Shown here: positions 1 through 64,000 of the stretch, in pieces
How positions within the stretch are numbered: the first letter of the stretch is position 1
Layout of the letters: every line of letters begins with the position of its first letter
Source of the DNA: Bugula neritina
Lineage: Eukaryota; Animalia; Bryozoa
DNA length: 64,000 bases
Direction: 5' to 3'
Assembly (NCBI GenBank): GCA_964035545.1
Contig: OZ037767.1
Coordinates: forward strand, 10,984,581-11,048,580
The notes under the pieces: generated by a model
What the model saw: the letters and a program-made list of their open reading frames with translations, nothing else
Told to the model about the DNA's origin: nothing
Database searches by the model: none
Made by a program: the position numbers and the translations under genes

Positions 1-17
1 CAATTTTTTTTCTATAA

Positions 18-1728
18 GGTATCATTGTCATTCTATTGGTATCATTGGTACCACTGTTGGGAATTGTTTATAATAACTGCCATACTATCTGGGATGAAAT
101 GTTTCCAATCCACCTCAAACCTTCTAGTACTCCTGTGAAGTATGCCTGATCCAAATTAGCAAGAGTTTTGCAGATAAATATAATTTTTTACACTGCTTAG
201 GTAATGGCTACATGCTAATAAGCATCATTACAATATAAGTTTGTTAAATTCAATTCAACCCCTGGTTAACATAACTTTTTTGTAATTAATTAGTCTTTTA
301 AGCTTAACAATTATGCCAGCTAAATATAAACATCATTATCACAATATTTGACTCAAGTCATGAAAAATACATTTTGTTGAAGGTAGACTTGCATTCATAT
401 TTTTAGTATTGCACTTGTTTGATAATGTTATAGCATGTATTATGCTTGCAGGTGCTTTGGATGGAAAGCATACTTAAATATAGCCTTGGAGCCGCCTGAA
501 TTTTTACATGTAAAAAATCAAGCGGCCCTCCATTCAAGGCTCTGAGTTTTTCAACTATAAACAATTACACTCAGTCAATCTTAATATTAACATGGCTATG
601 TGTGATACCGAGCAAAAATTCACATTTATTGATGTTGATCAACCTGGGTGTTGAAGTGATTCAGGAGTATTTGAAGTTTTGGAAATGCTTTGCTTTATGG
701 TAAATTATTGCATTTTCTCTCATATTTAAAAGAAACAAGGGCTTTGATTGTGAAAAAATTGTTGATTAAATTTATGTTTCATATGTTTATGTTTATGTTT
801 CATATGTTTCTACACGTAATTTATCATGTATGTAGGTATATTTACAGGCCATATCTCACTGTCCCATGAAGAATCACTTTAAGATTTTCCAACCCCCCCC
901 CCTCACACTGCTTTGTGGCTGATAAAACCTTACCATTAAGAACCTGGATTACGACGTGGAGATATCTAGATAAAAAAGACTTTACAACTAAACTATAGAC
1001 TGTCTAGAGTTAGAAGAGCAATTGAAAACGCCTTTGGTGTCTCATCATCTAGATGGAGGCTTCTTCTCACATTAGGGGATCCTGCTAACATAGTTTGTAT
1101 GGTAAAACAATGTGCTTGCTACACAATTTTGTGAAAACTCCGGAGCCTGTACTTTATAGACTGTTGTAGTTCTGTGCACCACTAATTGGGGGTTTATTGT
1201 ATACACGGAATGCTACTGCTTATTTAACTATCAGGTTATGTAAAGAACCGAGATACCTAGTTGACATTTCATCAAAAACTGTATTAGATGTCTAATTACA
1301 TACAATTGGAATCATGCAAAATATTAAAGTACTATAATATCAAAAGCAGTTGTATAAGGTTATCCTTGTTTATCTACAGTTTATATCCAAGAGGTTGGTC
1401 TTGATTAGCCAGTGTAGGGAGTGATGCACGAAGTTGCGGCATTGCTAACAGTGTTGTAGTCTCTTGGAACTTTAGGCCTCATAATACAATACAAGTACTT
1501 AGGTAGTGGGTACTGGGGGGTATACTTTCCACAGCCACTACATAGACCACCCGGATTTGTGGATTCTAAAGATTTGGTTAATGGTAACTGGAGAAATGAA
1601 GATTTTAATTTTAATGTCACTGCAAGATTCTAGGAATTCTACTAGAAGTGCTAACAATAAGAGAGAGAATTTCTGCAGATAATTCAATTCCAATCTGGGC
1701 AGTGTAAAATGGCGGAAAAACTATTAAT
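18..1728 (+). pseudogene. Decayed, intron-containing PIF/Harbinger (DDE_Tnp_4, HARBI1-like) transposase; 5' end lies outside the window
   Basis: Manual translation gives ordered Harbinger motifs broken by stops and frameshifts: CHTIWDEMFPIHL (~80-120), GALDGKH (~451), DQPG..SDSGVF (~637-672), FVAD (~912), YRLSRVRRAIENAFG..SSRWRLL (~995-1065) and C-terminal KRENFC.*FNS..GSVKW (~1658-1715). Confidence 0.8.
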
Positions 1729-1867
1729 TAAACCACTTGGAATAGTTGCAAAAATCATTTATTTCAAATAACAGATGTATGTGTTGATAAAATGTCTAAT
1801 TTTATTTAATTATGTAAATAAAAAATACTTTTCTATAGTTTCAACAAATACTAGTATGTAACATGAT

Positions 1868-3100
1868 AATCATGGTCATTAAAAAACGTTGAAGTAACCT
1901 TTTCACTCAAAGCCTCACCAACTGTTTGTAGCAATTTTGCTCGAGTTAAAACTCTTTTAGCTGGTGGCAAATGTCGCAGCTGGGAAGATAGATTTATTGC
2001 AAAATGATAACCATCATCTTGTTTAATCATTTTATCGATGTTTTCTTTTATATAGTGTCAAACTGCTTTAAAAAGCTTGGTTCTGTTTGCTTTCTCTTCA
2101 TTGCCTTAGGTGTTTTTTTATGAAACAGAGCCACTCACAGTTGAGCTGCAGTTGCTGATTGCTGAAACATCAGAATTTAGAGTTCAGGACAATTCCTATT
2201 CTGCATTAACATTTACTGAGATTGATGGTGGTGAGCTAGAGGTAGTGGGCAGTTCTTGTGGTGACGCAGCTTGGATTGCAGACTCTTCTGCCTGTGAGTC
2301 TGAGAACTCTATGGGTATACATAGTTACTGTTTGTACTGAAAGAACAAGACTTGCAATTTCAGTCACAAAACAAAAATGTTTTATATCAAATCACTTTAC
2401 CAGTTTTAGTTTGAAACCGTGCAAAACACATTAAAACAAGATTGCTGAGTTTATATACTTTGATTGTTGTTACTGCCCTTGGCAAAAATATGCTCAATAA
2501 ACAAATTTTTCCCAAAAAAATTGCCAAGAAGATTCCCAAAACTTGGTAACAAGTCTTCCGCATAACCTGGGTATAAACATAACCTAGCAAAGGTAGGGCA
2601 CACACAACGGTCACCCAAACCACAATGACATAACCATGCACAGATCTAGTAGCCAGCAAAAAGCATGTGTTTCAAGACATAAATAGGAACTTTAACAAGC
2701 TGGTGACGTCATGGTTATTTCAACAACATGGTGATAAATGCTGTGGGTATTACACAGTCATCTACAATTGTGTAGACTTTGATGATGTATGCTAAAACTT
2801 GACACATAATTTTTTTTCTTATAAAAGTTCCAAAACCATTGCATGTTGTCCCAAAGCTGCCACAACAGCTTTTTTAGCATTGCTGCTTCTTCAGTAAGTT
2901 TTTTGACATTTGCTGCATATGAGTCACGAATATCCTTCCACATCTTCATTCTAGACTCAACTAAATCTCTATCGCACACACCTGCCCACACACAAACACA
3001 ATATTTTCTAAATTTATGCTTGATTTCTAGTAATAAAAAATGATTGAATCTGTACAATTTCACAAATTCCAAGGGTGTTGAGTGTCAATATGGCACAACT
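1868..3100 (-). pseudogene. Decayed MADF/Myb-SANT DNA-binding gene with BESS-like C-terminus (Harbinger accessory gene, convergent with the transposase)
   Basis: ORF 2758-3072 contains MADF-like KMWKDIRDSY...WQLWDNMQWF. Minus strand ~2030-1915 reads DDGYHFAINLSSQLRHLPPAKRVLTRAKLLQTV (BESS-like). The Ser-rich linker has stops. A two-gene layout is typical of Harbinger elements. Confidence 0.65.
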
Positions 3101-3278
3101 TTTGAGTACTATTGAAGCCAGTTGTGGTTAATAACTATATTGTTGTAATTTTATGCTGCATGGTTATTGCCAGAGTAAAATAACTAGGGGCACTTAAGAG
3201 GCTAATGCTACACCCAGAAAAATGCACTCAATTTGTCAGGAAATGAGAGAGAAAATGAGAATTGCCAGTCAGTGATAG

Positions 3279-3801
3279 TGTATTTGAGACCTGCTAACTA
3301 GAGAGTCCAGGTCTGACTCTTTACAGTAGACTAATAGTCAGAATATAATGCAATTATATAAGAGCAGAACGTTACACAAAAACTGCTTCAACCCAACTCA
3401 CTGGCTGAGGCAGTCCACCTCACTTATATGAGTTGGACAATTCATCCTGATTGGATGACTGTTCAGACATCTAAATCAGCAGATTTGGAACACCTAAAAC
3501 CCCACCCAAAGTCCCAATCAGCAGTCGGGCTCCCCAAATGCCAGTTTATGGAATTTGACTAAGCTGACGGACTATATCAATCTTACACCAGTATTTAAAA
3601 TTAGCCAATCAACACACAGGGAGTACAAACATGATAGAAATATAAGAATACACATGTTGAGTATAAAAGTAAAAATATTGATTGCTGGAACTGTAAGGCT
3701 GAGGGCACACAGTTGCTTAATACTGGGGCAAGGTTATAACACATAGCGCCACAGGCTATGTAAGGGGGATAATAATATAATGCCCGGCCAAATCTATTAC
3801 A
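3279..3801 (-). repeat. Putative 3' LTR of the relic Gypsy element (different LTR family from 9367-9671)
   Basis: Starts TGTAATAG immediately after the PPT. Contains CCAAT boxes and a TATAAG. The end at ...AAATACA (3279) is a best guess; there is no second copy to confirm it. Confidence 0.5.
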
Positions 3802-4096
3802 TCAGCCCTCTCACATCAGAAAGCACGCCTTTCCGATAGAGAAGAGAAGACGACGACAACAAGAAATAAATAAAAGTTGAGATACAAGATGAAAAACGGA
3901 ATTTTAAAATGAATTGATAGTACAAGAATAAAACAAAAAACTGACTGGTTTTATCGGATAAGAATAGGTACAAAAAATGTTATAAAGAACAGTGTGAAAA
4001 GCATTACTATTGGAATGTTCACTTGTAGATGCAATAATGATACTATTATATATAATGAGTAGCACCGGGTCTATGGTAGGACAGCAGTCGCCAGTG

Positions 4097-4983
4097 TTAG
4101 GAGTGGGATTCCTGATTGCAGAGATAATGTCTTAGTCGGGTAACCTCTGCCATGCACTGCTCCAGACTCCCAGAGAGAGAAGCGAGTCGCCCTTCAAGGA
4201 TTATCAGACGGTGGCTTACTCCAGTGTCTGGGACAGAGGGGGGGTCACAAGATCCCGTGCTTCTTCTTCGCCGTCGTCGGTATACTGGTCCTGAAGCTTC
4301 CAAAGAGGGGGGTGCCGGTGGTATGAAGGCGTTGAGGCTAGGTGCAGTTCCCATATTAGGCAACACCACTGGCAAGGGCTGTGTACGAGGAGGGTCACTT
4401 CTTGGGTGACAGATATTCTCCTCGTCTTCTGAAGTGGGTCTGGTAGCGGGGAACCCCTGTAGCAGCCGGTCTCGCTTGTGCATGTCTTTTACATATGGAA
4501 GAATCAGGTCCCGAAACTCAGCAAAGCTAGTACTATCCACCTCGAAGATCTTGCCCATGTGGCAACGGGCTAATCTTTGGTGCTTGAGTAAATAATCCCT
4601 ATTGTAACTGTACTCGCCACACAGGCAGAACGTGTTGGTGAAATGCTGAGGCACGTGCACCCGTAACCTCCTATGAGAAGTGAAGGTCCTCCGACATTTA
4701 CGGCATTTAATGTTACTGGGGTCGCCACAGATGGCATTGATAGCTGCACGGGTTTGAATGGAGGTCCAGTGCGACTGCATATCCAAGGCGCGTGGCAACC
4801 GGATTTCTGCTGGTGTGGGTGTCGCCTCAGGGGGGATTTGCACAGTAGTCGGTGGGGTAATTGGAGGAGTAGGTAGAGTGTAGTACACTGTGAGTGGCAA
4901 CAGGGAGCCGGCAACCTTGCTAGGGTGTAAGAACCCATCAGGTTGGGCTGAATTGCATCCCTCATTACTGGAATGAGTCTCAC
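4097..4983 (-). CDS. Gypsy ORF3-derived C2H2-type zinc-finger/coiled-coil protein (probable terminal exon starting at splice acceptor 4983; the open frame extends to 5089)
   Basis: Uninterrupted frame with CRKC..F.SHRRLRVHVPQH..FCLCGEYSYNRDYLLKHQR, an RRRRRR basic patch and a C-terminal heptad segment. Clearly homologous to ORF 15164-16237. Acceptor-like ctcttattgtag|G at 4984/4983. Confidence 0.75.
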
Positions 4984-5266
4984 CTACAATAAGAGCAGCA
5001 CCATGAGTAGGGCGACATGAGCAAACCAAACAGCTCCACTGGCTCCGTGAAAGGGTTAATGCACTGCACCAGGAACTCCCCTCAACCATTCAGCCGATTC
5101 AGGCTGTTGGCGAGCTGTACCTTCCTGTGCACCCCTTCTACGACTCCAACTCGGAGATTTCCCTACAGTTCACAGTGCAGTGTAGCCTGGGAAACAGGGT
5201 TAGGTCTTTGACGCAAGCAATTTAGTATAATTAAATGTCAGCTCTAAAAAATTGTGCATGCATTAC

Positions 5267-5362
5267 CTGTCTCAGCAACTTCCTCATGACCATCAAATGA
5301 TTTGACTGAATTAAAGTTGTTAACTTCTTCCTCTTCAAGCTCAAAATACTCAACTTTAACAT
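5267..5362 (-). CDS. Putative 96-nt phase1-phase1 coding exon (D)VKVEYFELEEEEVNNFNSVKSFDGHEEVAET(G)
   Basis: Flanked by acceptor ccatataactttctttag| and donor CAG|GTAATG. The frame is open and acidic with a VKVE motif. Phase-compatible with 7961-7931 upstream and 4983 downstream. Confidence 0.5.
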
Positions 5363-6373
5363 CTAAAGAAAGTTATATGGAAGTAACAAATAAAAACATT
5401 GGCAAATTTTTACTTTCATTGCATCTCTCAGGTTAAAATGAACTTATTTTCTTTTGATCAACATGATGTTAGCTTCAATTTTTATATTCTATCATACAAA
5501 AGGAAAGTGAGAAAACCTTCACTATATCTGTGCCACTAACACTATACACAGACAACACAAGATGCCATATGACTACTAACCATTTGGTAGTTCAACTTCT
5601 TGATGACACACATCAATAGATTCAGGTGTTTTTACTCTTTCTACAGACACATAGACATACTATACAATGTATACCAGAAAAGCACATACTAGGTGTGAAT
5701 CTCAGTCTAGAAGAGAATGTAATCAGAAAGTAGATGGTAACGCAGGCTCTGAAACTCTGAGTTGCTGCTATAATTTGAGAAGCACAGACAACACTACACT
5801 AAAACTCAGTCTCACTCAACAGTACTTTAAAATTAGAGAAAATATATTTATAACAAAAATTTACATTGCCAGTAAAATACATGGACAGTAATTTACAGGC
5901 AGTCAATGATTTCATATCTGGTTTAAACACTAAACATTTTGAATAGTTGGTACCTAGGCATCATTATATAAATAATACAAAGCTACTAACCATCACAGAT
6001 GTCATGAGGTACAGGTTCAGTTTTGACTTTGTTCATAGTTGTATCAAGTTACTGGTAATAACAAAGCAAGGTTTCACGTTTATTTCGTATCTTCACATCT
6101 GCTATAACTAAAAAACATTCCGAAAATAAAATTATAATATAAACTTACTAAAAGCAACACTCACACTGCTACTACTAGTACTGGTGTTACTGTTGGAAAC
6201 ATCAACAGTCGCACTCACACTGCTTCATTGTCAGTGTTACTGTTAAGTGTTTACGGTTAATGTTACTTATAGTTATACTTATACTTATAGTATTATTTAT
6301 ACTATTAGTAAAGTATTACTATTAGTATTAGACTTAGTGTAAGTCTAAGAGTAAGTGTTACATTTACAGTTAG

Positions 6374-7698
6374 GGGGCCATCCATAAATTATGTCACACT
6401 TTATTCAGCACTTTTTGACCCCCCCTCCCCCCCTTGTCACAAAGTGTCACGCTTATATGACCCCCTCCCCCCATGTGATGTCACACAGATTATGTAAACG
6501 CCCTTTTAAGATTAAATACTCCATACAAAAAGTACTGATTGAATGGTTTATGTTTAGTAATCATTACAGGCACAAAGTTCAATATTTATGAATGCAACTT
6601 TTTAAGAACCTAAATTTATTCAGTGTATCATTATTATCCAATGACAAGAAAATCATAAACATTATTGAAACCATGCTTGATTTAATAAGGCAGGTCATAA
6701 GTTCTGGCCTATAACTGCTATTTTTACTGCCTCAGTGGTATTAAAGTTCCACTAGAGCATGAAGTCTGTTTTTCAACATCATAATAGTTAGTTTTCTTCG
6801 ATCCATGGTACTGTGGCCCATTCCTGGACTGAATGAATGATGGGTAGGGAATCTACAGGGATTGCAAGATCTTTTTGAACACTTGAGGTAATAGTATCCA
6901 AATCCTCCTCATCGATCCTCTTTGAAACCTCAACAAATTTTGCACCTGTATGGAGGTTGGTGTGGCTAGATTTTGCTTTCTGACTGGGAAAATACATCCC
7001 ACAAACCGGGCAAATACGGGGTTGTAATTTCCCAATCAGTGATGGACAGTACAGGTCAAATGGAAATATTTTGAATGTCTTTGCACATTGTGGGAGGATT
7101 GCTGATAAAGCGATTCGGGAAAACAGGGATCCGTAGTGTGAATCTATTAAGGTTTCGTCTGGCTCAGGAGCCACCAAACCATGCCTTGTTTGTTTGACTG
7201 GTACAGGAGGTGGTATGAACCTTCCAGGCAGTATGGCACGAATACTGCTTCGGTATGGCCTACAACAGGACTGATCATCACATTTTGTGATCTGCAAGAA
7301 ATACTGGCTTTGGAGAAGATGTTTTCTTTCCAAGTTTCAGAGAGTTCATCCCACATATCTTCTGTGTCTTCTGGAGGGACATAGACAGCGATGACAGGAT
7401 TACTGTCAATTACTGTTTTTGACCAGGTGCAGGTGCAGAGGTCAAGGAGTGGGATTTTTGCTAATTGGTCTGGGGAGGGGGGTCTGTTTTTATTGTGCTT
7501 TATATTGACAAAAAATACATGTATTTGATGTTTTATGTTCAGTATTAATACATATCTGAAATATTTTGTTTTGGTAAAATATTTGAAAATGTGACATCAC
7601 ACATATCTACCCTCCCCCCCTCCCCCTTGTCACAAACTGTCACACATGAGGGTACCCCCTCCCCCCCCTTGAGCGTGACATAATTTATGGATGGCCCC
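6374..7698 (-). mobile_element. Non-autonomous (internally deleted) Zator-like TIR DNA transposon, 1325 bp
   Basis: Perfect 24-bp terminal inverted repeats (TIRs) GGGGCCATCCATAAATTATGTCAC. A 3-bp TSD TAG lies at 6371-6373 and 7699-7701. Carries a transposase C-terminal fragment. The superfamily is assigned from GG termini, 3-bp TSD and recalled motifs, not from a search. Confidence 0.8.
6788..7333 (-). pseudogene. C-terminal fragment of a Zator-like transposase (no catalytic DDE region)
   Basis: H..QSQYFLQITKC.D..CC...RS...LP.RFIPPP and FDLYCPS...RICPVCG.YFPS..A..SH...H, lying inside the TIR element. Confidence 0.6.
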
Positions 7699-7930
7699 TA
7701 GTGTTACTCTCAATCTAAGTTTTAGAGAGTCAGAACTCAGTATTGTAATAGTATGGTTGAACTTGATAACATCAACTATAGTCATAAGTTGCAGTCACTG
7801 TCAGTGCGGATTGTGATTGCCCAAACTCATAGTGATAGTCACTGATAGATCATAGTCATACTCATAGCCAATTCCAATGTGAAGGTTATACTCATACTGA
7901 GCTATGGTTACACTTACCCGACTAACTTAC

Positions 7931-7961
7931 CGTTGTGTGTAATGAAAGTATCAGCATGCAT
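7931..7961 (-). CDS. Putative first coding exon MHADTFITHN(D)
   Basis: ATG at 7961, 31 coding nt, perfect G|GTAAGT donor at 7930, phase 1. Confidence 0.4.
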
Positions 7962-9366
7962 AGGAGTTTAAATAAAAAACAAAAGCATTGTGTCAAACAT
8001 AATCAACTTTAAATATATATTATAATTATTTTGTCCACCTGATAAATTAAAACTAGGGAATCACACTGGTTTACTTGGAACGGTTCTATAAGCAGCGCCA
8101 GTGCGGTCCATCAACTTTAACCCTTTGGCCTTTGCTATAACTATAAGTAGCTCCAAGTTGGGGGTGAATGAGTGCGATAGTTTGGATTCTCAAGTTTGGA
8201 GTTATAGTTTCAAGTTGGCATTTAATAGAGCTTTGTATTCCGTAGTATTAAGAATTCTACTGACGAACTGTATAATTATTATTGAGAAATCTTTTATCTG
8301 AATGGAAGTAGGCTATACAGTATCCAGTATAGTGCACTGAACTGGAAAATATATTATTTTGAGTTCATTAGTATAGTATATACTGACCCTACTGTTGCGT
8401 TTCCAACTAGTTAGCAGTGGGTCAAGGTCTCTCAGTGGGGAAGAAGCAAAAGCCTCAACAGCTCTGAATGATTCTATAAGGCATAAGCAGTTTCGGGTTC
8501 TTGAGTGTGGAGTTGAGTATTTTAATAACTTGAGAACCGCAAACTACTGCATTCAGTCACCCCCAACCTGGTGCTGCTTATAGGACCATTCAATAGTTAA
8601 TGACTACCACACTCCACCACCAAGCTGTAGTGGTCATGATTAATTTCACCACTATGACTATGTCTATTGAATTTCAATTTATTTTCAATATTAAATTTAA
8701 TATTATTAATAACAAGTCTAATACTAATAGTAATACTAATAGTGTTCATCTATTATTTCCCAATCATTATGATTAACCTAGACTCTAGAGTCTAGAGTAA
8801 TAATCGTAATACTTGATAGAATATTATCATTATGGGAATACCAGTACCACTTTAAATGTTTTCCTAAGCTGATTCTATATAACAATATCATCATATGAAT
8901 ATTATAATCAATATGCTATTATCATCATGATTATAATTATCATTATTAATAGTTAATACTATGATTATGAATTTAATTTAATTCATATTAAACTAACTCT
9001 AAGTAATTATATTTATTAGAATTAATGAATCATCATTATGATTATGATTATTAGTATTACTATGAGTATGACCATGACATTTATCATAATCATTTATGGC
9101 AATCATAGTGATAATGATGAGGCTACAATGAAGCAGCACATTGTGGTATACCAGCATGAGCACTGTATTCACTTTTACTGAGTTGCTGTATTTTTTTTTA
9201 ATCTGAAAACTAAATCTTACACCATCACCCATGCAGTCATAGTATTAGTTATTAGAATAACTATAAAAATTTATATTGTATTTATACTAATAACCATGAT
9301 ACAGCTTCACCATAAGCCATGGCAAGGCTAATTTTTTTTAATAAGAAATAGTCTTTCATATGATAT

Positions 9367-9671
9367 TGTGGTGGCTCGTGGAGCTACCAGCAACACAATA
9401 CGCAAGGTTGCGTATTGACCCGGAACAATGTATTAGCCAATTAGCTAAGCTGTTTGATAAGTAATAGTAGCCGCTTCGCGCTACTAGCTCAGTTGAGGAT
9501 AGTGCTGTAAACTAAATAGACATGCGTATCATTACTGTTGTACATTGGATTTTTATTATGTATTCTTGTATTAAATATAACGATATCTACTCGACTTAAC
9601 TGGTGAAGTTTCTCTAGTGTTAAATAGACTCTCTTGGTGGCACATCAACCCTAAATCTGAAAACTATAACA
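9367..9671 (+). repeat. 5' LTR
   Basis: TGTGGTGG...TATAACA; direct repeat of 16506-16810; Inr-like TCAGTT at 9489; ATTAAA poly(A)-like signal. Confidence 0.97.
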
Positions 9672-9672
9672 G

Positions 9673-9690
9673 TGGTGGCAGCGGTGGGAT
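9673..9690 (+). promoter_or_regulatory. Primer-binding site for tRNA-Leu
   Basis: TGGTGGCAGCGGTGGGAT is the exact 18-nt complement of the 3' end of metazoan tRNA-Leu(AAG/TAG), ...ATCCCACCGCTGCCACCA, and lies 1 nt after the LTR. Confidence 0.92.
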
Positions 9691-9704
9691 AGTGTATATC
9701 AAAG

Positions 9705-10571
9705 ATGGAGACTGAAAATGCTAGAATGCAACCACCCCCAGTAGAAGGTGAGCGTATAAATGCTGTTAATCCTGTGAATCGTGAAGGAGAAGAAGCTTAT
9801 AGACATTGCTTGAAAGCTCCCACCTTTACTGGGTCGGAAGATGTCGAACAATTTATACAAGAATTTAGAGAGGTAATGGAAGTTGCTCAATGGCCGCATA
9901 GAGTGGCCCTTATCAAATTGCGGAGGGCGGTGACGGAGCAAGCCAAGCCGTACGGAGTGGGAACGGACGTAGACGGCATACTGGCTGCGCTGCGGGCCCG
10001 TTTTGGCACCTCCGTCATAGACGCTAGGACCAAGCTGGAGAGATTGTGCCGCACCCCGCGGACCTCGCTGCAAGAACATGCCGCGACGGTGAAGAAGCTG
10101 GCGCAGATTGCATATAGCGATCTGCCAGCACAACACCAAGAGCGTTACACCTATGACGCCTTTGTCCAGTCCCTAAACGACCTGGGCCTAGACCATCACC
10201 TACGAGCTAAAGGGATAACCAGAATAGAGGATGCCCTGAAGGCTGGAGAAGCTTACCTGTTGGCTACCCAAATGCATCGAGCACAAAGGAACCCCCCAGT
10301 AGTTGGAGTCAGCGCTGCCAGGGCTACGACAGGCTCCGAAGCCCTCCCGCTGGAAGCCGAAGTGGACCGCATGATAGAGATGCTGGGACAATTGGTAACC
10401 ATTCTGGCCGGTGCTGGCCCCGGTCGGGCCTTGCGGATGCCCCCAACATCTGTGGGGCAGGGCTGGAGTAGCGCTGATCAGGACCAGGGACAGAAAGGAC
10501 GACCCCAATACCAGGGGGCGTTAAACTGTCACGGCCCGCGGACACACTCCCTCCCCGCGGGCCGCAACTAA
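9705..10571 (+). CDS. gag: Gag (capsid-like) protein, 288 aa
   Basis: First ORF after the PBS; PTFTGSEDVEQFIQEF..W-type Gypsy gag N-domain; no CCHC knuckle visible. Confidence 0.88.
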   Translation: METENARMQPPPVEGERINAVNPVNREGEEAYRHCLKAPTFTGSEDVEQFIQEFREVMEVAQWPHRVALIKLRRAVTEQAKPYGVGTDVDGILAALRARFGTSVIDARTKLERLCRTPRTSLQEHAATVKKLAQIAYSDLPAQHQERYTYDAFVQSLNDLGLDHHLRAKGITRIEDALKAGEAYLLATQMHRAQRNPPVVGVSAARATTGSEALPLEAEVDRMIEMLGQLVTILAGAGPGRALRMPPTSVGQGWSSADQDQGQKGRPQYQGALNCHGPRTHSLPAGRN

Positions 10572-10577
10572 AGGAGT
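10520..10577 (+). promoter_or_regulatory. Putative -1 ribosomal frameshift signal (G_UUA_AAC plus downstream stem/pseudoknot)
   Basis: The heptamer is in gag phase at 10520-10526. A perfect 10-bp GC stem (10532-10541/10555-10564) starts 5 nt downstream. Loop ACTCC can pair with GGAGT at 10573-10577. The -1 frame is open downstream. Confidence 0.7.
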
Positions 10578-10859
10578 ATGGTGGAACGCGACGTCGTCTG
10601 TCCGTACGGACACGGCGGAACATTCCACCCGAGTGGCAGGTACCACGCAGGACTAGTAGGCCCGCACAACGGCCCAGTACCTTCTCCCTGCCACTCGCTA
10701 ACCGGTTTCACCGGTTACCTCGGGAAGAGGAGCCCGCCACTGAAATGGAGCCAGAAGGCCCAGTGGAGAGGCCCAAACCCCGCCGGCACCAACCTCGCCG
10801 CCGGAAGCCCCGTAAACCACGGGTGAAACCCCCGCCGTCCTGTCAAACCAGGACAGCAC

Positions 10860-13800
10860 ATGCGGGGGGGGGTGAAAGTACAACCACATGGAGAGAGCTA
10901 TTTCCTACCCGGAAAGGTGGCCGGCAACGCCGTCACTTTCCTGCTCGACTCCGGTTGTACTACCAACCTTCTCAGTCGCAGAGTCTTTGAGGCACTGCCC
11001 CGCCGGGACAGGGATAGAGTACGACCGTATACTGGAGAGCATGGCACCCTGGCAGACGGGTCATGTATCCCCTTTTATGGTATTATCGAGCTCCCTGGGC
11101 GTGTCCGAGATCAGGCTGTACAGGAGACCTTTATCATAGGTCAACTGGAGGAAGATGCTATCCTCGGAATGCCCTTCTTGAAGCAACACCAGTGCCGAAT
11201 AGATTTCAGTAAATCGGTGGTGCTGATGGGCGGGCGAGAACTCGCCTGTGTGGATAAGTTTGGGCGTCCTCTGGTGGGCGGTGTTCAGGTAGTTCGAAAC
11301 TGCACCGTACCCGGACGCTCCAGAGCTACTATCCACTGCCGAGTGAACAGCAACCGGATAGCCAGGCTCGGGGTCGTTGAAAGCGCGCACGAAAAGATCC
11401 AACTCGCCAGTAGTTTAAACCGACTAACTGAGCGAGGGGAGGTCTTAGTGCAGTGCGTCAACCCCTTTACCGAGCCCATTGAGCTCCCAGCTGGGTCAAT
11501 GCTGGGCCGGTTCCATTCCGTCCAGGAAGAGGACGTGGGCCCGTCGCTGGGTGACGCGACGGAGGCACCCCCTCGACACCCTATTCAGGGACGAGGGGCA
11601 GTCCCAACACATCTCCGGGAGTTATACGAAACAGCCAGTGGCGGCTGCGCGAGTAACAGAGAACGCCAAGCTATGGCCAAGTTACTACGCGACTACGGTG
11701 ATGTGTTCAGCAGCGGAGAGCATGACGTGGGACTGACTGGAATTGTCAGACACGAAATACCGCTGACTGCAGGGACAACCCCTGTCCGGCAGCCCACGCG
11801 CAGGCTGGGGCCGGAGAAAGAGAAGGAGGTTAGCCGACAAGTACGGGATCTTCTGGACCGGGGACTGATAGAGCCCGCCCACAGTGCGTGGAGCTCGCCA
11901 GTCGTACTGGTCCGGAAGAAAGACGGCAGTTGGCGGTTCTGTGTGGACTACCGCAAACTCAATAGCGTAACCATACAGGACGCCTACCCTCTACCTCGTA
12001 TTGACGAGTCATTGGACGCCCTAGCCGGCAGCAAGTACTTCAATACGTTAGACTTGCTAAGCGGCTATTGGCAGGTTCCTCTGAGTCCCGACGCCCAAGA
12101 GAAAGCGGCGTTTATCACACGGGACGGTTTGTGGAAGTGGAAGGTGCTGCCCTTCGGGTTAACCTCCGCCCCAGCCACCTTCCAGAGGCTGATGGAACAA
12201 GTCCTTAGCGGACTCCACTGGAAGACACTGCTGGTCTACCTCGATGATGTCATCGTAATCTCTCCAGACTTCGAGACACATGTCAGTCGTCTGCAGGAGG
12301 TTTTCGAGAGACTCCGAGGTGCCGGTCTTAAGCTCAAACCTTCCAAGTGCGCTCTATTGCAGCCGGAGGTCAAGTACCTGGGGCACGTTGTCGGTCGAAA
12401 CGGCGTGGCAGCGGATCCCGAAAAGGTACGGGCAGTAGAAGACTGGGTCACCCCCCAAGACTTGACCGGACTCCGGGCTTTCTTGGGGCTGGTAGGGTAT
12501 TACAGGCAATACATACCAGACTTTGCGGGCATAGCCCAGCCGTTAAACCGGCTCACCGCAAAGGGAGTGACGTGGCAGTGGACCCCAGTCGAACAAGAAG
12601 CGTTCGACCGCCTCAAGGGCTGCCTATTAACGGCGCCCATCTTGGCCTACCCAGACCCCACTCTGGAGTACATCCTTGACACAGACGCCAGTGACCAGAA
12701 TGTTGGCGCTGTGCTGTCACAAGTGCAGGAAGGCCGAGAGGTAGTAGTAGCCTACTACAGCAAGTCTCTCTCACCCGCTGAACGAAATTACTGCACTACC
12801 CGCAAGGAGCTGCTGGCAGTAATCAAGTCAGTGAAGCACTTCAGACCATACCTATATGGCAGGAAGTTCCGGCTGCGTACGGATCATGCCTCGCTGATCT
12901 GGTTGTGCAGGAGAGCAGAGCCCTCTAGTCAGGTCGCCCGGTGGCTCGAAATCCTAGCTGAATTCTCGTACCGGATCGAACACCGACCGGGCAAGAGACA
13001 CAGCAATGCGGATGGGTTGAGTCGCCGACCTGACGGAGGTTGCAAACAGTGTCTCAACATCGAGAGGAGGGATGGAGGTCCCCCACGATGCGAGTTGGAG
13101 ACGCTGGCTCATCACGGAGCATCATTTGACTGGGATCAAGGTCAACTCAGGCAAAGAGTTGATGAATCCCCGGAGGATGTACAAAACCTCCGCGCCAACC
13201 CTGTACTGGCCGGTAATGTTCGAGAGCTGAAGAAGCTCCAAGAAGAGCTGCCTGGAGTCGTGGCAGACATATACCGGGCCAAAAGGGAAGGGCGACGACC
13301 CAGCGAGGAACGCATACGACAGGGATGCGCCGAGTTCCGGCTATACTGTCAGCGTTGGGACTCGCTGCGGATCGGGCAGGATGGGTTGCTAACCATCTCT
13401 CTAGCTGCCAGCGGCAGACACCCGGAAAGGAAGAGGGTAGTCTGCCCCACAGCCATCCGCCGTGAGTTGATTTGGGATACTCACAAGCAGGCCCACGCAG
13501 GGGTCAAGCGAGTGATATCCAAATTACGACTCCGGTGGTATTGGCCGCAGATGGAGCGTGACGTCCGGCTCAGAGTCAAACAGTGTGAGATCTGCCAGGC
13601 CAGTAAGCATAGCCGCCCCCCTGGTGAAGCAGGACGGCGGAGGCTATATGCTGGTAGGCCCTGGCAAGTAGTCGCTGTAGACCTGGTCGGACCCATGCCC
13701 CTGACCCCCAGAGGCAATAATTGGATCCTAGTACTAACCGACCACTTTACTAGGTGGGCGGATGCTCTGGCTATATCAGATGCATCAGCCCCGACAGTGG

Positions 13801-15146
13801 CCAGGGCGCTAGACCAACATGTATTCTGTTATTTTGGGCTCCCCGAACAGATACACTCTGATCAAGGCGCTCAATTCCAGTCTCAACTGATGAGCGACCT
13901 TTGCCGCCTCTGGGGAGTAAATCAGAGCAGGACCACCCCCTACCACCCTCAAGGTAACGGGGTGGTGGAGCGCAGCAACCGGATGCTAGGTGATGCACTC
14001 CGGAGTCTCCTCCTTGGACGAGGCCAAGAGGAATGGGATACGGTGTTGCCGCAAGTCATGCGTGCATACCGTAGCACCCCACACACCAGTACTGGTGAGA
14101 CCCCAAACCTCTTGATGCTCGGGAGAGAGACTCGTGTCCCTGACCATCTCACCTATCACGTTCCAGAGCAAGATAACTCAGTCCACGAGTATGCCAGTGA
14201 ACTAGTGGAACGGATGAAGGCCGCACACGATATACTGCGCCAACAGCAGTGGAAGGTGCGGCACGAAGATTCCGATGAACCACCTCTCTATCAAAGGGGA
14301 GATAAGGTGTGGATGGTCAATTACCGTAGGCGCCGCGGACAGGCTGATAAGCTGAAGCCTAAGTTCGTAGGCCCCTACGTGGTCGTCGAGGCTATGCCCA
14401 ATCATACGTACAAGATTGAGCGCTCAGGACAGGTGTCTATCCAGAATGAGTCTCGCTTGAAACCGTATTGGGCTAGCCCTGACGGAGTGGGAGAAGCCCC
14501 CCCGTTGTTAGAGCCCAGGAGGCAGACAACGACGCGCGGGCGACGGCGGCATGGACCTGAATACGAAGTGGTCATACCGCGGGAGGAAAACTTGGTGAGA
14601 GAGGAGCGGCAGCTTTTGTCAACAGAAGCGTGTCCGCCACCGCCAAGTCTAATTCCATCACTTCCAGAAACCGAGCCGGTTCCGGAAGTGCAAACCCCCA
14701 CGGAGGGAGGGGCTCCATCCGGAGAACAAGAAGAGGTGACCACTAACGGTGAAGTAGAGACGCCATTAGAGGCCCCTACTAACGAACCGGCAAGCGTGTC
14801 ACCCCCCCTAGAAAGGGGACAGCGTACGAGGAAACCCCCACCGTATTTGAAAGACTTCATATGTGACTGCATTAGAAGCGGCGCACATGAAAGTCTAGGG
14901 GAAAACCGTACGATAAAATGTTGGAGTTGTGAACCCCACGCAAATATCAACTTTTGCGAGGGCGGAATAGTGGGAGGAATTAATGCGCGTAAAGCAAATA
15001 GTTCCGACCTCGTGCCTCAGAAACGATGCTCAGCCTTTTCTTATGCTGACATCGCCAAAGGCAGACGTATCTCACAACCAGCTCCAACCTTACCAAGAAC
15101 GTTGAGTATGGACATTAATACCGAGTTCCCAGGTAAGCCAGTATAA
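10860..15146 (+). CDS. pol: Pol polyprotein: aspartic protease, reverse transcriptase, RNase H, integrase
   Basis: LLDSGC protease; WRFCVDYRKLN, LPFGL and YLDD RT; TDAS and RTDH RNase H; H-H-C-C zinc domain; VDLVGP/HSDQG/VERSNR DDE integrase; GPY module. The true N-terminus probably begins in the -1 frame at ~10520. Confidence 0.97.
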   Translation: MRGGVKVQPHGESYFLPGKVAGNAVTFLLDSGCTTNLLSRRVFEALPRRDRDRVRPYTGEHGTLADGSCIPFYGIIELPGRVRDQAVQETFIIGQLEEDAILGMPFLKQHQCRIDFSKSVVLMGGRELACVDKFGRPLVGGVQVVRNCTVPGRSRATIHCRVNSNRIARLGVVESAHEKIQLASSLNRLTERGEVLVQCVNPFTEPIELPAGSMLGRFHSVQEEDVGPSLGDATEAPPRHPIQGRGAVPTHLRELYETASGGCASNRERQAMAKLLRDYGDVFSSGEHDVGLTGIVRHEIPLTAGTTPVRQPTRRLGPEKEKEVSRQVRDLLDRGLIEPAHSAWSSPVVLVRKKDGSWRFCVDYRKLNSVTIQDAYPLPRIDESLDALAGSKYFNTLDLLSGYWQVPLSPDAQEKAAFITRDGLWKWKVLPFGLTSAPATFQRLMEQVLSGLHWKTLLVYLDDVIVISPDFETHVSRLQEVFERLRGAGLKLKPSKCALLQPEVKYLGHVVGRNGVAADPEKVRAVEDWVTPQDLTGLRAFLGLVGYYRQYIPDFAGIAQPLNRLTAKGVTWQWTPVEQEAFDRLKGCLLTAPILAYPDPTLEYILDTDASDQNVGAVLSQVQEGREVVVAYYSKSLSPAERNYCTTRKELLAVIKSVKHFRPYLYGRKFRLRTDHASLIWLCRRAEPSSQVARWLEILAEFSYRIEHRPGKRHSNADGLSRRPDGGCKQCLNIERRDGGPPRCELETLAHHGASFDWDQGQLRQRVDESPEDVQNLRANPVLAGNVRELKKLQEELPGVVADIYRAKREGRRPSEERIRQGCAEFRLYCQRWDSLRIGQDGLLTISLAASGRHPERKRVVCPTAIRRELIWDTHKQAHAGVKRVISKLRLRWYWPQMERDVRLRVKQCEICQASKHSRPPGEAGRRRLYAGRPWQVVAVDLVGPMPLTPRGNNWILVLTDHFTRWADALAISDASAPTVARALDQHVFCYFGLPEQIHSDQGAQFQSQLMSDLCRLWGVNQSRTTPYHPQGNGVVERSNRMLGDALRSLLLGRGQEEWDTVLPQVMRAYRSTPHTSTGETPNLLMLGRETRVPDHLTYHVPEQDNSVHEYASELVERMKAAHDILRQQQWKVRHEDSDEPPLYQRGDKVWMVNYRRRRGQADKLKPKFVGPYVVVEAMPNHTYKIERSGQVSIQNESRLKPYWASPDGVGEAPPLLEPRRQTTTRGRRRHGPEYEVVIPREENLVREERQLLSTEACPPPPSLIPSLPETEPVPEVQTPTEGGAPSGEQEEVTTNGEVETPLEAPTNEPASVSPPLERGQRTRKPPPYLKDFICDCIRSGAHESLGENRTIKCWSCEPHANINFCEGGIVGGINARKANSSDLVPQKRCSAFSYADIAKGRRISQPAPTLPRTLSMDINTEFPGKPV

Positions 15147-15163
15147 GTCTTGTATTCCTATTC

Positions 15164-16237
15164 ATGGAAACGGGCTCGATGCCAGTAAATTCTGAACTAA
15201 TTCAGCAGATTGAATCAGAATTACTGGGAACCACGTTTCATGTGAATGACGATGAAGACACTGTAATGGCCGATGGTCTGTTAGACCTGGAGCTAGACAC
15301 TGTTCTTGGTCAGTCCACACATGATTCATCAGTTCCTCGAGTGCATTCCAAAAGCTGTGACTCTCAGGCTAGCAACGGTCGACAGTCACTAGAATTAGGT
15401 TGTAAAGATCCACCGCGATCTAACACTAATTCTACTTTTGTAGACACACTCGCGCCCGTCTCTCCGGGCATGCCTTCTCTAGAGATGGCGTGGGACTCAG
15501 AGCCGGCCCCAACAACTTCTACAACCAGGCAACTGCCACCCCAGTTGGAAGCAACCTCCAACTGGATTACAACTGCCACAGAGAGAGAGATCAGGACCCA
15601 TCAAGGAGGTGAGGGTAATCGTGAATGCAACCTCTGCCAGCAGCGATTCACGACCCACCGCAGACTAAAAGTACACTTGCCGCAACACTACATCACCACT
15701 TTCTGCCCTTGCGGAGAATATAGCTACAATCGTGATTACCTGTTGCGGCACCAACGTACTATGCAGTGTTATCAAGGGCATGTCTATGAAGTAGACGAAT
15801 CATCCTATCCTGCCTTTCTCAACGCCATCAAACCACTCATCACTGACTCAGCTCGGCTATCTCGCCTGGAGCAAGGCTTCCCTTCCCCGCGACCCATCAT
15901 CTCTGGAGCCGCAGATAAACCTACACAGTCTACTAACTCTCCACCTCACAGTCCTATACGCATGCCGCATACCTTTCCTCGTGTCGTACTACAGAGAGTA
16001 GACACGAATGCGTATACACTCCCTCCTCCCCTTCCATCCTCAGAGCGGAAAAGACACAGGCAGCCAACTTCCTCTCGCTCGTCCCCCTGGGCCCGTAACC
16101 TACGTGAGGTAGAAGCTAGGGCGCATGACTTGGAGCAAGAAGTGTACAGGCTGGCCCCACGGGTACAGGCAGCATCCAGTGAACTCAAATATTTACAGGA
16201 GTCTATTAAACGCATGAAGCGTGCGGCCCGCAGTTAA
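15164..16237 (+). CDS. ORF3: C2H2-type zinc-finger protein with basic patch and C-terminal coiled coil (not env-like)
   Basis: 357-aa intact ORF between pol and the PPT: CNLC..RFTTHRRLKVHLPQH and FCPCGEYSYNRDYLLRHQR; RKRHR; LREVEARAHDLEQEVYRL..ELKYLQESIKRMK. No signal peptide or transmembrane segment. Confidence 0.85.
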   Translation: METGSMPVNSELIQQIESELLGTTFHVNDDEDTVMADGLLDLELDTVLGQSTHDSSVPRVHSKSCDSQASNGRQSLELGCKDPPRSNTNSTFVDTLAPVSPGMPSLEMAWDSEPAPTTSTTRQLPPQLEATSNWITTATEREIRTHQGGEGNRECNLCQQRFTTHRRLKVHLPQHYITTFCPCGEYSYNRDYLLRHQRTMQCYQGHVYEVDESSYPAFLNAIKPLITDSARLSRLEQGFPSPRPIISGAADKPTQSTNSPPHSPIRMPHTFPRVVLQRVDTNAYTLPPPLPSSERKRHRQPTSSRSSPWARNLREVEARAHDLEQEVYRLAPRVQAASSELKYLQESIKRMKRAARS

Positions 16238-16494
16238 CTCGAGTCTACCTACAACTCCCTACTACTCATTCCCCTACCTCTCTGTGGCATTCCCTACCGT
16301 AATGGTGGCACGTACTCTATATGTAGATAGGATCTTCTCTTGCTTATTACTTAGTGCACGTTATATATACCTGTATATTTTTTACCAGTTGTTTTATTTT
16401 GTATATACTTTTATACTGTTCTCTTACCCCCCCACAACGAAGTATACGTTTTTTTTATGTGAATCTTATTTTATCAGAAAGTGGGCTTTCTGCT

Positions 16495-16505
16495 GGAGGG
16501 GGCAG
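16495..16505 (+). other. Polypurine tract
   Basis: GGAGGGGGCAG immediately before the 3' LTR TG. Confidence 0.85.
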
Positions 16506-16810
16506 TGTGGTGGCTCGTGGAGCTACCAGCAACACAATACGCAAGGTTGCGTATTGACCCGGAACAATGTATAAGCCAATTAGCTAAGCTGTTTGATAAG
16601 TAATAGTAGCCGCTTCGCGCTACTAGCTCAGTTGAGGATAGTGCTGTAAACTAAATAGACGTGCGTATCATTACTGTTGTACATTGGATTTTTATTATGT
16701 ATTCTTGTATTAAATATAACGATATCTACTCGACTTAACTGGTGAAGTTTCTCTAGTGTTAAATAGACTCTCTTGGTGGCACATCAACCCTAAATCTGAA
16801 AACTATAACA
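16506..16810 (+). repeat. 3' LTR
   Basis: Identical to the 5' LTR except at 16573 (A vs T at 9434) and 16661 (G vs A at 9522). Confidence 0.97.
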
Positions 16811-17455
16811 ATATTATGGTGCTTCTTATGCAGTAACTGTGTGACTAAGAGTGTTTGAAGGTATTGCATTATAATTTATATTTTGCAATCACCGCTGAAT
16901 CCCAAAAGGGCTATTGAAGTTAAAATTGATTATATGCATAGAGTTTGGTAAGCTTTTATTACCCCTGCACTAATCAATAACACAAATAAGCTAAGTATCA
17001 AAACAATAACCAAATTTAATTTCTACTTATAATAAAGAAAACAGTAAACCGACAACTGATAGTAACTCTAGCAAGTTTTAAAAGACCTTTGTAAACTGTT
17101 GAAACCAAACTAAATGCTTCATAGCACACTAAAGCGGTATCATATAGCATTATGCAGAAAAAAGATATCAGTTTTGTCTGAAAAAGCAGCTGAAAGCTTG
17201 TTTTAACACATCAATGCTATGTTGGAACAAACATCAGTTAATTTTAGCAAGTCTTGTGAGATCACACTACATAATGCTACTGCCACATGCAAGCTTTTGA
17301 AAAATTACCATGAGTATTTTTTTAAGTTTTGTGCTAACTATTTCACGAAATCTTCAACTATATTATATTTATGTTGACGTGCAATTTCAAAAGTTTAGAG
17401 TTTAGACCATCTTGGAACCGTGCATGTTGTTTTTATATCAATTTCTTGTAGAGTT

Positions 17456-20400
17456 ATGCCAAGTACAAAGCATCAAATAGTTGTGGTTGGTGCTGGTATA
17501 TCTGGTATGAGTTGTGCTTATCGTCTTCAAACAGAACTTCCTAATGTCCAGGTACTCATCTAGTTATTTCTCATTTTAGAAGTTATCTTCTTTGTTAGTT
17601 TTGTATATTTGGGAGACAACTTCAAATTAAAAATGTTTCATAGTTTTGTTTTTAATTCAAAGGTCACAGTAATGTCTGATGATTTCACACCAAATTTAAC
17701 TTCTGGTGGTTCTGGTGGCTTATGGGAACCGTACGCTGCTTCTGGCACGAATCCAGACAAAATAAAGTAATTTTCACCTAATTTAGTAGCAAGTAAGAAG
17801 TTGGTATTTTCAGAGTTCGAGTTCCGTAATATCGGTTTGTTAGACAATAAGTTATTTTTGCTAACTTCAAGAAAATGGAGTGACATTACTTATGAATATC
17901 TGGAGAAGCTAGCTCTATCATCTGATTCCCTCAAAGCAGGGGTGTCTTGTGTTGGCGCCCACTATCTAAGCAAGGATCCTTTGCTAGAGGCAAGTCCACT
18001 ATCATTGCTCTGGTTTTATATAGATAGGTTACCATATGGTTTGCAATGTTTATATGCTGTCAACTGTGTAAATGTCTTTAACTTCGATTACTCTTAATAG
18101 TGTTTTCCACATCCATTGAAAAATAATTCTAAATTTAACCATAAATTAGTTTTTGCAATATTTTGCTGTAATAAAATTATTGGTCAACAAATTTGAGTTT
18201 TTGATATTTTTGCTTCCGTGAGCTAGTTATATTGGAAGCATTTTAATTTTTTCAAAATGTTTGAACTTGAGCTCCGAACTTGGTTTATACTTTCTGAATA
18301 TTTTCTCGGCCAATCATATTCTTGGTTACAAGATATACTAATATTGTAATCTGCCTGTCCATAGATTCCCTGTATAATGAGACATACGAAACATGTTCGG
18401 AGAATGACTAAGGAACAAGCCAGGCGAATGCATCCAGCTGCTATAGACGGATACAGCTACTCCACATTTACCTGTGAACCTAAGACTTATCTCCCCTGGA
18501 TTACTGAAAAGTATGTGCCATAGCTTCACATATACATATTATGCATTTTTTTAGCCAATCACATTCATGGTTTCGTACCTCAAAGGTCTCTAGGCCAATC
18601 ATCTTCCTGGTTGCAAAATTTTCAGAGTTGGTATACTGTTGCTTTACCTTTATACACATGGCAAGTTGTTTGTATTATATATAATACAGGAATCTTAGTG
18701 AATTACACACCCTCTGCCGCATTTCTTTTGAATATACATTATTAAATAACTTCAACTGCAGGTGTATTGATGCAAATGTAGATAGGGAAACTTTCAACCT
18801 TATGTCAGTCACATAATTTACATTTATAATGTAGCAAGGTGAATATGGCGAGTTTTCTTAGTGTATAAAGTTTGCAGAAAGAATGCCAGCAGAATTTGTA
18901 GTTTGTTTGCTGTCAGAACTAGTAAAGCAGATTGGTTATTCCCAGAATGAGTGGTGTGTTGACGTATATTCAGCCTTCTGTTCTGCCGGTTCCACAGTAT
19001 CTGGGTTGATGAATTGTAAATACTCGGTTTATTTAGGTTGAAGAAAGCCGGAGGTTCTGTGGTGAAGAGAAGAGTGAGAGACTTAGCTAAGGTGGGATTG
19101 CTCATTCAGCTGGTTTTACATGGACACGTGTTAAATTGGTGAACTATTCCATCTATCAAAATATTTCAGATATTTCATTTGTTGGATTCATCTTTGCAGT
19201 TGTTTTAGTACAACTCATGGTTGCAGATGGCTTGGTAGTTTAAAGTATACAGAGCTATTAGTTGTATGGCACTAAGTAATACTGAATTTGTTTTTTAATA
19301 CTTACTTCTCGCTTAATACGCGTTTTTAGCTTAGTAAACGTATTGAAATTTTCTGTTCTGCAAAGAGAAACTTTAAAATAAAATACATTGATTGAGCATA
19401 TAATAATATATTTTACTTATTTATGCATATATGAACTCATTTGTTTATGAGTATATGCATATATTATGTATATGGGTGTAATCATATTATTATATATTAT
19501 ATGTATGCTTATTTTACATATTGTACTCGTTTGTGCATACATATCTACATGTTTTAATTTGAGGCATATATTTAATTACAGAACACTTAATGTGAAATAT
19601 TAACTTTCTTACAACTTTAAACTTAGTTCCATTTAAAAGAGCTTTTGTAAAATATTTACAGAGCTTTATTTAAGGAAACATAAATCAACTTAATGTATGC
19701 TGAGTTGTCCTCTCTTATAGCCTAACTTGAACTGGGCACATTAAGTATTTGTGAAATGAAGGGAAATTTACAAGCTTATTTGAGCAAGCCGCCTATAGTT
19801 TTAGTATCACTGAATGAAGCAAGACTTTTAGTTGAAGTCATAACTTTAAACAACTACACTCTGCAGCTACTAAATATTACTGCCTGCACCAATGTTTCAG
19901 TTGTGTGAAGAATTCGACCTGGTTGTGAACTGTACCGGACTGGGAGCTGAAGAATTAGCTGGGGATGCTAGTCTGGTACCGGTCCGGGGTCAAGTCATCA
20001 AGGTGAGGACAAACTGATGTTATTGAAGCGCCTTTCATGATAGCATAACTCTCAACAAGCACTAATGCTCTTCCTTGGGTATTCCAGGTAAAAGGGGTAA
20101 ACGTTGTGAGCTATAAAAGTTGGCTACTGAATGGTGACTCTTTTTGGGTGTACATAATTCCAGGGTGAGTTTTATTAGCATTTTACTCTTTCTCCCCGCC
20201 CCTCTTTCTCTAGCTCTCTCTGTGTTATGTCCGTTAAATTTTAAACCTCCACTTCCACTATTTTAATTTCAGGATAAACACGACTACTTTGGGTGGAACG
20301 TATGAGTATGGAGTTGGTGACAATAAAGTAGATGAAGGAGAACGGAAACGCATCATGGATATGTGTTGTTGGCTGGAGCCTGCACTCAAGGTTTCTGTTA

Positions 20401-20888
20401 TCCTGCAAACTATCAATTCTTACCCTGTTCATAAATTATGGATAGAACTTGCTGTTTTTGTAGCTTTGTATTTTTAGAATTGTACAGTAGAGAGGGACTG
20501 GGTGGGTCTAAGACCTGCAAGAAAAGGTGGAATTCGTCTGGAAGTTGACTCTACATATCACTCAACTGTTAAGGTACTACTATGGTATATAATATAGGGG
20601 TAACCGGGGCACAAGTCATAGGGGTTCAAAAAGCCAAAGTCAAATTGTGAAAGACTTTATTGACTTGGAGTTGTGAGTTTTTTTTCTTTAATAAAAAGGC
20701 AATGACCTAATTATTCAGCCACCACCACCAGTAGTAGTGTTACATATTATTATCTATTGAAGGTGATACATAATTATGGTCATGATGGATCAGGAGTGTC
20801 CCTGCACTGGGGGTGTGCGGCAGAAGTGGTTACTAAGGCTACCGAGTCACTTCATATACCACCATACATTCTCACATCTAAATTGTGA
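17456..20888 (+). CDS. DAO: D-amino-acid oxidase (DAO/DDO family), peroxisomal, ~10 exons
   Basis: Exons give [10 protein letters not shown] (FAD binding), [62 protein letters not shown] and C-terminal SKL* (PTS1). It lacks the DDO-type GGTR arginine, so it is DAO-like. Confidence 0.93.
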
Positions 20889-22088
20889 TATTAATCAGAC
20901 TATGGCTGCTTCAGATTAAATCTTCAACATGTGTTACTATATAATTCTTTCTCAACTAAACTGAATGATGTAGACCTACATTGCTGGTTGTGGCCAATGA
21001 CTACAGGTGTTTACAAACACAATTATGTTTATTAGAGCACAGTTTGCATCATGGGCTGCTGCTCGTGACTTTTTACTAGTGTTACAGTTGGCGATTTGGA
21101 TTTCAGAAAGCAATGTGTATACAAATACTGCACTCGGTCACCCCCAACCCAGTGCTGCTTCTAATTATATTCCTTTTCAGCGCTACAACTCTACTATTTC
21201 CAAGTTGCTAGAGTCTCTGAAATCTAAATTCACTTTTACAATTCCATTCTGTGCTATTACTTGTATATTATTGTAAATTAATCAAATTAAAAATTTTAAA
21301 CTGCAGCAACTTTTTACATCTAAAGCTCAACATTCAGTATGCTGTTTGAAAAGCAGATATTGGATTATTTTTTTATATTCACTGTGGACCAGTTTTAGTT
21401 TTTGATCAAACTTGCTGACAGTCTTGGTATTGTACATTAAAAATTTGAGAAATATGGCTGACTAGAAAACTAGAAATGATTTGTAAGGTTTTATTGTATC
21501 AATAAACTACAAGTAAAAAGATCTCAACTTTTTAAAAATACACTAAAACTAATTCCGAAACTACATCGACTAAATACATCATTGTTTCACTTTCAGTAAA
21601 GCATAAAATAGACACATATTTCCCTAATCAATTTTCAGACAAAGTTTCACTTCACACAATCTCACCAGCGCAGTTAATTTTTGGACACAGCAGGCCTTCT
21701 CACACATGAAATGCAGCCCACATAAAATGTTTCATCTACTGATATCACACGTGGACAGCTAAAAGTGGTTAATACTAGAGGCCAACTCATTATAAAAATA
21801 CATATATTTGAGCTTAAGCATTTGCACAAATATTCTTCACATTTTGAAATAATTAAATTAGCAAAAATAATGATATATTGAAAAAATAGACAAATTTTGA
21901 TACTAAATAATTTATATTGTTAGTGAACTTCACTGTAGAGGGAATGTGTTAGCCCACAACAAGTTGATGTACTATAGCCTACACACTACATACCAATGCA
22001 ATATTTACTAGAATAGTTAATGATAAATTTAAGGTGATTTGATGTTTCTCCCAGGTATAACTATGGTGGCAGCAAACCTAACACGGTG

Positions 22089-25000
22089 TTACTTTAATGG
22101 ACTGTATTTTGGGTGTGTTGGCGCCTCTATAAATGATCTTAGCTCATAGGATGCAACTTTTGGGTCAAACTCAAAGCGGTCTCGAGCGTATATCAATCGA
22201 ATATCCGTGTGAAGGAAAATCTAAAAACATGAATGTAAATTACAAGATCGTAGTACATGGTAAGTAACACTTGTCCGCTGAATAATTCGTTGATTCATTT
22301 TACAAGCACTACAAAATTTGTCGAAAAAATAAAACTAAATGCAATACTAACTACCGCCAACAGTTGCTCAAGTTAAAGTATTTATTATAATAAAAATATG
22401 TGTATATCTGTGGAAAAACTATTTAATTATAAATATAATAGTTTCTACCTTAACCAGCATTAGTAAACAACAGAGTTTATACCATGCATGCACACACACA
22501 ATAAGTGGTAGAGTTTATACCAAACACACAGACATACCTTGTTGGTCTTTGTGCTGAGGATCCGAAGATGAATAAGATATCTGAGATAAGTAGGAAGCTT
22601 ATCCTTTGATTTAGCAAATGAACTTGCTTGTCCTTGACCTTGCTGTTCACACGGCGCATACACTGTCTTCTGCCTGATGAAGGTTTGACTCTTGGGTGGC
22701 ATGTCGCTGAGATCATACGTCACCACAAACATCTTGTTTACTTTATGATTGGGATAGAACAGCGTCTGTGGGGAACCAACGTAGTAGAATGTCAATAGTA
22801 CATACTCAGGGTAGTTATCAGAGCTGACAGGGCAACAAATCTCAATAAAAAGCACAGTAAGCAGAAGCACCATTGTATCAATCAATTAATCAAAATGTTA
22901 CATTCATACAGCTTCAGACAACAAAGGTGATCTAATAACATGACGAAAGTACTCACAATCTGTAGGGTGCCCTTTGGAGGAATCTGGTAGCCCCGCCTAC
23001 TAACTTTCGACAAGTCGACATAACCCTAACAAATAGAAAGAGACCATGAAGATAGTTCTGCTGACGCATCAATGGATTTTTCAAGGTTTCTGCTGAGCGT
23101 AAAGTATTTAGTGTATAAATCCTTACACTTGTATAATTGTCTAGTATTCACCAACACGTGCTTTTATACTCAATAAAACTTAAACTTTAAAGGATGTAGA
23201 AGTCTAACAAACAATAACTCACCAGATACGGCGAGGAGGCATCATCATCAGATAAACTGTTGAAGAAATACGCTTCAACAGGAAGAACTCTGTGTTGCGG
23301 ACAGAAAGCGCCGGAGGCACCGATGTCTACCGTGAAACCATCTACAGAACCTGCCGGATCTATTCTACCATTGAGAAGTGACTCCTGTAACAAATGGCCA
23401 CAGTTCCCAGTACATCATGCTTCATGTTGACAATGAAACCAGTTGTCAATAGCGACGAGTTGAAATAAAATAAGATTTGTCATCAATGTAAGAAAATACA
23501 AAGTGCGATTTTTGGTATATCATCTACTAATGACCTCGTAAGCATGAGAAAACTCTCTTAACACAACGGGAAATATTTGGACTCAGCGTAGTAGATGATA
23601 ACCTAAAACACTAACCAGTATATCCTAAAATAGTTTCTACTCTCTAGTCATTGTATTTATTTGTTGTCAATGACTTTGTATAAATTGACTCCTGCATTGT
23701 AAACATTGCCATGAAGTGAACGTTTGCATGAATACTACTAACTGGTATTAACAAACCCTTTTACAAGTTTTACCACCTTTCATTAGTTTAAACATAAAAT
23801 AACTCCACTAAACATAAAACTTTAAACATTATATGTATAACCATCTAAAAACCAAGAAACAACATTACTTTGACACTTCCTTTACCATCACCATAGAATA
23901 ATCAGTACATTGCGCTAACCTCAAAGTTCCCAAGAAGACTGTTGCGAGACTGAGCTTGGGTCCTGTTAGGAGTGGTGAACGCGGGGGCACTAGAACTAAG
24001 AGGAAGTGAGGTTTTATCTCGTTCTGGCGTTTGATCATGTTCCGATAGCGATGTACAGGAAATCGCGCTACAATCATAACCATATTTCATGATGAAATTA
24101 AAACTGGTAAATGACAATCACTCACTTTCAAACTCGTGTTGTGAGTAGATAATAGACTGTGTGAATGCAGCTTAGTTTAGCATCGACTACATACAGCACT
24201 GATGAGCAAATAGAGTTGTCTGCCCTACCTATATATTAGTTCAGCTCACATAAACTGTTATAAAACAGCCTATAGCAAATTTTATTTGACTATTTGTGAA
24301 GAGTTACAAGTCAACAAAACTGCAAAAAATACATTAAAAAATTCAACATGTAAATACCTCTAAGAAATTGAAAAGGTAAATTAAATAAGTGAGATTAAAG
24401 GCTAGCAGGCATGTGTTGCATTTCAAACAAAACCACACTTACTTCTTAATGGATTGAACACTGTTTATGGAGTCGTCATATCCAAAGCTTTTACCAGCTC
24501 TTTTAACTGGAGCCTAGAATGTATGCCAGAAGAAAATTGTTAAAAAGAGTGAATACTGTAATAGATAGTCCCAATTACTAGTGCATGCATTACACCGCAG
24601 AAATTATAGTGTGCTGTAATTTATGTGCAAGTGACTTTACCGGACTAGACTGAAGAGGTCTCTGTCTGAACAACCTTGAACGACTGGGAGGAGGACACGA
24701 CGCCGTCTGTTTGATATTCTGCAACTTCAAAAGAAACTACACTTAGTATAATAATAGACAGGTGGAAGCTAACTAACAAAATGTTATCAACTGGTGAAAG
24801 TAAAAGTTATTGCTGGGTACAACTATGTTGTATCCGTTAGAGGCAGGCAAATATTAATCATAAACAGTTATGAAGGAAGACAGTCAGGAGCTGCAAATAC
24901 AATTTGCTGAACAAGGAAGGAGCCAATCACAACGTAATATATCTGTTGAGAGTATTGAGACAATTGAGGCTTTAATGGCTTGAAAACATTCTTGATAAAA

Positions 25001-28000
25001 CTTGAAAGGCAGTAGTTTGCAAGGATATGTTATGACATGCTTAGAAGAGTGACTTGGAAAGCAGAGTAGGCAATAGGAAGAGTTTGTTGATATTCTTAAT
25101 GCTAATAACAGAAAAAACCTGCCCAACTCTGGTATAGTCAACAACCACAGGGTGGAAAATGAATCAGATGTATAATAACAAATCATTATTTCTGCTCATG
25201 AAAATGATCTAAGAATGTGGTAATCTCAGGCATGTGAAAATACCTTTTTATTAACTGGTGTGCCTGATAAATTTTCTTTATCCTCACGTCCCTGAGTTGA
25301 GTGGCGCCTTGATCTACGTGTATATGATTTGTCATCTTTATCATTATGTAGGGAGGATGACTCTCCACTATCCAATGATTTACTCTGATTGGTCAATAGA
25401 TTGCTAGGTAACCTGCTATTGGACGAGTCATGTTCTACATGCACTTCATTACCTATACTGTTCAAAGTTCTGTCTACTGCAATTGGGCAGTTATCACTTT
25501 TAGCTGCTATATTACCAGAAAGTGATTGGGAGTTGTCTGTACACTCAACAATAGTTTGTTTTGATTGACAACTTGATGACCTATTAGAATCGTCTGAGTT
25601 GGCTATAGAGTCTTTGGATGAACTACATGAGGATTTGAGAGAATCTTCTTCACTAGAGTTAGCGTCAGAATGGCGTGCGAAATTGCGTGCAAGACTGTTT
25701 ACATTTTCCTGTCCCGTTCCTGGGCCATCTTCCTCCTTGGGGTCGAGAGGTGGTAACATCTCAATCTTTGGCGAGATGTCAAATGACGGAACAGTAAAAA
25801 ATTTGTTATCTGCAGCAGTTCGGGTAAACAAAACCTTTGGACTTTTAAGCGAAGAACATTTCTGGGATGAGATTGGTAGCCTAAATAAAGAGAAGCAAAT
25901 TAAAAACCAGTAGTGTTTAAAGAATTTCCGCTATTAATAAGTCCGATGTCTTAGAAATCTGTAACAAATTTTAAAACGCTTATAATTACTAGATTGTCTG
26001 TGGTTAACTAGAAGAAGTCCTACATCTCCTAGACTAAACTTGAGCTGGTGAATTGCATTTATTTTTGTGATTTCATAATTGCTTTGGACTTCTAGTTTTT
26101 GAAACCATTCTTGAGAAGTGAAAAACATAATATTTCTACATGATTTATATATAAAAAGCTACATTTCAATAAAGTTTTAAAAGTATTACTTGTTGACATC
26201 AATATAAATAAACTATAGACTCTACTCTGTATTAGATTTAAAAGCAGCCGCTCAAGGCATACAGGAGTTGCCCTACCTGGTAGGATGCACGACTTTTCTG
26301 GGAGATTTTCCAGTGGCACATGAAATTGGTTCTAGTTTATTTATAGAATTGGCTGGTACAGCAGTGAAAGATGCGAGCTTTTCAGCAGCAGTTAGTGAAG
26401 GACTAAAAGGGACGTCAGAATCATCAGAGTATTTGAGACAGCGTTGAGCTGCATAGGTATGTTGACTGGTCAGTTCAGTGGCTGACTTTCGCCCTGTGAT
26501 ACACAAAATACCATATGATTATTACTGTGATAAATAAAGGAAACCTGCATTAGTGTACTAGTGCCAAATATTTGTGAGATTATGTCATAATTTGAAACCT
26601 GTAAGGGGACATAAACTAGCATCACAAGTACCTGTAAGATCTTGTAACCCTCGGACGCTTTTAGACCTGTTGTGGGTTCTTTCATTAGGTGTGACAGCTC
26701 GTGCTATTTCATCATCCAGGTCTTCTTCACTAGTACTGCCAGTATTTGTCCACAACCTGTAGGATAAGGCAAACCATGTACAAGATTTACAACCAACTAA
26801 ACAGTCTAAATGATTTCGTACTCAAATGTATTATAAAAGTCTAGTAGGTAACTTGACTTGTTAGTGTTTCATTATTAGTGTGATGTACAATAATTTTAAA
26901 GATTTCAGTTTCTAACGAATCTTGTTCTTTGAAAGATGTATTACTAGAGCAAGTGTATGCTAAAGTTACATAAAAAAAACAACCAATTTTATCAAAATAG
27001 AATATGAATGTAAGATGGAGAAAGTAAATTTACCCCCAAACCTACATACCTACCAACTGTAAACCTGCTACCCTTATTAAACTAAAGCTAAAAGCAAAGC
27101 CTGCATGTCATTAAAAATAAAGATACAGTTGAATGTATGTGCTAAAACAGCTGTCCGAAAGCTGTCAAATAGCATTTCTTTTTGTATCAAATGTAAACAC
27201 CAACTCTCTTATTTGTACTGAAGAGTACCAATTTATTATATCTGTGCATCTAGAAAACTTTCCTTCAGAGTGCTGCAAGTTTTAAAATGCAAATTTGTTT
27301 TAAAAGCAAGGAAATAGCATCTACAGAGTAGATAAGCCAACTCAATGCTTCTGTGTTGTCTATCACAATGTTGCACCTCGATATTGAGCTAATTTGTGCT
27401 ATGGAATTCAAAACTAGCATTTATTTTTTGAGCTACAAACAGAAAGTTTTTAAAAAACATTGAACAGAATGCTTCTAGCTTCAAACTTTAAAAATTTACT
27501 TTCTTTATTTTATATATACTACACTACACTACACTACTATACAGCAATACATTCTGCACACTGCTACATTATATTGCATCACATTACACAGACCTCCGAG
27601 ATTTCCCAAGCAAAGGTGAAGCATCTTTCACACCAAAAAGCTTGTCTCTGCTGGCAATGCTGATCTCGTACGGGGTTAGCGTAGTTCTAGGCAGACTTGA
27701 CAGGGTGACCCTGACAGCCAACCGAGGACGTCCCAAACTGGCGTCAGGGAACTTGTGGCTTTGAGGAGACATGACGAACTTGTGCACAAACCATTCTCCT
27801 GGTGCGGTAAGTCTACAACATGGAGAAGGCAACTGCTAATAGGCACACTGTAAATACTAAATAATCCTAAGAAAAATTCAGTATCTAGTGGTGTGAACAG
27901 GAAGCAGTAATTATGCAGGAACACACAACTCTAGTCACTACTTTTAATTCACTTCAACCTTAAAGCCTCTAAATGTAAGCAAATCAAAACTAACTCAACA

Positions 28001-30408
28001 TGTAGTAAAAATAATTTTGTAGTATATGGAAATAGTAAAATATTATCTACCATATAATGATATGATACATGTCTAAAATGTAATATTTCCACTATTACCT
28101 ATAAAAAAGTGTTTTACTGTGACACCTTTGTGATTACCTGTAGAATATATGTCTCGGTGTGACACCCTGAGAAGCTGCTAGCCAAGCTGAGAGCTGGGAA
28201 AAGCACAAATGAGATCTAACTGCGTTACACAGATTCTGTAGAGGTTGTAGTTTGCTATCGGGTCTAGAAAATAAATTAAATTCAACAGATCAGTATCACT
28301 GAGAAAGTAAAGTCTTAATAGCAGAAATGCCATAAAAAGGAGATGGGAAGAGAGAGTTATTACATTAGGAGATGAGAGGGATGAGTGATTTTTATACTTG
28401 AAAAGGAAACAACTTGAGAAAATGTGGCAGAATTGGTGCTAAGCATTACAGTAACTGTCAACGTATACATACAAAATCCATCATGTATTATTCAAGAGGA
28501 GCTTAAGAAATACAAAAAACTACTTTTTGACGCGTTTCAACATAAGTAGGCATGGCATGGCAAGCTCAGTCTTAGCTTAGGTGAGAATTACAATAACATG
28601 CCCCATCTGTTGGGCAAGCTATCATGACAGAAATAGGTTGATATTTTCCTATTCAAATTTTGTTACAAACAATTAGAAAATTATCGATTCCACTCAGAAC
28701 TGCTGGACAAATCCAAGAATAATGTAAGCTGAGCTCATAAAATATAGTCTCAGAACAAAGTATAGTCTGAGGAATGATCACTGACGTAACCAAGGTTACA
28801 TACAGTTGGAATCACTGAACCAAACCACATTTTGTAGCATTCATCAGAAAATTAAAAATACTTGGAGCCAAAAGTAGTAAGTGCAGCATCCCACTGTTAG
28901 TAGGAAAGTAATTGATACAGCCAAATACTATACAGGAACCAACTGCCGGATTTTATCTCTCCATTTTAAATTTGGAATACTCCAGGAAGGTTCAACTTCA
29001 AAGTAACAATTTGAGACATTTAAGGATTAGGAGATATAATAATGTTTTACTTGACCTAATGCTTAAGGACTATTTTGGCAAGTAATAAATAACTCAATGG
29101 TAATTAAATGTCAATGTCTCACCCAGGGGACAGTTGCACATCATATAACATAGAATAGGTAGTATAACACAAGAATGGCTGCCGTTGCTGCCTCACCTGG
29201 AGCACACTTGCTGAATGGTCCACTGCTCCAGGAGGACGTAGCAGTTGGAGTGGGCGGAGCCAACCTCGTGAGTGTTGTGCTGAATAGGGGGCGCCGCCTT
29301 CCCACTATCGGCGTTTTCTATCTCACAACGTGGACAGAGCAGCACCTCTACACACAGTGGTATCTTGTTCCTGCACAGTCCCCCCATAACCTCTCTGTAC
29401 CGCCTCACTTTCTGACACTGTAGGAGATACAGGAAGTACTTTACCATTTCATAATACTAACTGTGTTGATAACATGACTATTACTTCACGTAAGACACAA
29501 TGACACAACTCTTCGTGACTCAAAACTCTCTCTCTTTCTCGTATATATAACTTAGATGTAGTCTTGAAGTTAGTACTGGAAAAACAACTCCTAACACAGT
29601 AGCAATATTCCAATATGTGATTACTGTACTATAACGTAATCCAATATAATACACTATATATATATATATACATGAATACAATATTCCATATATCAATACT
29701 ATAGTACAATATCACTTCATTATAAATCAATACAATATTGCTTTTCACGATTTAAAATATAAGTAATGAGCAGTCACATGGCCAAGTCATATTTGGGAGA
29801 GGTTCTTGAACTTGAAGCAACCTGATTGACCTCTAAAACACTAGACTGAGTCATAACTAAACAACAACGTGAAATTATATGATTAGCTAATCTCAAAGGA
29901 CTGCTATTCATTGACTTGGCCTAATAGTTTTTTATCAAATTGATCAGTCACTGAAAATACTCATCAATTTGATAAATAAATCTTTGCTTTCAAACTCAGC
30001 TTATTATTTGTGAAATTATCAAATTAAACAAGACAGTAACATTATATTTAATTCCTCAGATTATATTATTATATCAATATATTTGGGTCTGTTAGTAGGT
30101 AATATAATAATTAACATGAGAACACAACTTCAGTTACACTCAAATTTCTCTTTCAAAATAAGGACCTATAAATCTTCTTTGACACTGCATCTGCCTTGTG
30201 ACAGCCACAGGAATACTCTGAACATTCTCACCTCTTCATTAGTCTCAGAGCAGGACTTGTGGACAGGTGCATTCTGAATAGCATGGGACCCGTCACGCCG
30301 TCCCTTACTCGACGACTCAGGAATTCGAGACTCGGTGATAAGCAGGCCGACTGTCTCATAGGCTTTATCCAATGAAATGTCATCATATTCATCATGCCCG
30401 GCAGCCAT
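22089..30408 (-). CDS. ATOSA: Atos homolog / FAM214 family protein (DUF4210 plus C-terminal conserved domain), multi-exon
   Basis: LLITESRIP; VLLEQW; LLGNFEESLLNGR; GASGAFCPQH; SPYL; PPKGTLQ; KMFVVTYDLSDMP..SQTFIRQKT; LRYLIHLR; LHTDIRL..PTHPKYSPLK*. GT-AG junctions are visible. 5' non-coding exons probably extend toward ~38.5 kb. Confidence 0.9.
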
Positions 30409-30553
30409 GCTCTCACCTATCGGTCGACCTACAACACAGCATTCGTATAAGTATGGGGGAGCAGTGGCAGAAAGCCCACAATCACAAGGATGCCTGCAGA
30501 TGAGCCAGGGCTACTAAGTAGACAGCAAACTCAGCTCCAACTAAAATCATGTG

Positions 30554-30567
30554 GTTGCTAAGGCAAC
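30554..30567. promoter_or_regulatory. RFX X-box-like palindrome
   Basis: GTTGCTAAGGCAAC, near-consensus GTTGCCATGGCAAC, ~150 bp upstream of the ATOS start codon. Confidence 0.35.
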
Positions 30568-33500
30568 CATTTTCAATCAAGTATGCAAATTTTCAGAAAA
30601 TACAAAATAAATTGCACATCATGACATTACATTGCATTAAAATAAGTATTGGCAGAAGGTAGTCCATAGCTTATACTAGGAGACTGTCATGTCATTAGTG
30701 GGTCACAAGAGAGAGAGATAGGGTGATGAGTCATTATAATCTATCTATGGGTCACATGACTAATGAGCAGCCAATTATCAATATACATGCAAATAGTATA
30801 TTCTCTCTTATCTGGCAAGCTGTGCTACTTATGATGCCTGACTAAGTCATGTAAAAGAAACTATTCATTATCAGCCAATCTGCTCCAGTATATCATGTTA
30901 CAATAATAAGCTGAGTAGCTATTTGTGTCTTGTTAAACATTTTTAGAATTTTCCATTCAATAGAGCTGACAATTGAGTGTGAAGCACCAACTGGGTGGGG
31001 GAGATCTACGTGTAATAATTTTTTCAAAGTAACCTTGAGCAATAATTTAAAATACAACGAAATTTATTTTAAAAACTATTGTGACTGATTGTAATTAAAA
31101 AGGGTGAATATAAAATTGTTTTAGTTTGACTAGTGATTAGATCAGCACACGCTCGCTCACTCACTCAGTCACTAACTCAAACACTTAATAAGTCACTAAT
31201 ACAGGTATTGACTCAGTCACTAACTAATTCTTTCAGTCACTGATATAAAACTCACTAGCTCATTCAATTAACAAGCCAGTTATTCACTGATAAATGACTC
31301 AAAACTCACCAACTGAGTTACTCATGGAGTAATCGCTAAGTATATGACTACACACTCACCCAGTTACTCCAGTCAATTTATTTGATGAGCAACAGTCAAT
31401 AAAAACAAGTCTAATCTAACCATGCTCAACTGTCATACTATTATTGTGCAGATAACTCCCAGCTAATAGCTACAAACATGTCCAGAAACATGTAATATGA
31501 GGTTGTATTGGTAATAATATAGACAGGGCATACTGTATAATGTATATCAAGCTGCTAACTGGAGCAATATTGATAATGCTATCAAAATGCATCTCAAACT
31601 GGTATAATTATTGATATAAGTGTACCAATAAATTTAGAACACAATCACATTTTATATTCTGTTTCCTGGTAAGACAGATATGCTAAACTAGAGGCTATGA
31701 TTCAGGCCCATTTACTGGTAGCTGCATGTTGACCAACATTGCCAGGTTATACTATGTGAGTAACTGTGAGTACTGGACTTACTCTATAGATTTTTGTTAG
31801 CTAAGCAAATCTATAATAGATATAAACAATTGTAAGAGCCTAGTTTTTTGTTGAACTCTATAATGTATGCCAGTGTGCTTATTGTTAAAGCAAGCTGTTG
31901 TGAGCATGCATAACAAGCATAACTGGCATTACATCATCTTATACAAACTGTTATCCCCAAGATACCAGCTGCTCAACTGTTCTACTGCATAATATACCCA
32001 TGTGCCAGCATCAACGCAACACCTCGGCGTGTATCACTATTATTGCAACAAACAGGGCAATTAATATCTAATACATTGTTTACCACTTGTCACCAATTGA
32101 CTACAGCTAATCCTGAGTATTGGCAATCACTAATTCCACAGAGAGGTGCAGCCTGCCACAGATTCCAGGGCCTGACTGAATGGCCCACCAACTGTTGTAC
32201 ATGTCAGCAGCTGTTACTACACTACCTATAGTCCTATACAGTTACAGTGTAGTAGGTGAAGTACATTGTAGCAGTGCAGGGTATAGCAGAGTGGAATGTA
32301 GTGAAATGGGTCACACCTGAGAGAACACTTGCCCTATGTAGTAGGGTATTTACATTAGTGGCCACAACTAACCTATTAATCAATACTTACTCTATATGCA
32401 TATACTAGTAACTTGCTAAGTCACTACGTACTGTGATTGTGTAATAGTGTTGATCTGCAATAACATTATATGTTTTAGATTCAACACACCTGTCACATGT
32501 CTAACCTGATTTAGCCAAATAGTGTAATATATTTATTTAACCTGTGTAATTGAACTAATGCGAGTTAGAGTTGTCTTCTCAAAACATAACTGGCAGGTAG
32601 GCCTGCTGGAAGCCTGCAATCAAGTTTATGATCTTGAAATAAACACCAAACATGCACAGCAAGTCCGGAGATATCGTCACAAGCATTTATTTTTAGACGA
32701 TAATTATATAAAAGTATTTGAGCAATCTAAGTACCGTTTGATAGTAAAAGTACAGGAGGGAAAGTGTCCAGTAGGCCTGTTTCTACTACATCTAGTCCTA
32801 GTACTGAAAGCATTGGGAGGTTAGCCAAAAGAGTAGTGCACTTACAAGGGCTAATTCCGCTTTATGGCAAGAATAATCTTGTTCCATGCTATTGGCCAAT
32901 GCTGGGCATAGTATAAGTAACATGATGCATAGATGATGTGCTAAATTAGGCCTACCATGGTAATGCATTGTATCATAAGCTATTAGCCTAATACTAGCTT
33001 ATCTAACGTTAACCTACTGAATGTGTATATTATATAATTACATACACGCCAGCAGTATAGCTGTAAACCGTGCGTGGCATAACTGAAACCCTTGGAATAT
33101 TCGGTGATTGTGGTTATTTTTAGCGTTAATCTACTACAGGAGAGAAGTATGGCATTACTATTACACGATACCAGGAGACGCTGCAAAATCTCAAATCTCA
33201 ACCGAGCAGCCTCTTACTACCAAGTCACTAGTGATTAGAGAGTTTGTCATTAGAGTTGATTAGTTACAGTCAGTCAGTGTACAATGAGTCAGTATTCAGT
33301 CAGTCAATACAAAGTCAATCAGTAGTTACTAGTCAGTAGTTAGTACGCAGTCACTTAGTGTACAGTGAGTCAGTACGAAGTCACTTAGTGAACAGTGAAT
33401 ACACATTGCACAGTTATAGAGCCAAAAACTACTCAGTGACACTCAAAAGAGGCGTTTCTTTGCCAGTATTTCAGAAAATATTGTTGAAACATTTAGCTTG

Positions 33501-35072
33501 CAAAGTCAAAGGTGAAACACATCAGAAGGAGAGAGAAAATAGGAACAACCTGATCCACATCAACTTGAATAAACTAAGTTTATCTAGTCTATGGAATAAG
33601 TCACCAAGTAGCTGACAATATCAATACATAGCAAACCCTCTAGGTTATGCCACACCAGTGTCCATAATAGATAATGTCAGTACTACAAACCAGGATTCAT
33701 AAAATCATTTAAACAACAATATCCTCTATTGCTGCATGTAAAAGGCTAACCATGTATACCTTATCCGTAGCAGTAGTATGCTATATAACCTGCAACAGTA
33801 ACCAAGTAAAAAGCCAGTTGAGAAGAATTCAGTCATACTGGTAACAGCTAGACCAAGACTGGATATACAGAAATGAGATCATTTCCTTTCACTACACCGG
33901 ACGTCAAAGCTCAGTTTTACCATGACTACTGATTACCAAGCAATGTAGAGAGAATACTTCCCAAAATGACTAGCCAGCCCTCCTGTATTCGGATAAGAGA
34001 ATAATGTATGGATATTGCTTACAGAATACTGTACCTAGGTTCTAGCTACTTGAGAAATTTTCCACACATTTTCCCATATTCATAATATTTGCACAAAGAT
34101 GTCTTAAAAACCAATATTAGTCATTGTTAGCATGCAAAAATAGAGTAAACAATTTCTAGTTTGCTGGGACAAAAAAATAAAAGTGTTAGTGAAAAAAATA
34201 TATTAAGTAACGCTTGGCAACTTTTAACTCATCATTTTCTGATTTAATTATTAAGAAAAAAGTAGTTTTGGTAATTCCAACATAATATTATGTACCGATT
34301 AAAACTTGCCTTTTTGAGGTGGGGGTTTGTGTGAAACCTAGCCAAGCTATTTCCTTATAGAAGGAGTATTATACATATTATTATTTGTTGTGGAAAAGGA
34401 GCAGTGCACTGCAGCATTGAACTTGATGAATATGTGTGTAATATTACGATTCAAACAATTGGGTAACGATAAGTCAGTGAAACATGTGTTGCTATTGTTT
34501 GTCAACTTCACCTTATTTGCACAGTTTCAACTGCACCAGTCAGCCTTGGCTCTATTGAGATTCAGCAACAGTTTTTCAATAGCCATTAGTTATCAACACA
34601 ATATGTAGATAATTAAAGTAAGTAGAACTTGATATAGTAGAGCTCAGTGAAGTGCAATGACTCTAGTGATTCCAGTTCAAAGTTATATCACAATGCATTA
34701 CATTGCTGCATGTTACAGTTGATGTTAATAACACGTGAGTGAACCAGGAACCCTGGGAAATAGCATTGCGTACATCACAGTAGTTGTTACGTGTTTTTAT
34801 GAGTTTCTCAGAGGTGTGCAGATATGTTGGTTTTCAAAAAGTATTCTGATCCCAGCTTTCGAAGCCCTCCAACCCCCACCCCTCCTCCCTCCCTTATCAA
34901 GAGGAAGCCACACAAGCCTTGCATAACATTTCCATCTCAGTATAAACAGCTAGTCAACCCCTGTGAGCTACTTCACAGCACTGCTTGAACCAGATAAACT
35001 TTGTAGCTCAGTGATAGTTTAAGTGTTGATAGAAGCAGCAGCAACACATAAGAACACCACGTGACCTCATCA

Positions 35073-35160
35073 GTGGTAGGGGTAGTGGTGGTGGTAGCAG
35101 CAGCAGCAGCAGCAGTAGCAGTAGTAGGAGTAGGAGTGGTAGTGGTAGTGGTAGCAGTAC
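35073..35160. repeat. Compound trinucleotide microsatellite (GTG/GCA/GTA)
   Basis: Direct reading of the sequence. Confidence 0.8.
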
Positions 35161-38100
35161 TCTGCACTAGTAGTAATATCACCAACAGTTAGTAGCAGTA
35201 TGATAGCCATGAACTAGTAGTAGTGGGTGTACCTATTGATAGTTATATAAGTACTGTAAGCCCATCCAGGTCAACATTATCATGCACAAAGTCACTGTTT
35301 CTATAAATGTTATCACTCTCAGCTAGTGACTTATTCACCACAATCGGACCACCATATATATCACTTGTAGTTACCAATGGTGAGTTCATTACCACTAAAT
35401 GATTACATTGCATCATTGTTGAACTTGCTAGCACATGTGGGGCACTTGCATACATGGGGCACTTGCTAGCAGATGACATCTCTCTGATCTCATGTCACAA
35501 CAAGTTCAATTTACCCAACCAGCACGTGATGCGTGATGTCATCAGTTGATGAGTTGGAGAGATGGTGGGGGCACCTGTGAGGCACTTGCAAGACACATAT
35601 AACATAAAACATTAACCTAGGGCACTGCCTTCAACACTCACTACCATCATGTACATTCTCATAGGACTTCATCACCAATTAGCAATGACGCAATAACTAT
35701 TAGCTCACACCATTCCTATTTCATTAAAACTGCAACACCAGTTTCTAGAATCAGAAATCAACAAAATGCACCTATTTGGAAATTCAGCCAATCAGAACAA
35801 AATTGTCAAAAATCTACTTCGCCAGCAATGCTAAATACTTATTGCATAACATGCACATGTAAAAACCAGTTCTGAAACTGAAACTAGTAAATTAGGACTC
35901 CTTTCACTGTTTAGTAAATGGGCTGAACTTTTAACCTCAAAGACTAGAGTTTCTACTAAAACCTCAAGATGGTATATATATATAGTGAGAAGAAAGCTCA
36001 TCTAAACTACTCATGTGACCCACTAAGTGTTGCCCACTAAAAAGTAAACAATGACCAACCTGAAACAGTTTCAGGTTTCATGTTCCACGGCTGTATCTCC
36101 CATTCACCGCAACAGAAATTCTCTCCAGATTCCGAGAACAAACTAGAGTGAAAAGAGAGGTGGGTTTTTGAACAATTGATAGAAACATTGTAGTATTTCT
36201 TAAGCTAGAAAAAATTAGTACAAAAATTGCATCAACATTAGATTTTAGTAATACAACATGAGAGAGACACTTCAAATTTATGTCTTAAAGTGCTAAAACC
36301 ACACGGCAGGTTGCTAGTCACAAATTATACGTCCACATTAAAATAAATGAATATATTCCTAATAATACTCAAGCAGATAAAAACTAATTTAGAATTGATG
36401 TATCTTAGTAGTATTTCAAATGAAAATGATAGAAAAAAAGGTCACAGCATATATTAGTATATTGTAATAGTCAGCAATCTAGCATGGCAACTAGGGAGTT
36501 CATGGTGACTCATTAAGATTATACAGGCTATATATTTATAATACCATTCATGTCTGACATGACTTTGCTGGGCAAAACTCTTTCACTCATCACTTGCTTC
36601 ACGATACTAATAACATAAACATGTAGTGGGCCATTGAATATGGGTTTTCTTGGGGACTTACAGTACCACATCAACGCAGTGGCATTGTCTATACTCTAAG
36701 GCCTACGCCAATCATAAGCAGTATGGAGACTACATGTACAATAGTTGATTAGGTGGCACATTAATCACACTGAGTAATATAAGATTTAGACTCAATTTCT
36801 CACTACTTCGAGTTGATTAGTAAATGGCTTAAAAAGAATAGATGATACAGTCAGAATATAATTCTACTCATAGTGACTTTATTCGAACAAATCTACATGT
36901 AGGCAGGCATTTAAGTATAAAGATTTCAACCCCTAATGAAGGCAAAAACATTCATCTGGAAATCAGATGAATAAATTATTTCAATATTCCGCAATGTACT
37001 ATCATAACTACAACAACTTACCTCCCTTAAATTTCTGTGCACCTATATCGTTGGTGGACCAATATATCTCAACATTGCATTGGAAGTAGTTTCAGGTCCC
37101 CAGTCAAACATTTTTTTTAAAAATCTGGAACAAATGGATTGAATTATGTACACCAGCTGAGCTTAGACATTAAAACCTTCATAGTTAAAAAAATTGCTCA
37201 GCCTAAATAATTTAAAAAAAAAATTAATTTGTAATTAAAATTAAAACAAAAACTTTCCATACCAAGGAAATAAAATTAACATAAACAATTTGAATTAATA
37301 TTATATAACCCAACCATAAACAACCATCAATATGATAGTTAGTATTCAAAATAAATATTTCAATTTAGTTCTAATATTTATTAATTTAAAATTATATAAT
37401 ATTCCAATACCTAATATTTTAGTCAATATTATTTGAATAAAAAGTAAAACTAGCAAAATTAAATAATTGATTCATTTTTTCTTTGTGTTCAGAAATAACT
37501 AGCAAATAATTACAATAAATATCCTACTCTATAGGCAACAAAAAGACAGCAGATGTTCACCATTGAGTAATAAACTAAATTGGTTAAATATAGCAGTTAC
37601 TTAACTGATACAATGGCCATATTTGCAAAACCTTTTAATTCTTACAATTATTATGTCTAATAGTAATAGTAATAGTAATAGTAATTATTAATTCAAAATA
37701 ACCAATCAAAGTTCAAAGGCAGCCGTATTCTACCAATGACACTAATAGAAAAATACTACAAATAAACCTAATTTAACAACTGATGATAGAATTAAAAAAT
37801 AACAATACTTTTTGCAGTTTGTAGAAAAGTGAATGAACAAACTTTTGGAAAAGCCACCACATGAGAGGAAATAAAAAACTTTCTGCTGAACTGAATGTTG
37901 TTCACGGTCATGGTGATATTAAAGCTCAGATACCAATAGTTATAGTGAAAGTTACATAATCATAATGATAATAAAATTAAGTAATAATGCGAAAATATTT
38001 GAGTTACTATTAGTATTAGTATCAGATTACTACTAGTACTACTATAAGTATTATTCATTTATTGCCAGAGGTATATACTCAAATATTATTTAACTGGCAT

Positions 38101-39771
38101 TTAGTACCACAAACTGGCACTGACTTACAGTTACTAATATTAATACTCCACGACCTCAATCCTACTTAATAAAACGTAACTTGAAAATAAACAATTAACA
38201 AATGATCAAATTTGGGGGAGCCAAGCGAAGCTTTCCCTCAAATTTTATGTTGCAAACAAATTGAGTTTGACAATGGTTGGCATAGTCATACTTATATTAT
38301 ACTGATACGGAAAATCAAAATGAAAATGATTTATTTATAATTATTTTAAAACTAAAAATAAAAGTATAACTAAAAGTAAAAGCTTCAACTTCAAAACTCA
38401 AGAATAACTTAGGCTTAGCCACTGTGACTGAGAAACAGAAAAGAATTACCGATCAGAAATATATATTCTTAAGCAAAAGCGTTTTATTCTTTGTCGCTAA
38501 AATCAGGTGATATAAACATAAATGTTAAAACTTTCACGTTGTGCTTTGTGGGCAAAATCTAGGCATCCAGTTGGCATTTGCATCAGCTGATTGAGTTGTC
38601 GGCGTGTGTTTTGGTGTTTGTTGACATACGCAGCTGATAAAAATTCAATCAAAATATACTCTCGTTAGTAAGAGGTGTTTTATGTCGTTTCGCAAATTAG
38701 TTAATTACTTTTACCAGAATTTAGTCTATAATTTGTTTAACGAGAGTTGTCTACTTAACTATAAATATCTAACATACTTACATCGGCCAAACTAACATTT
38801 GGAAAAACTATAATTTCTGTTTGTTAAAAACAATTTTTAAAAATATAATTTTTTGTGAACATTTTTTTTCAACAGTCAAACTTTTTGCAAATAGGAATAA
38901 TATAAATTTCAAAATGAAGAAAAACCGAGCTAATATATGTTTAAAAGTTTTCCGTTGTTAAAGTTTCATACAACTAGTGCCCTACACTGCCTACAGCTTC
39001 GAAGTATAATTTAATTTTATAGTAATACTAATAGTGTCAGCATGCACAGTGATAATCATTGATTGACATAATATATTTGCACCGTACATACAAACTGAAG
39101 CTACAACTGAATCGAAGATTTTAGATGTATGGTAATTATTATTATATAAATTTCCTGGCCATGAAATTGAAAATGAATGGTCTTAGAAATAAGCCAATAA
39201 CTATAAGTTAAGTATAACTATAAGTATGACATTATGATTAAATTTAACTTAAACTGAAGTTAAGGTTGAACTAATACTAAAACATTTTTATTTAGTTTTG
39301 CATCATCATCAGTTGATGTTATGAGTTAACAATAACTTATTAACTATAAGTATAACTTATACTTATATAATAAGTTATAGTTATAGTTATTGTATAGCAT
39401 TGACTATAAGTTACACCAAGTGACTTAGAATTAGTCTTACTGTTAGTGAGTATAACTATACGTGTTACGGTGTTAGTATATAGCTATAGCTTATAAGGTA
39501 TAACAGTATAAGTATAACATTAACTCAGTTACTCACTATGACTATAACTATTACATTCAGTATAAGTCTAAGATTAAGTCAATATGAATAGAATAGTAAT
39601 ATGAAATAGAAACTGAATACTAATAGTAATAGTGATAGTAATACTAATATGAATATTTATATAATATTGAGGACCATGGGCCATGGCATTGAGAATGAGT
39701 GATTTAGACTCTTGGGGTTAATAATATTATTGTATTTACTATTTATTTTTAATTTTATACTCATGCTTAAA

Positions 39772-40045
39772 AGGACAGGAAAGCATCACCAAGGCATGGT
39801 CTTAGCTTGGCCTTCAGCCTCTCAAACAGAGGCACAGGACTCGTCTACTAAATCTTCTCATGGAAATCTTGCAGGAAAAAGAACAACACTTAATATTAGC
39901 CAAGGCATATGATGAAATCACACGGAATTGCCAAAATATGTTGATCATCATTAGAAGTGCTGCTCGCGGTAACCTAACATCTATTGTATGCGTAAACTCA
40001 TCAGTATAACATGGTAGTTTCTTACCAAGAACTGTTAGAGACACG
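39772..40045 (+). mobile_element. 5'-truncated, decayed LINE (CR1/L2-like) ORF2 C-terminal remnant
   Basis: One frame reads SITKAWS*LGLQPLKQRHRTRLLNLLMEIL...*HGSFLPRTVRD, matching the end-of-ORF2 motifs L.L..L..RR...RL and SFFPRT.RDWN. Confidence 0.6.
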
Positions 40046-41029
40046 TATAAAAATAATTAGCGCAGTTTCTACTAAACCTGTAGTCAAATTCCACACTGTA
40101 AAACAAATGAGGCACTTCTATAACGTTGAGTGTCCCCAAGTGTTTGATATCTTCGAAGGTATTCAGAGGTATCTTAGTATGACTATCATTATGAGTAAAT
40201 CATTATCATATCAATAACTTAAGAAATAAGTAAATTTCCTTTTAGTTTTTAAAATAATTTAACTTATAGTCACTAAATTAAATACTATCCGTCAAATATA
40301 AAATTCAGCAGTAGGAATATATATATAATCATAAAAATAAATTTTGTTTCATCATAAAAGTTATAATATTAATAGTATTTAGGCTTGTTATAGAGTTCAT
40401 GGTGTCAGTATATCATTTTGATGTAGTCTAGCCACTGGCATAGTCGAAACATTTATAATATTAACAATAATAATCACATTTTTCTAATGGCAATGGTAAT
40501 ACAAATAGTATATTGATGGTAATAGTCATAACTACTAATTTTCTGATAGGTTATAGCATCATCATGTTAATTCTGGATACAAAGATTAAATTGTTAACCA
40601 TACTTATAAGATCTATATAAAAATAGCATGCAAACATAATATTAGAATATAGAGATGATCTCTTGTCTTACACATTGTATTATATTGTATTTATTCAACC
40701 AAACACAACACTGGCTGTTATTGATTATGAGTTTTCCATGTATTCACGCCAGCTTGAATCTGGCTTGTTCGAGATATAAAAACAGGTCAAACAACACACA
40801 AATCGTGATCTCAATTGCTCTGAGCCAGTCGGTCTGCAGTTCACGCTCATTTCAATCTTATGCCAATCAATTCAAGTTGATCTCAGCTGAACAGTTTGCT
40901 TGTAGACAAAATAAATAGAAATGGCAAGCTGCCTGTGAGAAAGTAATAAAAATGCAAAGTTATTTTAAGGCCATTGTAGATTATAACTCACTCAAGTCAT
41001 GTTTGTTATCATCTAGTGCTCACTCTAAG

Positions 41030-41480
41030 CAGGGTTGGGGTAATTGCAATGTGTAATTGTAATTGGTTGTAATTAATTACATTTTTTTCAAATGATTGAA
41101 TGTAATTTGTGATTGATGTATAAAAATGTAATTATAATTAATTACACAGCTTAGGTAATTGATTTTTACAATTACTTTATAATTACAGTTACTTTAAATT
41201 TTTAAATCTTATAAAATTCATACTTTTCTTACCACGCTTACTGTGTAATAAAAAGTTCAGATTAATTAAATGTAGTATTGTATCACCCTGTTATTAATTG
41301 TTGAGAACAAAGAAAGTTCTTCGATGTCAAAATTGCTTGGATAGCTGGAGCCCAGAAGTGAGATTATATAACTTCTATCTATTCCTTGTGAAACCAATTG
41401 TAGTTGTAATTAATTACATCACCATGTAATTGTAATTAATATAATTAATTTTGAACTGTAATTATAATTGTAATGACTCT
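41030..41480. mobile_element. Putative hAT-type non-autonomous element rich in GTAATT/AATTAC subterminal repeats
   Basis: Begins CAGGGTTGGGGTAATT; dense TGTAATT repeats at both ends; right terminus degenerate. Confidence 0.45.
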
Positions 41481-41910
41481 AAGCCAATGCTCTAAAAATT
41501 ATACAACTCTTGGTGCTAAATGTATATAATGGTAATTAATCAAAGTATTTAAACCTCTTTTAGTATGGTATTTAAATAATTATTTTTCACAGGTTTTTTT
41601 TGAGATCGTGAACAAGCGTTGCAATTAAAATCTTTAATCACAAACCAGTAATTTAAAGTTTTAGAAATTTACCCATTATGTTATACTGAACGAAAATACA
41701 GCTAAATTTGTCATCAAAATGTATAATTCTGATTATTCTAAAAGTGCCTTGGAAACATAAATGTGAAGAATAAATCTAGCTTCATTATTTCTGTGTTGAA
41801 TTAAAATAAAGTGATGTTTTTGCCGATAATAAGTAAAGAAAATGAGCAATCTTGACTCATTTATGTTTATTCATTTAGCCTGTGTGATTTAGGTTATGTG
41901 AAGCTGACCA

Positions 41911-44900
41911 ATGTACCGCAATGCAAAACATGGACCTCCATGGAAAGTCTTATTCTTTGGAACTGACCATTTCTCCTTACCAATATTGAAAGCACTGCAC
42001 GTAGAATTACTAAAAAAGTAAGTTTATCTTTTTTCTTATGAATGATTCAATGAAAGTCAAACAGTACTTATGGAATGAAACCTGCTGTGCGTTACAGGTT
42101 TTTGCTCATCAACTGATATTAATGATATATTTATATTAATAGGTATCTTCCTTTTCGTACAGACTCTGTAGTGAGCAGATTAGAAGTGGTCACTAAATCT
42201 TCACCTGTAAGTTACCAAATTGAGACTAGTATTTGTTGTTACGATATATATATATATATATATTTGGTATTGATACTATTTCGGATATAATAACTTATTT
42301 ATTCATTTTATCGATTACAAATGTGTTTCACGTAGTGCAAGCTACGCTCATCAGGTCGTTGTGTATGTACATGTATATATATAGCCTATGTTGTAATATT
42401 TATTGTTTTAGAATGATGTAAGCAAATTCGTGGCAGAGAACTCTACAGATCTGGTGCACCATGTCTGGCCAGATTTGGACATCACTCCAGGCAAGTTTGA
42501 TGTTGGAGTCATCGCCTCTTTTGGTAAACTAATCCCCAAGAAGCTGATTGACATGTTTCCACGGTATGATCTCACAAAGGTTGTACTGTTTGATGGTGTG
42601 ATATATTGTATAAGTGGTTATAGCATGGCTGGATGGTTTCAGAGGTGTCTGATGTTTAATGCGAGGAGCTCTCACATGCCCCACCTGGTGACCATATTTT
42701 ACGTAGCTCAAGTTCAAGATTGTATGACCCAGGTTTCTTCAAATTAGTCTGGTTTACTCTTATTAGGTTTCGACGTGAAAGCGCTGTAATCAGATTAGAT
42801 ATTCACCTGTGTACGAGCACATTTCATCATTTTTTCTGGCAGCTTCTTATTAAGTATTTTATTCAGGTTTGTGTCTATTGTACATATTGTATTCTTATTT
42901 CTTATGTTTGCTCATGGTGTGAGCTCAAAGGCGAATATGGTCTAACTAGAAATTTACTATTTGTCATATTTGCTAGTGATTAGCTTGAGTCATATTTGTG
43001 AGTCATGTATACAAGGGGGAAGAAGAGGCCTCCACGAGTCATGTGTTGCGCGTTGTATTCTCTATTACAGCAGCTTGAATAAATATTTATCATGAGTGAA
43101 AATTGCAAAAACTACTCTGTTTTTGCTCTATGTCTTTAATATATTTTATATTTTATACTATATGGAATTGTAAGCTTAAAACAGATATGTCACTCACTCC
43201 CAACCTACTAGCCTTTCCTCAATTTTCTACACATGTTTATGATAGCCTTGACCGAAGTTCTAGACTGAGCTATTAGAGATTTATCCTCCCTCAAAATTGT
43301 CTGATCAGTTCAACCAAATACTTTCAATTTATTTCACTAATATTTGCACTATACACACTTACCATCTACAGCATTCCATAGCTATTACTTCAGTTGAGGT
43401 ACCTTGTTTGAAGCTCGGAGTTTCCTAGAAGAGTGGATGACTCCTAATTTAGCAGTTTTCAGCATGGATAATTTGGTACTGGCTAAATTAAACACTAAAA
43501 TGTACCTCAATCTATTATAGACTAAACTAGTGTTTTATATTTTATCTAGCGGTATTCTGAATGTGCATCCTAGTCTGTTGCCTCGATGGCGTGGATGCGC
43601 CCCCATCCCATACACCATACTGGCGGGAGACCAGGTTACCGGCGTGACAATTCAACAAATTCGACCTCACAGGTACAGAGCAGGTTTCTTATCTTTTACT
43701 AAAGAGAGTTGATTGTTGCAACTGGTTGTGGTGTGACATACAAATGTTGTTGCTTTGCTAGATTCGACGTCGGGCCAATAGTCAGTCAGACAGAAGTCAG
43801 AGTACCTCCAGCAGTCACTTCACGGGAGTTGTGTGATCTTCTGTCTATGGAAGGAGCAAGCTTGGTGAGTTTACATCTCTGTATGCTACTCAGGAGTAAA
43901 GTTTACAGTTTGTATGTCATGTATAATGTTACCAAATGATAATGTATTGTCTATACAATTCTGTAGCTTCAGTTATTTTCTTTTTATTTTTCAATCAAAT
44001 AATAATGGTAATTCTTGAGTAGAACAAATTTACTACTGCTGTTGCTGATACTACTACTGCCAACTACTACAAACTACTATAAACTGCTGCTACTGGCATG
44101 CATACTACTTTTAGCACTAATACTATTGAGGATGACAACTACTCAAAGGTCACTGTTTACCTCTCTGTTTACCTCTTCAGTATTTTTCATGTTAGATTGT
44201 TGAAACACTAAGGGATCTGCAACACTTGGAGGACGTTGAGGTGGACCAAGATGATGAATCTGCTACATATGGTTTGTTCTGCCCATATTTTGGGTTATCA
44301 TTCAGTTGTATAACAGTTGCATTAGTTGGTACTAGCGGTACATATATGATCACACAGAACTGCGATGCCTGAAAAATGAGGAGTTGGGAGTTGAGTCACC
44401 TTGGTCTATACAAGTGTACCTAATAGAAATAATATAATGCATGTTACAGCTGTGCTCGCGGCTCATTCTGAATTGTTAGGTATAGACATACGGTGAAAGC
44501 GTTAGCTTTATTTAAATCGATAGCTCATTGTTCTCTTCTGTCTCTTTCAGCTCCTAAAATACACTCAAAAGATATTCGTCTCTGGATTGACTGGAACAAT
44601 GAGACCTGCAAACAGATTGATAGGAAGTTCAGAGCTCTTCAAGATCTGGTATTCTCTAATTGCTTGCAATAATCCTTACTTCTCTCTATTTCAGTTCATA
44701 AAGTTTATTAACTATGGACCATCTCCATCTCCTTTAGCGTCCATGCTTACTATTAGGTTTTTAGCTTACAATTTCATTTTTGTTGGGCACACACTAGACT
44801 TATTTTGCAACTAACTGTTTAAATAAACTGAATTTAACTGATCAACATGAAGCTCTAAAACTGGTATTATTATTGCTATCCTCTTGTTTTTCACCATAAT

Positions 44901-45817
44901 TTTGACCTTTGACCCTGTAACAAATGGTTGCTAAGCAGGAAAGTAGCATCATCTATGCCAGTTGTAAAAATTGGAAAAATTAAACATTTTGATATACATA
45001 ATTATATAACTCCTGGTTGTTCATTTTCTAAAGCTTCCTTCGAATATAATATGAATGTCTATTCAAACAAAACAGTTGGTGCATGGCTGGAATCTCAATG
45101 AAGATATTTCCAATATAACTGAATTGGACATGGTACTCCAGCTAAATCTATATTTATTAAATAGTTCGTTCTCATATGAAGTGTTCTATCTCTACTACCC
45201 GATGTTACAGCACGATATCAAGTCCTATTTTGGCGACCTAAAGGTGAGACTGAGAAATGCAGTGCCGATGCAGGACCTGTGGTGGTACACTCTAAGGGAC
45301 AAGTACATGGCCAGTAGGCCAGGTTCTGCTGTTTACATCAAGTCCAAGGGATGTGTTGTCATCCAGTGTAAGGTGAATAGCTATGCTCTGTTACCCTAAA
45401 TACTTTTCTGTGCATTGCTTACATTGAATCATATTTGTATGTATGCCATTCTTTTGCTACCTTGCATACCTTTCTTTTACTACCTTATATACCTTTCTAT
45501 GCATTATTTTGAGATATTTTGTATTGAATTATGTTTTTACCTAATTGAGCTATACATTGTGACATTTTCATTTGCTTTGTGTGCATTAGGATGGTTTAGT
45601 CGGCATAAGAGATGTGGTGGTTAAAAAGCCTCTAACAGCTATATCCTTCCACAATGGGTACTTATCTAAACCAGAGCTGAAATACACAAGGTTCAGCAAC
45701 ACCAAACTGATAGAGGAGAAAGCATTACAAATACCAAATCGGCAGGACTGTATGGCTATGGAGAAATACTGGCACCGTCAGCTCATGCGTTTGTCTTCCG
45801 GGTTGCCAGATGGTTGA
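41911..45817 (+). CDS. MTFMT: Mitochondrial methionyl-tRNA formyltransferase, multi-exon
   Basis: [14 protein letters not shown]; [14 protein letters not shown]; [31 protein letters not shown]; FDVGPI; APKI...IDW; PGS; [10 protein letters not shown]. Confidence 0.93.
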
Positions 45818-46383
45818 CCATTAAATGGAGCTGTAATTGCTGCCCTATGGTGTTATACACCGACACGTCAGGAGGTTTGTGTACATAGCAGAAGGCCAAA
45901 GCACAATCACCATAGACACAAGCCAAGTCTATCTTGTGACCGAGTAATGGCATGTGCATAGCAAAGACTTTACAATTAGATAGGAAATTAACACTAAAAT
46001 GTCTCCCAAACAATAGTCTAGACAACCAATTTAGGTGGTTGTGGTGTGTTCAACATGCTTGTGAATATTATCAATTGGAATTTTTATGTATTGACCTTAT
46101 TTAAATATTTGTTTATACTAAATTACATCATTTACTTGTGCATCTATTCTCTAACCAAGAAATCTAGTTCATAGGTATAATATTACAAAAAAAATTTATT
46201 TAAAAAAAATATGTGTGCAAAACGTAATATTGGTGGATTGAGATTACTAATGTTAACAATACATCAAACAAGCAGCATTTCTTTCAGTAGGTAAACTATG
46301 CCTACACATTGTAACACATTTGTGAATGTGATGTATAGCCACAATAAGAAACTTGAGAATAAAACCAGATGAGTCATGATTTC

Positions 46384-49300
46384 TCAGGCAGACATCTCAT
46401 TGCGCTCACTGCTACACGCCGGACAGGAATGTAGCATTTCATGAACAAACAAGTCACAGTCTAAACAGTAAAAGTTTCCACAAGCTGGACATGAGAACAC
46501 CTGTAAAATACATTCAAACATTACAACTGTAGGCTGTAACATGTATGCATTGTAGTTGGCATTTTGTGAGATAGACACATTGATAAATCATCATGCACAA
46601 AATAAAATATAATTACAAGAAAACAGAAAAGGCGGCTGCCAGCGGTGGAAAATTATTTCTTATTTAAATACCAGACTAGATTTGAAAGCTCAACTTACTG
46701 GAAGTTCCTTTAAAGGTTCCAGACATCCTGAACATTGTCTATAACAGAAAGAAAAATGATTCAATGATAATAGAAGTGAAGCACAGTGACTAAGATGACT
46801 GGTTAGCTAACGAGGAAGTAAAATGACACTGTCACCCGCCTTCACACCAAACAAAGAAGCTGCAAGCAATACATAACCACCCGCCACAACCTCTTTGGTT
46901 AGCTAACCGAGCTGCTACGTGTCTCTACAGGGTAGGGATCTGCAGGCTAGCAGCAATGGGAGGTTAGAAATAGATGTTCCTAAGAGCTGATTCCCAAATA
47001 CACAATTCTCTAGCAGCAACTGAGACCAGGGCATATCCTGGGTAATACCTCAAAATCTTGGGCAATAATCTGGATACCCTGGGTGATACCTGAATACCCT
47101 GAGCAATACCCTGGATATCCTGAGCAATACCCTGGATATCCAGGCTATTGCTCAGGATATCCTGGTTTAATATGTCTTGAGAGATTGGAAGCTGCTAATG
47201 TTTTAGATTTAATTCGTAGCATAATAAAGCTAGAACTTCAGTCTTCGCTAATAGCAAACTATTTTCTGCAGATTATTCTGGGCTTGAGGCTGCCTAAATG
47301 GGAATAGGAGAACAGCATGCACTTGCTAGTTGCTACAATGTATCAGCTCCACCACCACCTGCAGATCATTTGTTATTCAATATTTCTCACCTAAACTTTG
47401 AATTACTTGTGCTACAACCATCCAACATTGAGCATGTAAAACTGTATTTGAAATCTTAATTTTAATTGGTCAAATAAGAGCCACTGTTGCAGAAAAACTT
47501 TAGCCAAATACATTCAAAATCTCTGAAGTGAATTGAAATAAAAATATACGTGGGAGGCTTTACTGCTATAAAAATGGGCTTTAAAATATGGCAGGCAGCA
47601 ATCGTACTGAGTATAAGTTCTCCATTTGTGTATTTTGCATGCAGTGAATGCCTCCAGCAAAAAGCGCACAGTAGGTTTTGGGCAGTTCATTTTAACCACA
47701 TGCAAAATACAAGGAAATAGCGAGCTACATTCGATATGGTAGTCGGTTCATCATCCTAATTCTACACAATCGAATATTGGAGAACGCAAATGATAATATG
47801 AATAAAGCTTGACAAAGCAATTATAGGTTCGTTTATACCTTAACAGAGTCGAACGTTACTATTGGAAAGTTATTTTTCCCATCAATATGATTTTAATGAG
47901 TTTCTGTAAAGGGGTTCTTGAATGAGTAAAATTAAAAAAACTTGGTACTTTTTGGTGAAGGTATAAACACACCTTTAAATCAAAACCAAATTGTCAAACT
48001 GCTTTCTGATCCTGGAAGCAGTTCATCTGTAATACTGCCTCGCAACCTAAGCTTTAGAATGGTGTGTACTATTATGGTAATATGACATATGTGTTGTCAA
48101 ATTAAAGCCTAGTTTCCAACACAACATACCTCAGTGGGTCAGGTGGGAGGGTAGTGTGTTCTTCAAAAGGTTTAATAGGAAAAAGGTGGTGATATGACCT
48201 TGCTAAATGAGGGGCAGACACCAATATCAAACCTACAACATTGTTTATAGTTTTTATAGGGTTGATGGGAATCAATTCATGTGGTTTATAGTGGCATCCT
48301 AAAAGAGTTGACAAAAATCGTATATCATAAACACAGTCAAGTTTAAAATTAAAACCAACTAAAGTCATTTGCATCGTGAATTGTCATTCAATGTAGTGCT
48401 TTGAACAATATAGCAAGTTGTAGTAAACGCTACACTTAGGAAAGAGTAAGTTACACTCTGTACTTACCACATATTTGACATTCGACTGGCAGTTCACAGT
48501 ATTTGGACTGACACTGGGGGCAAATGTAACCCTTGTTACTGAGAGTTGAACCTTCCTTAGAGTCTTGATGGCTGCCAAATAGAAGAGACAAACCGTTGAC
48601 TAGTGATAACTGGAGTATGTGAAGTTATAGCATCTGATATTAGACAGTTACAGTGCACTTGGCTATTCTGAATTCATCTTTATTTCAGTGACATAATACA
48701 GCAGTCTCCTCAGAACTCAACTCAATTACTGTTGAATAAAATGTATATACAATGCATTTTATTCATAGGGGGACAGTTTGTTATTTTTATGTATGTATAA
48801 AAATATATGTGTGTGCGTGTGAGGGGTGTATTTATAATTAACATCTATAATTCATTATTATATGATTATATAAATTTATTAGTAATTATCAGTATCCTAT
48901 AATAAAGCATCCATACTGTTTTACATACAAATAAACCACCTACCAAACACACATGGATGGCTTTTCTCTCCCTGTTACGCTGTAGTGGCTGGGAAAACCC
49001 ATTTTGATAAGAGATGATTCCACATTACTCTGTAACCAGATAGACAAAACAACTTCAACTCAAACCAGCTATAAGAATTAGCAGAATTATAAAACTCAAT
49101 AGTTAATAGCAAAATTGTTGGCCTCCAAAAACATAAGTGGGTCATTTTATTTAATTTAGTACACACTGGAAATTTCCAGTTTTAGCTACTTTTTTCAATT
49201 TAGCTGCTAATGAACATGGGTTTTTACCCAAAACTAGTAACGTAACGGTACGCAATTCAAATTAGCTAAATAATTAGGAAAAAACATGGGAAATCAAGCA

Positions 49301-52300
49301 AAATTCACAATAACCCTGATTATTTAGGTGTATTTATTGACATTTTACTAGCTTTGGGCAAAAACCCATGTTCATTAGCAGCTAAATCGTGAAAAATAGC
49401 TAAAAACTTGAGATCTCTAGTGTACTAAATTAAGTAGAATGACCCAAGTATTATAGACAAAGTGAAAAATCAAACTACAGCCAAAATATAGAAGCGGTAC
49501 GTGTTGTACTCACAGCGCTGGCTTGAGGCATTGCATGAGAGTTGAGCAGGTCCTTGAAAGTGCTTTCATCTAGTATTATTCCATAGGTGCCTGCAAGTGA
49601 CAGTGAAAGGCATATATTATATTCATCTGGTCATAAAGTTAGGGATTTGTGTTCTGCTGAAATATCTTGAATCTGAGGCATGGCTCACATACACCTAATA
49701 CATGGTTCACACACACCTAATACATGGTTCACATACCTAATACATGGTTCACACACACCTAATACATGGTTCACACACACCAAATACATGGTTCACATAC
49801 ACCTAATACATTGTTCACAGTTCACATACACCTAATACATGGCTCACACACACCTATTACATGGTTCACATTCCTAATACATGGTTCACACACACCAAAT
49901 ACATGGCTCACGCACACCTATTACATGGTTCACATACACCTAATACATTGTTCACAGTTCACATACACCTAATACATGGTTCACACACACCTAATACATG
50001 GTTCACATACACCTAATACATGGCTCACACACACCTAATACATGGTTCACACACACCTAATACATGGTTCACATACACCTAATACATGACTCACACACAC
50101 AGTCACACATACATACAAACATGTGCAAACACCTAAAGACATATGCAGACACCTACAGACACCAGAATACACTAGCAAACCAACCTGATGTTTTATTACA
50201 AAGTTCTTTACAGATTCTGACTTCAGCAGCTAAACCAATGACTGAGCACTTTACTGCGTTCTTTGCCAGAGAATCTATGGTGAGGTGAATATCCGAGGGG
50301 TCACAGGTCGTTAGACTGCTCATGATGATGACTATCTATGACATGCATACATGTATCACTTATAGCATGTACTCAATGTATGTAGTAGTGTAATTATATA
50401 TACGATGTACCAGAAAAATAAAAATGCTAAGTCGAATGTACCAAATATTGCCAATATATTACACTAGCACTGCAGGTGAAATGCAATGCACGATTTGAGT
50501 GACCAATGTTGTCAGTGATGATTCATGCATATGCATTACATTGTGGGGAGATCCTGAATACCCAAATATTACCTCTTATTTAAATTATACGTTAATTAGT
50601 CAAGTAGCATTTTACTCAGCTGCAAGTTAGCTGAAGAAACAATTACTATGTAAACATAAACAGTAGACTAGATGCAGTTTTGACTATTAGTAGCCAACAC
50701 TTCCGTAAGCAGAAACTCTGAGCTAGGGTGGGTTTGAGAGTTTCATTTGTTTTTGTTATATTTAGTCTAAAGTGAAAGAGAAAATACATATAACTGAAAA
50801 TATTGACAAAGCACTGTGGGGCAATAGCACTGAACAAGCCATAAATATAGTATTCTTAAAATTATGCTGCATAGTTCAAACTGTACTCCCAGTTTTGTCT
50901 GTAGTGCTCTATTTACTATATTTCTATTGAGCCATGATTAAACAAAATGTAATCTTCGTGAAATTTGTGTGTTAACACTACGGACTGCATACCAATGCTC
51001 TATTTATAAAATATTCCTGACGTGACTCATCAAAAACTCTTTTCACAATTTGTGGTTCAGGTACTTGTTTTATATTTTTAAAAGTTCCATTTTTACAGTT
51101 AATGGAATTCAATCATAATCCCAGTAACCTTTGCAAAGGCTGAATTGAATTAATGATAGGGGTTGACAACTACCAACCAACCTCTTTACTAGTGTGAGGT
51201 GGCACATGCTTCAGCGTTTGGTAGGCCAACTCCAAACTGTTCTGTAGAGAAAACTCTCCTTTGCATTGGTTATGCTTTAACTTCTTCAAAACTCCAGTGA
51301 GCCTTTGGGGGTTGCCTTTAATAATAAGTAATAAAAATGCTTCAAATTATAAATAAAAATGACAAACTTTCACTTTGACATAAAGCTGAGTGCATGCATC
51401 ATTGGCCAAGGCAGTATATACTATATAGAACATAGATAATTAAGAGGTTTTGGCAAATATTGTAAGGAGTAAAATTGCCATGTCAAAAAGAGGGCATGGT
51501 GATGACAGTGACTAATGCCACACAGATAAATACAGGTGCTAGTAGATATAGTAATATGGCAGGTAAACACAGGTGCCAACATGTGCATATATACTAGCAT
51601 GTTAAGCGAAACAGATGAATAAATTTCACACAAGTTAATGAATGCTAAAAAATACCTCCCAGTTCAGCAACTCTTTCAGCACGCTTGTTGCAGGAGGAAA
51701 TTATTCCCAGCTGACTGATCGGATTTTGGTCAAAATATGAGTCGACAAACAATTCACATAACTACAAAAAGTCAACTATAGTCAGTCACCTTAAGAACTA
51801 TGATGAACTGCAATATGTTTAAAATATTAGGTATAACTTTTAGTGACTTCCTTTAGTTAACTTTGCAACAACAAAAAATTTTAATCTAAAGTTTAAAATA
51901 ATCTCTAGTTTATAAGTATTACTCCAACTATGAAGAAAAGAATGGTAAGTCATGTGGAGATGCTGAGAGGCACAAACAACAAACAACCGCAGCCAGGTAA
52001 GCACTTGGTGGTCATACTACTAGCATAGTGTAAGCTGGCAACTATCTTTATTTAGGCTTTCAACTTGCCTAACATTATGAATCACCCAAGAGTCAGATGT
52101 GACTATTGCATTATGCACTCACTTGACTGTTTGCAATCTGTTGTTAGCATTATATGCTGCATATAATAAGACAAGCAAAGTGATCTATAATTCTACATTT
52201 TTCCATTAAATGACTAGTACAATGAGAATATTCACCAAATTTCAGCGCATGCATCATAAGGTACACATTTCTGGCAACTTTCACCACCCAGCAATTCAAC

Positions 52301-53990
52301 TGTACCTTTATAGCAGAGTGCCATCGAGTAGGGTGAAGGTCTTTATCATTCATCGAGCTTGAGCAATCCAACACTAGAAAGGTATGCCTCATCTAAAACA
52401 GCGTTATCTAGTCAGCATAGGTAAAAAGTCTTTAAGTCAGCAATATTATTATACTTTCGAAAATAGGCCAAATTAGCTTTTATTGCACATATTTTAGTTA
52501 GACTCTACCATTCCCAATCTTGTGTTGGGCACTCTACTAGCCCGCAGTCTTTTTCTAGCCTTCTGGATCTCCGCAACACTTGCCTGCAGTGTCCCATCTT
52601 GATCTTCAGTAATTGCCTCCCTTAAAAATTTGAATAAATCAATTGGTTATTGAACAAGTCTGCACCGCAAACGAACCCAACAAACTGTGAGATTTATTGG
52701 AGACTAGCCACTAATGAAATCGTCACCAAACTTCATTAAATATAATGAATGACTAAACATTTATTAAACAAAATTAAGACATTTACAGTTTTTATTGTCT
52801 AACTGCTAAAAGACAAAATTTAAGTTCAAGTTTGATTATTTGACTTAACGTTCAATTAGCTAAAGGTAAGCTTTAGCATTGTTGAGACTTCCTATACTTG
52901 AATTTTAAACGAAACACTCTATTTAGATTAATTCAACTCATAGATAACTTCGAAAGCTACAGGTATGTGAAACAATATACTTAGAAACACATAATCACAG
53001 TTTGAAATACATACCAAACTGATGCATCACATAGGACTTGCATTTAAAAATATTAAATTTAGTAAAAAAAATACGGTAAAATAATGTACAAGTAAATCAA
53101 AATCCACAACTATAATACTAATAGCTCTAAAAAATTGAATGTAATGTTTAAGAATAATTTGATAAGATAGTTGCAATAATTTTTCTGTCGAAGGCAGTAA
53201 TTTGAGGGCACAAAATTACCTGCATTTCAATTTTCAGACTAACTTCAATCTATCTTTCTACACATATTCATAAATATAACTTAAATAATTATAGTGAAAT
53301 AGTTATAGTAAATGTATAGTGACAAACACAATAAAACTTATAATTAATTCAATACTAATAAATTAGTTAAAATAATTATGAATTTTACACTTAATTAACT
53401 TCACTATAATTAGAAATACAATTAGTATCTCTTTTACCTTAGTTCATAGTTGCACTATTTATATTACTAATTAGTCATGATGATTATATTTTTCTTCTAC
53501 TTCTAGTGTAATTTACAATAATAATAAGCATAAATCTCGTTTAGTAAAGTGGTTAATTAATTAAACTAATGTAGTGTTGAGTTTACCCAGTGGTCCCCGT
53601 GGTGTAATGGTTAGCACACTTGCTTGCAAGCCGGAGGTCTCGGGTTCAATTTTCCAGTGGGTCAAAATTATTTTACAACTAACTCAACTAAATAAATATA
53701 ATTATAATATTAATATTGGACTGAATAAATTAGCACCAATAGCAATATTGCTGAAACTGCATAGTCATACTCATAGTGATAATAAACATAATATTACTAT
53801 TAATATTGATAGTTTTAACATTGTGATTATAATAATTACTATTATTACAGCTACACAGTTATTGAAACTAAAAGTTTTAGTTAATAGCTCACCAGGTTTT
53901 TTCATAGCCGGTTTCCCACCGGTAATTGGCATCGACTGCACCAGTTTCATTTTCATCACCAACGTTGGCTGCTGCCTTATACATAGACAT
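46384..53990 (-). CDS. GTF2H2: General transcription factor IIH subunit 2 (p44/Ssl1), multi-exon
   Basis: [14 protein letters not shown]; RLGMMRH; D.SSSM..KDLHPTR; [12 protein letters not shown]; [11 protein letters not shown]; SLTTCDP; [15 protein letters not shown]; [16 protein letters not shown]; C-terminal C..C..CLDCD.FVHE.LHSCPAC. Confidence 0.96.
47030..47166. repeat. 21-bp tandem repeat (CCTGAGCAATACCCTGGATAT) ending in an inverted copy
   Basis: About 5 degenerate units followed by a reverse-complement unit centred on GATATC at ~47135-47140. Confidence 0.75.
49138..49446. mobile_element. MITE / fold-back element with ~100-bp imperfect inverted arms in a GTF2H2 intron
   Basis: TGGGTCATT.TA.TTAATTTAGTACAC...TTTAGCTGCTAATGAACATGGGTTTTT is mirrored by AAAAACCCATGTTCATTAGCAGCTAAA...GTGTACTAAATTAA.TA.AATGACCCA. 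Confidence 0.75.
49679..50100. repeat. 22-bp minisatellite (CATGGTTCACAYACACCTAATA), ~19 units
   Basis: Direct tandem array in a GTF2H2 intron. Confidence 0.95.
53592..53664 (+). pseudogene. tRNA-derived pseudogene or SINE head in GTF2H2 intron 1 (antisense)
   Basis: A-box TGGTGTAATGG with D-arm GTGT/GCAC and B-box GGTTCAATT. The anticodon and acceptor stems do not pair properly. Confidence 0.6.
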
Positions 53991-54757
53991 GCTGCAACTT
54001 TTAAATGAAGGAGAAAAATAAAATCAGTTTTTTCTAATTATTTTATGAATTTAACCAGCCAATAGCAATAGGCGTAGTAGTAGTACTAGTATTAGACTTA
54101 GTACTAGTACTAGTAGGGGTGGAACTGGAAGTGGAAGCTCTACTGGAACTCTTGGACTTTAGATTTTAATTTTTAAATGTTTGAAGTTGAAAATCAAAAT
54201 AAATTTAGAACTTCATAGAACTGCTATTAAAATAGTCACTACTTCAATTTTGTGGTTTTGCTTATGCAGAGCAAAGTGGTGAATGCCGAACAACTGATAC
54301 TAACTACAAAATTGGTTAACGTTTGGTAAACCACTCTGTACCAAGGGAATGCAGGCGGAACTGTGTTAAGTTAAAATAAACTTGAATCATTAGAAGCTGA
54401 AAGAATGCTAGTAAGTATTGAAGTAGCATTATTGGTTAAAATTACAAATTATTATTTCCTATTTGTCAATTGAAGTTGATCGACAAGGTCAAGGCACATT
54501 TTTGGGAGTGTTCTAGGTCAGGGTTACACTATAATTATTTCAAATCGGTCTAGTATGCGAGAGAATGTAATACAATGTAATACTTATATTATACTTAATA
54601 CTTGCACTATACTATTAGTATTACTAATGCTATAACCAAGTGAGACGATTATTCTTAAGATATTTTCTAGGTGTTTGTCATTCGTTGACACAATGTTAAA
54701 CAAAAGGATAAGCAAAATAAAAATATTCAGTTAAATAATCTCTTAATTTAAGTTCCT

Positions 54758-54830
54758 AATAGTAATAGTAAATGTAATACTAATACTAATAGTAATACTA
54801 ATACTAATAGTAATAGTAATAGTAATACTA
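54758..54830. repeat. (TAATAC/TAATAG)n hexanucleotide microsatellite
   Basis: Direct reading of the sequence. Confidence 0.75.
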
Positions 54831-55915
54831 ATTCTGGTCACAAAGTCAAATACCTAAGTCGAACTCTAAGGGCTAACCGCTAAGGTGAGGTTTTTTGTTG
54901 TTGTGTTTACATTCACTTTCAGTGAGTTCAACGGTATTACTATAACTATAAGTATAGCTAAAAGATATTGCCGCACAAGTCACCATAAGTATGACTGTAT
55001 GAGTAAACTCAACACTACATTAGTTTAATTAATTGACCACCTTACTAAACGAGATTTATGATTGTAAGTCACCACAAACAGATTTCCCTTCAGTTTCTAC
55101 CACCAATCCATATTTTATATGGAATTAAAAGTAAGTTTATAACTTGTTAATTTTTTAATTTTTTTAACGGCTAAAGTCTTTTGTATCTTTGTGATTAGAG
55201 TGCTTGGTAATTAATGATTCTAACATGCATAGTGAGTGTTTTGTGCACTGTAAAATTGCGTTCCAACAGCAGGGAGGTACAAATGTATCTATCAACTACA
55301 AGTATTAGTAAGCTTGCATGGTGCATTCTTTATTCTTAAGACACTTTTGTCTTTTTATAAGCGTGGCTTAAGATACATTTCTTTAATATGTTGAAAAAGT
55401 TCAGTGCGAGTTTATTTCATGTTTTCTACAAAGCTTTTAAAACCATTGCACTTTGACAGCAAAGCTGCCTGTGGTACAGTGTCTGGCTAAAAAGTCTCTT
55501 TGGTTTGTTTCAACACAAACATTTAAATAACCACCATCAGAACAAACAAAAATTTTGAAAAGCAGCAAGGGTTAAGGTCAAAGTGAACAATTTTTTATTC
55601 AAATCATTTACTCCCTCAGTGTCAGCTTGGATTTCCAATAGCTTCCATTAGGATAGATAACTTTTTTCAACAGTACTGCTGAATTGCATAATTAGAGTTT
55701 TTTTAATGCAGCATGTTGATAAGTATAAAAATGTTGGAGGCCTTATGCAAAAGCTTCAAATTTTCTTATATTCGAAAAGTTACCCTCAATAAAGCGCTGC
55801 TATAAACACATATTTTTAAATATGAATCTACAATTCTACATGTATTTGTAATTTTTGGAAGTGCTACAATTATAGTCATGGTTTTATTTATTTGCAGGGG
55901 TGAATTTATGCTACT

Positions 55916-57328
55916 ATGGAACTACTAAAAACTAAAAAAGGACGGTTCGTTATTCTTGTGGTCTCTGTTTCGGTTATAGGATATTTGTGTAGTTATACCT
56001 TTTCTAAGACCACTATCACCAATAACATTTCTGGATATGCAAAGACTGTGCTGAATTTTGACCGTGGTCAAATAAGACAGCATGAGAACAAATCTTTTTC
56101 TGATATAAGCACTACTACACCCACTAAACACGAGGAAATCTTCCATAGTCGCTGTTACAATCCACCTAAGCACAAACGAGTTACACATCCTCTAACAGCT
56201 CAGCAGATTGCAGACTCTCTTGCTAAAAGAATTGAAATTTCTCCTCGGACTTTGCAAGACATTACCGAGGCAATAGAGCTCAATGTTATAAGTATTAACG
56301 AAAGCGATATAAATAATATAAAGATAATCTTAGGTTACCATGGTTACGAGCATACACCCCATTATACTTGGTACAACTTCACTCACTGTGAATACACAAA
56401 CTGCATCCCACTAAATCCACATAGAAGCCCTAGTCACCCAATGGCTCCTACCTCTGTAGCACAAGCAGCAAGTATCATGCTCTTTAACTTGGTGGAAATG
56501 TACCTAGGCACAACACTCAAAAATATCCCTCGTAGAAGTGATCAGTATTTTGGAGTTACCTCCCTTGAATCTACGGGATACTCATACAATGTTATGTCTC
56601 CTAATTTGAATGGACTGATCAACATGACGTTGACATATCACAGGAAGTCCACTGTTCCCGAATGGCATATTTTTAGGGCTTGTATTGATAAGCGTGAGCA
56701 GAAAAAGCATTCTGTTAACTATGCAGCAAGAAAGACTAAAGGTGCATTGGCCTATGTTAGCAACTGTTTCTCTATGCAGTATAACCGCTTGGATCTTATG
56801 AGAAAACTCTCTAAGTTTGTGCCAGTTGATATCTATGGCTCATGTGGAGCACCTGATCCCTGTGGGAGTTTGGAGTCTTCACAAAAGTCAAAATGCTCCG
56901 CAAAACTTCATCAACAATACCACTTCTATTTGAGCTTTGAAAACTCGCTGTGTGAAGACTACATAACAGAGAAGTTCTGGGACAGGTTATCAGATCCTGA
57001 CTATATGCTGCCAGTAGCCATGGGAGGCTTGAGAGTGCAAGAGTATGTTGAGCAGGCTCCTCCTAACTCTTTCCTACATGTCAGAAATTTCACCACTGTT
57101 GAGAAGCTTGGAAAATATTTAAGTTATTTAATGAAAAATCCAACAGAATACAATGCTTATCATGAATGGCGCGAGAGCTGGCATGCATTTAAAAGGCCCA
57201 TCTACACGAGATTCCCTTCTTGTGAGTTGTGCAAAATTGCTAACGAAAAGCCTTCTATGCCTGCTGATGATGACTTGTCCACAAAATATAACAATCCAGC
57301 ATTCTGTAGCAGCTATACTTATAGTTGA
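55916..57328 (+). CDS. Alpha-1,3-fucosyltransferase (GT10), single coding exon, type II membrane protein
   Basis: N-terminal transmembrane segment FVILVVSVSVIGYL; SLES, LTYHRKS, YVSNC, VDIYGSCG; alpha-1,3-FucT motif YHFYLSFENSLCEDYITEKFW; PPNSFLHV; YNAYHEWR. Confidence 0.95.
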   Translation: MELLKTKKGRFVILVVSVSVIGYLCSYTFSKTTITNNISGYAKTVLNFDRGQIRQHENKSFSDISTTTPTKHEEIFHSRCYNPPKHKRVTHPLTAQQIADSLAKRIEISPRTLQDITEAIELNVISINESDINNIKIILGYHGYEHTPHYTWYNFTHCEYTNCIPLNPHRSPSHPMAPTSVAQAASIMLFNLVEMYLGTTLKNIPRRSDQYFGVTSLESTGYSYNVMSPNLNGLINMTLTYHRKSTVPEWHIFRACIDKREQKKHSVNYAARKTKGALAYVSNCFSMQYNRLDLMRKLSKFVPVDIYGSCGAPDPCGSLESSQKSKCSAKLHQQYHFYLSFENSLCEDYITEKFWDRLSDPDYMLPVAMGGLRVQEYVEQAPPNSFLHVRNFTTVEKLGKYLSYLMKNPTEYNAYHEWRESWHAFKRPIYTRFPSCELCKIANEKPSMPADDDLSTKYNNPAFCSSYTYS

Positions 57329-58195
57329 ATTTTATTGTTCACCACTCATACTACTTGTGTATATTTTTGGAGTTTTTCAAGTTTTTTTTCAAGTTCTATG
57401 TGCTACCTGATCACAAGTTTTTTTACGCTGAACAACCTTGTCTTTAGGCTTTCTACTACTCAACAAAGAAACTTATGATATTAAATACTATATTTTCCAT
57501 TTTATACTGATTTTTGCTTCCTGAAAACCCCTTTACTTTTCACTAGCTTATTTATCTTGACCTTCCATTTTGTTGATTTTAAAGATTGTTATGTGTTATA
57601 CTGTATTTTGTTATTGTAATTTTAGTTTGTAGAATGTATAAAAATTAGATAAGACAAGGAATCATATATATAATAACATATATACATAATATATATACAT
57701 AATATATATTATACACATTTATTTAATTATATATTATGACTTGTTACTTCATCAGTAGTGTTCTGCTTTTAATTATACAAGATACATGAAAAATTGGTTC
57801 AATTATAACTGTTTAAATGTCATACTATTATCAGTTTATTTTCCTTTAACATAAAGTGGTAGCCATTATAGCATACTAGCGTCATGTGTGACCAAAAGTT
57901 AATCTCAGATTATTTCATGTAAATCTAGTCAGACTTCCTTCTACACAATCATTAAACACAAATTCCCCTGCTGCACCTAAACTGACAATTGGTTCTGAAT
58001 CATATTTCCAAGCTGATGCAGTTGAGACAAATGTCAACAGAGAACTCAGCCCAGAAGCTAATAGCCCATGGCAGTCACACAATTAGTTTCTCTACAGATC
58101 ATCAGTTCAGTAGATGGTGATATAAATATACTAGCATCTGAGTATGATCTGGGGAATCAGTTGTTCTTTCCTACTGTTCAAAGCTCCAAGCACTT

Positions 58196-61100
58196 ATGGG
58201 TTTCCTATCCCAGCATGTACTGGTGTTACTTCTTGCGATATTCAGTCTGGTGTCCAGTCAGAGAACTCTAACAGTCAACAGAGGAGAGTCACTGTCGGTT
58301 GGACAGCTCAATGCTGTAAGTGTATCCAGACTTCTCTGCATTAAATTAGGAAATAAATAATTACTCGTCTTTATTGCATATTATTATGATTTATTGCCTT
58401 TCAGGTCAAAGCTAAAATGAACAGGAGAGTTCCTAATGCCGGTTATACAGTAAAATACTTCTTAGTAAAAGTTTCAAACCAAAAAATTATAGAAAATTAT
58501 CAAACACAAGACTTTGGACATTATAGTGTTTAAACACCCAGTATAGGCAACTGCAGTTAATTATATAGCAATAACTATAATATCTAGTAACACCTTGTTG
58601 TTGAAATGTTCCACATGAAGATGTTGGCGTTTTAGTAATGACAACAATTGGTCAGACCTACCGTAGTGTCATAATATTGTTCGCCATTATATTTCAAGTA
58701 ATCGCATTCATGCTTTATTGCAATCTCTAAAACCCAAATGATATAATGATATATCACAAATATTATAAACAATATAATTATATACTATAACGTGCAGTAT
58801 GTTATTACATTTATATAGTATAACATATATTAGGAGACAATTTATCTTATAATATATACGGGTTTAAATTAGGTTTTGATGTAAAAAATGTCAAGTTTAA
58901 AAATAATTGTTGTGAGATGACAGTTGCTGATGTTGCTGATGATTAGATTAATGATATCTACATTCAAACTGTAGCATTATTTAGTAACCAGGCTAGTTTA
59001 TAAACTAATTCCAACATGGGCCTCTATACCCCCCCCCCCCCCCCCCCCGTTAGGTCATCATAGGTTGGTCATCACAATATTATACTGCGTGTAGTCATTC
59101 TTGATCACTTGGCAACAATGATCGTTTTAACAAAATCTATTGATATGCAAATAATTAAGGTACTTCATCATCAGGCTAACACATGAATTAGAGACTGCAT
59201 GCTGGGGTCTATAGAGTATAGAGGAAGTGAGCTGGTACAGTTTATATACAAACTGTTTTTATTCTAAAAATAGCTTTTTGTGAATTTTATTATCACTATA
59301 TAACAGGATAACATGCAAAACCTATTGCTGACACGGGCTAATTGTTTTATATCAGCTAATTATGGCAGCATTCAGTTTTAGTTATATTGACCATCTGCTA
59401 CCAATATCTTTGTTCCATGTTGTATTCATATCTTTTTGTTAGAGTTCCTAGATTTATTGTTAGGAAAATCAGAAGTGAGTGTTTAGAAACCCTCTAAAAC
59501 AGTCAAACCAGCACATACCTTTTACTTGTTTTTCCCAAATTGCAGTTCTACCTCCTAGAGTATGCCAAGATTATGTTATACCTTGTTTTGTGCAGTTAGA
59601 AGCCGCTTATGCAAAGCTTGTTAAAAAGAGAAGAATCCAGAATGTGGCTGGAGTTGCTCGACAAGACTCTCGGGCTCGTATAGGGACAGCCGTCTCAAGG
59701 GTAGGTGATGAGAAAAGCCCAGAGGCTATAATAGTCTATAACATTCTTTAATATAGGACTCATGCTGCATGCTTGTGGAACTATTTTTATATGATCTTTT
59801 ATTGAATTGTGATTTAAAACTTATCTATCTTATTTATTTAATTAAAATATCTCTCAGTTGAGGGTGAACAAGCTTATTTAAAATGAGTCTTATATATCAG
59901 ACATCTTCTAAAGTTTCGAAACCTGCTCATGCCTCAAAATAAAGTCAGTTTAAAAACATAAATGACAATTTTTATTTTTCAAGATCTTAAAAAACTATCT
60001 CCTGATTACTCACAGCAGGGAGAGAAGTGCTTGAGTGATTTTTTAAACATCATCATGTCTATGTTCAAAGATTCTGTACTTGAATAGGCTCTGCTCTTTC
60101 TCAAAGTTAGCTTATAATGTAATATAATATAATATAATATATTATACCCAATATACTTATATATCGAACCTTGCCATATCAAGACTTATGTTTATACTTG
60201 CAGTCAGACATCCAGAATGACGGGTTGTTGGCGTTTGCTGACATCATGTTCCTAGGTACCGTGAACTTCAACAGGGCCATACCTAACATTATCAAAGGTG
60301 ATGTTTACCCAAACCCTGCTGAACTAGAAAGGATCCAATCAGCCAAAGAAAAAGTGAGCTGAAAAAACATATAACAGCTTATATTCATCTTTTTAAATTT
60401 TCTTTGTAAAGTACTATAGTATTCTATAATGATAGATACACGGGCTAACATTTTTTTGTTTATTTTATATAAACTGATAGCAAATTAATATAATATAATA
60501 AACAAAGTATCATAATTGAAATTCTGTTGAAGCGCAATAGCGCAGCAGATTATATTATGATATTAGAGTTAATTTATGGAGCAATTTTAAAAGTTTGAGT
60601 TCTTAAAATTTCTCCACTTCTGTACCTAAATGATTATATTCTACCATGCAGTCGCGCATTTAGTTATATAATATATCTGACCTATATAAAACGTGTATGA
60701 CCTATAATGTAACTTATATGACCTATATAACTTAACCATAGTCTGTTTATCACTCCCCATGTAACCTCCTCTTCACTTACATGTACATATAGAATAGGTT
60801 GTTAGCTTAGGTTATAGGCAAGTCATATAATTTATAAGCTGGGCTTTTGCAGAACCCACTAACAGCAAGGAGAGTTAAAAGAAAAGCTATCAACACTCAG
60901 TACAATGTGGTAGAGAAGTGGGAAAATGGAATAGTACCTTACAGAGTGATAACAAGCTCTTATGGTAAGTATACAAAAGATGGAATATGCATAACTCACC
61001 TGTTATTATGATCAGGTATATGGCACCAAATAAATTTTAGTAAGAGGTGTTATTAAAGCACTTTTGTTATTAAAAACAAATGGGTTCTATTATATAATTA

Positions 61101-64000: not shown

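Follow-up and report, generated by a model that had tools for sequence, protein, structure and literature searches.

Host genes taken from LTR retroelements, such as Arc, PEG10, the syncytins and GIN1, derive from the core genes gag, env or integrase. The gene described here, in the bryozoan Bugula neritina, is likewise a probable host use of an LTR-element protein, but its source is an uncharacterised accessory ORF and its route was exon capture. That route has been described for the host-transposase fusion genes KRABINER, SETMAR and PGBD3-CSB, in which the transposon domain lies on an exon of its own, is spliced through an acceptor of the element, comes later under purifying selection and can be joined to a host module that is used more than once (bioRxiv 10.1101/2020.05.07.082677).

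Positions 4097-6098 (minus strand) of the window, a 64,000-nucleotide stretch of contig OZ037767.1 that was analysed as a whole, hold a chimeric gene made of spliced host-type exons and a retrotransposon ORF3 exon. It is a variant of the host-transposon fusion gene, with a retrotransposon ORF3 in the place of the transposase: the captured part contains no transposase domain but an ORF3 homologue, which lies on an exon apart from the host part and is joined to it by splicing. Exon capture through an acceptor of the element, purifying selection and the apparent reuse of one upstream module are shared with the known fusion genes, whereas here the acceptor lies inside the ORF, the 5′ module is a 68-aa acidic segment with SUMO motifs that belongs to no known family, and the host is a bryozoan.

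Two other groups of proteins offer points of comparison. CERV of the Caenorhabditis elegans element Cer1 is also an LTR-retrotransposon protein that is additional to the usual set and is not env; it has a metal site rich in cysteines, helical parts for oligomerisation and a basic stretch that acts as nuclear signal (PMC10309623). The likeness to ORF3 is one of make-up only (basic run, helix and metal site), by description and not by homology, and might serve as a lead towards the handling of element RNA in the nucleus, as by a Rev/CERV-like export factor; a C4 finger is proposed for CERV, which is made from the spliced mRNA of Cer1 itself and is not domesticated. Ty3/Gypsy elements can also carry extra ORFs between pol and the 3′ LTR; those described in two accounts, in which the word zinc does not occur, are either env-like or plant ORFs in antisense (PMC7264820, PMC8220671). 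The ORF3 of a young element in the window matches those ORFs in position and sense orientation, and differs from them in its C2H2-based core and the lack of a Pfam family. No account of this gene, of Bugula transposons or of an animal Gypsy element with a C2H2 ORF3 came up in the literature covered, which excluded most subscription papers and repeat databases such as Repbase, where ORF3 may be recorded.

Gene structure and splicing

The earlier note on this locus had joined three segments (7961-7931, 5362-5267 and 4983-4097), and their splice signals are present and yield a stop-free join of 337 aa at the sequence level. Its central claim, that non-retroviral exons are spliced onto ORF3, could be checked at the junction 5267>4983, which appears in all four RNA-type runs (from four studies) and in none of the three genomic-type runs, the runs being assembled contigs and the RNA-type label a software guess. 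The shorter side of the junction comprises 30, 32, 98 and 98 letters in the four runs, three of which are above the threshold of 31. The 5′ end differs from that proposal. In all four RNA-type runs the exon 5362-5267 is joined upstream to 5640-5581, which is preceded in three (X10, X14 and X17) by 6098-5991, and X14 and X17 each hold the four exons on a single contig; the segment 7961-7931 is not supported as first coding exon. No joint to 7930 occurs among the 15 joints listed of 72, and the bin 7801-8112 has a depth of 0-0.2 in X10, X14 and X17, neither absence being counted as evidence.

The corrected model encodes a protein of 362 aa that begins MNKVKTEP. A public protein of 365 aa (P0016) is the full spliced product with an identical exon layout, from which the model differs at 31 aligned positions. 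In the other of two sequence types of the locus (X2 and X4) the 60-nt exon is one codon longer through a 3-nt insertion at 5627. The last intron measures 283 nt, and one contig of X7 (record 18) spans it unspliced.

Table 1. Features of the chimeric gene, the retroelement relic and the comparison element, in window coordinates
Feature	Position	Strand	Details
First coding exon	5991..6098	-	ATG at 6036; encodes MNKVKTEPVPHDICD; phase-1 donor; joined in X10, X14, X17; peptide also in P0016 and P0026
60-nt symmetric exon (phase 1-1)	5581..5640	-	encodes ERVKTPESID...; joint 5362/5581 with CT..AC ends in 4/4 RNA-type runs
96-nt symmetric acidic exon (phase 1-1) with VKVE	5267..5362	-	exon 2 of the earlier note
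Remnant of pol, broken, from the stretch that separates protease and RT	5031..5192	-	inside the last intron; tblastn 62% over 56 aa, E 5e-15, two stops
Acceptor region	4984..5030	-	derived from ORF3 of the element (N-terminal coding portion)
Coding part of the captured, ORF3-derived terminal exon	4097..4983	-	zinc-binding core ~4412-4819; RRRRRR; predicted C-terminal coiled-coil helix
3′ untranslated part	3255..4096	-	covered by the same RNA contigs (X14 record 9, X17 record 14); polypurine tract ends at 3800; LTR-like start TG at 3799
Open ATG-to-donor segment	7931..7961	-	exon 1 of the earlier note; sequence correct, absent from the joined forms seen
Young Gypsy-type LTR retrotransposon, comparison element	9367..16810	+	has gag, pol and, at 15137-16237, an extra ORF3 that belongs to the same protein family

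The RNA contigs run on beyond the coding exons at both ends. In X10 and X14 what precedes 6098 finds no match within the window, with best scores inside the shuffled range, and the first untranslated exon and the promoter are therefore unplaced. Downstream, where the earlier note had the 3′ LTR supply the transcript end, the RNA contigs, which by their nature do not show transcript ends, continue through the LTR-like stretch to 3255 and farther, and the minus strand of 4096-3150 contains neither AATAAA nor ATTAAA. A public B. neritina gene model, KAF6037487.1 (P0026), has the same three 5′ exons, skips the relic and uses a short exon at ~2336-2240 instead, so that the gene may possibly have a second isoform. 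The depth is 0 in all four RNA-type runs both in the bin 2185-2496, which holds that last exon, and over the MADF-like piece (2809-3120); these absences are not counted as evidence.

The relic and the origin of the captured exon

The stretch 5192-3255 is a relic and not an LTR retrotransposon, given that it lacks two LTRs, gag and a whole pol and retains 56 codons of pol, ORF3, a polypurine tract (PPT) and one LTR-like start. The disrupted pol piece that the earlier note had seen in the intron is indeed there: 47 nt upstream of the captured exon and in the same orientation, it aligns by tblastn with residues 165-220 of the pol of the young element, with two stops and a two-residue gap. Numerous related copies of this piece are present in the genomic-type runs (depth bins 4981-5184). 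The captured exon is 47% identical to the ORF3 of the young element over 132 aa, and the PPT and TG downstream of it resemble the PPT region of that element. The element-derived part has a GC content of 53%, whereas the 5′ exons and introns have 30-35%.

The acceptor itself appears to have been supplied by the element, from inside its own ORF3, because the homology to an ORF3 relative (P0002) includes the codons that precede the AG in the intron: the last 15 of them align with residues 21-31 of that protein and score above 2000 of 2000 shuffles. Three distant members of the ORF3 family also carry a pol-tail-like motif before the zinc core.

The young element, with LTRs that are 99% alike, a 4-bp target duplication and the order PR-RT-RH-IN, is a Ty3/Gypsy LTR retrotransposon. 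The earlier note had called it a young copy, 1.4 kb away, among related elements; a relative it is, but of a separate family, since its ORF3 forms its own branch of the tree, apart from the family of the relic.

Conservation between two sequence types

Whether the relic is fixed was a question raised by the earlier note. It is present in all three genomic-type runs and occupies one position in two sequence types that differ by about 6% and are probably Bugula neritina sibling species; of 19 rows listed, 18, with a share of 6-7%, are a diverged type of the same locus. It is contiguous with the 96-nt exon in X1, X2 and X4, one contig of X4 covering 4100-5654. No loose end of an empty site near 5200 is found among the 24 loose ends listed of 74, an absence not counted as evidence.

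Between the types, exon 4 shows 52 differences in 882 nt and 22 residue changes, which require 25-26 base changes; the bases were counted on an X14 contig and the residues on P0001, P0015, P0016 and P0017, possibly other than the product of that contig. The resulting dN/dS of 0.28-0.30 (binomial p 1.5e-5 to 5e-5), from one pairwise comparison at shallow divergence, suggests that the captured exon is under purifying selection and that the gene is conserved by it. In neutral simulations 22 or fewer residue changes arose in 1 of 5000 runs, and the frame stayed free of stops in 1154 of 5000; openness alone is therefore weak evidence. Exon 4 is without gaps between the types, against eight listed indels in the 671 nt upstream. 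In a comparison of the window with X1, which may be its own sample, seven of nine exon differences are synonymous (p 0.001). Residue changes are slightly rarer in the zinc core (7/121) than in the linkers (13/129). The depth of this comparison is far shallower than the more than 50 My used in the fusion-gene paper (bioRxiv 10.1101/2020.05.07.082677).

The ORF3 family and its predicted fold

The ORF3 family has 309 matches (clusters at 50% identity) and no Pfam entry; the loci were also sought in metagenome contigs and viral contigs, where none was found. A first model of the core, built from 16 sequences, was poor (pLDDT 52), and a confident model was later at hand for the 136-aa zinc-binding core (pLDDT 92, pTM 0.83). 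One C-x2-C-x12-H-x3-H finger (C39/C42/H55/H59 of the core) is 90-100% conserved in 92 sequences and gives PDB profile matches to C2H2 fingers from E 6e-9, although it falls under the Pfam cut-offs. The second zinc site is atypical (C-x-C-x12-H), and the model predicts helices and strands additional to the bead-on-string C2H2 fold. With this model Foldseek found no match at E<=0.001 in PDB or BFVD, although a known fold may have escaped it. The ESM Atlas returned only generic C2H2 clusters, at 0.89-0.91 and with low recognition. The second site, the extra helices and strands and the Foldseek result set the core apart from a classical tandem C2H2 array.

The 5′ module and its paralogue

The earlier note had asked whether its exons 1-2 are single-copy; the three 5′ exons are not. 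A paralogous transcript (X14 record 11) has all three, with 29 differences in 234 nt (12% of the DNA), and then continues into letters that translate to residues 5-14 of one of the 177 proteins compared, P0037, an ORF3-family protein 39% identical to exon 4; this next exon has no match within the window. Besides that in the gene, at least one copy of the module thus exists in both types (X14 record 11, X4 record 27 and the X1 loose end at 5281), and the depth over the 5′ exons is raised in X1. The paralogue points to a second capture or to 5′ shuffling: in a sister gene these three exons are likely spliced to the zinc finger of another retrotransposon, which suggests that the capture was repeated with one 5′ module. 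If so, there would be a repeated route for taming a poorly known transposon protein. In a tree of 46 rows and 118 columns (15 of 61 rows, near-duplicate or partial, having been dropped), P0037 is grouped with P0006, P0008, P0009 and P0031 (96/88), apart from the clade of the window (97/95), but an AU test on the same alignment does not reject a single clade of the gene and its paralogue (p 0.225).

Origin of the gene

The reading preferred here, which we regard as probable, is that of a spliced and transcribed gene of four exons, the first three short, AT-rich and in frame with a Gypsy-type ORF3 exon; it is likely domesticated, under purifying selection and predicted to be a nuclear regulator. 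As to the order of events, which we infer together with translation, SUMOylation and target, an element would have inserted in sense orientation behind one copy of a duplicated three-exon module and then lost gag and nearly all of pol. An AG in the low-complexity N-terminal part of ORF3 would have become the acceptor, and the module would have replaced the acidic N-terminus of the element with its own.

A host origin of the module is argued from composition and introns, and it is here that the least improbable of the alternatives applies, namely that the 5′ exons themselves come from a mobile or repeated element, so that both halves of the fusion would be transposon-derived. The extra copies and the raised depth in X1 would agree with it, as would the presence downstream, on this strand too, of what remains of a Harbinger-like element that includes a MADF-like gene (weak matches), and the outcome of searches for a host homologue of the module, which among proteins of fewer than 200 aa returned this locus alone and at 200-639 aa returned none. 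We nevertheless think it improbable, as the exons of the module are small, AT-rich and of phase 1, are separated by spliceosomal introns and keep their place in the two types; moreover, the module is unlike either LTR or the other repeats of the window, and occurs in P0026 without a transposon domain.

Far less likely is the reverse course, in which the zinc-finger exon is old and of host origin, the domain passed from genes of this kind to retrotransposons, and the pol piece entered the intron by an insertion that has nothing to do with the exon. The AU result leaves room for it; some members of the family (P0033 and P0057) resemble host genes with two domain copies, and the alignment of the 3′ untranslated part is just modestly over shuffles (a score of 75, the highest of 200 shuffles being 68). 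Yet pol remnant, ORF3, PPT and TG follow one another in the order and orientation of an element, the GC content of the captured exon is element-like, exon 4 is nested among several distinct ORF3 families and not outside them, and the homology to P0002 continues past the acceptor into intron sequence. Neutral exon trapping, in which splicing reads through into a decaying insertion whose frame is open by chance, would account for the unspliced contig in X7 and for the share of stop-free neutral runs, but is barely credible beside the synonymous excess in two separate comparisons, the absence of indels next to a pol piece with stops and indels, and the identical junctions in four studies.

Possible function and significance

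In line with the earlier note, the N-terminus of the fusion protein is acidic and carries SUMO-consensus motifs, two in number (VKTE and VKVE). Such motifs are short, and the ORF3 family has them no more often than expected by chance (14/172, against 10.3 in shuffles). The product would bind whatever nucleic acid or partner ORF3 proteins bind. The control of ORF3-bearing retroelements is the likeliest mechanism, tentatively held: the zinc core would keep recognition, the coiled coil would permit mixed oligomers, and a SUMO-acceptor tail would tie the complex to repressive chromatin. A general role as a transcription factor is about as open, and the role of a host regulator or dominant-negative of transposons is one that we only infer. 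It is also conceivable, if rather unlikely, that Bugula has a small and growing gene family in which a reusable SUMO-motif module independently captured the zinc-finger ORF3 from several Gypsy lineages. Every fusion would then serve as a repressor or decoy against its source family, in a KRAB-fusion-like defence built from a widespread, undescribed retrotransposon protein with a new zinc-binding fold.

The locus is a clean and recent example of a gene born through exon capture, from an animal phylum that has been little studied, and its intron still contains what is left of the donor element. The host gene provides a handle on the role of ORF3, a large family with neither a Pfam entry nor a structural match. 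The public gene model skips the captured exon, and similar genes may therefore go unnoticed wherever exons of this kind are handled as repeats.

Gene model and transcripts

The three minus-strand segments proposed in the earlier note (7961-7931, 5362-5267 and 4983-4097) are present, their splice signals are as described, and together they form an open frame of 337 aa, but the joined forms in RNA-type contigs have other exons upstream. Parts of the window occur in nineteen public runs, and four RNA-type runs from four studies were placed on window 1-9360, as contigs whose RNA label is the tool's guess. The predicted joint 5267>4983, which removes a GT-AG intron of 283 nt, is present in all four (shorter side 30, 32, 98 and 98 letters), as is the joint 5362/5581; three of the four also join exon 5640-5581 to an exon ending at 5991. 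In X14 and X17 a single contig carries all four exons and the 3' region to 3255, and RNA-type contigs run on through the LTR-like stretch downstream of ORF3, which the earlier note had proposed to supply the transcript end. None of the gene's exon joints occurs in the three genomic-type runs (X1, X2, X4), where the introns are covered. The corrected model (table) is matched in layout by a public protein of 365 aa, P0016, which derives from a contig of 2103 nt and differs at 31 aligned positions. Upstream of 5362-5267 the contigs have 5640-5581 and not 7961-7931. The latter is the sole open ATG-to-GGTRAG candidate within 5641-9360, which accounts for its choice, but the gene's actual donors read GTTAGT. 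It may yet serve as a rare alternative exon, with no support among the forms seen.

The earlier note had named one refuting case here: splicing over the relic, the remains of a Gypsy-type element, to another exon. The public model KAF6037487.1 (EB796_004207) does so, ending at about 2336-2240 (-); that model is, however, only predicted, and in four studies the joined forms go to 4983 instead. The chimeric gene is almost certainly real. The last exon of KAF6037487.1 reads the linker of the MADF-like gene in a different frame.

Features of the window discussed in the text
Feature	Position	Strand	Remarks
Corrected gene model	6036-5991, 5640-5581, 5362-5267, 4983-4097	-	all phase 1; 362 aa
Young element	9367-16810	+	apparently intact Gypsy-type; open extra ORF3 behind pol
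DNA-transposon-like insertion	6374-7698		27-bp terminal inverted repeats, 26/27 matching
Decayed Harbinger-like element	about 970-3084		DDE_Tnp_4 fragment and MADF-like piece facing each other
DDE_Tnp_4 fragment	970-1131	+	E 0.0065
MADF-like piece	2821-2967	-	E 0.0084
FAD-dependent oxidase gene	17399 onward	+	DAO-like start; ordinary host gene
Glycosyltransferase family 10 fucosyltransferase ORF	55904-57328	+	ordinary host gene

Element origin of the last exon

The relic keeps the element order of pol remnant, ORF3, polypurine tract and TG start. As described earlier, its pol piece is disrupted and intronic: 5192-5031, within the 283-nt intron, matches pol residues 165-220 of the young element (62% over 56 aa) with two stops. 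The last exon is 47% identical to the young element's ORF3 over 132 aa, and its GC content is 53%; the 5' exons and the introns have 30-35%. Fifteen intronic codons before the acceptor align to the N-terminal part of a relative, P0002, and beat 2000 of 2000 shuffles; the acceptor is therefore internal to the old ORF3, whose own N-terminus gave way to the 5' module. Acidic residues number 18 of 68 in the module and 12 of 50 at the start of the young ORF3. The young element has the Ty3/Gypsy pol order (protease-RT-RNase H-integrase), LTRs 99% identical, a 4-bp target duplication and no TM or env-type Pfam match; its ORF3 shares 73% identity with P0036.

The ORF3 family comprises 309 clusters (profile search, E<=0.001). 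No family-specific Pfam match was found in the 34 ORF3-search proteins scanned (E<=0.001), two of which match other kinds: P0057 generic fingers and P0078 an unrelated repeat protein. In the 136-aa zinc-binding core (92 sequences), C39, C42, H55, H59, C65, C67 and H80 are invariant or near-invariant, and likeness to ordinary C2H2 fingers is limited to the first finger. The predicted fold (pLDDT 92, pTM 0.83) has no Foldseek match in PDB or BFVD at E<=0.001; a C-terminal helix is confidently predicted. An R-rich motif situated towards the end of pol in the young element also lies upstream of the core in three distant family members, which suggests an old link between family and element. In P0033 and P0057, which may be further domesticated genes, the domain is present twice. 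A third transcript-type contig (X14 record 10, window 4536-4572) has an ORF3-family stretch that differs from the gene and probably comes from another member.

Sequence types and selection

P0026 (Bugula neritina KAF6037487.1) is identical to P0016 across the first 68 residues, which assigns the locus to the B. neritina complex. X1 and the window differ by about 1%; the type common to X2, X4 and X14 lies about 6% away from the window in the exon and 10% in non-coding sequence. The same split puts X1 with the window on one side and X2, X4 with the RNA-type runs on the other, although X1, X4 and three RNA-type runs carry one organism label; a cryptic species pair would fit this pattern. Given COI differences of 8-11.5% among B. 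neritina sibling species (PMC4183541), the two types are likely two such species. Across most of the exon, depth is flat and one type alone appears in each genomic-type run; the types are therefore counterparts of one locus and not two copies per genome. The relic is contiguous with the 96-nt exon in X1, X2 and X4 (a single X4 contig covers 4100-5654).

Exon 4 of the X14 contig aligns to the window without a gap and with 52 differences in 882 bases, and four cluster members (P0001, P0015, P0016, P0017) have 22 residue changes each, requiring 25-26 base changes. The dN/dS between the two types is 0.28-0.30 (binomial p 1.5e-5 to 5e-5), at shallow divergence and with base and residue counts from different records. 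So few residue changes arose in 1 of 5000 neutral simulations; a stop-free frame was kept in 1154 of 5000, so openness alone is weak evidence. X1's contig differs from the window at 12 sites in all, nine within the exon, seven of them synonymous (p 0.001). Of the indels listed for X4 (eight more table rows lie beyond these), the exon has none and the 671 nt ahead of it have eight. The differences postdate the insertion and therefore reflect selection on the host locus; the gene has very probably been domesticated.

A second transcript with the same 5' exons

The earlier note had proposed checking whether its exons 1-2 are single-copy; the 5' exons are not. X14 record 11 (1447 nt) carries all three with 29 differences in 234 nt, exits the third 12 nt early and enters other sequence; the genomic-type runs likewise show a second copy, at an X1 loose end (5281) and in X4 record 27. 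Read in phase 1, the 30 letters after the exit, on this one contig, encode residues 5-14 of P0037, the sole match among 177 proteins. This ORF3-family protein and exon 4 share 39% identity over 236 aa.

The module and exon 4 have diverged to a similar degree from one sequence type to the other (7.4% and 5.9%). In the comparison of the paralogues the differences are 12% in DNA for the module and 61% in protein for the last exons; the module was therefore duplicated or homogenised long after the ORF3s split. In the tree P0037 groups with a multi-copy ORF3 family (96/88), separate from the window gene's clade, but a single clade of P0037 and the window gene is not rejected by the AU test (p 0.225). 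Independent capture of two ORF3s by one 5' module is the somewhat likelier history; the alternative is one capture with later duplication and 5' conversion. The 5' module has no known host homologue.

Possible function and comparison with known systems

SUMO is reported to act in transposon silencing (10.1101/533091, 10.1101/2021.07.27.453956), and the SUMO motifs in the gene product are short. The gene may regulate its source elements, though this is somewhat less likely than not. Precedents for the roles raised in the earlier note, host regulator or dominant-negative of related elements, are a truncated Ty1 Gag that acts as a dominant-negative and the anti-silencing VANC accessory proteins (both PMC6719617). 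CERV of Cer1 (PMC10309623) offers a functional lead for ORF3 by its likeness in make-up. The gene resembles the host-transposase fusions described in bioRxiv 10.1101/2020.05.07.082677 in capture by splicing, an acceptor from the element and later selection; its captured part is not a transposase, however, and it is therefore not one of them. Literature searches turned up nothing on this gene or this ORF3.

Neighbouring features

The DNA-transposon-like insertion, which separates 7961-7931 from the real exons, has broken reading frames, a weak C2H2 match and many near-identical copies in X7. The Harbinger-like element has, by eye only, a BESS-like tail. At about 3541-3525 (-), an odd position behind the 3' LTR, CA is followed by a G-rich run reminiscent of a primer-binding site, perhaps the trace of a tandem or nested element.

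Follow-up and report, generated by a model that had tools for sequence, protein, structure and literature searches.

What kind of gene is a third ORF (ORF3) that lies between pol and the polypurine tract (PPT) of a Ty3/gypsy element, and is it a gene of its own at all? The question arises from the DNA analysed here, a stretch of 64 000 nt from the bryozoan Bugula neritina (hereafter, the window), which holds a young Ty3/gypsy insertion spanning positions 9367-16810 from LTR to LTR (Table 1). Its two LTRs (9367-9671 vs 16506-16810; 305 bp each, TG...CA) are 99.3 % identical, and a target-site duplication, ATAT, flanks both ends of the element. Together with a primer-binding site, which we take to be of the tRNA-Leu type, a PPT and a Pol with the order protease, reverse transcriptase, RNase H, then integrase with a GPY/F module, these features place the element in Ty3/gypsy. 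It does not qualify as a chromovirus, since Pfam scans of pol, ORF3 and five related Pols of the fused kind described below detected no chromodomain.

Table 1. Features of the intact Ty3/gypsy element and of the host gene on the opposite strand (positions within the window)
Feature	Positions	Strand	Remarks
5' LTR	9367..9671	+	TG...CA, 305 bp, ATAT before it
Primer-binding site	9673..9690	+	Start same in 7 related loci
gag ORF	9705..10571	+	288 aa
Candidate splice donor near gag start	9745..9752	+	Consensus, phase 1
Linker ORF between gag and pol	10478..10990	+	170 codons, Arg/Pro-rich, other frame
pol	10827..15146	+	Protease, RT, RNase H, integrase with GPY/SH3 module, disordered tail; Pfam scan
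Candidate splice donor just 5' of pol stop	15130..15137	+	Consensus, phase 1
ORF3	15164..16237	+	357 aa
Polypurine tract	16494..16505	+	
3' LTR	16506..16810	+	Followed by ATAT
Host gene exon 1	5991..6036	-	46 nt, ATG, phase-1 GT donor
Host gene exon 2	5581..5640	-	60 nt, AG/GT, phase 1
Host gene exon 3	5267..5362	-	96 nt, acidic, AG/GT, phase 1
Decayed pol remnant in intron 3	5031..5192	-	62 % to pol residues 165-220, stops
Host gene exon 4	4097..4983	-	From Gypsy zinc-finger/coiled-coil module
Remnant 3' end and PPT-like tract	3801..3840	-	Resembles that of the intact element, then TG

The gag product is 34 % identical to the gag of related polyproteins, and the linker ORF resembles, by eye, the N-terminal extension of the Pol of relatives. 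The frames of gag, the linker ORF and pol are 2, 1 and 2, so that the window copy shows two frame changes; a G run lies near the second of them, and no slippery heptamer was found there. The window gag has no CCHC knuckle; at its C-terminus (around 10460-10510), where relatives have the CCHC, a knuckle-like spacing is seen by eye with none of the four ligands, and the knuckle was likely lost at the level of the family. In the Logan contigs of run X1 the summed depth over the ORF3 bins (23 000-41 000) was similar to that over gag (34 000-54 000), and no indel with a share of at least 10 % was listed between 12093 and 16353, a pattern that fits a multicopy family keeping ORF3 in its present phase, depth not being copy number. 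Elsewhere in the window lie an intronless fucosyltransferase gene (55904-57328; Glyco_transf_10, E 1e-46), a tRNA-Pro (61887-61958), a 22-nt tandem array (around 49660-50120) and, just 3' of the element, exons from around 17440 that we take by eye to resemble D-amino-acid oxidase.

ORF3 itself is a 357-codon ATG ORF in the -1 frame relative to pol, beginning 17 nt past the pol stop (15144-15146) and ending 269 nt before the 3' LTR. Its product consists of an acidic N-terminus (residues 1-60), a disordered linker, a two-finger domain (124-245), a basic patch (around 296-303) and a coiled coil (311-357), in agreement with the first-pass annotation, which had described a soluble, nuclear-looking protein with two zinc-finger-like motifs, a basic patch and a C-terminal coil. 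Finger 1 is a canonical C2H2 finger (C-x2-C-x12-H-x3-H). The second finger is atypical (C-x-C-x12-H followed by C or H), and with its C-x-C spacing, its variable last ligand and the linker YITTF the pair departs from tandem canonical fingers joined by a Kruppel-type linker; the Pfam C2H2 scores remain under the cut-off (E 0.02). In the coil, all 13 heptad a/d positions are hydrophobic, with one proline inside; a simple coil score is 0 for the window ORF3 because proline-containing windows are dropped. No transmembrane segment was detected (best 19-residue Kyte-Doolittle mean, 0.58), and no env family of Pfam matched ORF3, so that it does not qualify as an envelope glycoprotein.

From a 40-sequence alignment, AlphaFold2 predicted a compact domain for the ORF3 core (pLDDT 93). 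Superposed with VIA-align, residues 27-78 of the domain model match DNA-bound tandem C2H2 pairs over 50-57 residues at 2.3-2.9 A, with a Z of only 3.0-3.6. Foldseek searches of the PDB and BFVD returned no match at E <= 0.001, a search of the ESM Atlas returned only unnamed clusters and generic C2H2 families, and a profile search of PDB sequences matched single C2H2 fingers, with SALL3 as the best (E 9e-6). The predicted fold is thus a tandem finger pair within a compact domain, and the modelled geometry of the pair is compatible with sequence-specific DNA binding. A homodimer prediction for residues 118-357 reached a score of 0.20 as against a mark of 0.32, which counts neither for nor against a dimer. 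In its order of acidic N-terminus, finger pair, basic patch and coil, ORF3 reads like a transcription factor. RNA evidence for ORF3 was limited to one contig, of depth 2.6, in a metatranscriptome; runs X2-X4, of small share, do not enter the evidence on expression or habitat.

Homologues are numerous and, as far as they can be named, bryozoan. A word-seeded search yielded 47 homologues of ORF3 with 35-73 % identity, none of them named, and HMMER, run with the 133-residue core, returned 311 matches at E <= 0.001, of which 58 reach 1e-10; generic multi-finger proteins make up many of the weak ones. Five of the 20 clusters looked up bear a species name, i.e. Watersipora subatra (two) and Bugula neritina (three). 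The domain is also present in uncharacterised host proteins of Bugula neritina (EB796_004208, EB796_000763/000764) and Watersipora subatra (XP_067940964, XP_067944745), which are annotated as hypothetical or uncharacterised, the names shown carrying no link to Gypsy. Two tandem copies of the domain occur in each of the bryozoan or unnamed proteins P0190/P0048, P0194 and P0065. The ORF3 pattern matched none of 80 and none of 224 candidates from viral contigs, and none of 103 from metagenomes. An integrase scan of viral contigs with a single protein found none, one with an integrase alignment found five distant loci, all without the module, and one of prokaryote genomes was negative (0 of 19).

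The origin of ORF3 becomes apparent from its relatives. In a set of Pols comprising the best 120 of 155 relatives, a profile built solely from stand-alone homologues detected the two-finger domain of around 110 residues in frame at the C-terminus, after the integrase, in 37 (E 4e-36 to 1e-7). Six positions (C155, C158, H171, H175, C183 and H196) show no variation among the 37 fused tails, C181 is kept in 31 and the last His in 32; a heptad repeat at the C-terminus was seen in 22 of the 37 vs none of the control linker windows. The fused domain lies around 240 to 800 residues beyond the GPY motif, and it is absent in frame from 71 Pols with that motif, several of which have near-identical fused sisters. 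Fused forms are spread over the whole of an integrase tree built from 110 sequences after removal of 11 short ones, with examples in the window clade's sister group and on the deepest ingroup branch. This tree comprises relatives without a clade name and no reference element of Osvaldo, Mag A/B/C, CsRN1, MolGy or PolGy. Distances between finger domains correlate with those between integrases (Mantel rho 0.76, p 0.0005; 37 tips, i.e. 36 fused Pols and the window).

The same picture emerges from the DNA. Among 18 of 56 loci fetched, chosen for an integrase identity of at least 44 % and at least 1150 nt downstream, the profile placed the domain after the integrase in 11, fused in six and behind a stop or frame change in five, some of the latter being plainly decayed and one lying on a rearranged contig; in five further loci a more diverged pair of fingers is visible by eye, and the remaining two have none. 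In three loci (L006, L007 and L013) the module ORF ends 20-30 nt 5' of a PPT. Loci L016, L022, L030, L031 and L044 have, after the integrase, a diverged finger pair followed by an acidic tail, under the profile threshold. Two distant Gypsy Pols (P0318 and P0319; 36-37 % identity, on contigs of 0.4-5 Mb) carry another finger pair, C2HC plus C2H2, in the same integrase-tail position and without a match to the domain profile; zinc-finger tails may thus have arisen more than once. Another locus, L003:948-8108, has a 2387-codon Gypsy-like ORF whose part after the integrase appears envelope-like by eye and is in frame (furin-like site, Cys-rich, hydrophobic end). Judging from these comparisons, ORF3 is a C-terminal module of Pol and its integrase rather than an independent accessory gene. 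Of the view that an accessory ORF had taken the place of env, the non-env character stands, and the idea of a replacement gives way to a detached Pol tail.

How the module came to be read separately is suggested by the window clade, within which the domain tree contains no fused Pol. The same Met start is present in 19 of the 21 close homologues that have an N-terminus, which indicates that the module can exist apart from the integrase, and the separate ORF is likely a subfamily trait, as far as protein starts can tell. Only two consensus splice donors exist in the 7.4-kb element (0.54 expected), at 9745 and 15130, and both match in phase the first AG past the pol/ORF3 junction, which falls within codon 8 of ORF3. 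For the donor just before the pol stop, 0.003 would be expected in 40 nt; these matches are post hoc. Therefore, splicing could give either an env-like subgenomic RNA or a Pol-linked form. Consensus donors are lacking in 14 of 16 related loci, no slippery heptamer as a signal for -1 frameshifting was found at the pol/ORF3 junction, and the RNA runs showed no splice junction into ORF3. At L008:5514-5540, in a partly decayed copy, a pyrimidine-rich tract, TAG and ATG follow the pol stop within around 20 nt, like the acceptor of the host exon in the window.

That host exon is the second copy of the module, on the minus strand at 4097-4983, and it is 47 % identical to ORF3 over 132 aa (E 7e-41), i.e. 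roughly half, as had been estimated by eye. It had been taken for a second, divergent Gypsy family, a view that must be abandoned: no paired LTR was found for it within the window, the nearby pol remnant comprises only 56 codons with stops, and the copy is a spliced exon. The Logan protein P0192 joins three short peptides to a homologue of this copy, and the peptides map to 6036-5991, 5640-5581 and 5362-5267, with GT-AG introns in phase 1, followed by 4983-4097. This copy is therefore a Gypsy remnant that provides the terminal exon of a single-copy-like host gene with four exons. The pol remnant inside intron 3 and the PPT-like tract on the 3' side show that the direction was from element to host.

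The host gene has the marks of domestication, i.e. splicing to host exons, an apparent single copy, the same site in other individuals and purifying selection. Depth over exon 4 was flat and low in three runs (87, 61 and 100-340), and none of the indels listed (12 of 23) falls within it. Between X1 and the window, seven of nine differences in exon 4 are synonymous and the other two fall in one codon (binomial p around 0.001), and P0192 differs from the window in 8 % of the exon 4 residues, so that constraint is moderate. In the core of the two copies, ORF3 and exon 4 differ by a pN of 0.38 and a pS of 0.87, which points to purifying selection, with no dN/dS figure given as dS is saturated. The B. 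neritina protein EB796_004208 has the three small 5' exons of the window host gene (75-93 % identity) on a more distant finger exon, and named bryozoan host genes occur at several places in the domain tree (FastTree, 123 columns, modest support), which suggests repeated exaptation of the module in bryozoans. In runs X6 and X7, which bear the organism code of X1, the host gene (3200-6500) is present at 5-7 % divergence with almost none of the words of the intact element (14800-16500); they are possibly a sister lineage without the recent element family. Around 340 nt upstream of the first coding exon of the host gene lies a DNA transposon remnant (6374-7698) with 27-nt terminal inverted repeats (96 %) and a 182-codon piece of a minus-strand ORF with a weak C2H2 match; its termini look Zator-like.

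A hint at function comes from short motifs in the tails. The pattern [ED][ED]GE[ILV], which the available text of two papers describes as the ARS2-binding pattern of Red1, ZFC3H1, ZC3H4 and FLASH (PMC9402713, PMC10767929), occurs in 11 of the 37 fused tails (0.27 expected; carriers partly kin), nine times 10-43 residues before the domain, and in five of 156 stand-alone proteins (0.14 expected). It is absent from all 71 non-fused tails and from the Pol bodies of the fused forms, and it was found neither in the window ORF3 nor in the close relatives checked. An acidic LxxLL-like helix is present in seven of 35 fused tails (0.1 expected), six of them with a Met just upstream. As both motifs were first noticed by eye, these tests are post hoc.

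Taking these data together, we favour, tentatively and at somewhat less than an even chance, the reading that ORF3, the zinc-finger/coiled-coil module of an integrase tail in a frame of its own, acts in the nucleus as a DNA-binding regulator, boosting or protecting transcription of the element's own copies. Of the three functions suggested in the first-pass annotation, transactivation of the LTR and anti-silencing, both covered by this reading, gain indirect support, whereas integration targeting would be the rival discussed below. Translation of the split form would begin at its own conserved ATG or use a spliced subgenomic RNA, its fingers would bind the LTR or nearby chromatin and its coil would oligomerise. 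The acidic helix, or the ARS2-type motif in a third of the fused relatives, would then engage host transcription and RNA-fate factors, which might let element RNA evade silencing, decay or premature termination. In the fused forms, the module would travel with Pol to the new insertion. Counting against such a regulator, fusion to the integrase is the textbook site for a targeting domain, and a Pol-level, particle-bound transactivator would be unusual. It is tempting to extend this reading to counter-defence, i.e. to suppose that an undescribed, large Ty3/gypsy lineage of marine invertebrates encodes a transcription-factor-like protein mimicking the ARS2-binding motif of the host, that the zinc-finger/zipper module, Pol-fused or separate, steers the sorting of RNA by the cap-binding complex and ARS2 away from terminating or degrading element RNA, and that bryozoans repeatedly exapted the module as the terminal exon of zinc-finger genes; we regard this extended version as doubtful.

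Integrase tails are known to direct integration in Ty1, Ty5, MLV and chromoviruses, and the module could likewise be an integration-targeting device, a functional analogue of the chromodomain by which the integration complex is anchored on DNA or chromatin, possibly near promoters rich in ARS2 and the cap complex, with the split form rejoining the integrase by splicing, frameshifting or coiled-coil contact. This is possible, if on the improbable side. It would account for the co-divergence of finger domain and integrase, for the phase match between the donor just before the pol stop and the first downstream AG (post hoc), and for the in-frame place after GPY/SH3, where chromodomains sit according to the available text of PMC2774666 and PMC13524379. 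It sits less well with the distance from the GPY motif and the 71 GPY Pols without an in-frame domain, near-identical sisters of fused forms among them, and with a subfamily that keeps a separate start behind a junction lacking a slippery heptamer. An RNA-binding substitute for the nucleocapsid knuckle of Gag, acting in packaging or as an RNA chaperone, is suggested by the knuckle-less gag of the window and by the 23 polyprotein regions upstream of the protease, none of which shows a knuckle; we consider it very improbable, since the module co-occurs with an intact CCHC in L006, L007, L008 and L014 (and in L016 with a diverged pair) and since the predicted geometry fits DNA-binding tandem fingers. 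Least probable of all, and largely refuted, is that ORF3 is a zinc-finger gene of the host, captured recently and carried as a passenger of no use to the element: the domain is present in annotated bryozoan genes, but these are nested within the element sequences in several places of the tree, the host exon of the window keeps element remnants on both sides (pol upstream, the PPT-like tract downstream), and the domain, with its invariant ligands, spans the whole integrase tree down to the deepest branch.

The regulator reading has parallels among known systems. Foamy virus Tas/Bel1 and plant VANC are nuclear accessory regulators encoded by the element itself, and the Grande retrotransposon reportedly carries an accessory gene. 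As suggested for ORF3, these are nuclear proteins encoded in the 3' part of the element and proposed to act on its own expression; unlike them, the present module is fused to Pol in many relatives, and no match in sequence or fold to them was found. Chromoviruses and chromodomain errantiviruses (PMC2774666, PMC13524379, available text) similarly have a Ty3/gypsy Pol with an extra chromatin-facing module past GPY/F. In contrast, the module here is a two-finger zinc domain with a coiled coil, is remote from the integrase core and can also be encoded as an ORF of its own. The env ORF3 of errantiviruses (PMC13524379, available text) shares the position between pol and PPT, and the donor near the gag start is a candidate for an env-like spliced RNA, whereas the window ORF3 has neither a transmembrane segment nor an env match; the bryozoan env elements described in that text are of the order gag-env-pol with a gB-type env. 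With the EDGEI proteins that bind ARS2, i.e. Red1, ZFC3H1, ZC3H4, FLASH and NCBP3 (PMC9402713, PMC10767929, available text), 11 of the 37 fused relatives share a motif in a disordered region beside zinc fingers, along with a coiled coil. However, the module is element-encoded, its fingers are of another type, the window ORF3 has no such motif and binding is putative. Ginger1 transposases (PMC2836005, available text) also combine a Gypsy-type integrase and GPY/F with added C-terminal domains; unlike the window element they are DNA transposons, with OTU, Ulp1 or PHD tails.

A literature search confined to main texts found no description of a zinc-finger integrase-tail module, though such elements may already be listed in supplementary tables, Repbase, Dfam or GyDB, and the word 'zinc' is absent from the main texts, as far as available, of PMC6238403, PMC8556966, PMC8220671 and PMC13524379. 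The poorly described lineage proposed by the first-pass annotation is supported to this extent, and proves far wider than two families. We therefore describe what is apparently an undescribed integrase-tail module of Ty3/gypsy, with fused, split and domesticated states in one lineage.

Few add-on domains are known at the C-terminus of Ty3/gypsy integrases, i.e. the chromodomain and GPY/F, and the two-finger module is a further, widespread one. Its enriched ARS2-type motif bears on whether the LTR retrotransposons of animals encode proteins that counteract nuclear RNA surveillance or hijack it. With the host exon at 4097-4983, a retrotransposon has clearly given rise to a new zinc-finger gene and, if the counter-defence reading were true, the integrase tail of a retrotransposon would be a source of host transcription factors.
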